Source: Mustelus asterias
Lineage: Eukaryota
Length of the DNA stretch: 64,000 nt
Direction of reading: 5' to 3'
NCBI RefSeq assembly: GCF_964213995.1
Contig: NW_027590119.1
Coordinates: 2,480,001 to 2,544,000, forward strand
Part shown: positions 1 through 64,000 of the stretch, in pieces
How positions within the stretch are numbered: the first letter of the stretch is position 1
Layout: every line of letters starts with the position of its first letter
The notes under the pieces: model-generated
The model's input: the letters and a program-made list of their open reading frames with translations, nothing else
What the model was told of the DNA's origin: nothing
Database searches by the model: none
Translations under genes and position numbers: made by a program

Positions 1-301
1 CTTGACTAAAACCTTTAAACCCTACGGGGTGCTAACAGTGTGGACGTTGAGCGGATATTTCCTCTTGTGCAGTATTGTAGTGTACTGGATATGTCTCAGA
101 GTGTATATATCTGGGCTCTTGGTTCTGCGCCTGTTTCCAATGCTGTTGTACTGTCCACGGGAGGCCGCTCTCTGATAACTTACCGAACAACGTGGCCTCC
201 TTTTGCAGAAAGTGACTATTTGCCAATATGAAAATGGGCGGAGAATGGGCGGGATAGGGCCTGGGCGGGATTGTGGTCGGTGCAAACCCGATGGGCCGAA
301 T

Positions 302-459
302 CCAAAAGAGAAAACGCTGGAAAATCTCAACTTTGACAAAGGGTCATCTGGACTTGAAACGTGAGCGCTTTTCTCAGATGCCGCCAGACCTGCTGAGATT
401 TTCCAGAATTTTCTCTTTTGGTTTCAGATTCCAATGTCCGCAGTAATTTGCTTTTATCA
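302..459. mobile_element. Short fold-back element, probably a Penelope-like terminal fragment, inserted in a CR1 3' tail
   Basis: Inverted repeat ccaaaagagaaaacgctggaaaatctca ... tgagattttccagaattttctcttttgg; exact 11-bp TSD atgggccgaat at 291-301 and 460-470; same family as 11758-11900. Confidence 0.7.
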
Positions 460-558
460 ATGGGCCGAATGGCCACCTTCTTCGCTGTAGGATTCTATGA
501 TTCCACGAAGTTAAATCATGAAGACTTCGCACGCCCTGAATGAGAAATGTCCAACAGT

Positions 559-613
559 GTTTTTGCCCGGTTTCGATATGGGGATCTTTTGCATGTGATG
601 CGAACGTGATAAC
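559..613 (-). pseudogene. tRNA-Val(CAC) pseudogene interrupted by a CR1 insertion (unit resumes at ~2170)
   Basis: Plus strand gtttttgcccggtttcgat...gcatgtgatgcgaacgtgataac matches the reverse complement of vertebrate tRNA-Val and runs directly into a CR1 tail. Confidence 0.8.
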
Positions 614-2168
614 ATAGAACATAGAACATAGAACATTACAGCGCAGTACAGGCCCTTCGGCCCTCGATGTTGCGCCGACCAGTGGGACCAATCTAAAGCC
701 CCTCTAATCTACACTATTCCAATATCATCCATATGTTTATCCAATAACCACTTGAACGCTCTCAACGTTGACGAGTCCACCACTGCTGCAGGCAGGGCAT
801 TCCACGCCCTTACTACTCTCTGAGTAAAGAACCTACCTCTAACATCTGTCCTATATCTCTCACCCCTCAATTTAAAGCTATGTCCCCTCGTGCTAGCCAA
901 CACCATCCGAGGAAAAAGGCTCTCACTATCCACCCTATCTAATCGTCTGATCATCTTGTGTGCCTCTATTAAGTCACCTCTTAACCTTCTTCTCTCGAAC
1001 GAAAACAACCTCAAGCCCCTCAGCCTTTCCTCATACGATATTCCCACCATACCAGGCAACATCCTGGTAAATCTTCTCTGCACCTCCACATCTTTCCTAT
1101 AATACGGCGACCAGAACTGTACGCAATACTCCAAATGCGGCCGCACCAGAGTTTTGTACAGTTGCAGCATGACCTCTTGGCTCCGAAACTCAATCCCTCT
1201 ACCAATAAAAGCTAACACACCGGACACCTTCTTAACAACCCTATCAACCTGGGTGCCAACTTTCAGGGATCTATGCACGTGGACACCCAGATCCCTCTGT
1301 TCATCCACACTACCAAGTATCTTACCATTAGCCCAGTACTCTGTATTCATGTTACTCCTTCCAAAGTGAATCACCTCACACTTTTCCGCATTAAACTCCA
1401 TTTGCCATCTCTCAGCCCAGCTCTGCAGCTTATCTATGTCCCTCTGTAACCTGCCACTTCCCTCCGCACTGTCTACAACTCCACCGACTTTAGTGTCATC
1501 CGCAAATTTACTAAACCATCCTTCCACGCCCTCATCCAAGTCATTAATAAAAATGACCAGCAGCAGTGGCCCCAAAACAGATCCTTGCGGTACACCACTA
1601 GTAACAGAACTCCAGGATGAATATTTCCCATCAACCACCACCCTTTGCTTTCTTACAGCTAGCCAATTCCTGATCCAAACCACAAATCACCCTCAATCCC
1701 ATGTGTCCGTATTTTCTGCACAAACTTACCATGGGGAACCTTATCAAACGCTTTGCTGAGATCCATATACACCAAATCAACCGCTTTACCCTCATCCACC
1801 TCTTTGGTCACCTTCTCAAAGAACTCAATAAGGTTTGTGAGGCACGACCTACCCTTCACAAAACCGTGCTGACTATCCCTAATCAAATTATTCCTTTCTA
1901 GGTGATTATAAATCCTATCTCTTAGAATCCTTTCCAATACTTTGCCCACAACAGAAGTAAGGCTCACCAGTCTATAATTACCAGGGTTGTCCCTACTCCC
2001 CTTCTTGAACAAGGGGACAACATTTGCTATCCTCCAGTCTTCTGGCACTGTTCCTGTAGACAATGACGACACAAAGATCAAAGCCAAAGGCTCTGCAATC
2101 TCCTCTCGAGCCTCCCAGAGAATCCTAGGATAAATCCCATCCGGCCCAGTGGACTTATCTATTTTTAC
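611..2168 (-). mobile_element. CR1 LINE, 5'-truncated (RT and C-terminal region)
   Basis: ORFs 709-1683 and 1659-2324 contain [31 protein letters not shown] and NYRxVSLTSVVGK; (ATAGAAC)n tail at 611-634. Confidence 0.95.
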
Positions 2169-3064
2169 CGTGACATTACATGCAGAGCTGACAGCAGACA
2201 GCAGGTAATCGGCCTCTCTGCAATGTTCAACTGCGCTGCGCTGCTTCAGATGCCAATGGAGAGGCTGAGGGCCCATGTCACTTAATTCAAGAAGAAAACC
2301 GGTACTTTCAACCTGCTTTCTCAACTTACCTTGAACATCAAAATTTAAAAGCGTTTGTCTGGCAAATATCTAAGTGACCAATGATTTCTGCTCATTCATT
2401 AATGCATCATTCTCAACTTTCTTCGAATAATCTCGAACAATTATACTCAGTATTTGTTTCGTTAGTCAATATGTAATATCAATATATTATTTAACACATG
2501 TCCTCATTATCTTTCAAAGGAAGACATTGAAGTATCTTTTAATTATACTTGTGCCTTTTTTATTATGGGTGTGAAATATTCAGGCGCATAACTTCCGTCC
2601 ATCTATTGGAAAGTCCAGTAGATCCGCAGTGAATCTCGATTTCCTCATCTGTCTGAGATTTGTTTTCGATTTCTACGTTATGAAGAAGTATTTTATAAAA
2701 TAGATTCTTCTGGGAAATGTGCGCCACTCCCTCTACTTCACTTACAGTATCACTTTTGTCTGTCCTTTTGAGCCGAAACTACTGTTGGACATGTTTCAGG
2801 TGACTATGTTAATCTGCACCTATAAACCCTTTTATTCTGTTGTAACTTGAACGAGATGCTAATGTGTGCACGTTGTCAAAATGGAAAAGTTTCTTTCTTG
2901 TCAGTGCGTCAAAAATATTCTGCATTTCTTATTTTACAGACAGCATTTGAGGGCGAAATCTGAGCAAAGATAATATGGCTGCAACATCAAGATACGGATA
3001 ATGTTCAGCAACAAACTGAAATCATACAAATTTCCCTCACCCGACAGAAAAAATCTCAAAGGAT

Positions 3065-3136
3065 GTGTCCGCTCGTTTTCGAACCGGGTACAGATGACGT
3101 GCTCAGCGAACACATTAACCACTACATTACCGAAAC
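3065..3136 (-). pseudogene. tRNA-Val pseudogene (degenerate anticodon arm)
   Basis: Minus strand GTTTCGGTAATGTAGTGGTTAATGTGTTCGCTGAGCACGTCATCTGTACCCGGTTCGAAAACGAGCGGACAC; A and B boxes recognisable, stems broken. Confidence 0.8.
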
Positions 3137-4110
3137 AAGTGACAGCATAGCACCGCCAACTGGCCTGATTACAACGTTCAACTCCACTGTGTTGCTGCAA
3201 GTTCCAATGGTTAGATTGAGAGACCATCTCAACTTATCCTGTACTTCATAATTAAAAACAGTTCGTCCAGCAAATGTCTAAGGGAGCAATGATTTCTGCT
3301 CAATCATCAATGCACCATTCTCCTCTTCGGTCGAATAATTTCAACCTGTTATCTCCAGTATTCGTTCGTTATTCAACATTTAATATCAATACATTTATTT
3401 AACACAGGTGTCCCCATTCTGGATTGAACATCTCTGAAATATACAACGTTGAATTGCAAACACTGACTGACCAATATAAGAAATCAAGTCACTGGGTAAT
3501 ACAAATGCCATGATGCTTATATGAGATTGGCCACAATCATCTTTTAAATGAAATCAAATATCTTTACAGGGAAGAGATTTAAGAATGATCTGTTAGTTAT
3601 ACTTGAAGCCTCTTTATTATGTGTGTGAAACATCCTGGCCCCTAAATCTCGTTCATCTATTGGAAGTTCAGCAGGTCCGTACTGATTCGCGATGTCCTCA
3701 TCTGCCTGAGTGGTTTTTCCTATTTATTTGTTATGGCGAACTATTGTTTTTCAAGATTCTTCTGAGAAATGTGCGCCATTTCCTCTAGTTCAGTTCCCGT
3801 GTCACTTGTGTCTGTCTTGTTGCGCACACACTACTATTAGGCACATTTCAGATGGTGATTAGCTATTTTAGTCTACACCTTTCAACTCATTAAATTCTGT
3901 TGTACACTGAACGAGATGCTAATTTGTGAACGTTGTCAAAACAAAAACGTTTCGTTCCCGTCAGTACCTGAGAAAATACTGCATTTCTTATTTTACAGAA
4001 AGCATTTGAGGTGGAGTTCAGAGCACAGATTAAAAAGGCTGTAACACTGAGATTCGTATAATGTCGTATAACAGAATTCACTCACCCTACATGGGAAAGA
4101 TTAACGAATG

Positions 4111-4182
4111 CTTTCTGCCCGGTGTCAAACCAGGAACCTTTCGCGTGTGAGGCGAACGTGATAACTACTACACTACAGAAAC
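4111..4182 (-). tRNA. trnaV-CAC: tRNA-Val(CAC), probably non-functional
   Basis: Minus strand GTTTCTGTAGTGTAGTAGTTATCACGTTCGCCTCACACGCGAAAGGTTCCTGGTTTGACACCGGGCAGAAAG; intact anticodon arm TTCGC-CTCACAC-GCGAA, but D-loop GG changed to AG and T-loop TTCGAAA to TTTGACA. Confidence 0.8.
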
Positions 4183-4746
4183 AACTGACACCGCTGTCTC
4201 GCCAATTGGCCTAACTACAATGTTCAACTCCACTGTTTTGCAGCAGGTTCCAATGGTTAGACTGAGAGCCCATGTCACTAAAGGAAAGAACACATCCGTG
4301 ACTGTCAACCTGATATCCCAACATATCTTGTACTTCATAATTAAAACAAGTTCATCCGGCAAATGTTTAAGGGAGCAATGATTTCTGCTTTATCATCAAT
4401 GCATCATGCTCATCTTCGGTCGAATAATTTCAACCAGTTGTAGCCAGTATTTGTTTGTTATTCAACATTTAATATCAATACGTTTATTAAACACATATGT
4501 CCACATTCTCAGTTGAATATCTCTGAAATATACAACATTCAATTGTAAACATGACTGACCAACAAAAGAAATCGAGTCACTGGGTAATACACATGCCATG
4601 GTGCTTCTTTGAGAAAGACTACAATCGTCTTTTCGACGAAATCAAGTATCTTTCAAGGCAAGAGATTTGAGGACGATCTGTTGGTTATACTTGATCCTCT
4701 TTATTCTGTGTCTGAAATATTCTGGCGCCTAAATCTCGTTCATCTA

Positions 4747-5500
4747 AGAACATAAGAACTATGTTAGAAGAACTAGGAGCAGGAGAAGGCCATTTGGCCC
4801 CTCGAGCCTGCTCCGCCATTCAATAAGATCATGGCTGATCTTTTCATGGACTCAACTCCACCTACCGCTCCGCTGACCATAACCCTTAATTCGTTTGCTG
4901 TTCAAAAATATATCTATCCTTGCCTTAAAAACATTCAATAAGGTAGCCTCAACTGATTCACTGGGCAGGGAATTCCACAGATTCACAACCCTTTGTGTGA
5001 AGAAGTTCCTCCTCATTCCTAAATCTGTTTCCCCTTATTTTGAGGCTATGCCCCCTAGTTCTAGTTTCAACTGCCAGTGGAAACAACTTCACTTCCCTGC
5101 TTCTATTTTATTTATTTCCTTCATAATCTTACGTGTTTCCATAAGATTTCCCCTCATTCTTCTGAACTCCAATGAGTATAGCCCCAGTCTACTCTGTCTC
5201 TCCTCATAAGCCAACCCTCTCAACTCCGGAATCAACCTAGTGAATCTCCTCTGCACCCCCTCCAGTGCCAGTATATCCTTTCTCAAGTAAGGAGACCAAA
5301 ACTGTACACAGTACTCTAGGTGTGGCCTCACCAGCACCTTATACAGGTGCAACATAACTTCGCTGTTTTTAAACTCCAACCTCTAGCAATGAAGGACAAA
5401 ATTCCATTTGCCTTCTTAATTACCTGCTGCACCTGCAAACCAACTCTTTGAGATTCTTGCACAAGGATATCCAAATCCCTCTGCACAGCAGTATGCTGCA
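4747..5500 (-). mobile_element. CR1 LINE 3' fragment inserted in a tRNA repeat unit
   Basis: ORF 5089-5379 (LVRPHLEYCVQFWSPYLRKD); (AAGAACAT)n tail; the flanks rejoin as ctcgttcatct-ttggaagtcc of the repeat unit. Confidence 0.93.
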
Positions 5501-5946
5501 ATCTGTTGGAAGTCCAGAAGGTCCGCACTGATTCTCGATTTCCTCATTTGCCTGAGTAGTTTTTCCTCCTTCTTCATCCTGTGGAAAAAAATCAAAAAGA
5601 TGCTTGAGGGAAATGTGTGCCATTTCCTCTAGTTCAGTTCCAGTGTCAATTATGTCTGTTTTTGCGCACACTATATTATTAGGGATGTTTCAGATGGTGA
5701 TTAACTATGTTAGTCTGCACCTCTCGACCCATTAACTTCTGCAGTGCACTGAACGAGATGCTAATGGAAAAGTTCCTTTCCTGTCAGTGCGTCAAAACAT
5801 TCAGCATTTCTTATTTTGCAGAAAACAATTGAGGTCGAGTTCAGAGCAAAGATAATATGGCTGTAATATCGAGATTCGGATAATGTTGAGCAACCAGTTA
5901 AAATCATGCATATTTCCCTCACCCTGCATGAGAAAGTTTAACGAAT

Positions 5947-6017
5947 GTTTTGCTCAGTTCCGGAGCGGGGACATTTCGTGTGTTAGGCGAACGTGATGAT
6001 CATGACACTACAGAAAC
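5947..6017 (-). pseudogene. tRNA-Val(AAC) pseudogene
   Basis: Minus-strand anticodon arm TTCGC-CTAACAC-ACGAA; 5' end GTTTCTGTAGTG; degenerate B box. Confidence 0.8.
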
Positions 6018-7027
6018 ACGTGATAGCGTATCGTGCCCAGTTTGCCTGACGACAATGTTCAACTCCACTGTGATGCTGCAGTTTCTAATGGTTAGATTGA
6101 GAGCCCAGATCACTTAATCCAAGAACACATCCACTAATTTCAACCTGAGTTTTCAATTTATCTTGAACTTCAAAATTAAAAAGCGTTGTCTAAGGGAGCA
6201 ATTACTTTTTCGCATTCATTAAATCATCATTGTCATCTTTGTTCGAATAATCGCAACAAAGTGTGCTCGGTATTTGTTTCGTTGTTCAATATTAAATATC
6301 AACACATTATTTATGTCCTCATTATGAATTGAATATCTCTTAAATTGAATATCACTGAATTGCAATCATAACTGACTAACAAAAAGGATTCGAAACACCG
6401 GGTAATACAGATCGCGTGGTGCTTACTTGAGATTGACCAAAGACAGCTTTTAACCAATTCAACTCTTATTAAAAGGAAGAGATTGAAGAATTATCTGTTA
6501 GTGATATTTGAGCCTTTTCTTATTATGGGTGTCAAACATTCAGGCGAATAAATTCTGGCCACCGATAGGAAAGTCCAGTAGATCCGCACTGAGTCTCGAT
6601 TTCCTCGTCTATCTAGGTGGTTTTTCATTTTTATTTGATATGAGGAACGAGTTTTTAAAAAGATTCTTCTGGAAAATGTGCGCCATTTTCTCTAGTTCCG
6701 ATACAGCATCACTCGTGTCTGCATTTTTGGGTACACACTACCATTGGAGATGTTTCAGGTAGAGATCAACGATGTTAATCTGCACCGACAACCCCATTAA
6801 ATTCTGTTGTCGACGGAACGAGGTGCCGATATGTGCACGTTGTCAAAATAGGAGCGCTTCTTGCCTGTCAGTGCGTCAAAAAGAAACCAGCAGTTCTGAT
6901 TTTGCAGGCCGAGGCCGAGGTCAGAGAAAAGATAAAATGGTTGTAACATCGAGATTCGGATCACGTTCAGCAACAAGCTGAAATCACTCAGATTTCCCTC
7001 ACCCTGCATGAGGAAGATTAAAAAAAT

Positions 7028-7353
7028 GTTTCTGCCTGGTTTTGAAGCGGAGACATTTTGCCCTCTTTTTAGGTCAAACCAAATAAACAAACTCAGATTA
7101 AGTCGGGACAAAGTAAAAGGGGCAGCTCCCCAAAAGGAGGGGGAACAGCCCGAACAGAAATCAAAGTACAAAGGAAACTTAAAAACATCAAATTAAAATG
7201 TGATTATTAGGGTCGATAACGCACCCCAAACCCTGCGGTGCCCAACGGGCGCGGAAGGCGTCAACCGCGCCCGTGGACACTGCATGCTCCCTCTCCAGGG
7301 ACACCCGGCCGCGCGGAGACATTTTGCGTGTTAGGCGACCTCACGACAGGAAC
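7028..7353 (-). pseudogene. tRNA-Val(AAC) pseudogene split by a Tx1-type insertion
   Basis: 3' half at 7028-7061; anticodon (CTAACAC) and partly deleted 5' half at 7313-7353; oligo-T terminator (plus-strand A-run 7020-7026) just downstream. Confidence 0.85.
7062..7312 (-). mobile_element. 5'-truncated Tx1-clade (L1 group) non-LTR retrotransposon, 3' end
   Basis: Exact 15-bp TSD gcggagacattttgc at 7047-7061 and 7313-7327; minus strand reads GRVSLEREHAVSTGAVDAFRARWAPQGLGCVIDPNNHILI* (stop 7188-7190), resembling Tx1 ORF2 C-termini; T-rich 3' UTR ending AAAAAGAGG. Confidence 0.8.
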
Positions 7354-8380
7354 AAGTGACAGTGTTGCGTCGCCAATTGACCTGACTAAAATGTTCACAT
7401 GTACTGTATTGCTGCCAGTTCCAATGGTTAGATTGAGAGCCCATGACAATAAAGACAAGAACACATCCGTCACTTTCAACCTGATATCTCAACTTATCTT
7501 GCACTTCATTATTAAGAAGAGTTAGTCCGGCAAATGTCTCAGGGAGAAATAATTTCTCCTCAATTATTAATGCAGCATTCTCATCTTCCATCGAATAATT
7601 TCAACCAGTTATATCCAGTATTAGTTCGTTATTCAACATTTAACATCAGTACATTTATTTTTACACAGATGTCCTCATTCTGAATTGAGTATCTCTGAAA
7701 TATAAAACATTGAATTGCAAACATGACTGACTAACAAAAGAAATCGAGTCACTGGGTAATACACATCGCATGGTGCTTATTTGAGATTGACGACAATCAT
7801 CTTTTAAACGAAATCAAACATCTTTCAAGGGATCAGATTTAAGAATGATCTGTTAGTTATACTTGATCCGTCTTTATTCTGTGTGTGAAATATTCTGGCA
7901 CCTAAATCTCGTTCATTATTTGAAGTCCAGCAGCTCCGCACTGATTCGCAATTTCATAATCTGCCTGAGTGGTTTTTGCTCTTCCTTTATCATGAGGAAC
8001 AATTTTAAAAAGATGCTTCTGGGAAATGTGCGCCATTTCCTCTAGTTCTGTCACAGTGTCACTTGCGTCTGTCTTTTTGCGCAAACAATACCATTCGGCA
8101 CGTTTCAGATGCTGATTAACTATGTTCGCCCGCACCTTTCAACCCATTGAATTCTGTTGTCCACTGAAAGGAATGCTAATTTTTGCACATTGTCAAAATA
8201 GAAACGTTTCTTTCCTGTCGGTGCGTCAAAACATTCTGCATTCCTTATTTTAGAGAAAGCATTTGAGGTCGAGTTCAGAGCAAAGATAATATGGCTGCAA
8301 CATCGAGATTCGTATAATGCTGTGCAACCAACTGAAACCATACACATTTCCCTCACTCCACATGAGAAAGTTGAATGAAC

Positions 8381-8452
8381 GTTTCTGCGTGGTTTTGATC
8401 TCAGAATCTTTTGCGCGTTCGGCGCACTTGATAACCACTACACTACAGAAAC
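8381..8452 (-). pseudogene. tRNA-Val(AAC-derived) pseudogene
   Basis: 5' GTTTCTGTAGTGTAGTGGTTATCA intact; anticodon loop CGAACGC and T arm degenerate. Confidence 0.8.
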
Positions 8453-9452
8453 AAGTGACAGCCCTACACCCCCAATTTGCCCGACTACAATCTTCATCTT
8501 CACTGTGCTGCTGTTGGCTCTCATGGTTAGATTGAAAGCCCATGTCATTTAATCCAAGAACACGGCCGGTACTTTCAACCTGATTTCTCTAATTATCTTG
8601 AACTTCAAAATTAAAACACGTTCTTCCGGCAAATTCTAAAGGAGCAAAGATTTCTCCTCATTCATTAAATCATCATTGTCATCTTCCTTCGAATAATCTC
8701 AACCAATTGTGCTCAGTACTTGTGTCGTTATTCAATATTAAATATCAATCCAATTTTAACACATGTCCTCATTATGAATTGATTATCTCTGAAATTGCAT
8801 ATCGCTGAATTACAAACTTAACTGACCAACAAAAGGAATCGAGTCATCGGGTAATACAGATCCCATGGTACTGATTTGAGATTGACCACAGACAGCTTTT
8901 AAACGAAGTCAAATATTTTTAAAAGGAAAGATTGAAGAATTAACTGTTAGTGTTACTTGTGCCTTTTTTATCATGGGGTGTGAAACATTCAGGCGCATAA
9001 ATTCCGGCCATCTATAGGAAAGTCCACCAGATCCGCACTGAATCTCGATTCCCTCATCTGTCAGTGTGGCTTTTCCTTTTTTTGATATGAGGAACGATTT
9101 TTAAAAAGATTATGTTGGGAAATGTGCACCATTTCCTCCAGTTCAGTTATTTTGATTCCATACCATTAGATATGTTTCAGATGGAGATTAACGATGTTAG
9201 TTTGCACGTATAACCTCATTAAATTCTGTTGCAGACTGAACGATGTGCCAGTATGTGCACGTTGTCAAAATAGAAACGCTTCCTTCCTGTCAGTGCGTCA
9301 AAAAGAAACCAGAATTTCTGATTTTGCAGAAAGCCTTTGAGGCCGAGGCCAGAGGAAAGTTAAAATGCTGTAACATCGAGGTGCAGATAATGTTCACAAC
9401 AAGCTGAAATCATACAGATTTCCCTCACCCTACATGACGAAGAATAAAAAAT

Positions 9453-9523
9453 GTTTTAGCTTGGTTTTGAACCGGGGCCTGTCGCGTCTTAGGCGAATGT
9501 GATAACGACTACACTACAGAAAC
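9453..9523 (-). pseudogene. tRNA-Val-derived copy with AAG anticodon (probable pseudogene)
   Basis: Minus-strand arm TTCGC-CTAAGAC-GCGAC; T-loop GGTTCAAAACC; oligo-T terminator at 9446-9451. Confidence 0.75.
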
Positions 9524-11418
9524 AAATAACATAATCGCATCAATTGACCTGACTACAATGTTCAACTCCACTGTGTTGCTGTCAGTTCCAATGGTTAAAT
9601 TGAGAGCCCATGACACTAAACAGAATAACACATCCGTCACTTTCAACCTGGTATCTCAACTTATCTTGCATTTCATAATTAAAAAGAGTTCATCCGACAA
9701 ATGTCAAAGACAACAATGATTTCTGCTCAATCATTCATGCATCATTCTCAGCTTCCTTCGAATAAGTTCAACCAGTTATATCCAATATGTGTTCGTTATT
9801 CAACTTTTAACATCGGTACATTTATTGAACACAGATGTCCTCATTCGGAATTGAATATCTCTTAAATATACAACATTGAATTGCAAACATGACTGACCAA
9901 CAAAAGAAATGGAGTCACTGGGTAATACACATGCTTATACGAGATTGACCACAAACATCTTGTAAACGAAATCAAATATCTTTCAAGGGAAGAGATTGAA
10001 GACTAATCTGTTAGTTATACTTGATCCCTCTTTATTTTGTGTCCGAAACATTTTGGCGCCTAAATCTCGTTCCTCTATTGGAAGTCGAGCAGGTCCGCAC
10101 TGATTCATGATTTCCTCATCTGTCTGAATGGTGTTTGCTCTTTCTTTATCATGAGGAACAATTTTTTAAAAGATGCTTCTGGGAAATGTGCGCCATTTCC
10201 TCTAGTTCTGTTACAGTGTCACTTACGCCTGTATTTTTGTGCAAACAATACCATTCGGCATGTTTCAGATGTTGATTAACTATGTTCGTCCGCAACTTTC
10301 AACACACTCAATTCTGTTGTATACTGAAAGAAATGCTAATTTTGGCACATTGTCAAAATAGAAACGTTTCTTTCCTGCCGGTGCGTCAAAACATTCCGCA
10401 TTCCTTATTTTAGAGAAAGCATTTGAGGTCGAGGTCAGAGCAAAGATGATATGGATGTAACGTCGAAATTCATATAATGTTCAGCAACCGACTGAAACAA
10501 TCTAAGAACACATCCGTACTTTCAAGCTGATTTCTCAATTTATCTTGAACTTCAACATAATATAGCGTCGTCCGGCAAATGTCTCAAGCAGTGATGATTT
10601 TTCCTCATTTATTAAATCATCATTGTCATCTTGCTTCGAATAATTTCAACCAATTGTGCTCAGTGTTTGTTTCCTTATTCAATAGCTAATATCAATACAT
10701 TATTTAACACATATGTCCTCATTATGAATTTAGTATCTCTGAAATTGAATATCACTGAATTGCAAACGTAACTGATCAACAAAAGCAGTCGAGTCACCGG
10801 GTAATACAGATCCCATGAATGCTTATTTGGGATTGACAATAGTCAGCCTTCAAACAACGTCAACTATAATTAAATGGAAGAGATTTTACAATTATCTGTT
10901 AGTTTTGCTTGAGCCTTTTTCATTATGGGTGTGAAACCGTCAGGCGCATAAATTCCGGCCATCTATTGGAAAGTCCAGTAGTTCCGCAGTGAGGCTCGAT
11001 TTCCTCATCTGTCTGAGTGTTTTTTTCCCTCTTTCTTTGTTGTGAAGAACGATTTTTAAAAAAGATTCTTCTGGGAGATGTGCGCAATTTCCAATAGTTC
11101 ACTTACAGTATCACCTGTATCTGTCTTTTTTGACATACAATATCAGGCATGTTTCAGATGGTAATTAACTATGTTAGTCTGCACGTCTCAACCCATTAAA
11201 TTATTTTCTGGACGGAACGAGTTGCGAATATGTGGACAAACAACAGAGAGGTTTCTTTCCTGTGGCCGAAAACACTGCATTTCTGATTTTCCGAAACGCA
11301 TTTGACGCCGAGGTCAAAGTTAACATAACATGAACGTAACATCGGATTCTCATGATGTTGAACAATGAACTTAGATCATGCAGACTTCGCTCAGGCTTGA
11401 TGAGAAAGATCCAACAGT

Positions 11419-11490
11419 GTTTCTGCCCGGTTTCGGACCAGGCAGCTTCCGCGTGTGAGGCGAACGTGGTAACCACTACATTACAGAAAC
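11419..11490 (-). tRNA. trnaV-CAC: tRNA-Val(CAC), best-preserved copy but with a T-loop substitution
   Basis: Minus strand GTTTCTGTAATGTAGTGGTTACCACGTTCGCCTCACACGCGGAAGCTGCCTGGTCCGAAACCGGGCAGAAAC; acceptor stem GTTTCTG/CAGAAAC perfect; B box GGTCCGA instead of GGTTCGA. Confidence 0.8.
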
Positions 11491-11757
11491 AACTCACAGC
11501 CGACCACAGCAACTCAGCCTGTCTGCAATGTTCAACTGCGCTTTGTTGCTGCAGGTTCCAATGGTTGGACTGAGAGCCCTTGTCGCTTAATTCAGGAAGA
11601 TAACCATTAGTTTCAATCTGATTATTCAACTTATCCTGAACTTCAAACTTTAAAAGCGTTCGTCTGGCAAATATCTAAGGGAACAATGATTTCTGCTTAT
11701 TCATTATTGCATCATTCTCATCTTCCTTCCAATAATCTCAACCAATTGTAGTCAGTA

Positions 11758-11900
11758 AGAGAAACAAATTACTGCGGATGATGGAATCGGATACCAAAAG
11801 AGAAAATGCAAGAAAGCCTCATAAGTTTTGGCACCATCTGTGAGGAGAGAAAAGGGCTGACGTTTCGAGTCCAGATGACAGTTTGTCAAAGCGCATTGTA
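11758..11900 (-). mobile_element. Short Penelope-like terminal fragment (family of 302-459)
   Basis: Reverse complement of the 302-459 element; 15-bp TSD caattgta(g/c)tcagta at 11743-11757 and 11901-11915. Confidence 0.7.
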
Positions 11901-11952
11901 CAATTGTACTCAGTATTTGTTTGAATAATTAATATCAATGCATTATTGAACA

Positions 11953-13130
11953 GTTGATGTCATATACATGGATTTTAGTAAGGCCTTTGATAAGGTCCCC
12001 CATGGTCGGCGTATGATGAAAGTGAGGAGGTGTGGGATAGAGGGAAAGTTGGCCGATTGGATAGGTAACTGGCTGTCTGATCGAAGACAGAGGGTGGTGG
12101 TGGATGGAAAATTTTCGGATTGGAGGCAGGTTGCTAGCGGAGTGCCACAGGGATCAGTGCTTGGTCCTCTGCTCTTTGTGATTTTTATTAATGACTTAGA
12201 GGAGGGGGCTGAAGGGTGGATCAGTAAATTTGCTGATGACACCAAGATTGGTGGAGTAGTGGATGAGGTGGAGGGCTGTTGTAGGCTGCAAAGAGACATA
12301 GATAGGAGGCAAAGCTGGGCTGAAAAATGGCAAATGGAGTTTAACCCTGATAAATATGAGGTGATTCATTTTGGTAGGACTAATTTAAATGTGGATTACA
12401 GGGTCAAAGGTAGGGTTCTGAAGACTGTGGAGGAACAGAGAGATATCGGGGTTCATATCCACAGATCTCTAAAGGTTGCCACTCAAGTGGATAGAGCTGT
12501 GAAGAAGGCCTATAATGTGTTAGCTTTTATTAACAGGGGGTTGGAGTTTAAGAGCCGTGGGGTTATGCTGCAACTGTACAGGACCTTGGTGAGACCACAT
12601 TTGGAATATTGTGTGCAGTTCTGGTCACCTCACTATAAGAAGGATGTGGAAGCGCTGGGAAGAGTGCAGAGGAGATTTACCAGGATGCTGCCTGGTTTGG
12701 AGGGTAGGTCTTATGAGGAAAGGTTGAGGGAGCTAGGGCTGTTCTGTCTGGAGCGGATGAGGCTGAGGGGAGACCTAATAGAGGTTTATAAAATGATGAA
12801 GGGGATAGATAGAGTGAACGTTCAAAGACTATTTCCTCGGGTGGATGGAGCTAATACAAGGGGGCATAACTATAGGGTTCGTGGTGGGAGATACAGGAAG
12901 GATATCAGAGGTAGGTTCTTTACACAGAGAGTGGTTGGGGTGTGGAATGGACTGCCTGCAGTGATAGTGGAGTCAGACACTTTAGGAACATTTAAGCGGT
13001 TATTGGATAAGCGCATGGAGCACACCAGGATGATAGGGAGTGGAATAGCTTGATCTTGGTTTCACATAAAGCTCGGCACAACATCGTGGGCCGAAGGGCC
13101 TGTTCTGTGCTGTACCGTTCTATGTTCTAT
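11953..13130 (+). mobile_element. CR1 LINE 3' portion (open 361-aa RT C-terminal ORF)
   Basis: ORF 11968-13053 with [21 protein letters not shown] and FADDTK; (TTCTATG)n tail. Confidence 0.95.
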
Positions 13131-13335
13131 ATGTCTTCATTACGAATTGAATATATCTGAAATTGAATATCATAGAATTGGAAACATAACTGACCAACAG
13201 AAGGAATCGAGTCAGTGTGTAATGCAGATCGCAATTTTGAGATTGAATATAGTCATATTTTAAACAAAGCCAACTACATTTAAATGGATGAGATTCAAGA
13301 ATTATCTGTTCGTGACACCTGAGCCTATTTAACAG

Positions 13336-13636
13336 CCTAGCTGTTACTAGGGGGCTGTAGCTGTTACTAGGGGGCATAACTATAAGGTTCATGGTAGGAG
13401 ATATAGGAAGGATATCCGAGGTAGACTCTTTACACAGAGAGTGGTTGGGGTGTGGAATGGACTGCCTGCTGTGATAGCGGAGTCGGACACTTCAGGAACT
13501 TTCAAGCGGTTATTGGGTAGGCACATGGAGCACACCAGAATGATAGGGAGTGGGATAGCTTGATCTTGATTTCGGACAAAGCTCGGCACAGCATCGAGGG
13601 CCGAAGGGCCTGTACTGTTCTATGTTCTCTGTTCTA
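13336..13636 (+). mobile_element. Short CR1 3' end (same family as 11953-13130)
   Basis: Similar to 12850-13130; tagctgttactagggggc duplicated at the 5' junction; tatgttct tail. Confidence 0.9.
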
Positions 13637-13896
13637 TTTTATTATGGGCGTGAAACATTCAGACACATAAATCCCGGCCATCTATAGGAAAGTCCAGTAG
13701 ATCCGCACAGAGTCTTGATTTCCTCATTTAGCTGAATGGTTTTTCATATTTCGTTGTTACGAATAATGATTTTTTCAAAATATTTTTTTCTGGGAACCCT
13801 GTTCCATTTCCTCTAGTTCGCTTACAGAATCACTTGTGCCTGCCTTTTTGAGCATACAATACTATTAGACATGTTTCAGATGGTGATTAACTATGT

Positions 13897-14010
13897 TAGT
13901 CGTGTTGCTGGGTGAGTCAGTGTGTCCCAGACTGATAATAATAGTCATGTTGCTGGGCGAGTCTGTGTGTTCCGGATTGATAATAATCGTCATGTCGCTG
14001 GGGAGTCTCT
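13897..14010. repeat. 45-bp tandem repeat (~2.5 copies) at the array/TCR-V junction
   Basis: Unit tagtc(g/a)tgttgctggg(t/c)gagtc(a/t)gtgtgt...tgataataa. Confidence 0.8.
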
Positions 14011-14391
14011 GAGGCTGTTATTCTACATCCCATTTTTAAGTACGAGAGATCCATTCTGTAATTCATTACAGGAACGAGTGCCGTGGAGTCAGGATCCTTG
14101 GACTCGTCTGAGATAAAAGTCTGGAAGAACAGCCTTTAATTTTCTGCTATGTTACCTCCACTTCTGAGTACATCCTTCAGCTGGGTGTTAAATGTTCCGC
14201 GTTAAATTTTACCATATAAACCGCAGAATTTGTTTAGTCCCGAGATTTTCTAAACTCCTTCTTTGTGAATCTCAACAAGAACAGAAAAAAACTGTTAAAT
14301 GGACCTCACTAACTTTTTAAACCCGGGATCAAGCCATGCTCGCAGAAGGAAATTTAGTACATAAGAACATAGAGCTGTAAATACTCGCTGA

Positions 14392-14430
14392 GCTTTTTGA
14401 ACGGGGTTTTAGCTGTAATGTAACGCTGTG
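14392..14430 (-). promoter_or_regulatory. V(D)J recombination signal sequence, 23-bp spacer
   Basis: Minus strand directly after YYCAVR: heptamer CACAGCG (14430-14424), 23-nt spacer TTACATTACAGCTAAAACCCCGT, nonamer TCAAAAAGC (14400-14392); consensus CACAGTG / ACAAAAACC. Confidence 0.9.
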
Positions 14431-14723
14431 CCTCACTGCACAGTAATAGACCGCCCCGTCCTCCACAATGAGGGCGCTGATGTTGAGGTAACCATTCTGG
14501 TTAGACGTGTCAGAAGCCGCCAGATATCGTCCTGAAACTTTATTTTCTTTCAGTACTAATGTTTTGTTAATAATCCATCTTGGTGCCTGTGCCGAATTTT
14601 GCTGATACCATTGCATGTAGTCCATACTCTTCTCTGTATATTTACAATCTAACTGCACCGAATCCCCTTCTGACGCGGCCATTGTCACCGGTGACTGCGT
14701 TACTGGATCTGCACACAGTCCGC
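14431..14723 (-). CDS. TRAV: T-cell receptor alpha/delta-type variable (V) gene segment, V exon
   Basis: Pyrimidine tract and acceptor ttcacag (14730-14724), then phase-1 open exon (G)GLCA-DPVTQSPVTMAASEGDSVQLDC...MQWYQQ...LNISALIVEDGAVYYCAVR; conserved V-set Cys, Trp and DxAVYYC; 23-RSS follows. Leader exon not located; alpha versus delta not resolvable by eye. Confidence 0.88.
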
Positions 14724-15334
14724 CTGTGAAGGTCAGAAAGATCAGAAATATGTCTGACTGAATATCTTTCAGTGAATGAGAATGGACGGAGTCAGAGATT
14801 GTGAAAGAGAGAGTGAACCCAAGCTCTGCTCCGTTGATTGCAGCGTGTGAGTGAGTGCGTGTCAGTTTGTCTGTGTGGGTGTGATTGTGGGGAGGGGAAG
14901 GGGCAGTCTATTGTGACCTCACCACTCTACCATCCATACAGGCTCGAGTGATAATGTCACATGAGATTATGACACCTCACCACTTCCACCCTACCCCCAC
15001 CCCTACCCCCGCGTCCTCCACCTCCCCTCCGCATACCCAAAACCGGGCTTGAATCTGCCTCCCTCTTGTGACAAATGTTGGTGTTGCAAGTTCACATTTG
15101 GCTGTTGAGTCGATTCAGGGTTCACTCCAATATATGACAAGACGGAAATGCTGCCCATGAATTCTGAATTGGTGCTCTGTAAACACTATCTTTGTTACGT
15201 TTCCTATTTATATCGTAAAATGATGCTAAACGTGCGGACATCATTGCCAGAATTCTCTGTTCAAATCCTGGGTATGACCAAGTCGAGAGTACACCAAGAC
15301 TTTGGAAACAGTGCGGAGTTGGAGAAGCCGATTC

Positions 15335-15570
15335 TGTGAGCAGGAGAGACTAGGATCCGAGAGCACAGCCTCAAAGTAAATGGACGACACTTTAGAACAG
15401 AGATTAGGAAGAATTTCTGCTACCAGTAGGTGGTGAATCGTTGTAAATCATTACCACAGAAGACTGTGGAGGTCAGGTGACTGATTAGATAGGTTCGAGT
15501 TTTAAGGGGATCAGAGGATACGGAAAAAAGGCAAGAAAATGAGGTTGAGAAACGTAGCAGCCAGGACTCA
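15335..15570 (+). mobile_element. Degenerate CR1 3' fragment
   Basis: ggagagactaggatccgagagcacagcctcaaag...tttagaacagagattaggaagaatttc matches CR1 3' ends elsewhere in the window. Confidence 0.75.
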
Positions 15571-15974
15571 TAACCTGCGTTACTGTCCTTTTAGTGTGGC
15601 TTTTGTTTGTTGTGTTCAGTAATTTTAGGTATAGCTTATACCATCAGGTAACATATATGTGCTGTACTGAATGATGCATCAACATCAAGATAAACTCACA
15701 TGAAGAAAACATTTTCCATCTCAACTTACCAGAGAACTGCTCCTATTGTTTCCCCATCATCATGTCTAACTTTCTTAAATGATTGCAGTTGCCTGGTTTC
15801 AATCCCAGCCATTGGGAATGCACCTATGGTAAAACACTTTATGCACCTCTCGATGACCCTGCACTACTTGAACCTACAATTAAAATTCTATCAAGTAGAA
15901 AAATTTAAATGATCACATTCCTCGCACATTACAGTCCCTGTTGTTTCCTTAGATTTGCATCTGCGTGCAATGTA

Positions 15975-16200
15975 CAAATTACTTACAATGTACTCTATTG
16001 TAACTTACAATGGACTCGATTGTTACATACAATGGACTCTATGGTAACTTACAATAGAGTCCACTGTGAGTTACAATGGAGTCCATTGTCAGTTACCATA
16101 GAGTACATTGTAAGTTACCATAGAGTACATGGTAAGTTACAACAGAGTCCATAGTAAGTTACCAAATAGTCCATTATAAGTTACAATAGAGTCCATTGTG
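15975..16200. repeat. 22-bp minisatellite with an internal strand switch
   Basis: About 3 copies of aatggactctattgtaacttac followed by about 7 copies of its reverse complement gtaagttacaatagagtccatt. Confidence 0.85.
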
Positions 16201-17377
16201 GATACTCGCAATGCATTCTCGCTGGTTGTTATTGAGCTTTGTTGTTTGTGCTATTGTGTTAAAAATGACATGTTTATTATTGATACTCTGTTATATTGTG
16301 TGTTTTCTCTATAATTTATTAATGTGGTTTGATATTGTATTCTGGCTTGTAATTTGAAAGTGTAATGTATATTGTCTTTGTAAGCTCTTTGATAAATAAA
16401 AATATTGACTCTCACTGATGGCTTTTGGAAATACGTTTTACATGGGATTAGAAGGGGAGCATTTAGACGCACAGAACTCACACCAAGAGATATGTATCTT
16501 CTCAATTTATATCCTGCTCTGACGATGTTGACTTCTTTTGTTTTTACAGGCTATTAGAAGATCAACATTAAAAACCAAACCAAACATCAGATTGGAACCT
16601 GACGGATTCACTCAATTCATCAGAACCCGAATGTAAGTGTGTCATGAAGGGATGCGAAATTAAGAATGCAAATTTTAAGTTGATTTGCTCTTTACCCAGA
16701 ACCTGTGTAGGTCAGTGAGTAGAGGAATTTAGATAGCTACAAATTTACCATGGGTTGAATGTGGGAGGCTGGTCAGTCAAGTCTCAAGGAAATAAAGGAA
16801 CAAATGAAAGTTTCAGGAACAGGAGCTGAGGCAGCGTCATGTTGAGTGATGTTACTAGGATTCGTTCGGAACAGGAATGGAGTTAATTAAAACCACATTG
16901 ATTTTTCCTCTCGCCAGCTCTCCGTGAACTGAAATAAGTTTTTTGGTTTCACTACTCCTGTATAAGTGGGGGCATATTTCCCAACCCCTTGAGGCAGGGT
17001 GAACTCAAATGGTTTGTTTATTTACATTCATTTAATGAAAATGCAACAAGAGGGTCTCAGCATTGACCTTTTGTATTCATACAGAAATGTTGGTCAGAGA
17101 AAGGAAAGACTTACAGAGCAGAGATCACAGAAAACAATTGTGTTGCACATGGTTCCACAATCCAGAATTACAACGCCTCTTCAGGGATGATGAAGTGTGT
17201 GTTTCCATGCTCCAACCAGATATTTCCCTTTGTTCAGAAATCACAGACAGACATAATTTCAGGATTTTAAAAAGGTCTGTATCCAGTTTTGAAGGTGTTA
17301 CCAATATCCGTTACCAATATCAATTGTATTTTATGGTGTGAGGTCTCAGTCCCGTCACCAGTGGAAATCCATTCTTG

Positions 17378-17700
17378 GAGATGGCACAGATGTGTGGTTG
17401 GAAGGGCATCTTGGGGTGAGACTCAGGACAATGCTCTGAAAACGCAGGTTCAAATCCCGCCACGGCTTGTGGTGGAATTTGAAGTTAATATCAGTCTGAA
17501 ATTTAAAGTCTAATGATGAGAAAGATTAAATATTGATATTATTGATAAAAACCCATCTGGTTGACTAATGCGGCTGAGGAAAAAAATATCTGCTGTCCTC
17601 ACCTGGTCTGGCCGACATGCATCACCAGATCTGCAGCAATCTAGTTGAAGCTGAAACCACCTCTGATGTTTCAAACTGCTGCAAAGTTACTAACAAGGTA
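17378..17700 (+). mobile_element. Deu-domain/SacSINE1-like SINE
   Basis: tRNA-like head (ggttcaaatccc) then gtggtggaatttgaa...aaaacccatctggtt-actaatg...ctgctgtcctcacctggtctggcc; antisense copy at 31340-31680. Confidence 0.6.
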
Positions 17701-18365
17701 GTAAGAACAAAGCATCATAAGAACTAGGAGCAGGAGTAGGTCATCTGGCCTCTCGAGCCTGTATACCCTCCAAAGTCAGATTTAGAAAAAAATATTTCAC
17801 CATTAGTGTGAACATTCTGATTCAGCCTCAGACAGTTGCCAGGGAGTGAGCTGATGTTGGTGGAGTTTGGAGCGCAAACTGAAGACAATGGCTTCATGTT
17901 TCTCACTGTTTAAATGCAGGAAGTTTATCTTAATCCAGGACTAGATATCAGTCCAGTTAGAATAGTTTCTGACTTGGAGGTGATGATGTTCACATACACA
18001 TGCACACCTGGTCGTTCTACGTGGGGGCTGTTGAGGGTTTCAGACATTCTATCTGGTTGTACGTACATAAAACTCCTCTCTGTCATCTCTTCTCCTCCCA
18101 CCTCTCTTCACCCACCCACTTGCTCCATCCTCCCATCGAAGTCCCGGTCGTGTGTAGGTTCAGACCGGGTGACAGGTTTCCTTCTCTGAAGGACATTAGT
18201 GACCCATGTGTGCTTGTACAACAATCCAGCAGCTTTCATGCCAATTGTTTCCTCGTGCCGGCCCAAAAATAACCAGATTCATTCTGCTCAATTCCACAAC
18301 CCGCCTTTTTGTTTTTGTGGGTTCTCTCTCACATCTTTTTCTTCTGTTTCCAATCAATTTCACAG

Positions 18366-18997
18366 GGTATCAGGAGGGGAGGACTTGCAGTCGGGAAACT
18401 GAAACCCAGCATCACATCAGGATCTGACAGAGCCACTCACTTTATCATAACCTGAATATCATTGGATTTTGAACATGGAAGGTAAGCACCGTTCACAGTG
18501 GGGAGAAACCGTACACGTTTTGTGTGTGTGGAGGAAGATTCAGCCAATTATCTGACCATTCAGAACATAAACACAACCACAACTTGTCGAAACCATGGAA
18601 TCGTGAGGATTGTGGGAAGGGATTCAATGTCTATTGGTGCTAGGAATTCATCGACAGTGCCACACTGGAGAGAGACGATGCACCGAGTCCCAGTGTGGGA
18701 AGGAATTCACTGAGTCAGTCCACACACTGACAAACTAGTGAGTTCACACCGGGGAGAGGCCATATACCTGTTCCAAAGGTGGGAAGGGATTCAGTCAGTT
18801 ATCCAACTTCGTGATACAACACAAGTCACTCTGGAGAGAAACCATTCACCTGCTCTAAGTGTGGGAAGGGATACATTCAGTAATCTGACTTACTGAGACA
18901 CCAGCAAGTTCACACTGGAGAGAGGCCGTTCTCCTGCTCGGTGTTTGGGATGAGTTTCAGTGATTCCTCCACCCTGCTGACACACCAGAACGTTCAC
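18366..18997 (+). pseudogene. C2H2 zinc-finger array pseudogene (gastrula zinc finger XlCGF-like)
   Basis: Acceptor ttcacag at 18365, ATG at 18475, about 6 degenerate fingers with HSGEKPY/HTGERPY/HTGERPF linkers and CGKGF motifs; in-frame stops, frameshifts and lost Cys residues. Confidence 0.88.
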
Positions 18998-19813
18998 GAG
19001 GATTTCCCCGTTCATCACATCCAGGACTGAACCTTGTTCATTGGGATCTGATTCTGCTGATCCTGACTGGTGACCTGCCACAAATATCCTGCCTCAAAAT
19101 CAAATAAGTCAGCTTCATGTTGAGTCTGGATGTTATCTCTAACACAATTAGTTCATTTTGAAGGGCTCTGCGGCTCCCCGGTCTCCCCCATCCTCTCCTC
19201 CAGCAACAAGTGTGAGGAGCTGATCGAGATTCTTTATCACTAAGATCTAGACAATCCCATCAGCTGTCACAACTGCTTCCTTCCCTTCCACAAGCCCAAA
19301 GGGATAGTATGTCTGGAAATATCCCATTTATCTGAAGCCACATCTACCTCCAGTTCCTCTCCTATCTCCCCTCCCCCCTCTCAGTTCACCTTGTCCATGA
19401 GACACTTCACTTGCTCCATTGACTCTATTGTCTTTAATCTGTTGAACACCCAACCTCCCCATGTCCACTGATATTGTTGACAGTTCTCTCTCCTGAATTA
19501 CTGTCCCTCTCATACACAAATCTACATTCATCATCCCATCCCCAAAACTAAAATTGTTACCCCATCATCCTTGCAAACTACTGGCCTATCTCCACCATCA
19601 GTGTCATGTGCACACTGTTCAAGATGCAGTACCCACGCAAAGAATGACAGTCTCAGAGAGGGGGCGAGGCTGGAGGACCGAGCGGGAGCGGGTGGGATGT
19701 GTCTGGGGACAGGATGTCCCAATTCCCCACCCTGGGATTCTCAGTGTGGACAGGGTGGGATGTGTTTGGGGACAGGATGTCCCAGTTCCCCACCCTGGGA
19801 TTCTCAGTGTGAA

Positions 19814-19946
19814 CACAGTAAGAAGTCTCACAACACCAGGTTAAAGTCCAACAGGTTTATTTGTTTAATAAACCTGTTGGACTTTAACCTGGTGTTGTGA
19901 GACTTCTGACTGTGTTCACCCCAGTCCAACGCCGGCATCTCCACGT
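19814..19946. mobile_element. Penelope-like terminal hairpin fragment
   Basis: Near-perfect inverted repeat agaagtctcacaacaccaggttaaagtccaacaggtttat / ataaacctgttggactttaacctggtgttgtgagacttct. Confidence 0.75.
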
Positions 19947-20283
19947 CATTCTCAGTGTGAACAGGGTGGGATGTGTTTGGAGACAGGAAGTCCCAGTTCC
20001 CCACCCTGGGATTCTCAGTGTGAACAGGGTGGGATGTGTTTGGAGACAGGAAGTCCCAGTTCCCCACCCTGGGATTCACAGTGTGGACAGGGTGGGATAT
20101 GTTTGGGGACAGGATGTCCCAGTTCCCCAACATGGGATTCTCAGTATGAAATGTCTGGGATGTGTTTGGGACAGGATGTCCCAGTTTCCGCCCCCCCCCC
20201 ACCCTCCCCCCACCCCCAGGATTCTCAGTGTGAACTGGGTGGGAAGTGTTTGGGGGCAGGATGTCCCAGTTCCCCACCCTGGG

Positions 20284-20550
20284 ATCTCTTTAACCTGTGC
20301 TTAACGCTCTCTCCACTCACATTGTCTGTACATTTAAGACTTGATTACGTATAAAGACTCGCATTCCAACCATTATTTTAGAAATTGAATTTGTGCCTTT
20401 ATATGCCCTGTTTGTGAACAGAACTCCCACTGACCTGACGAAGGAGCAGCGCTTCGAAAGCTAGTGGCTTTTGCTACCTGTTGGAATTTAACCTGGTGTT
20501 GTGAGACTTCTTACTGTGTTTACGCCCGTCCAGCGCCGGCATCTCCACAT
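20284..20550 (+). mobile_element. Penelope-like element 3' fragment
   Basis: Homologous to 21840-22100 and 28000-28230; includes ctgacga-aggagcagcgcttc-gaaagctag. Confidence 0.8.
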
Positions 20551-21178
20551 CATTCTCAGTGTGAACATTGTGGGATGTGTTTTGGGACACGAAGTCCCAG
20601 TTCCCCAGCCTGGGTTTCTCAGTGTGAACAGGGTGGGATGTGTTTGGGGACAGGATGTTCCAGTTCTCCACCTTTAAATGGACAGGTAGAGGAGCACTGG
20701 GCTGAATGACACTGCTTACTGACAACACTGCCGTGCCTGGTAACCATCCTCTCTGCTCAGTTTGTATTTCTGAATCAGGTTTTAAAGGTGCCGAGACTGG
20801 AATCTTGAACCTGCTATTTAATAAAAGGTGTTCACCAGAATCTTCCATCTCTTTGTTATTTTGCAACTTAAAAGCCTTCACTATTTAGCCTTTATTTAAA
20901 CACTTTTGATTGATAAAATTCATGATCTGAAACATTTCTGTAACAAATGTTATCTGATATTTTCCTGCAGCATTACATGTGTAAATGTTTCCAGTTTGTA
21001 TAATGTTTAAACACAAGGTTTGCAGTGCGTATTGAAGCAGGGACTTTCTCCTGTAAAGTTGCAGTGATAATGAGTGTCCTGGGGAAATGAGTGTGCATCC
21101 CCCAGCCCCGGACACAGGGGAACTGACCATCCAGCTCCAGCTCTGATTCCCCAACACTACATGCTGCCAATAATCAGC

Positions 21179-22100
21179 AATTTGGAGATGCCGGCGTTGG
21201 ACTGGGGTAAACATAGTCCGAAATTTAACAACACCAGGTGAAAGTCCAACAGGTTTATTTGGTAGCAAATGCCACTAGCTTTCGGAGCACTGCCCCTTTA
21301 TCAGGTGGAATGGAGATCTGCTCACAAACAGGGCATACAGAGACAAAAACTCAATTTACAGAATAATGATTGCAATGGAGTCTTTATTGATAATCAAGTC
21401 TTAAAGATACAAACAATGCGAGTGGAGAGAGCATTAAGCACAGGGGAAAGAGATATTTATTGTCTCCAGACAGGGCAGCCAGTGAGATTCTGCAAATCCA
21501 GGCAAGCTGTGGGGGTTACAGATAGTGTGACATGAAGCCAAGATTCCGGTAGACGCCACCCTCATGTGTGCGGAACTGAGCTATCAGTTTCTGCTCAGCG
21601 ACTCTGCACTATCGTGTGTCGTGAAGGCCGTGGTCACGGGCATTCGGTCTCTCATCTTCGCATAAGCGTTCTCCAAGGCGGCCTTGAAGACACACGACAG
21701 CTCAGAAACTGATAGCCAAGTTCGGCACACATGAGGACGGCCGCAACCAGGATCTTGGGTTATGGCACACTATCTGTAACTCCCACAGCTTGCCTGGACT
21801 TGCAGAATCTAACTGGCTGTCCTGTCTGGAGACAATACACATCTCTTTAAGCTGTGCTTCACGCTCTCTCCACTCACATTGTCTGTACCTGTGAGACTTG
21901 ATTATCTGTCAAGACTCACATTCCAACCATTATTCTGTAAATTGAGTTTGTGTCTCTGTAAGCCCTGTTTGTGAGCAGATCTCCACTCCGCCTGACGAAG
22001 GGGCAGCGCTGCCTGACGAAGGGGCAGCGCTCCGAAAGCGATTGGCATTTGCTACCAAATAAACCTGTTGGAATTTAACCTGGTGTTGTTAAACTTCATA
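21179..22100. mobile_element. Penelope-like element, inverted (fold-back) structure with GIY-YIG endonuclease C-terminal remnant
   Basis: ~400-bp inverted arms; minus strand 21630-21516 reads GLHDTR*CRVAEQKLIAQFRTHEGGVYRNLGFMSHYL*, similar to the PLE endonuclease C-terminus (T...GLN..); TSD caataat(c/t)agc at 21168-21178 and 22101-22111. Confidence 0.85.
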
Positions 22101-22109
22101 CAATAATTA

Positions 22110-22600
22110 GCGAATCAGCCTGTGGCTCTGGCCACGCCCACCATCTGACACCATCACAATGCCCGGCTGATTGACGGCAGCTCCGGACCAATAGGAGCTG
22201 GAGGACCGAGCGGGAGCGACTGGTCCTCCAAACAATCGGAGTGAATGAGGGGTGGGAGTTGACCATGCGCAGTGTGAGGAATGGCGATGAGGTGACGGTG
22301 ATCTGATTTCCAATCGATGAGTGAATTGAATGGCGGCTCCGGGGCAGCGATGGATCCGGCGGGTGGGCGGAGAGGATTCATAACGCGGTGATGTAAAGCG
22401 GAAATTCAGAAAATGAAATCCCCAGTTCCCCGTTTGTACTCAGCGGAGCCCAGTATTGTTCACCGTTTCTGCCCCGAGGTCACGGCCGCCATGTTTCCAG
22501 TGGAGCTTTGCGCCTGCGCCGCCGCCATCTTTCTGAGGGGCAATGTGAGGAGAGCGCATGGCCAGTGCCATCTTTGTCTAGGTTTGACCAAAGGGCCGAG
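22110..22600. promoter_or_regulatory. CpG-rich housekeeping-type promoter-like region
   Basis: YY1 motifs CCGCCATGTT (22486-22495), GCCGCCATCTT (22521-22531) and GCCATCTT (~22567); NRF1-like TGCGCCTGCGC (22509-22519); CCAAT boxes; GC box; ETS-like CGGAAA. Confidence 0.55.
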
Positions 22601-22759
22601 GTTAAAGATGAGGAGTGTTTCAGAGGGGATGTGAGCAAAGAATGTTGAGCAGACTATATTAAAAATCTGGACGTCGCTGCCTGAATGGGTGCTGGAGGCA
22701 GGGACTCTCTCATTTAAGAAGCATTTGGACAAACACGTCAATACACAAGGTATATTTGA

Positions 22760-23375
22760 TTTCATTTATTAATGTTACATGTATTAACATACAGTGAAAA
22801 GTACTGCGTGTTATACAGACAAAACATACCGTTCATAGGGAAGGAAACAGGAATGTAGTGTTACAGTCAAGTTAGGGTGTCGAGAAAAATAAACTTCATG
22901 CAAGACAAGTCCATTCAAGAGACTGACAGCAGCAGCGAAGAAGCTGTTCTTGAGTTGGTTCGTACGTGACCTCAGACTTTTGTATTATTTTTCCAAAGGA
23001 ACAAGTTGGAAGAGAGAATGTCCGGGGTGCGTGGGGGCCTTTAATTATGCTGGCTGCCTTGCCCAGGCAATGGCAAGTGCAGATAGAGTCAATGGATCGG
23101 AGGCTGGTTTGCGTGATGGATTGGGCTACGTTCACCACCTTTTGTGTTCTTTGGGTCTTGGGCAGAGCAGGAGCCAGACCAATCTGTGAGACAATCAGAA
23201 AGAATGTTTTCTATGGTGCATCTGTAAAAGTTGGTGAGAGTCGTAGCTGACAGGAGAAATTTCCTTCGTTTTCTGAGAAAGTAGAGGCGTTGGTGGGCTT
23301 TCTAAACTATAGTGTCGGCATGATGGGGGGTCAGGACAGGGTGTTGGTGATCTGGACACCTAAGCTATTGACGCT
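22760..23375 (-). mobile_element. Rex1/Babar-type LINE 3' fragment
   Basis: Antisense homolog of 35080-35480 and 35815-36040 (caccatagaaa, CLGKAASIIK, ctcaagaacagcttcttc). Confidence 0.75.
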
Positions 23376-23424
23376 CTAGACCGTTTCATAGTCGAAATGC
23401 AAGTAAATTGATTGGAGACATTTG

Positions 23425-24145
23425 GTATTGCGGGAGAGGGGCCGGGGGGGGGGGGGGGGTGAGTGGTTGCGGGGGGCTGAGGGGTTGCAGGGGGGTGTGC
23501 GGTGTTGCAGGGGGTGTGAGGGGTTGCGGAGGGTGAGGAGTTGTGGGGGGGCAAAGGGCAAGGTGTTGCGGGAGGCAGGGGCGTGGTGTTGCTGGTGGCT
23601 GGAGGGGCGAGGGGTAGCAGGTGTCCACGGGTTGCAGGGGGTTCTTGGGCAAGGGGTTTCGGGGTGGGCAGGGGCGAGCAATTGAAGGATTGCGGGAGAG
23701 GAGTTGTGGGGTGGGGGAGGTGAGGAGTTGCAGACAGAACGGGTGAGGGAAGGGGCGAATTTTGCGTGGGGAATATGCGAAGAGTTGAGGGGGTGAGGGG
23801 TTGCGAGGGGAGCGGGCGTGCTGCTGAGGGGGTAAGGAGGGGAGAGGTTGCGGGGTGGGAGGGGGCGAGGGGTTGCAGGTGGAGGAGTTGAGAAGTTGAG
23901 GGGGTGAGTGGTTGCGGGGTGTAGGGCACGAGGGGTTGGAGTTGTGAGCGGTTGCTGTGGGCGAGGGATTGCATGTGCCAAGGGGTTTGGGTGTCGGGGG
24001 CCAGGTATTGTAGGGTGAGGCGGTCAGCACTTGCGGGAAGGAGGGGTCGGGGGTTGTGGTGGGAGGGGATGAGGAGTTGCGGGGTGAGGTGCGGTGTGAG
24101 GGGTCATTAGGAGACGAGGGGGGGGGGAGGGGGGGGACAGGGCGA
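23425..24145. repeat. G-rich low-complexity minisatellite (gggtgaggggttgcg-like units)
   Basis: Dense G3-G17 runs with recurring ggttgc motifs. Confidence 0.85.
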
Positions 24146-24407
24146 GGTCCCACATTGATGGGTTCTGGAAACTCCCTTTACAAGGGCTTAGAAGGAGGCA
24201 TCCGCACACTCAAATCTCAAAACAAGAATGACGTTTTTCTTTTAAATTAGGCACAGGAACTGGTCTGCATCGAACGTACTGTCTGTCTCCATCTGAACTA
24301 AACCCCTCTCGCTTCCGGGGACCATATCCCTCTATTCCCATCCTATTCATGTATTTGTCAAGACATCCCTTAAAACTCACTATCGTATCTGCTTCCACTA
24401 CCTCTCT

Positions 24408-27400
24408 GTATACAAAAAACGGGTGGAACTTGAATCACAGGGGGACCAATATCCTGGCCGGTAGGTTGGCTAAGGCTACTGGGGAGAATTTAAACTAGAT
24501 AGGTTGGGGGGAGGGGAGCTAGACGAGTTGACTAGGATCAAGGAACTAATTGATGGGGGGGAGGATGCAGGGGTAAGGGGAATTACAAAATTAATGGTAG
24601 AGGAGAGGGTGCAAGTGAATGAAGGCGGTAATTTAGATAAGGGAGTAGAGGGAGAGGGTGTTCGCGACTCATCAAAGCGGGTCCAGATAAAAGCTGGAAT
24701 AAGGACACTTTGCCTGAATGCACGAAGCATTCGGAACAAGGTAAATGAGTTGATGGTGCTAATCAGCACAAGTGGGTACGATCTAGTGGCCATTACAGAA
24801 ACGTGTCTGAAAGGTGACCAGGACTGGGAGATGAATATCCAGGGGTATCAGGCGTTTAGGAAGAATAGACAGGAAGGAAAAGATGGTGGGGTCGCGCTAT
24901 TAATAAGAGATAATATCAGGGTAGTACTGAGGGATGACATAGGCTCTGAGGAACAAAACGTGGAATCATTATGGGTAGAGATGAGGAATAGTAGAGGGAG
25001 AAAGACACTAGTAGGTGTGGTATAAACGCCCCCAAATAATAATGTTGAGGTAGGGAGGGCTATAAACAAGCAGATAAGGGATGTGTGTAAAAACGGAACG
25101 GCAATAATCATGGGGGACTTCAACATGCACATTGACTGGCAGACTCAAGTCGGTAAGGGTGGAATGGAGGAAGAGTTCTTAGAATGCTGTCGGGATAGTT
25201 TCCTTGAACAGCATGTTACGGAACCGACGAGGGAACGAGCTATTTTGGATCTGGTATTGTGTAACGAGGTAGGTAGAATTAAGGATCTTATTGTGAAGGA
25301 CTCTCTTGGGTCTAGTGACCACAATATGGTCGAATTTCTGATTCAGATGGAAGAGGAGAAAGTTTGGTCCCAAACCAGTGTTCTCTGTTTGAACAGAGGG
25401 AAATATGATAGGATGAGGGATGAATTGGCTAAGGTAGACTGGGAGAGCAGGCTGGCAGGTAGGATAGCTGAGGAACAGTGGAGGATTTTTAAGGAGATCC
25501 TTTTCAGTTCTCAGCAAAAATATATTCCAGCAAAAAACAAGGATTGTAAGAAAAGGGAGAACCAGCCGTGGATAACGAAGGAAATAAAGGAGAGTATTAA
25601 AATAAAAACAGCTGCGTACAGAGTGGCCAAAAATAGTGGAGAAACAAGTGATTGGGAAAAATTTAAGAAACAACAAAGAGAGACTAAGAAAGCGATAAAG
25701 AAAGGAAGGATAGACTATGAAGCTAGGCTAGCAATTAATATAAAAAATGATAGTAAAAGTTTTTATAAATATATAAAAAGGAATAGAGTGGCCAGAGTGA
25801 ATGTTGGACCCTTGGAGGACGAGAGGGGGGAGTCACTAGTGGGAAATGAGGATATGGCTGAGTCTTTAAATAAGTTTTTTGTGTCGGTCTTCACGGTGGA
25901 GGACACAAATAGTTTGCCAAATATTAACGATAGAGGGTTGGCAGCAGGAGAAATACTTAATACAATTAATGTTACCAGAGAGGCAGTGCTGGGTAGACTA
26001 ATGGGACTGAAGGTGGACAAGTCCCCGGGTCCGGATGGAATGCATCCCAGGGTATTGAAAGAAGTGTCAGAGGTAATAGTGGATGTGTTAGTGATTATTT
26101 ATCAAAACTCGTTGCATTCTGGGGTAGTGCCGGTTGATTGGAAAACGGCTAATGTTACGCCGCTGTTTAAAAAAGGAAGGAGATAAAAGGCGGGTAACTA
26201 TAGGCCGGTCAGCTTAACGTCTGTAGTAGGGAAAATGCTGGAATCCATTATTAAAGAGGAGATAGCAGGGCATCTGGATAGAAATGGTTCGATCAATCAG
26301 ACGCAGCATGGATTCATGAGGGGAAAGTCGTGCTTGACGAACATGTTGGATTTTTATGAAGATGTGACTAGGGCGGTTGATGGAGGAGAACCAGTGGATG
26401 CGGTGTTTTTGGATTTCCAAAAGGCATTTGATAAGGTGCCCCATAAAAGGCTGCTGAAGAAGATTAGGGCACACGGAGTTGGGGGTAGTGTGTTAAAGTG
26501 GATTGGGGACTGGCTATCCGACAGGAAGCAAAGAGTCGGAATAAATGGGTGTTTTTCCGGTTGGAGGAAGGTAACTAGTGGCGTGCCGCAGGGATCGGTA
26601 CTCGGGCCGCAACTGTTTACCATTTATATAGATGATCTGGAGGAGGGGACGGAGTGTAGGGTAACGAAGTTTGCAGACGACACAAAGATAAGTGGAAAAG
26701 TGAATCGTGTGGAGGACGGAGAAGATCTGCAGAGAGATTTGGACAGGCTGAGTGAGTGGGCGAGGATATGGCAAATGGAGTATAACGTTGATAAATGCGA
26801 GGTTATACACTTTGGAGGAAATAATAACAAATGGGATTACTATCTCAATGGAAACAAATTAAATCATGCTACCGTGCAAAGGGACCTGGGGGTCCTTGTG
26901 CATGAGACGCAAAAGCCCAGCCTGCAGGAACAACAGGTGATCAAGAAGGCAAATGGGATGTTGGCCTATATCGCGAGGGGGATAGAATATAAAAGCAGGG
27001 ATGTCTTCATGCACCTGTACAGGGCATTGGTGAGGCCGCAGCTGGAATACTGTGTGCAGTATTGGTCCCCTTATATGAGGAAGGATATATTGGCATTGGA
27101 GGGAGTGCAGAGAAGGTTCACCAGGTTGATACCGGAGATGAGGGGTTTGGATTATGAGGAGAGGCTGAGGAGATTGGGTTTGTACTCGTTGGAGTTTAGA
27201 AGGATGAGGGGGGATCTTATGGAGACTTATAAGATAATGCGGGGGCTGGATAGGGTGGAGGCAGAGAGATTCTTTCCACTTAGTAAGGAAGTTAAAACTA
27301 GAGGACACAGCCTCAAAATAAAGGGGGGTCGGTTTAAGACAGAGTTGAGGAGGAACTTCTTCTCCCAGAGGGTGGTGAATCTCTGGAATTCTCTGCCCAC

Positions 27401-27621
27401 TGAGGTGGTGGAGGCTACCTCGCTGAATATGTTTAAAGCGCGGATGGATGGATTCCTGATCGGTAAGGGAATTAAGGGTTATGGGGATCAGGCGGGTAAG
27501 TGGTACTGATCCACGTCAGATCAGCCATGATCTTATTGAATGGCGGGGCAGGCTCGAGGGGCTAGATGGCCTACTCTTGCTCCTATTTCTTATGTTCTTA
27601 TGTTCTTATGTTCTTATGTTC
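24408..27621 (+). mobile_element. Near full-length young CR1 LINE: ORF1 C-terminus plus complete ORF2 (APE endonuclease + RT) with two nonsense codons
   Basis: ORFs 24504-25025, 25083-26186 and 26235-27509 share one frame, broken only by TAA at 25023 and 26184; [36 protein letters not shown]; upstream LNHRGTNILAGR-like ORF1 esterase tail; (TATGTTCT)n tail. Confidence 0.95.
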
Positions 27622-27673
27622 TCTCCCAGCAGCAAGTTTCAGGCACCCACCACCCTCTATGTAAAATACTTGC

Positions 27674-28240
27674 TGTGGAAATGCCGGCGTTGGACTGGGG
27701 TAAACACAGTATGGAGTCTGACAACACCAGGTTAAAGTCCAACAGGTTTATTTGGTAGCAAACGCCACTAGCTTTCGGAGCGCTGCTCCTTCGTCAGATG
27801 GAGTGAAAATCTGCTCTCAAACAGGGCACAGAGACACAAAATCAAGTTACAGAATACTGATTAGAATGCGAATTTCTACAGCCAACCAGGTCTTAAAGAT
27901 ACAGACAATGTGAGTGGAGGGAGCATTAAACACAGGTTAATGAGATGTGTATTGTCTCCAGACAGGACTACTGTCTCCTGTCTCCTGTCTGGAGACAATT
28001 CACATCTCCTTAACCTGTGCTTAATGCTCCCTCCACTCACATTGCCTGTATCTTTCAGACCTGGTTGGCTGTAGAAATTCGCATTCTAATCAGTATTCTG
28101 TAACTTGATTTTGTGTCTCTGTGCCCTGTTTGAGAGCAGAATTCCACTCCATCTGACGAAGGAGCAGTGGCTCCGAAAGCTAGTGGCGTTTGCTACCACA
28201 TAAACCTGTTGGACTTTAACCTGGTGTTAGACCCCTTACG
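27674..28240. mobile_element. Penelope-like fold-back element (~245-bp inverted arms)
   Basis: 27723-27967 is the near-perfect reverse complement of 27983-28228; exact 13-bp TSD gtaaaatacttgc at 27661-27673 and 28241-28253. Confidence 0.9.
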
Positions 28241-28289
28241 GTAAAATACTTGCCTCATACTTCTGCTTTCCCGGTGTGCTGGGAATTTA

Positions 28290-29620
28290 TTTTTCAGGTA
28301 CGGCTTGGAGCTTCATGGCTTGTAGATGATTGAAGCATTCCCATAGGATGGTATCTCCCAAGCAGACGTGATAGGAAACTGGCTCTGTTCCAGACTCGAA
28401 CGGGCCTCATAACCACGCGGATCCATTGCCATGATTTTTTACTCATAACCTATCACCTGCCTTTAAGTGCCTCTCCCGGCTGGTGGGATCGGCACTGGGT
28501 GTCTTGATACCTTGCCAACCTCCCGCCCTCGGGAAGATCAGACTCAACCTTGGGTGGAGTCATCTTCCCATGAGCATCTCTGCTGGGCCTGTTCCGGTCG
28601 TTGAAGGGAATGACGGGGGGGCGGGGGGGGGCGGGGGAGGTGTCATCTTGTAATTGAAGAGGAATCTGGATGGTTTGGTGTCCAAGGAGGCTGTGGCCTC
28701 GTTTTTTGAACATGTTTTTACTGTTTGGACTGCACTTTCTGCCAGGCCATTGGATGATGGGTAATATGGCACTGTCCGAACGTGTCAAATTTTGTTCAAC
28801 GTCATCTAATGCACAAATTCCTTGCTGATGAAGTGTGGTCCATTTTCATAAACAAACACCTGCCGGATCCCGGATGTCAAGAAAGAGGCGTGAAGTTTCT
28901 CCAATCATGTCCTTGTGTTTGATTAACTCACCCTGTTTACGGCCATCCATTTTGAATCAGCGTCTACTATTATGAGGAACATCGACCCCATGAGCAAACC
29001 GGCACTGTCCATGTGCAGCCACATCTGTGGACATCCTGGCCATTCCCAAGTGTGAAGAGTAGTAACTGGTGATTGTTCTGCCCTTGATGATATTGCCAAC
29101 ACTGACCTACGAGCAAGTATCTGTGTCCATGCCTGGCCACCAGACATGGCAACTTGGAGGATCTTCAGGTGGCCACTCCTGGGTGGCCATGGTAAAGTTC
29201 AGCCAGGATGTCATGGTGAACCTGGCTCAGGATAACACTCTTGAACCCCATAGGAGTGTGCCATCTCCCACAGTCAGCTGTTCTCTGCCACTCCAATATG
29301 GGTGCAATTCAGGCTTCAACGGCCTTTTAGATTCCCTCATCAGCAGTAGCTGCTTCAATTCATTCAGGAATGGGTAATCTTGCCTCCACCGCCGAATATT
29401 ATCGGCAGCCAATGAGGGAGGTTTGAAAACGTTCGTGATTACCGTCTCTTCCATTGTGAGTACGACAAGTGTCTGTTCATCGTAGCCAACTCAAGGCATC
29501 TGCCTTAACGACTCAGCCTCCTTGAGGGTGCTCCAATCGATAATGGTAGGCAGACAGTTATAAAGCACACAGCTGGATATGGGCCGATGTTATGGGCTAC
29601 ACCGCTGTAAGTTTTAGGGC
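28290..29620 (-). mobile_element. Degenerate Gypsy LTR-retrotransposon pol (RNase H end and integrase)
   Basis: Fragments PYYPSSNGLAESAVQTVK, LHTWEWPGCPQMWLHMDSAG...FLIIVDADSKW and ELHPYW...LTVGDGTLLWGSRV; a related KKFQKYLHG piece at ~30785-30830. Confidence 0.85.
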
Positions 29621-29670
29621 AAATCCTCCATGATTATAAAACCCAGGGATAAGGAAAATGGCCGACTGGC

Positions 29671-30392
29671 TGTCAGGAACCTTTACAGCCACATGAATAT
29701 GCAAGAGGCTGGGAATAACGAGAAGGTCGAGACAGGGATAATCTAATCAACAGGAAACAAAGGAGAAACCATGACCAGAAGACAAGGAGTAAATAGCCCA
29801 GCAGCAAGACAATGAGAACAGAGATCATTCCATCCACAGACAACATCAATGACTCAGCTCGCTGATGGGATTCCAATCAGGATGACTCAGAGAACATTTA
29901 AAATACATTAAAATGTCAATTAAGGGCGGTCCCGACAGTTCCGGCCCTTTTGTCCCAGTCAATCGAAACTATCAATGATCAGAAACTGTTTTTGTGTGAG
30001 AGAATCACTGGTTCAGGTTTTAAAAAGGGACAAGCAAGCTCTGGCCTCCCTCCTCTCTCCACTCCTCTCTCTTCTCCTGTTCCTGGCTGCCTCTCGTTCA
30101 TCTCCAGCACGCAGCCTGAAGCCCACTGAGCAATTTAAACTCGAATTGTGAGTACCCTCCGTTAATTCGCGAAGTTCCCGAGATCATCATAGTGGATGAG
30201 GCTTTGGGGAAAGGAGGGGGGGGGGGGCTTTTTGCATGCACTTTTCATAGTTTAAGACACTGGTATACTTGTGTAAAGTAAGCATTCTCATTGTGTCCGT
30301 TTTAGTATTCCTTCCATAGCTATCGTCTTATAGAGCATAAGGCATTGTGTGTTGTTTTCCTGGTGTTTGGTGATCTTGACCTTGATGTTTTA

Positions 30393-30440
<48 letters not shown>

Positions 30441-30526
30441 TTGACTTCCACTGGAGTCCGTTTTGATCTTTTCAATTTCTCACCAATGATCTCTGACCAA
30501 GTCACAATATTAAATATCCCTGACCA
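29671..30526 (+). mobile_element. Putative solo LTR inserted in the Gypsy remnant
   Basis: Starts TGTCAGG, ends CCTGACCA; TATA-like TTTAAAAA followed by a CT-rich tract; AATAAA at 30392; no TSD confirmed. Confidence 0.35.
30397..30438. repeat. (AT)n microsatellite
   Basis: About 21 AT units. Confidence 0.98.
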
Positions 30527-30831
30527 TAATTCCGGAGTCTAGAACTGATGGTACTCTGGGCGCTTCGAAACCGCTCACTCAGGAAAGGCTGCCAGGTAGT
30601 GGATAGGCAGCAGTTTCCTTTTCTCTCTCTTGGGAGCGCTACTCTAGTGAAGTAGGCGCAAGGTGGCCGTTGTTCCATCGGCGAGAGAGAGAATCACTTG
30701 GGCATTGGTGAGGTTTGGGTAACGGAGAACCAAACCTGAGATAAGCCTACGAGTGGAGTGAAAAAGAGGGATCCCGCTACACCGCCATGCAGGTACTTCT
30801 GGAATTTCTTTGCCCGAAATGTTACCATTGA

Positions 30832-31125
30832 CGAGGTGTCACAGTGACGCACTGCTGTCTCATAACGCCAGACACCTGGGTTCAATTCCTGATTTGGCTC
30901 ATTGTCTGTGCGGAGTCTGCACATTCTCACCGTATCTGCATGGCTTTCCTCTGGTTTCTCTGGTTTCCTCCCACAATCTGAAAGACATGCTGGTTCGGTG
31001 CGTTGGCCATGCTAAATTCTCCCTCACTGTACCCGGGCAGGCACCAGTGTGTGGTGACTCGCCGATTTTCACTGGAACTTCATTGCAATGTTAATATAAC
31101 CCTCCATTTGACACTTTATAAATGT
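30832..31125 (+). mobile_element. V-SINE (HE1-like) tRNA-derived SINE
   Basis: A/B-box head (gggttcaattcc) and V-domain tgtctgtgcggagtctgcacattctc...ggtttcctcccaca. Confidence 0.8.
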
Positions 31126-31339
31126 TAAACTCCCTCTGAGTATGAATTGTTGAATATCGCTGGGAATCCTGATCTAGCTTTTCGTGTATGTGCACGTGAA
31201 TAAGTTCATCATCCGAAACAAGAATCCGCCTGCCAGCTTTGAGTTTCGGTCCTCCATCCAAGGGATTGGGTCTTTATCCAGCTGCGAGAAACAGTTTACC
31301 GTTTGTTTAAAATTTCCCAGTACGAAATATTTTTATTCA

Positions 31340-31680
31340 CTCTTGGGACTTGGGTGTCGCTGGCTGGCCAGCATTTATTGCCCATTCTTAGTTGCCCTTG
31401 TTCAGATGGCAATTAAGTGTCAATCACATTGCTGTGACCCAGGAGTCACGTTTAGTCCTGACCACGTAAGAACGACAGGTTTCCTTCCCTGGGACATGAG
31501 TGAACCAGATGGGTTTTTCAGAAAATCGACAATGGTTTTATGGTCACCAGCAGATTCTGAATTCCAAATATATTTATTCAAATTCCACCATCTCCCGTGA
31601 CGGGATTGGAACCCGGGTGCCAGAACATTAGCTCAGTTTCCTAATTAATAGTCCAGTGATAAAACCACCAGTCCATCAAA
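31340..31680 (-). mobile_element. Deu-domain/SacSINE1-like SINE
   Basis: Antisense of the 17378-17700 family (gtgaaccagatggg, caaattccaccatct). Confidence 0.6.
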
Positions 31681-31839
31681 TCCACACCCTGAGTGTACAC
31701 ACCCTGAGTTCCAGTCACCTAGACACACCATATTGTATACGTCTGCAGGGCTCCCGGATTGGACAGAATTAACTGCCTCAATCAGGGAGCTCATATTCCA
31801 ATACCTCCACTTGATGGTTATTGTTAAAGTCATGAAGTA

Positions 31840-32540
31840 TGTCTCTTCCTGTCTCTTGGTCTTTCTGTGCATCCCTCTCTCTGTATCCCTCTCTCTCTCT
31901 GTCTCTCTCTCGGCCTGTTTCTTTTTTCTCTTACTGTCTCTCTGCATCTCCCTCAGTCACCTTCTCTCTGCACTCTTCCTCTGTGTCTCCTCCCCCCTCT
32001 CAGTCTCACTCTCCTTCTCCCTCTCCTTCTCTGTCCCCCTTTTCTTATTTCTCTGCCTTTCTATCTCTCTCTACCTCGCTCTGACTTTTGCTCTTGCGGT
32101 GTCCATTCTACTCATTCAGTCTCACTGTTTCAAATTCACTGACGCTCTCTGTCTCTGTATCTGTTTCTCTCTGCCTCCCGTTCTGTCTCCCTTTCCGTCT
32201 TGTCTCCCTCTCTCATTACATTCTTCCATCTGTACCCCTCTGTCTCCCTTCCTCATTCCCTGTCCATTTCCCTCCCCATTTTCCCCAGTCTCTATCCCTG
32301 TTTTTTTCGCTCTGTGAGAGTCCCAATCTGTCTCTGTCCTCTCTCTCTGTCTCACTCTCGCTCTCGCACTCTCTGTTTCTTTCCCTGTATCTGTTAGGAA
32401 CTCTTTCAAAATCTGTCACACTCCTTGTATTTCTGCCATTCCCTCTCTCTGTCAATCCCTGTCTCCATCACTCTCACTGTTGCTCTCACTATCTCTTTCT
32501 ATCTGTCACCCTTTCTGTCTCTGTGAGTCCCTTTTGTTAT
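31840..32540. repeat. CT-rich low-complexity tract downstream of the GPCR stop
   Basis: Degenerate (CT)n/(CTGT)n. Confidence 0.9.
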
Positions 32541-32596
32541 TTACAGTTTGAATGTCGAGTGGGAAGAGTCAGGGGTCTTGTGGTTGCTGGTTCCTC

Positions 32597-33498
32597 TCAG
32601 GGTTTAATGAGTTGAAGAATTGCAGTCAGGGGATATTTCAGCAAATTTTTCAGCTGCTGTCTGAAGTGACTCTGTGTCACAGCATAAATTGCAGTGTTTG
32701 TACAGCAACTTGTGAGTTGCAGCATGAAGCCCAATTCCAGAACGAAATAATCTAACTTTACCGATTGATAGCCCGAATTATACAGCCGATTCAATATAGA
32801 ATAAAACATTAATGTCGACCATAAGAGGATGAAATTGGCTGAGATAACAAACAGTAAAATGATGGATTTCCTGCGACTCTCCATCTCTGGGTCTCTGGGA
32901 TCCTCCCCACTGCTGTGAGGCCGGAGTCTCCTGCGGGCTCTGCTGCTCACTAAAATGTGTCTGACGGTGAAAGCATTGAGCAGCAGAATAAGGACGAATG
33001 GGACACACGGGGTTAGGATGTGGTGGAGGAACTCGATTGTTACCCAGACCAGAGATTCCACAACATCCCCTGTGACATCACAAAACCAGGGGGCGTTCAC
33101 CAGCCGATATCCATTTAAAAACGTAAAATACCAGAAAATGTTTTTTAAACAGCTTAGCAGCGTCACTGTTGCCAGAACCACAGCCGCCGATTTCTCACTG
33201 CAATATTTACTTTTCAGCTTGGGGCAGCAAATGGCCACAAATCGATCAAAGGTGAAAGTGACGGTGAACCAGACAGAACAGTCAGTGGCTGCATAAAGCA
33301 GGATGGCGTGGATGTTACACACGGGGACCGACATCAGGAAATAAAACTGTTCCCAATAAACAATGGGAATGTGTCTCAATATCAGGTCGAGGATAACGAC
33401 CAGCAGATCCCCCACAGACATGGCCACCAGGTAACGTGTGACACATTGGGACAGACCACAATTTCTGCTCGTCAGAGTCACAACTGTGATTATGTTCA
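32597..33498 (-). CDS. Class A orphan GPCR, GPR139/GPR142-like, exon 2 (end of TM1 to TM7 and stop)
   Basis: Acceptor ttccttcctgacag then (G)TG AAC; YLVAMSVGDLL (TM2), TFDRFVAIC (DRY-type), TPCVPF (TM5), SCCTNTAIY (NPxxY-type), helix 8 SHFRQQL; open to TGA at 32597-32599. Confidence 0.93.
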
Positions 33499-33624
33499 CT
33501 GTCAGGAAGGAAATAAAGAATAAAATTAGATATGATTCAGGGGAAGAGGTTACCATTTTGAATGCGGATGGAATAAAAAAAAATTTGCACACACACCGAA
33601 TCGCTTAAATCTCTTTTTATGATA

Positions 33625-33780
33625 CTTTTGGATTGTGAGAGGAAAGAGGAGCATCAGAAGGAAACCCACAGAGACACGGGGAGAAGGTCCAAACTCAACA
33701 CAGACAGTGACCCAAGCCTGAAATTGAACGCAGGTCCCTGATGCTGTGAGTCAGCAGTGTTAACCACTATGCCACCATGC
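33625..33780 (-). mobile_element. V-SINE fragment
   Basis: ggaaacccacagagacacggggaga...cagacagtgacccaagcc...cagcagtgttaaccactatgccacc. Confidence 0.8.
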
Positions 33781-34379
33781 TGCTCCATGGTAGCGACACA
33801 ATGGTATACATTTGGGAGAGAGCTTTCCGGAGAGTCCACAACATTGACCCTCACTCAGCTACAGGTAAATAGCCCCTCTATCTTGTGGGGGATTTGGAGA
33901 GTATGAAGGATGAGGGAGTAAAACCTGACAGAAAACCCGGAGTGCAGTCCTGTAGGTGATAATCCGTCGTCTTCCAAAAAGCTTACTGACATCCCTTGCA
34001 GCAGAGCTGGTACCAAACAGTGCTGGTTTCACCCTTTCCTCTGGCCAATACTAACAGTTGGCAGAGTAAGATCCTGATGCCTCAAAAGTTCCGACTCTAT
34101 TATACTTACACAGAACTGTACCCTGGAGAGGAGACCACAACATTGTGGACACCACTTGCACAACACAGGAAGAAACAGTAATCTCACACTCGATTGGCAC
34201 AGAGCTCAAGTAGCAGCGTTTGCTTTCAACAGTGGGAGAAAGCTTCAGGTTTCAGTGAATAGCTACCGTCCTTAAAGCCCAGTGCATTTGCTGTTATCCC
34301 ACTCTGGCCTACTGGACCACTGAAGCTTAGTGAGTCCTCTCTCAGGAGGAAAGTCGCTAATCTATGCACCAGGTAAGAA

Positions 34380-36040
34380 AAACTCAAACCAAGGCAGGTG
34401 CCAAAGAAAAGCCAAGCAGGCTGCCTTAATGACTATCGTCTGGTGACTCTGACATTCAATATTATGAAATGCATTCAAAGGTTAGTAATGGCATGAATCA
34501 ATTCCAGCCTCCCAGATTGCCTGGATCCACTGCAGTTCACCTACCTCCACAACAGGCCCACAGACGCCATCTTCCTGGCCCTCGAGACTACCCTGTAACA
34601 CAGACTCGTGTTTATCGACGACAGCTCAGCCTTTAACACCATTATTCCAACGAAACTCGTGTACAAATTCTGTGACCTGGGGCTAGGCTCCTGCCTCTGC
34701 AATTTGACCCTGACAGACAGCAATAAATAAGGAGTGTCAAAACACCTCCTCCACAATCATCCTCAACGGCGGTGCCAAACAACAGTGTCCTCAGCCCCTT
34801 ACTATATTCCTTATACACCGATGACTGTGTGGCCAAATTCCCCTCCAACTTGATTTCCAAGTTGGCTGATGACACCACTGCAGTGGGTCGGATCTCAAGC
34901 AAAAATGAGATCGAAAACAGGGAAGAGATAGAGAATCTGGTGAACTGGTGCGCCCACAATGATCTCCTCCTCAATCTCAACAAAGCAAAGGACATAGTAA
35001 TCGACTTCAGGAAGCAGAGTGGGGTACATGTCCCTGTCTACAGCAATGGCATGAAGTTGAAATGGCTGAGAGCATCAAGTTTGTGATGGGTCCAGATCAC
35101 CAATAACCTGTCCTGGTCTCTCCATGACGATCCTCTCATTAAGGAAGCCTACCAACCCCTCTACTTTCTGAGAGATCTCAGGGCAATTGGCATGTCAGCT
35201 AAGATTCTCTCCAACTTTTAGAGATGCACCATAGAAAATATTCTTTCCGGTTGTATCACAGCTTGGTATGGCTCCTGCTCTGTCCAAGACCGCAAGAAAT
35301 TTCAAAGCTTCATGAATGGAGCCCAGTCCATCACTCAAACCACCAATTGACACTGTCGACACTTCCCGCTGCCTCGGAAAAGCAGCCAGCCTAATTAAGG
35401 ACCCTGCGCACCACGGAGATAACCTCTTCCAACTAGTTCCGTCGGAAACTGAGATGGAAAAGTCTGAGGACATTTACCAACTGACTCAGAATCATAGAGA
35501 CATTACACTGCAGAAGAAGGCCATTAGGCCCATTGAGTCTGCACCGACAACTATCCCACCTATGTCCTATCTCCTATGTCCCATCTGTACCCTGGTAATG
35601 TCTCTAACATACATATCCCGGGACCCTAATGGACAATTTAGCAGCGCCCATCAACATAACCTGCATATCTTTGGACTGTGGGTGGAAACCAGAGCATCCG
35701 GAGGAAACCCACGCAGACCTATGAAGAATGTACAAATTCCACAGAGTGATCCAAGCTGGGAATCGAACTCAGGTTCCTATGAGACAGCAATGCTAATCAT
35801 TGTGTCATCATGCTGCTAACTCAAGAACAGCTTCTTCGCTGTTGCCATCAGACGTTTGAATGGACCTACACCGCATTAAGATGATCTTTTTCTGCACCCT
35901 AGCTGTGACTGCAACATTCCATTCTGCACTCTCTCCTTCTCTATGTACGGTATGCTTTGTCTGTATAGCACTCAAGGAACAATATGTTTCACTATATACT
36001 AATACATGTGACAGTAATAAATCAAATCAATTCATATCAA
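34380..36040 (+). mobile_element. Rex1/Babar-type LINE (RT and 3' end), split by a V-SINE at ~35490-35815
   Basis: cttaatgactatcg (LNDYR), LDPLQF, DxSSAFNTIIP, VLSPLLYSLYTDDC, LADDTT; (ATCAA)n tail at 36020-36048. Confidence 0.85.
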
Positions 36041-36059
36041 ATCAAATCAGTCTTTCATA

Positions 36060-36290
36060 TCTCAAGCTGGAACATCAGCACGATGTGCCCTGGTCTTACC
36101 AATGGCCGTATGCAGGTTGATGATGTATACGGGACTGCTGTGATCGAGAGTAAAGTTACAAGGCTCAATGTGGACATTGGGGAGCTGCGAGAAACTGGAC
36201 TTGCTCAATGAGGATACTTTCCAAAAAACACGATACTCTCGTGTAACAAGCGAAATCCCATCAGGCAATACATGAGAATGGAGTTGGTTT
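36060..36290 (+). mobile_element. RTE-clade endonuclease N-terminal fragment
   Basis: ORF 35984-36211 ends SSWNISTMCPGL...TAVIESKVTRLNVDIGELRETGLA, a degenerate WN.RT...DI..LQET motif. Confidence 0.6.
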
Positions 36291-36439
36291 CAAAAAAATT
36301 TTTTAAAGCTTCACTCGTGATGATGGAATCCCGGGGATTGAACCGGGGTCTCTGATGGTGTGAGGCAGCAGTGCTGACCACTGTGACATAGTGCCATCCT
36401 ACAAGGTGCCCTGGAGACATCCAAGATCACGCCCAGGAC

Positions 36440-36940
36440 ATTATCATCACCATATCCTCGGTAGGGAAATGATTGGAAAACAATCTGAGGGACAGAATTC
36501 ATCTCCATTTCAAGAGGTAAGGATTTATGAACAATAGTCAGCATGACTTTGTCAGGGGGAGATCATGTCCAACAATTTGCTGGAATATCTTGAGGAGGTG
36601 ACTGGATGAGGAGATGAGCGAAGTGCAGTCGATGTCGCCTACGTGGACTTCAGAAAAGCTTTTGACTAATTCCATATGGGAGACTGAACAAGAAACTAAT
36701 AGCCGATGGGATCCAGGGCAATTTGGTAAATTACATTCAAAATTGGCTGAGTGGCAGGAGGCAGAGGGTGATGGTGGAAGGCTGCTTTTGTGACTGCAAG
36801 CCTGTGTCAAATGGGGTTCCACAGTTTGTAGTGTACATTGATGGTCGAGACATGAATGTGTGAGGTATGATCAGTACGTTCGGAGATGATTCAACAATTG
36901 GTGATGTGGTAAATATTGAGGAGGAAAGCCTTAGATTACA
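36440..36940 (+). mobile_element. Degenerate CR1 RT fragment
   Basis: SQHDFV, cagtcgatgtcgcctacgtggacttcagaaaagcttttgac, FGDDSTIG. Confidence 0.8.
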
Positions 36941-37112
36941 GGAATCATATAATCCAACAGTCCTGAAGGAAACTATTCGGCCCATCGAGTTTGAACCGCC
37001 CACAATCCCATCCAGGCCCTATCCCCATAACGGCATGCATTCACCCTAGTGAGTCTCTCTGCCACGAAGTGCTATTGAGCCTGGCCAATCTACCCAACCC
37101 ACACGTCTTTGG

Positions 37113-38208
37113 ATTGGATCCAAGGGGCTGCTGCCCTGTGGATCCAGAACTGGCTTGCCCAAAGGAGGCAGCGAGTGGGTATAGATGGGTCTTTTCCTAA
37201 ATGGAGGTCGGTCACCAGTGGTGTGCCCCAGAGATCTGTTCTGGGATCCTTGCTGTTTGTCATTTTCATAAATGACCAGGATGAGGAAGTGGTAGGATGG
37301 GTTGGTAAGTTTGCAGATGACACGAATGTTGGTGGGGTTGTGGATAGTCTGGAGGGATGTCAGAAGTTACAGAGGGACATAGATAGGATGCAAGACTGGG
37401 CGGAGAAGTGGCAGATAGACTTCAACCCAGATAAATGCGTAGAGGTCCATTTAGGCAGCTCAAATGTGATGAAGGAGTATAATATAAAGGGAAAGACTCT
37501 TGGTACGGTAGAGAATCAGAAGGACCTTGGGGTCGGGGTCCATGGGACTCTAAAATCGGCCGCGCAGGTGGAGGAGGTGGTTAAGAAGGCGCACGGTGTG
37601 CTGGCCTTTATCAATCGAGGGATTGCGTTTAGGAGTCCGGGGATAATGATGCCGCTATATAAGATCCTCGTCAGACCCCACATGGAGTACTGTGCTCAGT
37701 TCTGGTCGCCTCATTACAGGAAGGATGTGGAAAAGATTGAAAGGGTGCAGAGGAAATTTACAAGGACGCTGCCTGGATTGAGTGGCATGCCTTATGAGGA
37801 TAGGCTGAGGGAGCTCGGTCTTTTGTCCTTGGAGAGACATAGGATGAGAGGAGACCTAATAGAGGCATATGAGATGTTGAGAGGCATAGATGGGCTGGAC
37901 TCTCAGAGGCTTTTTCCCAGGGTGGAAATGGCTGCAACGAGAGGACACAAGTTTAAGGTGCTGGGGAGGGTAGGTACAGGGGAAATGTTAGGGGGAAGGT
38001 TTTCACACAGAGGGTGGTGGGCGAGTGGAATCGGCTGCCGTCAGTAGTGGTGGAGGCAAACTCAATAGGGTCTTTTAAGATACTCCTGGATGAGTACATG
38101 GGACGTAATAGGATGGAGGGTTATAGGTAGGCCTAAAATGTAGGGATATGTTCGGCACAACTTGTGGGGCCGAAGGGCCTGTTTTGTGCTGTAGTTTTTC
38201 TATGTTTC
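37113..38208 (+). mobile_element. CR1 LINE 3' portion
   Basis: ORF 37109-38047 (GVPQ, FADDT, LVRPHMEYCAQFWSP); tttctatg tail. Confidence 0.93.
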
Positions 38209-38211
38209 TAC

Positions 38212-38348
38212 GAAACCGGAACAGCTGGAGGAAACCACGCAGACACGGGGAAAAGTGCAAACTCCACACAGACAGTGACCCAAGCCAGGAATCGAACACG
38301 CGTCCCTGGCGCTGTGTGGCAGCAGTGCTCACCACTGTGCCACCGTGC
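38212..38348 (-). mobile_element. V-SINE fragment
   Basis: ggaggaaaccacgcagacacgggg...cagcagtgctcaccactgtgccaccgtgcc. Confidence 0.85.
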
Positions 38349-38364
38349 CGAGGAAACGGAAAGA

Positions 38365-38785
38365 CTGGTCAGATGGGTAAATGAAATTTAAAACTGAAAA
38401 ATGTGAGGCGATGCATTTTGGAATGACTAAGAGGGCAAGGAAATGCACAATGAACAGTAGAGTGTGAGGAAATGCAGAGGACTACAACGAATTTGGACTG
38501 CATATATGAGGATCCCTGAAGGCAGCAAGACTGGTAGATGAGGTGCTTAAGACAACATGGAGGACACTTGCATTTAGTAGCCGCAGCATAGAGTGTAAGA
38601 GCTGGGAGGTTGTGATGGAAGTGAGTAAAATGCTGGTTAGACCAGAGCAAGAGGACTGTGTACAGCTCTGGTCATCACACTGCAGGAAGGATGTAATTGC
38701 TCTTTAGACGGTGGAGTGGAGATTCACCAGGATGCTGCCTGGGCTGGAGACTTTCAGCTACGAAGAGAGGCTGGTTAGGCTCGGT
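38365..38785 (+). mobile_element. Old CR1 fragment running into the satellite
   Basis: RFTRMLPGLETFSYEERL in ORF 38711-39205. Confidence 0.75.
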
Positions 38786-38787
38786 AT

Positions 38788-40647
38788 GTTACCGCTGTGC
38801 ATGCAGAGAGGCAGCGAGGCCCAGCTCCCTAACCCACTGTGCATGCAGAGAGGCAGCGAGGCCCACCTCCCTAACCCACTATGCATGCAGAGAAGCAGCG
38901 AGCACACCCTCACTACCCCATCGTGCATGCAGAGAGGCGGCGATACCCCCTCCCTAAACCACTGTGCATGCAGTGAGGAAGCGAGGCTCCCTCCCTACCC
39001 CAAAGTGCATGCAGAGTGGCAGCAAGGACCCCCTCCCTACCCCACTGTGCACGCAGAGAGGCAGCGAGAACCGCGCCCGATCCCACTGTGCATGCAGAGA
39101 GGCAGCGAGACCCTCACCCTACCCCACTGTCCATGCAGAGACGCAGCGAGGCCCCCCTCGCTACCCCACTCTGCATGCAGAGAGGCAGTGAGACCCCCTC
39201 CCTAACCCAATGTGCATGCAGAGAGGCATCAAGACTCCCTCCCTAATCCACTCTGCATGCAGAAGGACAGCGAGACCCCCTTTCCCAACCCACTGTTCAT
39301 GCAAAGAGGCCGTGAGAACCACTCCCTCCCACACTGTGCATGCAGAGAAGCAGCGAGACCCCCTCCGTAACTAAATGTGCATGCAGAGAGGCATCATGAC
39401 CCCCCTCCCTAATCCACTCTGCATGCAGAGAGGCAGCGAGGCCCCCTCCCTATACCACTGTCCATGCAGAGAGGCAGCAAGACCCCCTGCCCCACTATGC
39501 ATGAAGAAAGGCAGCGAAACCCCGTCCCTACCCCAGTGTGCATGTAGAGAGGCGGCGAGGCCCCCCTCCCTAACCCAGTGTGCATGCAGAGGAGCAGCGA
39601 CACCCCTCCCTACCCCACTGTGCATGTAGAGAGGCAGCGAGACACCCCTCCCTAACACACTGTTCATGCAGAGCGGCAGCGTGAACCGCTCCCTCCCCCA
39701 CTGTGCATGCAGAAAGGCAGCGAGACCCCCTCACTACCCCACTGTGCATGCAGAGAGGCAGTGAGTCCCGCCTCCCCAACGCACTGTGCATGCACAGTGG
39801 CTGCGAGACCGCCCTTCCCTACCCCACTGTGCATGCAAAGAGGCAGCTAAACCCCTCTCCCTACGCCAGTGGGCATGCAGAGAGGCAGCGATACACCCCT
39901 CCCTACCACACTGTCCATGCAGAGAGGCAGCAAGACTCCCTCCCTACCCCACTGTGAATGCAGAGAGGCAGCGAGGCCCCCTCCCTACCCCACATTGCAT
40001 GCAGAGAGGCAGCGATAACCCCTCCCTACCCCACTCTCCATGCAGAGAGGCAGCGAGGCCCCCTCCCTACCCCACATTGCATGCAGAGAGGCACTGAATC
40101 CCCCCTTCCCTACCCACCGTGCATGCACAGATGCAGCGAGGCGCCCGCCCTAACCCACTGTCCATGTAGAGAGCCATCGAGGCCCCCTCCCTACACCACT
40201 GTGCATCCAGTGAGGCAGTGAGACCCCTCTCTTCCCCACGGTGCATGCACAGAGGCAGCGACGCCCCCTCCCTATACCACTGTGCATGCAGAGAGGAAGC
40301 GAGATCCCACTCCCTAACTCACTGTGCATGCAGAAAGGCAGCGAGACCCCCTCCCTACCCCAGTGTGCATGCAGAGAGGCAGCGAGGCCCCCCTCCCTAC
40401 GCCACTCTGCACGCAGAGAGGCAGCGATACCCCCTCCCTAACCCACTGTGCATGCGGAGATGCAGCGAGGCCCCCTCCCCACCCCAATCTGCATCCAGAG
40501 AGGCATCGAGACTCCCTCCCTAACCCAATGTGCATGCAAAGAGGCATGGAGACCCCTTCCCTACCACACTGTGCATGCACAAAGGCAGCGAGACCTCCCT
40601 CCCTAACCCACTGTTCATGCAAAGAGGCCGTGAGATCCCCTCCCTAT
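38788..40647. repeat. 41-bp satellite, block 1
   Basis: Unit CCCCACTGTGCATGCAGAGAGGCAGCGAGACCCCCTCCCTA; about 45 copies. Confidence 0.97.
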
Positions 40648-42858
40648 AAGAACATAAGAAATAGGAGCAGGAGTAGGCCATCTGGCCCTTCGAGCCTGCT
40701 CCGCCATTCAACAAGATCATGGCTGATCTGAAGCGAATCAGTTCCACTTACCCGCCTGCTCCCCATAACCACTAATTCCCTTATCGATCAGAAAACTATC
40801 TACCCGTGATTTAAACATATTCAACGAGGAAGCCTCCACCACTTCAATGGGCAGAGAATTCCAGAGATTCACTACCCTCTGAGAGAAGTTCCCCCTCAAC
40901 TCTGTTCTGAACCGGCCCCCCCTTATTTTGAGGCTGTGCCCTCTAGTTCTGATTTCCCTTCTAAGTGGAAAGAATCTCTCCACCTCTACCCTAACCAGCC
41001 CCTTTATTATCTTATATGTCTCTATAAGATCACCCCTCATCCTTCTAAACTCCAACGAGTACAGACCCAATCTGTTTAATCTCTTCTCATAAGCCACACC
41101 CCTCATCTCCGGTATCAACCTGGTGAACCTTCTCTGCACTCCCTCCAAGGCCAATATATCCTTTCGCAAATAAGGGGACCAAAACTGCACACAGTACTCC
41201 AGTTGCGCCTCACCAGTGCCTTGTACAGTTGCAGCAAGACCTCCCTGCTTTTATATTCTATCCCCCTCGCGATAAAGACCAACATTCCATTCGCCTTCTT
41301 GATCACCTGCTGCACCTGCAGACTGAGTTTTTGCGATTCGTGCACAAGGACCCCCAGGTCCCTCTGCACAGTCGCACGATGTAATTTTTATCCATTTAAA
41401 TAATATTCCAATTTACTATTATTTCTTTCAAAGTGGATAACCTCACATTTGCTAACGTTATATTCCATCTGACAGATCCTCGCCCACCCGCTCAGCCTAT
41501 CCAAATCTCTCTGCAGACTTTGCGTGTCCTCCACGCAATTCGCTTTCCCACTCACCTTCGTGTCATCAGCAAACTTGAATACCCTACATTCAGTCCCCTC
41601 CTCCAGATCATCTATGTAAATGGTAAACAATTGAGGTCCCAGCACCGATCCCTGTGGCACGCCACTGGGGTCACCAACTGCCAACCAGAAAAGCACCCAT
41701 TTATCCCAACTCTCTGCTTCCTGTTAGATAGCCAATCCCCAATCCACGCCAACACCTTACCCCGAACTCCGTGTACCCCACTCTTCTGCAGCAACCTTTT
41801 GTGAAGCACCTTATCGAACGCCTTCTGGAAATCTAAAAACACCACATCCCAGGTTCCCCTCTGTCAACCGCACGAGTGACATCTTCATAAAAGTCCAGTA
41901 GATTCGTCAAACACGACTTTCCCTTCATGAATCCATGCTGCGTCTGCTTGATCGAACCATTCTTATTCAGGTGTTCTGTTATTTCCTCTTTAATAATGGA
42001 CTCTAGCATCTTCCCAACTACGGACGTTAAGCTAACCGGCCTGTAGTTACCCGCCTTTTGTCTACTTCCTTTTTTAAACAGCGGCGTAACAGTAGCTGTT
42101 TTCCAGTCAGCCGGCACTACCCCAGAGTCCAGCGAATTTTGATAAATTACTACTAACGCATCTGCTATTACCTCAGCCATTTCTTTCAGTACCCTGGGAT
42201 GCATTCGATCCGGGCCCGGGGACTTGTCTACCTTCAGTCCTATTAGTCTACCAAGCACCACCTCCACAGAACAGTAATTGTATTAAGGACCTCCCCTCCC
42301 ACCAACTCTCGATTTCTAATATTCGGCAAACTATTTGTGTCTTCCACCGTGAAGACCGACACAAAGAACTTATTTAAAGTCTCAGCCATTTCCTCGTTTT
42401 CCACTATTAAATCCCCACTCTCATCTTCCAAGGGTCCAACATTCACTCTAGCCACTCTATTCCTTTTTATATACTTGTAAAAACTTTTACTATCATTTTT
42501 TATATTTTGAGCTAGTTTAGTTTCATAATCTATCTTTCCTTTCTGAATCGCTTTCTTAGTCGTTCTTTGTTTTTCTTTAAAGCTTTCCCAATCCACTAAT
42601 TCTCCACTATTTTTGGCCACTCTGTACGCATCTGATTTTATTTTAATACTCTCCTTTATTTCCTTCGTTATCCACGTCCGGTTATCCTTTTTCTTACAGT
42701 CCTTCTTTATCACCGGAATATATTTTTGCTGAGTACTTAAAAAAATATCCTTAAAAATCCTCCACTGTTCCTCAGCTGTCCTACCTACCAGTCTGCTCGC
42801 CCAGTCTAAATTAGCCAATTCCACCCTCATCCTATCGTACTCCCCTCTGTTCAAGCAA
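40648..42858 (-). mobile_element. CR1 LINE inserted in the satellite
   Basis: RT ORF fragments 40738-42858; (AAGAACAT)n tail; 8-bp TSD ctccctat at 40640-40647 and 42859-42866. Confidence 0.95.
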
Positions 42859-45800
42859 CTCCCTATCCCACTGTGCATGCAGAGAGGCAGCGAGGACCGC
42901 CTCCCTGAACCACTGTGCATACAGATTGGCAGCGAGGCCCCCCTTTCTAACCCACTGTGCATGCAAAGTGGCAGTGAGACATCCTCCTTAACCCACTGTG
43001 CATGCAGAGAGGAAATAAAGCCCCCTCCGTACCCTACTGTGCATGCAGAGAGGCAACGAGGACCCCTCCCTATCCCACTGTGCATGCAGAGAGGAAGCAA
43101 GGCCCCCTTCCCTACCCCACTGTGCATGTAGAGAGACAGTGAGACGCCCTCCCGAACCCACTGTGCATGCAGAGAGGCAGCGAAGGCCCCTCCTTACTCC
43201 ACACAGCGTGCAGAGAGGCAGCGAGACACCCTCCCTCACCCACTGTGCATGCTTAGAGGCAGCGAGACACACACCCTGACCCACTGTGCATGCAGAGACG
43301 CAGCGACGCGCTCTCCCTACACCACTGTGCATGTAGCGAGGCAGCGAGACCCGCTTCCCTAACCCACTGTTCATGCAGAGAGGCAGCGAGAACCGCTCCC
43401 TCTCTCACTGTGCATGCACAGAGGCAGCGAGGCCCCTTCCCTACCCCACTGTGCATGCAGAGAGGCAGCGAGGCCGCCTCACTACCCCACTGTGGATGCA
43501 GAGAGGCACCGAAACCCCCCTTCCCTACTCCACTGTGCATGCACAGATGCAGCGAGATGCCCTCCCGAACCCACTGTGCCTGCAGAGAGGCAGCGAGACC
43601 CCACCGTACCCCACTTGCCTGCAGAGTGGCAGCGAGACCCCCTTCCGAACCTAATTTGCATGCAGAGAGGCAGTGCGCCCCCATCCCTGCCCCACCATGC
43701 ATGAAGAGAGGCAGCGAGGACACCTCCCTAACCCACTGTGCATGCAGCGAGGCAGCGAGACACCCTCCCTATCCCACTGTGCATGCAGAGAGGCAGTGAG
43801 ACCCGCCTCCCTAACCCACTGTGCATGCACAGTGGCTGCGAGACCACCCTTCCCTACCCCACTGTACATGCAGAGAGGCAGCTAAACCCATCTCCCTGCT
43901 CCACTGGTCATGCAGAGAGGCAGTGATACACCCCTCCCTACCCCACTGTGCATGCAGAGAGCCATCGAGGCCCCCTCCCTACACCACTGTGCATCCAGAG
44001 AGGCAGTGCGACTCATCTCGTCCCCGCTGTACATGCACAGAGGCAGCGTGGCCCCTTCCCTATACCACTGTGCATGCAGAGAGGAAGCGAGATCCCGCTC
44101 CCTAACCCACTGTGCATGCATATAGGCAGCAACACCCCCCTGTCCCACTGTGCAGCAAAAGGCAGCGAGACCCCCTCCCTACCCCAGTGTGCATGCAGAG
44201 AGGCAGCGAGGCCCCCCTCCCTACGCCACTCTGCGTGCCGAGATGCAGCGAGGCCCCCTCCCTACCCCAATCTGCATGCAGAGAGGCATGAAGACCCCCT
44301 CCCTAACCCAATGTGCATGCAAAGAGGCATCGAGACCCCTTCCCTACCACACTGTGCATGCAGAAAGGCAGCGAGACCTCCCTCCGTAACCCACTGTTCA
44401 TGCAAAGAGGCCGCGAGATTCCCTCCCTATCCCACTGTGCATACAGATTGGCAGCGAGGCCCCCCTTCCTAACCCACTGTGCATGCATTTTGGCGGCGAG
44501 ACCCCCTCCCGAACCCACTGTGCATGCAGAGAGGTAACGGAGCCCCCTCTATGCCCTATTGTGCATGCAGAGAGGCAACGAGGACCCCTCCCTATCCCAC
44601 TGTGAATGCAGAGAGGAAGCAAGGCCCCCTTCCCTAACCCACTGTGCATGTAGAGAGGCAGCGAGACGCCCTCCCGAACCCACTGTGCATGCAGAGAGGC
44701 AGCGAAGCCCCCTCCTTATTCCACACAGCGTGCAGAGAGGCAGCGAGACACCCTTTTTAACCCACGGTGCGTGCTTAAAGGCAGCGAGACACACTCCCTG
44801 ACCCAATGTGCATGCAGAGACGCAGTGATGCCCCTTCCCTACACCACTGTGCATGTAGCCAGGAAGCGAGACCCCCCTCCCTAACCAACTGTTCATGCAG
44901 AGAGGCAGCGAGAACCGCTCCCTCTCTCACTGTGCATGCACAGAGGCAGCGAGGCCCCCTCCCTACCCCACTGTGCATGCAGAGAGGCACCGAGACCCCC
45001 CTTCCCTACCCCACTGTGCATGCACAAATGCAGCGAGGCGCCCTCCCGAACCCACTGTGCATGCACAGAGGCAGCGAGGCCCCACTCCCGACCCCACTGT
45101 GCATGCAGAGAGGCAGCGAGACACCACCGTACCCCACTTGCCTGTAGAGTGGCAGCGAGACCCCCTCCCGACCCCAATTTGCATGCAGAGAGACAGTGCG
45201 GCCCCGTCCCTGCCCCAGCTTGCAAGCAGAGAGGCAGCGAGGCCCTATCCCTACCCCACTGTACATGCAAAGAGGCAGCGAGACTCCCTCCCTAACTCAC
45301 TGTGCATGTAGAGAGGCAGCGAGCCTCCCTCCCTAACCCACTGCGCTGCAGATAGGCAGCGAGAACCGCTCCCTAACCCACTGTGCATGCAGAGAGGGAA
45401 CGAAGCCCCCTCCGTACCCTACTGTGCATGCAGAGAGGCAGCGAGGACCCCTCCCTATCCCACTGTGCATGCAGGGAGGAAGCAAGGCCCCCTTCCCTAC
45501 CCCACTGTGCAAGTAGAGGCAGCGAGACGCCCTCCCGAACCCACTGTGCATACAGAGAGGCAGAGAAGCCCCCTCCTTACTCCAGACAGCGTGCAGAGAG
45601 GCAGCGAGACCCCCTCCCTCACCCACCGTGTATGCACAGAGGCAGCGAGACACCCTCCTTGACCTACAGTGCATGCAGAGACGCTGCAACGCCCCATCCC
45701 AACACCACTGTGCATGTAGCGAGGCAGCGAGACGCCCCTCCCTAACCCACTGTTCATGCAGAGAGGCAGCGAGAACCGCTCCCTCCCCCACCGTGCATGC

Positions 45801-46936
45801 ACAGAGGCAGTGAGGCCCCCTCCCTACCCCACTGTGCATGCAGAGAGGCAGCGATACCCCCTCACTACCGCACTGTGAATGCAGAGTGGCACCGAGGCCC
45901 CCCTTCCCTACTGCAATGTACATGCGCAGATGCAGCGAGGCGCCCTCCCGCACCCACTGTGCATGCAGAGAGGCAGCGAGGCCCCCCTCCCTACCCCACT
46001 GTGCATGCAGAGAGGCAGCGAGACCCCGCCGTACCTCACTTGCCTGCAGAGTGGCAGCGAGACCCCCTCCCTCCCCCAATTTGCATGCAGAGAGGCAGTG
46101 CGGCCCCATCCCTACCCATTGTGCATGCAGAGAGGCAGCGAGGCCCCATCCCTACCCCACTGTGCACGCAAAGAGGCAGCGAGGCTCCCTCCCTAACCCA
46201 CTGTACATGCAGAGAGGAAGCGAGCCTCCCTCCCTAACCCACTGCGCATGCAGAGAGGCAGCGAGACTCCCTCCCTAACCCACTGTGCATGTAGAGAGGT
46301 AGCGAAGCCCCCTCCATACCCTACTGTCAATGCAGAGCGGCAGCAAGGACCCCTCCCTATCCCACTGTGCATGCAGAGAGGAAGCAAGGCCCCATTCCCT
46401 ACCACACGGTGCATGTAGAGAGGCAGCGATACGCCCTACCGAACCCACTGTGCATGCAGAGAGGCAGCGAAGCCCCCTCCTCACTCTAAACAGCGTGCAG
46501 AGAGGCAGCGAGACGCCCTCCCGAACCCACTGTGCATGCACAGAGGCAGCGAGACAATCTCCCTACCCCACTGTGCATGCAGAGAAGCAGCGACGCCTCC
46601 TCCCTCCCCCACTGTTCATGCAGAGACCCCCTCCTATCCCACTGTGAATGCACAGAGGCAGCGAGACCCTTTCCATAACCCACTGTGCGTACAGAGAGGC
46701 AGCGAGGCCCCCTTCCTGCCCCACTGTGCATGCAGAGAGGCAGCTAGGTCCCCTCCCTAACCCAATTTCCAAGCGGCGAGGCAGCGAGACACCCTCCCTC
46801 CCCCACTGTGCACGCAGAGAGGCAACGGGACCCCCTCCCTAACCCACTGTGGATGCAGAGAGGCCGCGAGACCTACTCCCCACCCCACTGTGCATGAAGA
46901 GAGGCAGCGAGACCCCTTCCCTACCCCACTGTGCAT
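42859..46936. repeat. 41-bp satellite, block 2 (higher-order structure)
   Basis: About 99 copies; diagnostic variant monomers recur at ~43190, 44711, 45571 and 46471. Confidence 0.97.
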
Positions 46937-47651
46937 AGAACATGGAACATAGAACATAGAACATTGCAGCGCAGTACACGCTCTTCAGCGCTCGATGTTG
47001 CACCGAACAGTGAAAACAATCTAAAGCCCATTTAACATACACTATTCCAATATCATCCATATGTTTATGCAATGACCATTTAAATGCCATTAATGTTGGC
47101 GAGTCCACTACTGCTGCAGGCAGGCCATTCCACTCCCTTACTCCTCTCTGAGGGAAGAACCTACCTCTGACATCTGTCCTATATCTATCACCCCTCAATT
47201 TAAAGTGATGTCCCCTCGTGCTAGCTATCACCATCCGAGGAAAAGGCTCTCACTAAGCACCCGATCTAATCCTCTGATCATCTTGTATGCCTCTATTAAG
47301 TTACCTCTCAACCTTCCACTCTCTGACGAAAACAACCTCAAGTCCTTCAGCCTTTCCTCATAAGACCTTCCCACCATACCAGGCACAATGCTGGCAAATC
47401 TCCTCTGCACCCTTTCCAATGCTTCCACATCCTTCCCATAATGCGGCGACCAGAACTGGACGCAATACTCCAAGTGCGGCCGCACCAGAGTTTTGTACAG
47501 CTGAAACATTACGTCATGGCTCTGGAACTCAATTCTTCTACCAATAAAATCTAACACTCCGTGTGCCTTCTTAACAACCCGATCAACCTGGGTGCCAACT
47601 TTCAGGGATCTATGCACACGGGCACCGAGATCTCTCTGTTCATCCACACTA

Positions 47652-50217
47652 GAACATAAGAACATAACAAATAGGAGCAGGAATAGGCCATCTCGCCCCT
47701 CAAGCCTGCTCCGCCATTCAATAAGATCATGGCTGATCTGATAATGGGTTCAGTTCCACTTACCGCCCGCTCCCCATAACCCTTAATTCATTTAATGGTT
47801 AAAAATCTATCTATCTGTGACTTAAACACATTTAACGAGGTAGCCTCTACTGCTTCATTGGGCAGAGAATTCCAAAGATTCAGTACCCTCTGGGAGAAGA
47901 GGTTCCTCCTCAACCCTGTTCGAAATTGACTCCCCCGTATTTTGAGGCTATGCTCCCGAGTTTTTTTCTATTGTAAGTGGAAATATCCTCACTGCTTCTA
48001 GCCTGTCTAGCCCCTTCATTATCTTACATGTCTCTATGAGATCTCCCCACAACCTTCTAAACTCCAATGAGTACAGGCCCAGTCTACTCAATCTCTCCCC
48101 ATTAGCTAACCCCCTCATCTCCGGAATCAACCTGGCGAACGTGCTCTGTACCCCCTCGAAAGCTAATATATCCTTTCCCAAATAAGGTGTCCAAAATTGT
48201 ACACAGTACACGAGGTGCGGCCTCACTAGTACCCTGTACAATTGCAGCATGACATCGCTGCTTTTATACTCCATCCCTCTCACGATAACGGCCAACATTC
48301 CATTTGCCTTCTTGATTACCTGCTGCACCTGCAAACTGAGTTTTTATGATTCATGCACAAGGATCCCCAGGTCCCTCTGCACAGTAGCATGTTGTAATTT
48401 TTCACCGTTTAAATAATAGCCAATTTTATATTATTCCTTCCAAAGTAGATAACCTCACAGTTACCAACGTTCTACTCCATCTGCCAGATCCTTGCCCACT
48501 CACTTAGCCTATCCAAATCTCTCTGAAGACTCTCTGTGTCCTCCACGCAATTTGCTTTCCCACTCATCGTTCTGTCATCCGCAATCGTTGTTACCCTACA
48601 CTCGGTCCCCTCCTTCAGACCGTCTATGTATATGGTAAATATTTGAGGCCCCAGCACCGATCCCTGCGGCACGCCGCTAGTCACTGATTGCCAACCGGAA
48701 AAGCACCCATTTATTCCGACGCTCTGCTTTCTGTTAGAGAGCCAATCCTCAATCCACGATAACACTTTACCCCCAACTCCGTGTACCTTTATCTTATGCA
48801 GGAAACTGTTGTGAGGCACCTTATCGAATGCCTTCTGAAAATCTAAATACACCACATCCACCGGTTCCCCTCTGTCAACCGCACTCGTTATATCCTCAAC
48901 AAATTCCAGTAAATTAGTCAAACATGAATCCATGCTACGTCTGCTTGATTGAACCATTCTTTTTCAGGTGTCCTGCTATTTCTTCCTTAATGATAGATTC
49001 CAGCATTTTCCCAACTATGCATGTTAACCTAACCGGCCTGCAGTTACCTGCCTTTTGTCTACCTCCTTTTTTAAACAGTGGCGTTTCATTCGCTGTTTTC
49101 CAATCAGCTGGCACCTCCCCAGAGTCCAGTGAATTTTGACAAATTACAACTAATGCATTTGCTATTACATCTGCCGTTTCTTTTAGTACCCTGGGATGCA
49201 TTCCATCCGGACCACGGGGTTTAACTAACTTTAGTCCAATTAGCGTACCCAACACTACCTCTTCCGTAATAGTGATCGTTTTAAGGTCCTCACCCCCTAC
49301 AGTCCCATGACCGTCAATTATTGGTATGCTATTTGTGTCCTCCAATGTGAAGACCGACACAAAAACTTGTTTAAGGCCTCGGCCATTTCCTCATTTCCTA
49401 TTTTTAAGTCCGCCTTCTCATCTTCAAAGGGACCAACATTTACTTGAGCCACTCTTTTCCGTTTTATATATTTGTAAAAACTTTTACGATCAGTTTTTAT
49501 ATTTTGTCCTCGTTTACTTTCACAATCTATCTTTCCTTTCTTTATTGCTTTCTTAGTAGTTCTTTGTTGTTTTTTAAAGCCTTCCCAATCTTCTAGTTTC
49601 CCACTAATTTTGTCCACTCTGTATTCATTGCTTTTTAATTTGATATTCTCCTTTATTTCCTTAGTTTTCTATGGCTGGTTATCCCTTTTCTTACATTCCT
49701 TCTTTTTCACTGGAGGATATTTTTGCTGAGTACTGAGAAATATCTCCTTAAAATCCTCCACTGTTCCTCAACTGTCCGCCAATTAGTCTGTGTTCCCAGT
49801 CTACATTAGCCTACTCCGCCCTCATCCTATTGTTGAAGCAGAGGACACTGGTTTGGGACCCTACTTTCTCACCCTCCATCTGTATTAGAAATTCAACCAT
49901 ATTGTGATCACTCATTCCAAGAGGATTCCTCACAAGGAGATCATTAATTTTACCTCTCTCATTACACAGGACGAGATCCAAGATAGCTTGCTCCCTCATA
50001 GGATCTGTAACATACTGTAGGAGGAAACTATCGCAACAGCATTCTAAGAACTCTTCCTCAAGTCCACCACGCCCGACTTGAGTTGACCAATCAATATGGA
50101 GGTTAAAATCCCCCATGATTATTGTTGTTCCATTTTTACATGCATCTGTTATTTGTTTTTTTATTGCCCGCTCCACCATGAAGTTATTATTTTGGGGCCT
50201 ATAGACTACGCCCACCA
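47652..50217 (-). mobile_element. Nested CR1 ((AAGAACAT)n-tail family; endonuclease to 3' end)
   Basis: ORF fragments 47948-50272 with MGDFN, SDH and [10 protein letters not shown]. Confidence 0.93.
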
Positions 50218-50221
50218 AGTA

Positions 50222-52945
50222 TAGAACATAGAACATAGAAAAAATACAGCACAAACAGGCCCTTCGGCCCACAAGTTGCGCCGGTCATGTCCCTACCTAA
50301 CTAGGCTCATATATAGGCTTACCTATAGCCCTCAATCCTATTAAATCCCATGTATTCATCCAGAAGTCTCTTAAACTGACTCTATTGAGTTTGCCTCCAC
50401 CACCACTGACGGCAGCCGATTCCACTCGCCAACCACCCTCTGAGTGCAAAATATACCCCTGACAACTCCTCTGTACCTACTGCCCAGCACCCTAAACCTG
50501 TGTCCTCCCGCAGCAACCATTTCGGCCCTGGGAAAAAGCCTCCGAGAATCCACCTGATCTGTACCTCTCAACATATTGTACATCTCTATCAGGTCAACTC
50601 TCATCCTTCATCTCTCCAAGCAGAAAAGACCGAGCTCCCTCAGCCTATCCTCATTAGGCATGCCTACCAATCCAGGCAACATCCTTGTAAATCTTCGCTG
50701 CACCATTTCAATCATTTCCACATCCCTCCTGGAATGAGGCGACCAGAACTGAGCACAGTACTCCAAGTGGTGTCTGACGAGGGTCTTATAAGGCTGTGTC
50801 ATTATCTCCCGACTCGAAAACTCAATCCCTCGATTGATGAAGGCCAGCACACCATACGCCTTTTTAACCACCTCCTCTACCTGCGAGGCTGATTTAAGAG
50901 TCCTATGGACCCGGACCCCAAGTTCCTTCTGATTCTCGACACTGCCAAGAGTCTCAGCCTTGATATAATACTCCTTCACCCCATTTGACCTGCCAAAATG
51001 GACCACTACACATTTATTCGGGTTGAAGTCCATCTGCCACTTCTCAGTCTTGCATCCTATCTATGTCACGCTGCAGCTTCTGACATCCCTCCAACAAATC
51101 CACAACACCACCAACCTTCGTGTCGTCGGCAAACTTACCAACCCATCCCTCCACTTCCTCATCCAGGTCATTTATGAAAATGACAAAGAGCAAGTGTCCC
51201 AGAACAGATCCCTGGGGCACTCCACTGGTGACCGACCTCCATTCAGAAGAAGACCCTTCTTCAACCACTCGCTGCCTTCTGCAGGCAAGCCAGTTCTGAA
51301 TCCACAAGACAACAGCCCCTTGGATCCCATGCCCTCTCACTTTCTCGAGAAGTCTTGCATGGGAGACCTTATCGCACGCCTTGCTGAAGTCCGATAGACC
51401 ACATCAACCGCTTTTCCTTCGTCAATGTGTTTCGTCACATTTTCAAACAACTCCACCAGGCTCGGAAGGCACGATTTGCTTTTGACAAAGACGTGCTGAC
51501 TACGTTTGAGCATACTCAACTTCTCTAAATGTTCATAAGTCCTGTCCCTCAGGATCTTCTCCATCAACTTACCAACCACTGAGGTTAGACTCACCGGTCG
51601 GTAATTTCCTGGGCTATCCCTATTCTCTTTCTTGAATATAGGAACCACATCCGCAATCCTCTAATCCTCCAGAACCTCTCCTGTCTCCATCGACGACGCA
51701 AAGATCATCGCCAGAGGCTCTGCAATCTCTTCCCTCGCCTCCGACAGTAACCTGGGGTACATCCCATCCGATCCCGGCGATTTATCTAGCTTGATGCTAT
51801 TCAAAATTTCTAACACATCCTCTTTCTTAATGTCCACATATTCAATCTTTTCAGTCCGCCTCAATCCCTTCGTACAAACACCCAGATCTTTTTCCACCGT
51901 GAATACCGAGGTAAAATATTCATTAAGCACCTCTCCTATTTCTTCCGGTTCTGTACTGACTTTCTCACCTTCACCTTTTATAGGTCCTGTTCCTTCACAT
52001 CTCATGCTTTTACTCTTCACATATTTATAGAACGCCTTTGGGTTCTCCTTAATCCTACCTGCCAAGGCCTTCTCGTGACCCCTTCTGGCTCTCCTAATTT
52101 CTTTCTTAAGTCCCTTCCTACAAGCCGTATACTCATCTGGATCCCTGTCATTGCTTAGCTCTCTGAACCTTTTGTACGCTTTCCTTTTCTTTCACGCTCG
52201 GTTCAGCACAGCTTTCGTGTACCACGGTTCCCGAAACCTACCAACACCTACCAGTCTCATCGGAACGTTGTCAAGCATAACTCCAGAGAAATATTCCTTG
52301 AAAATCTGCCACCTTACTTCAGTACTTTTCCTCGAGAATGCCTCCTTCCAATTTACGCTTCTAATCTCCTGCCTGATGGCTTCATATTTCCCCTTACTCG
52401 AGATAAACACTTTCCTAGCTTGCCTGATCCTATCTTGTTCCAATGCTAGCGTAAAGGAGATAGAGTTATGATCACTATCCCCAAGATGCTCCCCCACTGA
52501 GAGATCTGCAACCTGTGCAGGTTCATCAGCCAGTATCAGATCGAGTACAGCCTCTCCTCTTGTAGGGTTATCCACATGTTGTGTCAGGAAACCCTGCTGA
52601 ACACACCTAACAAACTCCTCCTCATCCAAACCCCATACCCTGGGGATATTATAATCGATGTTTGGGAAATTAAAGTCTCCCATCACGGCAACCCTGTTAT
52701 TCCTACATCTCTCCAGGATCTGTCTCCCTATCTGCTCCTCGACATCCCAGTTACCATCGGGCGGTCTGTAGAAAACACCCAGCAAAGTTATCGACCCCTC
52801 CCCGCTCCGACCTTCCACCCACAGAGACTCCGTATACAATCCTTCCACGGCTTCCACCTTCTCTACAGCTGTGACACTATCCCTGATCAGCAGTGCCACT
52901 CCCCCCCCCCACTTTTGCCTCCCTCTCTGCCCTTTCTGAAACACG
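50222..52945 (-). mobile_element. Nested CR1 ((ATAGAAC)n-tail family; endonuclease to 3' end)
   Basis: ORF fragments 50371-52956 with GGGVALLI, MGDFNFP, SDHN and FADDTK. Confidence 0.93.
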
Positions 52946-54661
52946 TATCTTACCATTAGCCCAGTATTCTGTCATGCTGTTACTCCTTCCAAAGTGAGTC
53001 ACCTCACACTTGTCCGCATTGAACTCCATTTGCACCTCTCAGCCCAGCACTGCAGCTTATCTATGCCCCTCTGTAACCTGCAACAACCTTCTGCACGGTC
53101 TGCAATTCCACCAACTTTAGTATCAACTGCAAATTTACTAACCCATCCTTCTACTCCCTCATCCAGGTCATTTATAAAACTGACAAACAGCAGTGACCCC
53201 AAAACAGATCCTTGCGGTACACCACGAGTAACTGAACTCCAGGATGAACATTTCCCATCATCCACCACCCTCATCCAAACCGCTAAATCACCCTCAATCC
53301 CATGCCTCCGTTTCTTCTGCAATAGCTTACTGTGGGGAACCTTATCAAGCGCTTTACTGAAATCCATATACACCACGTCAACTGTTTTACCCTCATCCAC
53401 CTCTTTGGTCACCTTCTCAAAGAACTCAATCAGTTTTGTGAGGCACGACCTACCCTTCACAAAGCCATGTTGACTATCCCGAACCAAATTATTCCTTTCT
53501 CGATGATTATAAGTCCTATCCCTTATAATCCGTTCCAAAACTTTGCCCACAACAGAAGTAAGGCTCACTGGTCTATAATTACCAGAGTTGTCTCTACTCC
53601 CCTTCTTGAACATGGCGACAACATTTGCTATCCTCCAGTCTTCTGGCACTATTCCTGTAGACAATGACGACGTAAAGTTCAAAGCCCAAGGCTCTGAAAT
53701 CTCCTCCTTAGCCTCCCAGAGAATCCTGGGATAAATCCCATCCGGCCCAGGGGACTTATCTATTTTCACACTTTCCAGAATTGCTAACACCTCTTCCTTA
53801 TTCCCCTCAATCCCGTGTAGTCCAATAGCCTGTATCTCAGTATTCTCCTCAACAACATTGCATTTTTCCTGCGTGAATACTGATGAAAAATATGCATTTA
53901 GCCCCTCTCCTATCTCTTCAGGCTCCACGCACAACTTCCCGCTACTGTCCTGGACCGCCCCTCAACTTACCCTAGTCATTCTTTTATTCCTGACATACCT
54001 ATAGAAGGCTTTAGTATTTTCCTTGATCCTACCTGCCAAAGAATTCTGATGTCCCCTCCTGGCTCTTCTTAACTCACTCTTTAGGTCTTTCCTGGCTAAC
54101 GTGTAACTCTCAAGTGCCCTAACTGAGCCTTCACGTCTCATCTTTACATAAGTCTCCTTCTTCCTCTTCACAAGAGATCCAACTTCTTTAGTAAACCACG
54201 GTTCCCTCACTCGACCACTTCCTGCCTGCCTGACGGGTACGTACTTATCAAGGACACCCAGTAGCTGTTCCTTGAAAAAGCTCCACATTTCAATTGTGCC
54301 CATCCCCTGCAGTTTCCTTCTCCAACCTATGCATCCTAAATCTCGTCTAATCGCATCATAATTTCCTCCCCGCTCCCCCCCCCCCCCAAAAAAAAAAAAC
54401 TCTTGCCCTTCAGGTATATACCTATTCCCTTCCATCGCTAAAGTAAACGTAGCCGAATTGTGGTCACTATCACCAAACTGCTCCCCTAACTCTGACAACT
54501 GGTCTGGTTCATTACCGAGTACCAAATTCAATGTGGCCTCGCCTCTTGTTGGCCTATCTACATACTGTGCCAGGAAACCATCCTGCACACATTGGACAAA
54601 AACTGACCCAGCTAATTTACTTGAACTGTAGATTTTCCAGTCAATATCTGCAAAGTTACCC

Positions 54662-55185
54662 ACTCCCTACCCTACTGTGCACACAGAGGGGCAGCGGGAT
54701 CCCCTCCCTACCCCACTGTCCATGCAGAGAGGCAGAGAGACCCCCTCCAAACCCCACTGTGCATGCAGAGAGACAGCGAGGCCCCCTCTCTAACCCACTC
54801 TGCATACAGAGAGGCAGCGAGGCCCCCCTCCCTACCCCACTGTGCATGCAGAGAGGCAGCGAGGCGCCCCTCCCTGCGCCACTGTGCATGCAGAGAGCCA
54901 GCGAGAACCCCCTCCCTACCGCACAGTGCATGCAGAGATGCAGCGAGACCCCTTCCCTACCCCACTGTCATTGCAGTGAGGCATCGAGACTCCCTCCCTA
55001 AGCCACTGTGCATGCAGACAGGCAGCGAGACCCCCTCCCTACCCCACTGCGGATGCAGAGAGACAGCGAGGACCCCTCCCTAACCTACTGTGCATACAGT
55101 GAGGCGGCGACACCACCTCCCTACCCCACCGTGCATGCAGAGAGGCAGCAAGGCACCCCTCCCTACCCTACTGTGCATGACCCTC
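54662..55185. repeat. 41-bp satellite, block 3
   Basis: About 13 copies of the same unit. Confidence 0.95.
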
Positions 55186-55834
55186 TACCCTTCACCAACT
55201 ACGTTGAGAGTGTCAGCACGACCAATCTACCTCAACAAGCTCGTGCTAAGTGGCAGGTGGGCCGCGCTCCCTACTCCACCAATCAGATGCAGATTGGTAT
55301 TGGGCCACCCTTCCTACCGGATCGGCCCGCTCCCCAAGGGCCAAGCTGCCTTCAGGCCCCGCCCCTTCAGGTCCCGCCACTGCAGGCCCGGCCCCGACAC
55401 GCTGCACGCCCTGGTACTGCCCGGTGTGCACTGCCCAAGCGGCACCGACCTTTGCCCTCGACCTTGCCCGGTTTCCTCAATGGCCTTCGCTTCTATCAGC
55501 GAGGTCATCACAACTCGTCTGCGTACATGTGGACCATTTGCTTTCCTCACTGGACACCACCTCTCCAGGTGAGGCTGCAAAGGCACGTGTGCTGCATAAT
55601 TCCATCCCAGGCTCGCTAATTTGATTTAAATTTGTTTTCAAATAAATTTACATAATTTATTCATCCTCTTGCCAGAAATGGGCAGGATACTGAATCCGCT
55701 GCATATCCGTTGCCTCCAAAGTTTGCAGGAGGCGGGAAATCGGGCGTGGACCTATGTTCTAGGCTGTCACGCGGTTTTACTGCTCACCGCGCCATCAATG
55801 GACAGGGAGTAACTGTAAACCCGCCACCTCCCCT

Positions 55835-55868
55835 GTGTGTGTATGTGTGTGTGTGTTTGTTTGTGTGC

Positions 55869-55905
<37 letters not shown>

Positions 55906-56085
55906 CGCGCAAGAGAGCACTGTACGAGTGTTCCTAAGTGTGCGGCGTTCTGGAGTGTTACAGCAACTTTGATTATTCTTGGATTTGTGTGTGTGTGTGT
56001 GTGTGAATCTGATTGCATTTATCCGTAAATGTCTGTATTTATGTATGTGCGTATAGGTGTGTCTGTGTGGTTGTGTTTCTGTGAA
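55835..56085. repeat. (GT)n and (GA)n microsatellites
   Basis: Seen directly. Confidence 0.95.
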
Positions 56086-56104
56086 TGTGGGAGAGTTTGT
56101 GATC

Positions 56105-56400
56105 GCACAAGTGACAGCATTGTTGCCTCACAGCACCAGAGGGCCTGGATCAATTCCAGGCTTGGCTACTGTCTGTGCAGAGTTTGCACGTTCTCCCTGT
56201 GTCTGCGTGGTTCTCCTCTGCGTGCTCCGATTTCCCCCCAAAATCTGAAAGTTACTCTGTTTAGGTGCATTGGCCAAGATAATTTCTCCCTCAGCATACC
56301 TGAACAGGGGCTGAAAAGTTGACAGTAACTTCAGGGGATTTTTACAGTAACTTCACTGCAATGCTAATGTTCCCATGCTTGTGACGCTGATGAGTAAACA
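56105..56400 (+). mobile_element. V-SINE
   Basis: gcattgttgcctcacagcaccag...tgtctgtgcagagtttgcacgttctccctgtgtctgcgtgg. Confidence 0.8.
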
Positions 56401-56912
56401 TCAAAACTGAGAAAACATGTTTTCTCTCTGTCAGATCTTGCTCTGCCCATATGACCAATAAAATGGATTCTGTGGTCTGATGACTGGGTGGGTGATTCGC
56501 AGTGAACTGGTGTTATATGTCGAGGGTAAAAATGATTCTGTCTCAATATTTTACTCACGAAGGAATAGCGTTTGAGCTCACATCTCGATGGAAAGTCACA
56601 GCACACAGAAGACATCCTAACCATAGGGACTGAGACAATTGTCAGTGGCTGAAAGAATTAAGAACTGGAGACAGATATTCAGCAGAAACAACAAAAGCAG
56701 CAAACCCAGTACAGTAAATGACAAAAAAATCAATTCAATTAAACAGCCTTTCTAGAATTACAAACTGGAAACAGGGGACGGGACTTTACAGCCTCAGTCT
56801 TCCCGAACCTGCAAAATCCTGCCCGTGTTCAACACACGTTCCCATGCTCCACCACTCGCCTGCTCCGATTCCCGTGGCGGTCGGGCCGGTACAATTCCAG
56901 CCAGGGACTTAC

Positions 56913-57156
56913 CCGGAACACCAACAATAGCCAGGAGGGGATAGTAAAAGTATTGAATCAGGTGCAGTAGGTATAGAATCCGATCAGCTGATGTCATCCA
57001 CCAATAATCTGCGTTAAAGAGAGAAATCCAATCAAATAAACTCCTGCCCTTGGTTGGAACATTCCAATCCATTGTTCCCAGATTCTGATCCATTGTTCGA
57101 ACAGTCTGGTTCATTGCACTCAGATTCTGATCCCTTGTTGGAACATTCCAAGCCAT
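56913..57156 (-). CDS. Class A orphan GPCR, GPR139/GPR142-like, exon 1 (N-terminus and most of TM1)
   Basis: First ATG after an in-frame TGA; ends YYPLLAIVGVP-G|GTAAGT (phase 1); splices in frame to 33498 giving LAIVGVPVNII; 244+902 = 1146 nt, 381 aa. Confidence 0.88.
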
Positions 57157-57504
57157 TGCTCCCAGATTCTGATCTCCCCTCTCCCTCCCTCTCTCTCCAC
57201 AGCCGCTGATCTCTGTCCGTGTCGGAGTTGTCTCTCCCCCTCAATGGGACAATAGATTGAATGGAATCCCTTATTGATACAAGAGGGAATCCCTCCAGGC
57301 ACACTAATCGGATCCATGGAGACTCACATCAATTACAGTCACTAAACAAACAGCTTCACTTAACCCCATTCAATCCGACACTTTTTCGACCCAAAGTAGA
57401 ACATTTACAGCCGAGATGGCGTGTTGAGGGTCAGGGAGGTATGGAAAGTTGGTAATAATGGAGGAACAGACTGTAAATCTTTCAATATTCATTCGATATA
57501 ACAG

Positions 57505-58240
57505 AGGTCCCTCTGCCAGCGTTCATTTCCAGAGGGCTAGAGAACAAAAGCAGGGGTGTACTGCTGAGGTTTTATAAGACTCTGGTCACTCCACATCCAG
57601 AATATTGTCAGCAATTTTGGGCCCCGTATCTAAGGAAGATGTGCTGGCCTTGGTGAGGGTCCAGAGGAGGATCACAAAAATGAACCGGGGCATGAAGAGC
57701 GTCTGAGGAATCTGTATCTGTATTCTATCGAGTTTGGAAGGATGAGGAAGGGGACATCATTGAAACTTACAGAATAATGAAAGGCCTGGATAGAGTGTAC
57801 TTGGGGAAGATGTTTCCAATAGTAGGAGAGACTAGGAGCCGAGGGCACACCCTCAGAGGAAAGGGACGGCCCTTTGGAACTGTAATGTGGAGATGCCGGT
57901 GTTGGACTGGGTGGGCACAGTACGAAATCTCACAACACCAGTTCTCCACTCACCTATGAAGGAGCAGCGTTCCGAAAGCTCATGATTCCAAATAAACTTG
58001 TGGGAATTTAACCTGCTGTTGTGAGAATTCTTACTTTAGAAATGTGATGAGTTGGAATTTGTTCAGCCGGCGGGGGGAGGAGTGAATCTGTGGAATTCAT
58101 TGCCACACATGGCTGCGGAGGCCAGACCATTGAGTGTATTTACGAAAGTGATAGATAGGTTCTTGACTGGTAAAAGGATCAAAGGTTACCGGGAAAAAGC
58201 GGGAGAATGGGTCTGAGAAACTTATCAGCCGGGATTGGCT
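57505..58240 (+). mobile_element. Degenerate CR1 3' portion with a Penelope-like fragment inserted at ~57885-58033
   Basis: MKGLDRVYLGKMFPIVGETRSRGH; insert begins ggagatgccggtgttggactggg and carries gaaggagcagcgttccgaaagct. Confidence 0.8.
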
Positions 58241-58859
58241 GGGAGATTTCCAGAGCTTGGCAGAAATCTTCAATGTTTCCTAGATTCACTCTAAAGTTCC
58301 AGGTAGATATCTGTCCCCTGCTCACTGAATCTACGCAATGGAGCTCAATGAAAATAATTCACCTTCCATAGCCTTTTTCTCGGTTGAACCTGTTGTGAAT
58401 CCTTGGCTACAGATTTTGGTTCTGCTTCTCCCAACAGCACTGATTGGCTCCTCTGCCTCTGGTACCAAGCCAGCACCAATGGATGATGATCAATGTTAGC
58501 TGGCGCCACTGATTATCTCGAGTATTCTGCCCGACAGTGCTGCAAATCCTAAAAACCACAAACACTAATTCAAAGGATATAGAATCAATTTTAAACATTG
58601 TTTACCCAGCAGGAGGACATGTAAAAGGTAATCAATTCCAACACCATTGCTCTACCTGCCATGTCCACTGGGCTGTATCCATATGAACAGTTTTTATTTG
58701 AGCTCATACGAACATATGAATTAGGAGTAGAAGTGGGCCATTCGAGTCCTCGAGCCTGTTTAAGCCGCCACTCAGTAAGATCACGGCTGATCTGAATTTG
58801 CCTCATCTCTGCCTCCCTCTGAGAACCATTGACTCCCTTATTAGTCAGGAATCTATCTA

Positions 58860-61800
58860 CAGGCCAGTGATCCTCACATCTGTGGTGGGTAAGTTGTTGG
58901 AAGGTATTTTGAGAGACAGTATCTACAGGCATTTCGAGATGCACGGAATAATTAGGGACAGTCAGCGTGGCTTTGTGAGTGGAAAATCATGCCTCACAAA
59001 TTTGATTGACTTTTTTGAAGGGGTAAACAAGAAGGTAGATGAGGGCAGTGCAGTTGATGTTGGCTACATGGACTTAGCAAGGCCTTTTACAAGGTACTGT
59101 ATGGTAGGTTGTGGCATAAGGATATATCTCACGGGATCCCAGGGTGAGGTACCTCAATGGATACAAAATTAGCTTCTTGACAGAAGTCAGAAGGTGGTTG
59201 TAGAGGGTTGTTTTTCAAACTGGAGGACTGTGACCACAGGTGTGCCTCAGGGATACGTGCTGGGTCCACTGTTATTTGTCATTTAAGTTAATAGTTTGGA
59301 TGAGAATATAGGAGGGGCATGGTTCGTAAGTTTGCACATGAGACGAAGATTGGTGGCCGAATGGACAGTGAAGAAAATTATTTCCGTTTGCAACGGGATC
59401 TTGATCAATTGGGCCAGTGGGATGACGAATGGCAGATGGAGTTTAATTTAGACAAATGAGAGGTGATGCATTTTGTTAGATTGAATCAGGGCAGGACTAA
59501 CATAGACATAGAACAGTACAGCACAGTACAGGCCCTTCGGCCCCCGATTTTGGGCCGAGCTTTGTCCGAAACCAAGATCAAGCTCTCCCACTCAGATATC
59601 ACTCTGGTGTGCTCCATGTGCCTATCCAGTAACCGCTTGAAAGTTCCAAAAGTGTCCAACTCCACTATCACAGCAGGCAGTCCATTCCACACCCCAACCA
59701 CTCTCTGAATAAAGAACCTACCTCGGACGTCCGTCCTATACCTCCCACCATGAACCTTATAGTTATGCCCCCGGGTAACAGCTACATCCATCCGAGGAAA
59801 TAGTCTCTGAACGTCCATTCTATCTATCCCCCTCATCATCTTATAAACCTCCATAAAGTCACCTTTCATTTTTCTCCGCTCAAAAGAGAAAAGCGCCAGC
59901 TCCTTCAACCTTTGCTCATAAGACCTATCATCCAAACCAGGCAGTATCCTGGTAAATCTCCTCTGCACTCTCTCCAATGCTTCCACATCCTTCTTATAGT
60001 GAGGTGACCAGAACAGCACACAATATTCCAAATGTGGCCTCACCAAGGTCCTGTACAGTTGCAGCATAACTCCATGGCTCTTAAACTCAAGCCCCCCTGT
60101 TAATAAACGCGAACACACTATAGGCCTTATTCACGGCTCTATCCATTGGAGTAGCAACCTTCAGAGATCTGTGGATATGAACCCCAACAACTCTCTGTTC
60201 CTCCACATTCCTCAGAACCCTGCCGTTGACCCATTAATCTGCATTTCAATTTGTCCTACCAACATGGATCAACTCGCACTTATCAGGGTTCAACTCCATC
60301 TGCCATTTTGCGGCCCAGCTCTGCATCCTATCAATGTCTCTTTGCAGCCTCCAGCAGCCCTCCACTTCATCCACTATTACACCAATCTTGGTGTCATCAG
60401 CAAACTTTCTGACCCACCCCTCAGCCCCCTCCTCCAAGTCATTGATAAATATCACAAATAGCAGAGGAACCAGCACTGATCCCTTTGGCACACCGCTGGT
60501 AACTGGTCGCCAGTCTGAAAACTTTCCATCCACCACCACCCTCTGTCTTCTATGAGATAGCCAATTACTTATCCAATCAGCCAAATTTCCCCCTGTCCCA
60601 CACCTCTTTACATTATTCATGAGCCGACCATGGGGAACCTTATCAAACGCCTTACTAAAATCCATGTATACGCCATCAACTGCTCTACCTTCATCTACAC
60701 ACTTAGTTACCTCCTCAAAGAATTCAATCAAATTTGTGAGGCAAGACTTACCCTTCACGAATCCGTGTTGACTATCCCGGATTAAGCTGCATCTTTCCAA
60801 ATGGTCATAAATCCTATCCTTCAGGACCTTTTCCATTAAGTTACTGACCACCGAAGTAAGAATAACCGTCCTATAATTGCCAGGGTCATTCCTATTTCCT
60901 TCCTTGAACAGAGGAACAACATTCGCCACTCTCCAGTCCTCTGGCACTATCCACGTGGACAGTGAGGACCCTAAGACCAAAGCCAAATACTCTGCAATTT
61001 CATCCCTTGCCTCTCAAAGAATCCAACATGTATCCCATCTGGCCCAGGGGACTTATCGACCCTCAGGTTTTTCAAAATTGCTAATACATCTTCCCTCAGA
61101 ACATCGACCTCCTCCAGTCTGTTAGCCTGTATCACAGTCTCATTCTCAAAAACATGGCCCCTCTTCTTGGTGATCACTGAAGAAAAATATTCATTCATCG
61201 CCTCTCCTCTCTCTTCTGATTCCATGCACAAGTTCCCACCACTATCCTTCAACCAGGCCTAACCTCACCCTGGTCATTCTTTTATTCCTCAAATAAGAGT
61301 AAAAAGACTTCGGGTTTTCGTTGATCCGACCCTCCAAGGACTTCTCATGCCCCGTCCTAGCTCTCCTAAGCCATTTTCTCAGCGCATTCCTTGCTACCTT
61401 ATGACCCTCAAGCGACCCACTGAACCTTGTTTTCTCATCCTTACATACGCTTCCTGTTTCCCCTTGACAAGATATTCAACCTCTTTTGTGAACCATGGTT
61501 CCTTCACTCGGCCATTTCCTCCCTGCCTGACAGGGACATGCCTATCAAGTACACGCAGTACTTGATCCTTGAACAAGCTCCACTTTTCATTTGTGCCTTT
61601 CCCTCACCGTTTCTGTTCCCATCTTATGCTCCCTGATTCTTGCCTCATCGCATCATGATTACCCCTCCCCCAATTATAAACCTTGCCTTGCCATATGGCC
61701 CTATTCCTCTCCATTGCAAAAATGAAAGACACCGAATTGTGGTCACTATCTCCAAAGTGCTCTCCCACAAACAAATCTAACACTTGGCCCGGTTTATTAC

Positions 61801-63135
61801 CCAGTACCAAGTCCAATGTGCCCCCACGTCTTGTCGGCCTTTCCACGTATTGTGTCAGGAAACCGTCCTGCACACAGTCCAAAACTGCCCTACCCGAACG
61901 GTTCGACCTATAAAGTTACCAATCAATATTTGGAAAGTTAAAGCCACCCATGATAACTACCCTGTGACCTCCACACCTATCCATAATCTGCTTTGCAATT
62001 TCTTCCTCCACATTTCTATTACTATTTGGGGGCCTATAGAAAACTCCGAACAACGTGACGGCTCCTTTCCTATTTCTAACTTCAGCCCATATTACCTCTG
62101 GAGGCAGATCCCCCTCGAGCTGCCTTCTGCAGCCGTTAAACTGCCCTTGATTGACGACGCTACTCCTCCACCTCTTTTACCACCTTCCCTAATCTTACAG
62201 AAACATCTATACCCCGGAACGTCCAACAACCATTCCTGTCCCTGTTCTAACCATGTCTCCGGAATGGCCACAACATCGTAGTCCCAAGTACCAATCCACG
62301 CTCCAAGTTCAACTACCTTATTCCGGATGCTCCTTGAATTGAAGTAGACACACTTTAACCCACCTTGCTGTCTGCTGGTACACTCCTGGGACCGTGATAC
62401 CCTCCTCAGTATCTCACAACACTCAACACTGGCTTCCGGACTCGAACTCCATTTCCCACCCCGCTGAAAAATTATTTTAAACCAACCCCCCCCCCACGAA
62501 GACCCGCGGAAAATTTCCCTCCCAGGATATTGGTGTCCCTCTGGTTCAGCTGCAAGCCGTCCTGTTTGTACAGGTCCCACCTTCCTCAGAATGTACTCCA
62601 ATTATCCATGAAACAGAAACCCTCCCTCCCACACCATCCCTGCATCCACTCAGTTTGATAACTGAGCCATAGATTACTCAGTTAGTGGTAGGGCGTTGGG
62701 GGAGAGCACAGAACAAAGAGATCTTGGGGTCCAGGTTCATAGCTCCTGGAAATTGGAGTCACAGGTGGACAGGGTGGTGAAGAAGGCATTTCACATGCTT
62801 GGTTTCAACGGTCAGAACATTGAATACAGGAGTTGGGACGTGTTGCTGAAGTTGTCCAAGACATTGGTGAGGCCACACTTGGAATACCGTATGCAATTCT
62901 TGTCACCCTATTGTAGAAAGGATATTATTAAACTCGGAAGAGTGCAGAAAAGATTTACCAGAATGCTGCAGGGTCTTGATGGTTTGAGTTATTGGGGCCT
63001 CCAGGCGAATACATGAATATGATGTGGATGAAAAGATCAGTTTTAGTTTATGCAGGCATCATGATCGGCGCAGGCTTGGAGTGCCAAACGGCCTGTTCCT
63101 GTGTCGTCCTGCTCTTTTCTCTTTGATTTGTTCTT
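58860..63135 (+). mobile_element. CR1 (58860-59498 and ~62672-63135) split by an antisense CR1
   Basis: YRPVILTSVVGK...cagggcaggact continues after the insert as tactcagttagtggtagggcgttgggg, then EQRDLGVQVH. Confidence 0.85.
59499..62650 (-). mobile_element. Long CR1 (ORF1 end, endonuclease, RT, tail), frameshifted
   Basis: ORFs 59486-62601 with YFNSRSIRNK, SDHNS, DFSKAFDKVPH and FADDTK. Confidence 0.93.
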
Positions 63136-63139
63136 TGAG

Positions 63140-64000
63140 CTGTCCGCGGTTGATTGGGAGAGAAGCCGAGCAGGAAAAATGGTGGAGTAGCAAAGACAGG
63201 AGTTTCTGGGCGTAATTCGGGAGACACAGCAAAATTTCATGCCAAGAAGAAGCACACTCAGGGAAGGACGAGGCATCCATGGCTGAGGAGGGAAGTCAAG
63301 GACAGCATAAAAGCAACAGAAAAAACATATCATGTCGCAAAGACTAGTGGGAAGCCAGCGGAGTGGAAATCCTTTAAAGACCAACAGAGGAAAACGAAAC
63401 GAAACAAGGAGGGAGAAGATACAGTCTGAGTGTGTGCGAGCCCGTAATATAAAATAAGTTTGATAGATTTTCTTCAGATACAGAAAGGGAAATGGAGAGA
63501 CAAGTGTGGACATTGGACCACTGGAAATGACGCTGGAGAAGCAGTAATGGGGGACAAAAAAATAGCGGAGGAATCGATTAGGTTAACTTGCAAGTTAATT
63601 TGGTATTTAGAAAGACAAATGCAACATTGGTATTCATTTCGAGAGGACCAGAGTACAAAAGCAGGGGTGTACTGCCAAGGCTTTATAAGACTATGGTCAG
63701 ACCACATTTGGAATATGTGAGCAATTATGTACCCCGTTTCGAAGGAAGGATGTGCTGGTCTTGGAGATGGTCCAGAGGATGTTCACGAGAAATATCCCAG
63801 TATTGAAAGGCCCGACGTTTGAGGAGAATTTGAGGGCTCTGCATCTGTATTTGATGGAGCTTCGAAGGATGGCGGGTGGGGAGTGGTTTCGAATTGAAAC
63901 TTACTGAATACTGAAAAGCCTTTATTAGAGAGTAAGTGCGAAAGATAATTATATCTGTAGGAGAGACTAGGAACCGAGGGCAGAAACTCAGAGTGAAGGG
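63140..64000 (+). mobile_element. Degenerate CR1 fragments
   Basis: HPWLRREVKDSIK and LYKTMVRPHLEY. Confidence 0.8.

Follow-up and report, generated by a model that had tools for sequence, protein, structure and literature searches.

A 5′-truncated retrotransposon copy of the Tx1 clade inside a tRNA-Val pseudogene of Mustelus asterias: likely a chance landing

Does a retrotransposon copy lying within tRNA-Val sequence of Mustelus asterias belong to a family that seeks out tRNA-Val, or did it land there by chance? We analysed a window of 64 kb (the whole stretch of DNA under study), which contains a decayed tandem array of tRNA-Val units of ~1.08 kb (507–13901, minus strand). The array comprises 9,179 bp of array DNA, its units are about 70–87% alike and it is broken by six interruptions. 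tRNAs are called in it at 4110–4182 and 11417–11490 (ARAGORN and Rfam) and at 9452–9523 (Rfam). One of the interruptions splits a tRNA-Val(AAC) unit; a preliminary description had read it as a Tx1-type element inside a tRNA-Val gene, and as a candidate for a tRNA-Val-targeting family.

The interruption is an insert of 251 bp (7062–7312, minus strand), flanked by an exact direct repeat of 15 nt, GCGGAGACATTTTGC, whose copies lie at 7047–7061 (element 3′ side) and 7313–7327 (element 5′ side), both on the minus strand. This 15-mer occurs twice in the whole 64-kb window and not once on the opposite strand, and the repeat does not extend on either side. Based on alignment (numbering by hand), the target-site duplication (TSD) corresponds to tRNA positions 39–53, that is the 3′ strand of the anticodon stem, the variable loop and the 5′ strand of the T-stem, and both of its ends coincide with stem-loop boundaries of the tRNA. 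Alignment with the array units also shows the insert to be co-oriented with them. Its minus strand reads GRVSLEREHAVSTGAVDAFRARWAPQGLGCVIDPNNHILI (7310–7191) and a stop codon (7190–7188), which are the last 40 codons and stop of ORF2 (7188–7310). A T-rich 3′ UTR of 126 nt follows (7062–7187, minus strand), with an A5-GAGG end terminating in AAAAAGAGG; a GC hairpin is predicted in it by RNA folding, without a shuffle control. The insert and its exact TSD, the placement of the TSD on the tRNA, the shared orientation and the peptide followed by a T-rich UTR had all been described beforehand and stand as described.

Contigs of the same family run past 7313 into further ORF2 codons in all four sequencing runs surveyed (see below), and the window copy is therefore 5′-truncated. 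The base at 7313 also matches the upstream sequence of the family, which leaves a microhomology of 1 nt at the truncation point. The marks of target-primed reverse transcription (TPRT) are thus present: a 15-bp TSD, 5′ truncation and an intact 3′ end. An assembly artefact or a chance repeat is ruled out by the unique pair of 15-mers together with a contig of an empty site, and a SINE by the ORF2 codons that the insert carries. No second Tx1-like copy is found in the 64-kb window, where the insert is the only Tx1-like match.

Concerning the identity of the element, the peptide shares 85–93% identity with the C-terminal ends of four database proteins, all of which stop at the same residue; two of these four are long enough to carry a CCHC motif further upstream. 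It is also 73% identical to the C-terminus of the protein P0005. P0005 in turn matches ORF2 of Tx1L from Xenopus laevis (YTX2_XENLA, P0010), the type element of the Tx1 clade, with 41% identity over 617 aa (422 bits); the match includes the corresponding C-terminal stretch, and ORF2 of Tx1L ends in the same C-terminal region. Against human L1 ORF2p, P0005 reaches only about 30 bits (phmmer). A tree built from 23 related proteins (20 of them unnamed besides P0005, and no named outgroup) places P0005 with Tx1L, three unnamed proteins and a turtle protein in one clade with support 100/100; P0014 groups with the turtle protein. The assignment is transitive, through P0005, because the 40-mer alone gives no match to Tx1L by direct BLASTP (E=49). 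By this route the peptide, the alignment and the tree support the earlier Tx1 identification, ORF2 grouping with Tx1L and not with L1 or CR1. The 251-bp copy itself lacks the APE endonuclease, the reverse transcriptase (RT) and the CCHC zinc motif. P0005 shows partial matches to RVT_1 and zf-RVT, both under the curated cut-offs; in P0008, which is more distant, Exo_endo_phos and RVT_1 pass the curated cut-off and zf-RVT falls below it. A ray protein shares a short stretch of 80% identity with P0005, and an origin of the family in cartilaginous fishes is plausible on this similarity.

The insertion did hit tRNA-Val(AAC) sequence; the host, which had been taken for a tRNA-Val gene, is a pseudogene with no complete cloverleaf and not a working gene. 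Its 5′ half through the anticodon loop lies at 7328–7353 (minus strand) and carries a 12-nt deletion in the D arm, based on the alignment of eight array units; its 3′ end (positions 54–73) lies at 7027–7046 (minus strand). When the insert and one copy of the TSD are removed in silico, the restored unit still has the 12-nt gap in its D arm and a mutated T arm, and ARAGORN makes no call on it at default, -ps90 or -ps70. At default ARAGORN calls two of the eight aligned tRNA-Val units. Its -ps70 call set (225 calls, mostly spurious) was discarded.

The empty site is seen in one contig of run X15, which joins 7046 to 7313, skipping 266 nt, with no indel listed across the D arm. It is not the pre-insertion allele, because 4 differences are listed in the 85 nt to the right of the joint; likely, this contig comes from a close paralogue or orthologue which is empty and shares the D-arm deletion. 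Since an empty homologue appears to share this deletion, the host unit was probably already dead at the time of insertion.

Other copies of the element were surveyed in the contigs of 4 of 19 listed runs, which represent four organisms and four studies and may not be from the species of the window. Contigs were matched at a threshold of 85% identity, and they show presence, not absence. The element is matched by 3,604, 702, 1,780 and 2,494 contigs in the four runs, with many variant positions: the family is multi-copy, diverged and common to several species. Loose ends also occur at 7105 in three runs and at 7105/7115 in X7, representing variants whose 3′ UTR differs in its final part, and the family therefore has subfamilies. 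A copy-number bracket taken from depth (about 170–5,400) was set aside, as summed contig depth is no copy number. Uncovered bins (X1: 7025–7039 and 7325–7400; X7: 6980–7024 and 7325–7400) and the absence from X15 of a filled 5′ junction were not taken as evidence. Outside these runs, pattern matches to other copies were confirmed for 0/131 and 0/175 in JGI metagenomes, 0/18 in viral contigs and 0/30 in prokaryote genomes. The runs X5 and X11 (‘hot springs metagenome’) contain 0.39 and 0.25 of the sampled repeat words, likely through contamination.

The 3′ flanks of these other copies bear most directly on targeting. A family has been counted as target-specific when more than 20% of its flanks are the target repeat (PMC4494074). 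Among the loose ends listed (24, of 24 + 586 in total), 24 contigs of X15 leave the window sequence at 7058, with a median loose length of 209 and an agreement (taken here as the mean majority share, an assumed definition) of 0.41, and 7 contigs of X1 leave it at the same base, with a median loose length of 123 and an agreement of 0.46; X6 and X7 have no 3′-end entry among those listed. In simulations, random flanks give an agreement of 0.36 (± 0.01) for X15 and 0.46 for X1, and flanks made up entirely of tRNA-Val give 0.75 and 0.78. When the majority strings are compared with six tRNA-Val 3′ halves, they match at 6–11/30 positions (X15) and 4–9/30 (X1), with a random mean of 7.5–7.6. Were tRNA-Val to make up 20% of the flanks, so low a match would have P=0.04 (X15) and 0.11 (X1), and at a share of 30% P=0.002 and 0.04. 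The 31 listed 3′-flank contigs, from two organisms, thus speak against a tRNA-Val share of 20% or more. No independent insertion at the same tRNA-Val nucleotide is found either: one of the eight aligned units of the window is filled, and there is no second case among the loose ends listed. The summed depth at 7040–7054 is 0.01–0.07% of that at 7070–7084 in 4/4 runs, a comparison which leaks and weighs little because a junction of the element with a better-preserved tRNA-Val is only 77–87% like the window, around the 85% threshold. A tRNA-Val-targeting family, as put forward in the preliminary description, is thus not borne out: within the listed contigs (24 of X15, 7 of X1) the flanks of other copies are mixed, as at random sites, and not tRNA-like, and the element sits in a pseudogene, within an array that other LINEs have hit as well. 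It is unlikely that tRNA-Val is the dominant target of the family, and the window copy is likely a chance landing of an ordinary Tx1 copy, not the mark of a new tRNA-seeking family.

Our preferred explanation, to which we give a probability of roughly 70%, is that the insert is a 5′-truncated copy of a multi-copy retrotransposon of the Tx1 clade, likely placed by TPRT into a tRNA-Val unit that was probably dead, and that its family likely has no more than a short motif at the junction, without specificity for tRNA-Val. TPRT is the established basis for the steps proposed here. A full-length source element would have supplied the APE endonuclease that nicked the strand opposite tRNA positions 38/39, and reverse transcription would have begun at the 3′ end of the RNA, possibly aided by a 4-nt match of GCAA to the target. 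It would have stopped early, after 251 nt; a second nick 15 nt away would have given rise to the TSD, and the 5′ end would have been joined through the 1-nt microhomology. The resulting copy, having no promoter, endonuclease or RT, would be inert.

The GCAA match draws attention to the junction. The first four nucleotides of the TSD in element sense are GCAA (7061–7058). In X15 as in X1 the contigs break after these four bases of the TSD, at 7058, and in the majority strings of both the next bases are CA (element sense). With two further bases fixed, the random agreement would rise to 0.40 for X15, where 0.41 is observed, and to 0.49 for X1, where 0.46 is observed. The copies seem to share GCAA(CA) at the junction, as the tail of the element or as a short target motif; alternatively, an aligner length effect may account for the break at this base. 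The three best-preserved array units have GCG, not GCA, at tRNA positions 39–41, and GCA is found in three decayed units, the host among them. If the motif is indeed shared, the site would have become usable through decay of the pseudogene.

The same observations could be accommodated by a preferred target that is no tRNA, for instance a different transposon whose site starts GCAA(CA), comparable to the cases of Tx1L and Tx1-Mar; the window copy would then have landed off target, at a look-alike site produced by decay of the pseudogene. We consider this unlikely, though it is the best placed of the alternatives. It would agree with the grouping of P0005 with Tx1L, whose relatives prefer other transposons (PMC4494074), with the same break base and the CA start of the majority strings in two organisms, and with the agreement in X15, which at 0.41 lies above the purely random value (0.36 ± 0.01) and could also come from a shared non-tRNA target. 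However, over 30 nt the agreement lies close to the random value, which would leave any long shared target to a minority of copies, and the majority strings match no repeat above shuffles in the window, the only sequence searched for this (best matches 19 and 20/30; shuffled mean about 19).

Less probable still is a minor subfamily of the Tx1L group that cuts the body of tRNA-Val at 38/39 and 53/54, the boundaries of the anticodon loop and stem and of the T-stem and loop, with the window copy as one of its members. The TSD covers exactly positions 39–53, the insert runs in the same direction as the tRNA, and the listed loose ends together with the 85% threshold leave room for a tRNA-Val share under about 15–20%. 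Precedents exist among elements of the clade, to which Dewa and Mutsu also belong. Zebrafish Dewa (spacer of tRNA-Leu), Keno (U2) and Mutsu (5S rDNA) are target-specific at multicopy small-RNA loci (PMC3706591), and Keno is placed in the Tx1 clade (PMC4494074). Dewa, however, sits in a spacer and not in a tRNA body, and the window offers one insertion in a pseudogene body, with mixed flanks in the listed contigs of other copies. The case against such a subfamily is that it would be known from a single insertion, with no Tx1 pieces in the other seven aligned units, that its target here is without a D arm, and that the listed 3′ flanks are not tRNA-like, no tRNA string being present at 7059–7062 among the loose ends listed. 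A clean TSD inside tRNA-like sequence is not in itself evidence of targeting. In the openly accessible literature searched, no Tx1 family inside tRNA-Val and no APE-type LINE with specificity for tRNA coding sequence was found.

The other interruptions of the array serve to gauge how unusual a landing in a tRNA body is. The six comprise four CR1-type pieces, one insert of 143 bp and the Tx1 copy, and their positions in the unit are scattered; we take the LINE pieces to be CR1 on the basis of RT motifs and a (TTCTATG)n tail. One CR1-type piece (614–2172, minus strand) interrupts the D arm of a different tRNA-Val unit (543–613 and 2173–2190), co-oriented with it, with no TSD and about 4 nt lost, and is 23–24% identical to Tx1 proteins. 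It is a second LINE within a tRNA body of the array, and thus an internal control. As tRNA bodies make up 593 of the 9,179 array bases (6.5%), the probability that at least one of six interruptions falls in a tRNA body is 0.33, and that of two is about 0.05: one is ordinary and two are borderline. That tRNA bodies in arrays are general LINE hot spots, whether through open Pol III chromatin or through the local structure of the DNA, and with no sequence-specific endonuclease, would fit 2/6 interruptions by two different LINE clades within 6.5% of the array DNA (P about 0.05), but we regard it as very improbable, the numbers being small and noticed post hoc and both units being pseudogenes. The 143-bp insert (11758–11900) lies in the array spacer, shows an apparent duplication of ~14 bp of unit positions 325–339 and is related to 331–453.

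Several further features are found elsewhere in the window. An ORF at 14329–14907 (minus strand) encodes an Ig V-set domain (Pfam, E 1e-15) ending in YYCAVR and is followed by a heptamer-like CACAGCG, a 23-nt spacer and a nonamer-like TCAAAAAGC; it resembles a solitary V segment next to the tRNA array, presumably of T-cell receptor type. A 335-aa open frame at 32597–33604 (minus strand) matches rhodopsin-family GPCRs (7tm_1, E 7.5e-18). Decayed C2H2 zinc-finger repeats with a period of 84 bp, stops and a frameshift are located at 18661–18990. A 41-bp minisatellite forms three arrays within or beside LINE pieces (38795–40646, 42859–46936 and 54658–55179, with 45, 100 and 13 copies, respectively), and the LINE continuation at 40646–42857 is 86% like 25386–27601.

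Compared with known systems, the element is closest to Tx1L, which inserts into the piggyBac-type Tx1D (PMC4494074), whereas no such fixed target is seen for the window family, represented in the window by 251 bp only. The same source describes the crocodilian families Tx1-Mar, Tx1-8_Crp, Tx1-4_AMi and Tx1-9_AMi as vertebrate Tx1 families which prefer other repeats without being strictly specific for them; the window element is likened to these by description, and no preferred repeat is identified for it. Elements that do use tRNA genes differ in their machinery. Dada-tV DNA transposons insert in the anticodon arm of tRNA-Val in the orientation opposite to the tRNA (PMC8869645) and have a DDE transposase, unlike the LINE described here; a Dada transposon is ruled out by the ORF2 C-terminus and by the orientation of the insert, which is the same as that of the tRNA. 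NeSL-1_TV, LIN15_SM and LIN25_SM are NeSL-related LINEs specific for tRNA genes (PMC4640811), with a machinery that differs from that of the window element.

If a tRNA-Val-specific subfamily did exist, it would add a target to those of the Tx1 clade and would represent an APE-type LINE with specificity for the coding region of a tRNA; its APE endonuclease, with a conserved multicopy site, would be useful for the study of how APE specificity changes. As the evidence stands, the locus represents little beyond one further truncated copy of a Tx1 element in a decaying tRNA array.
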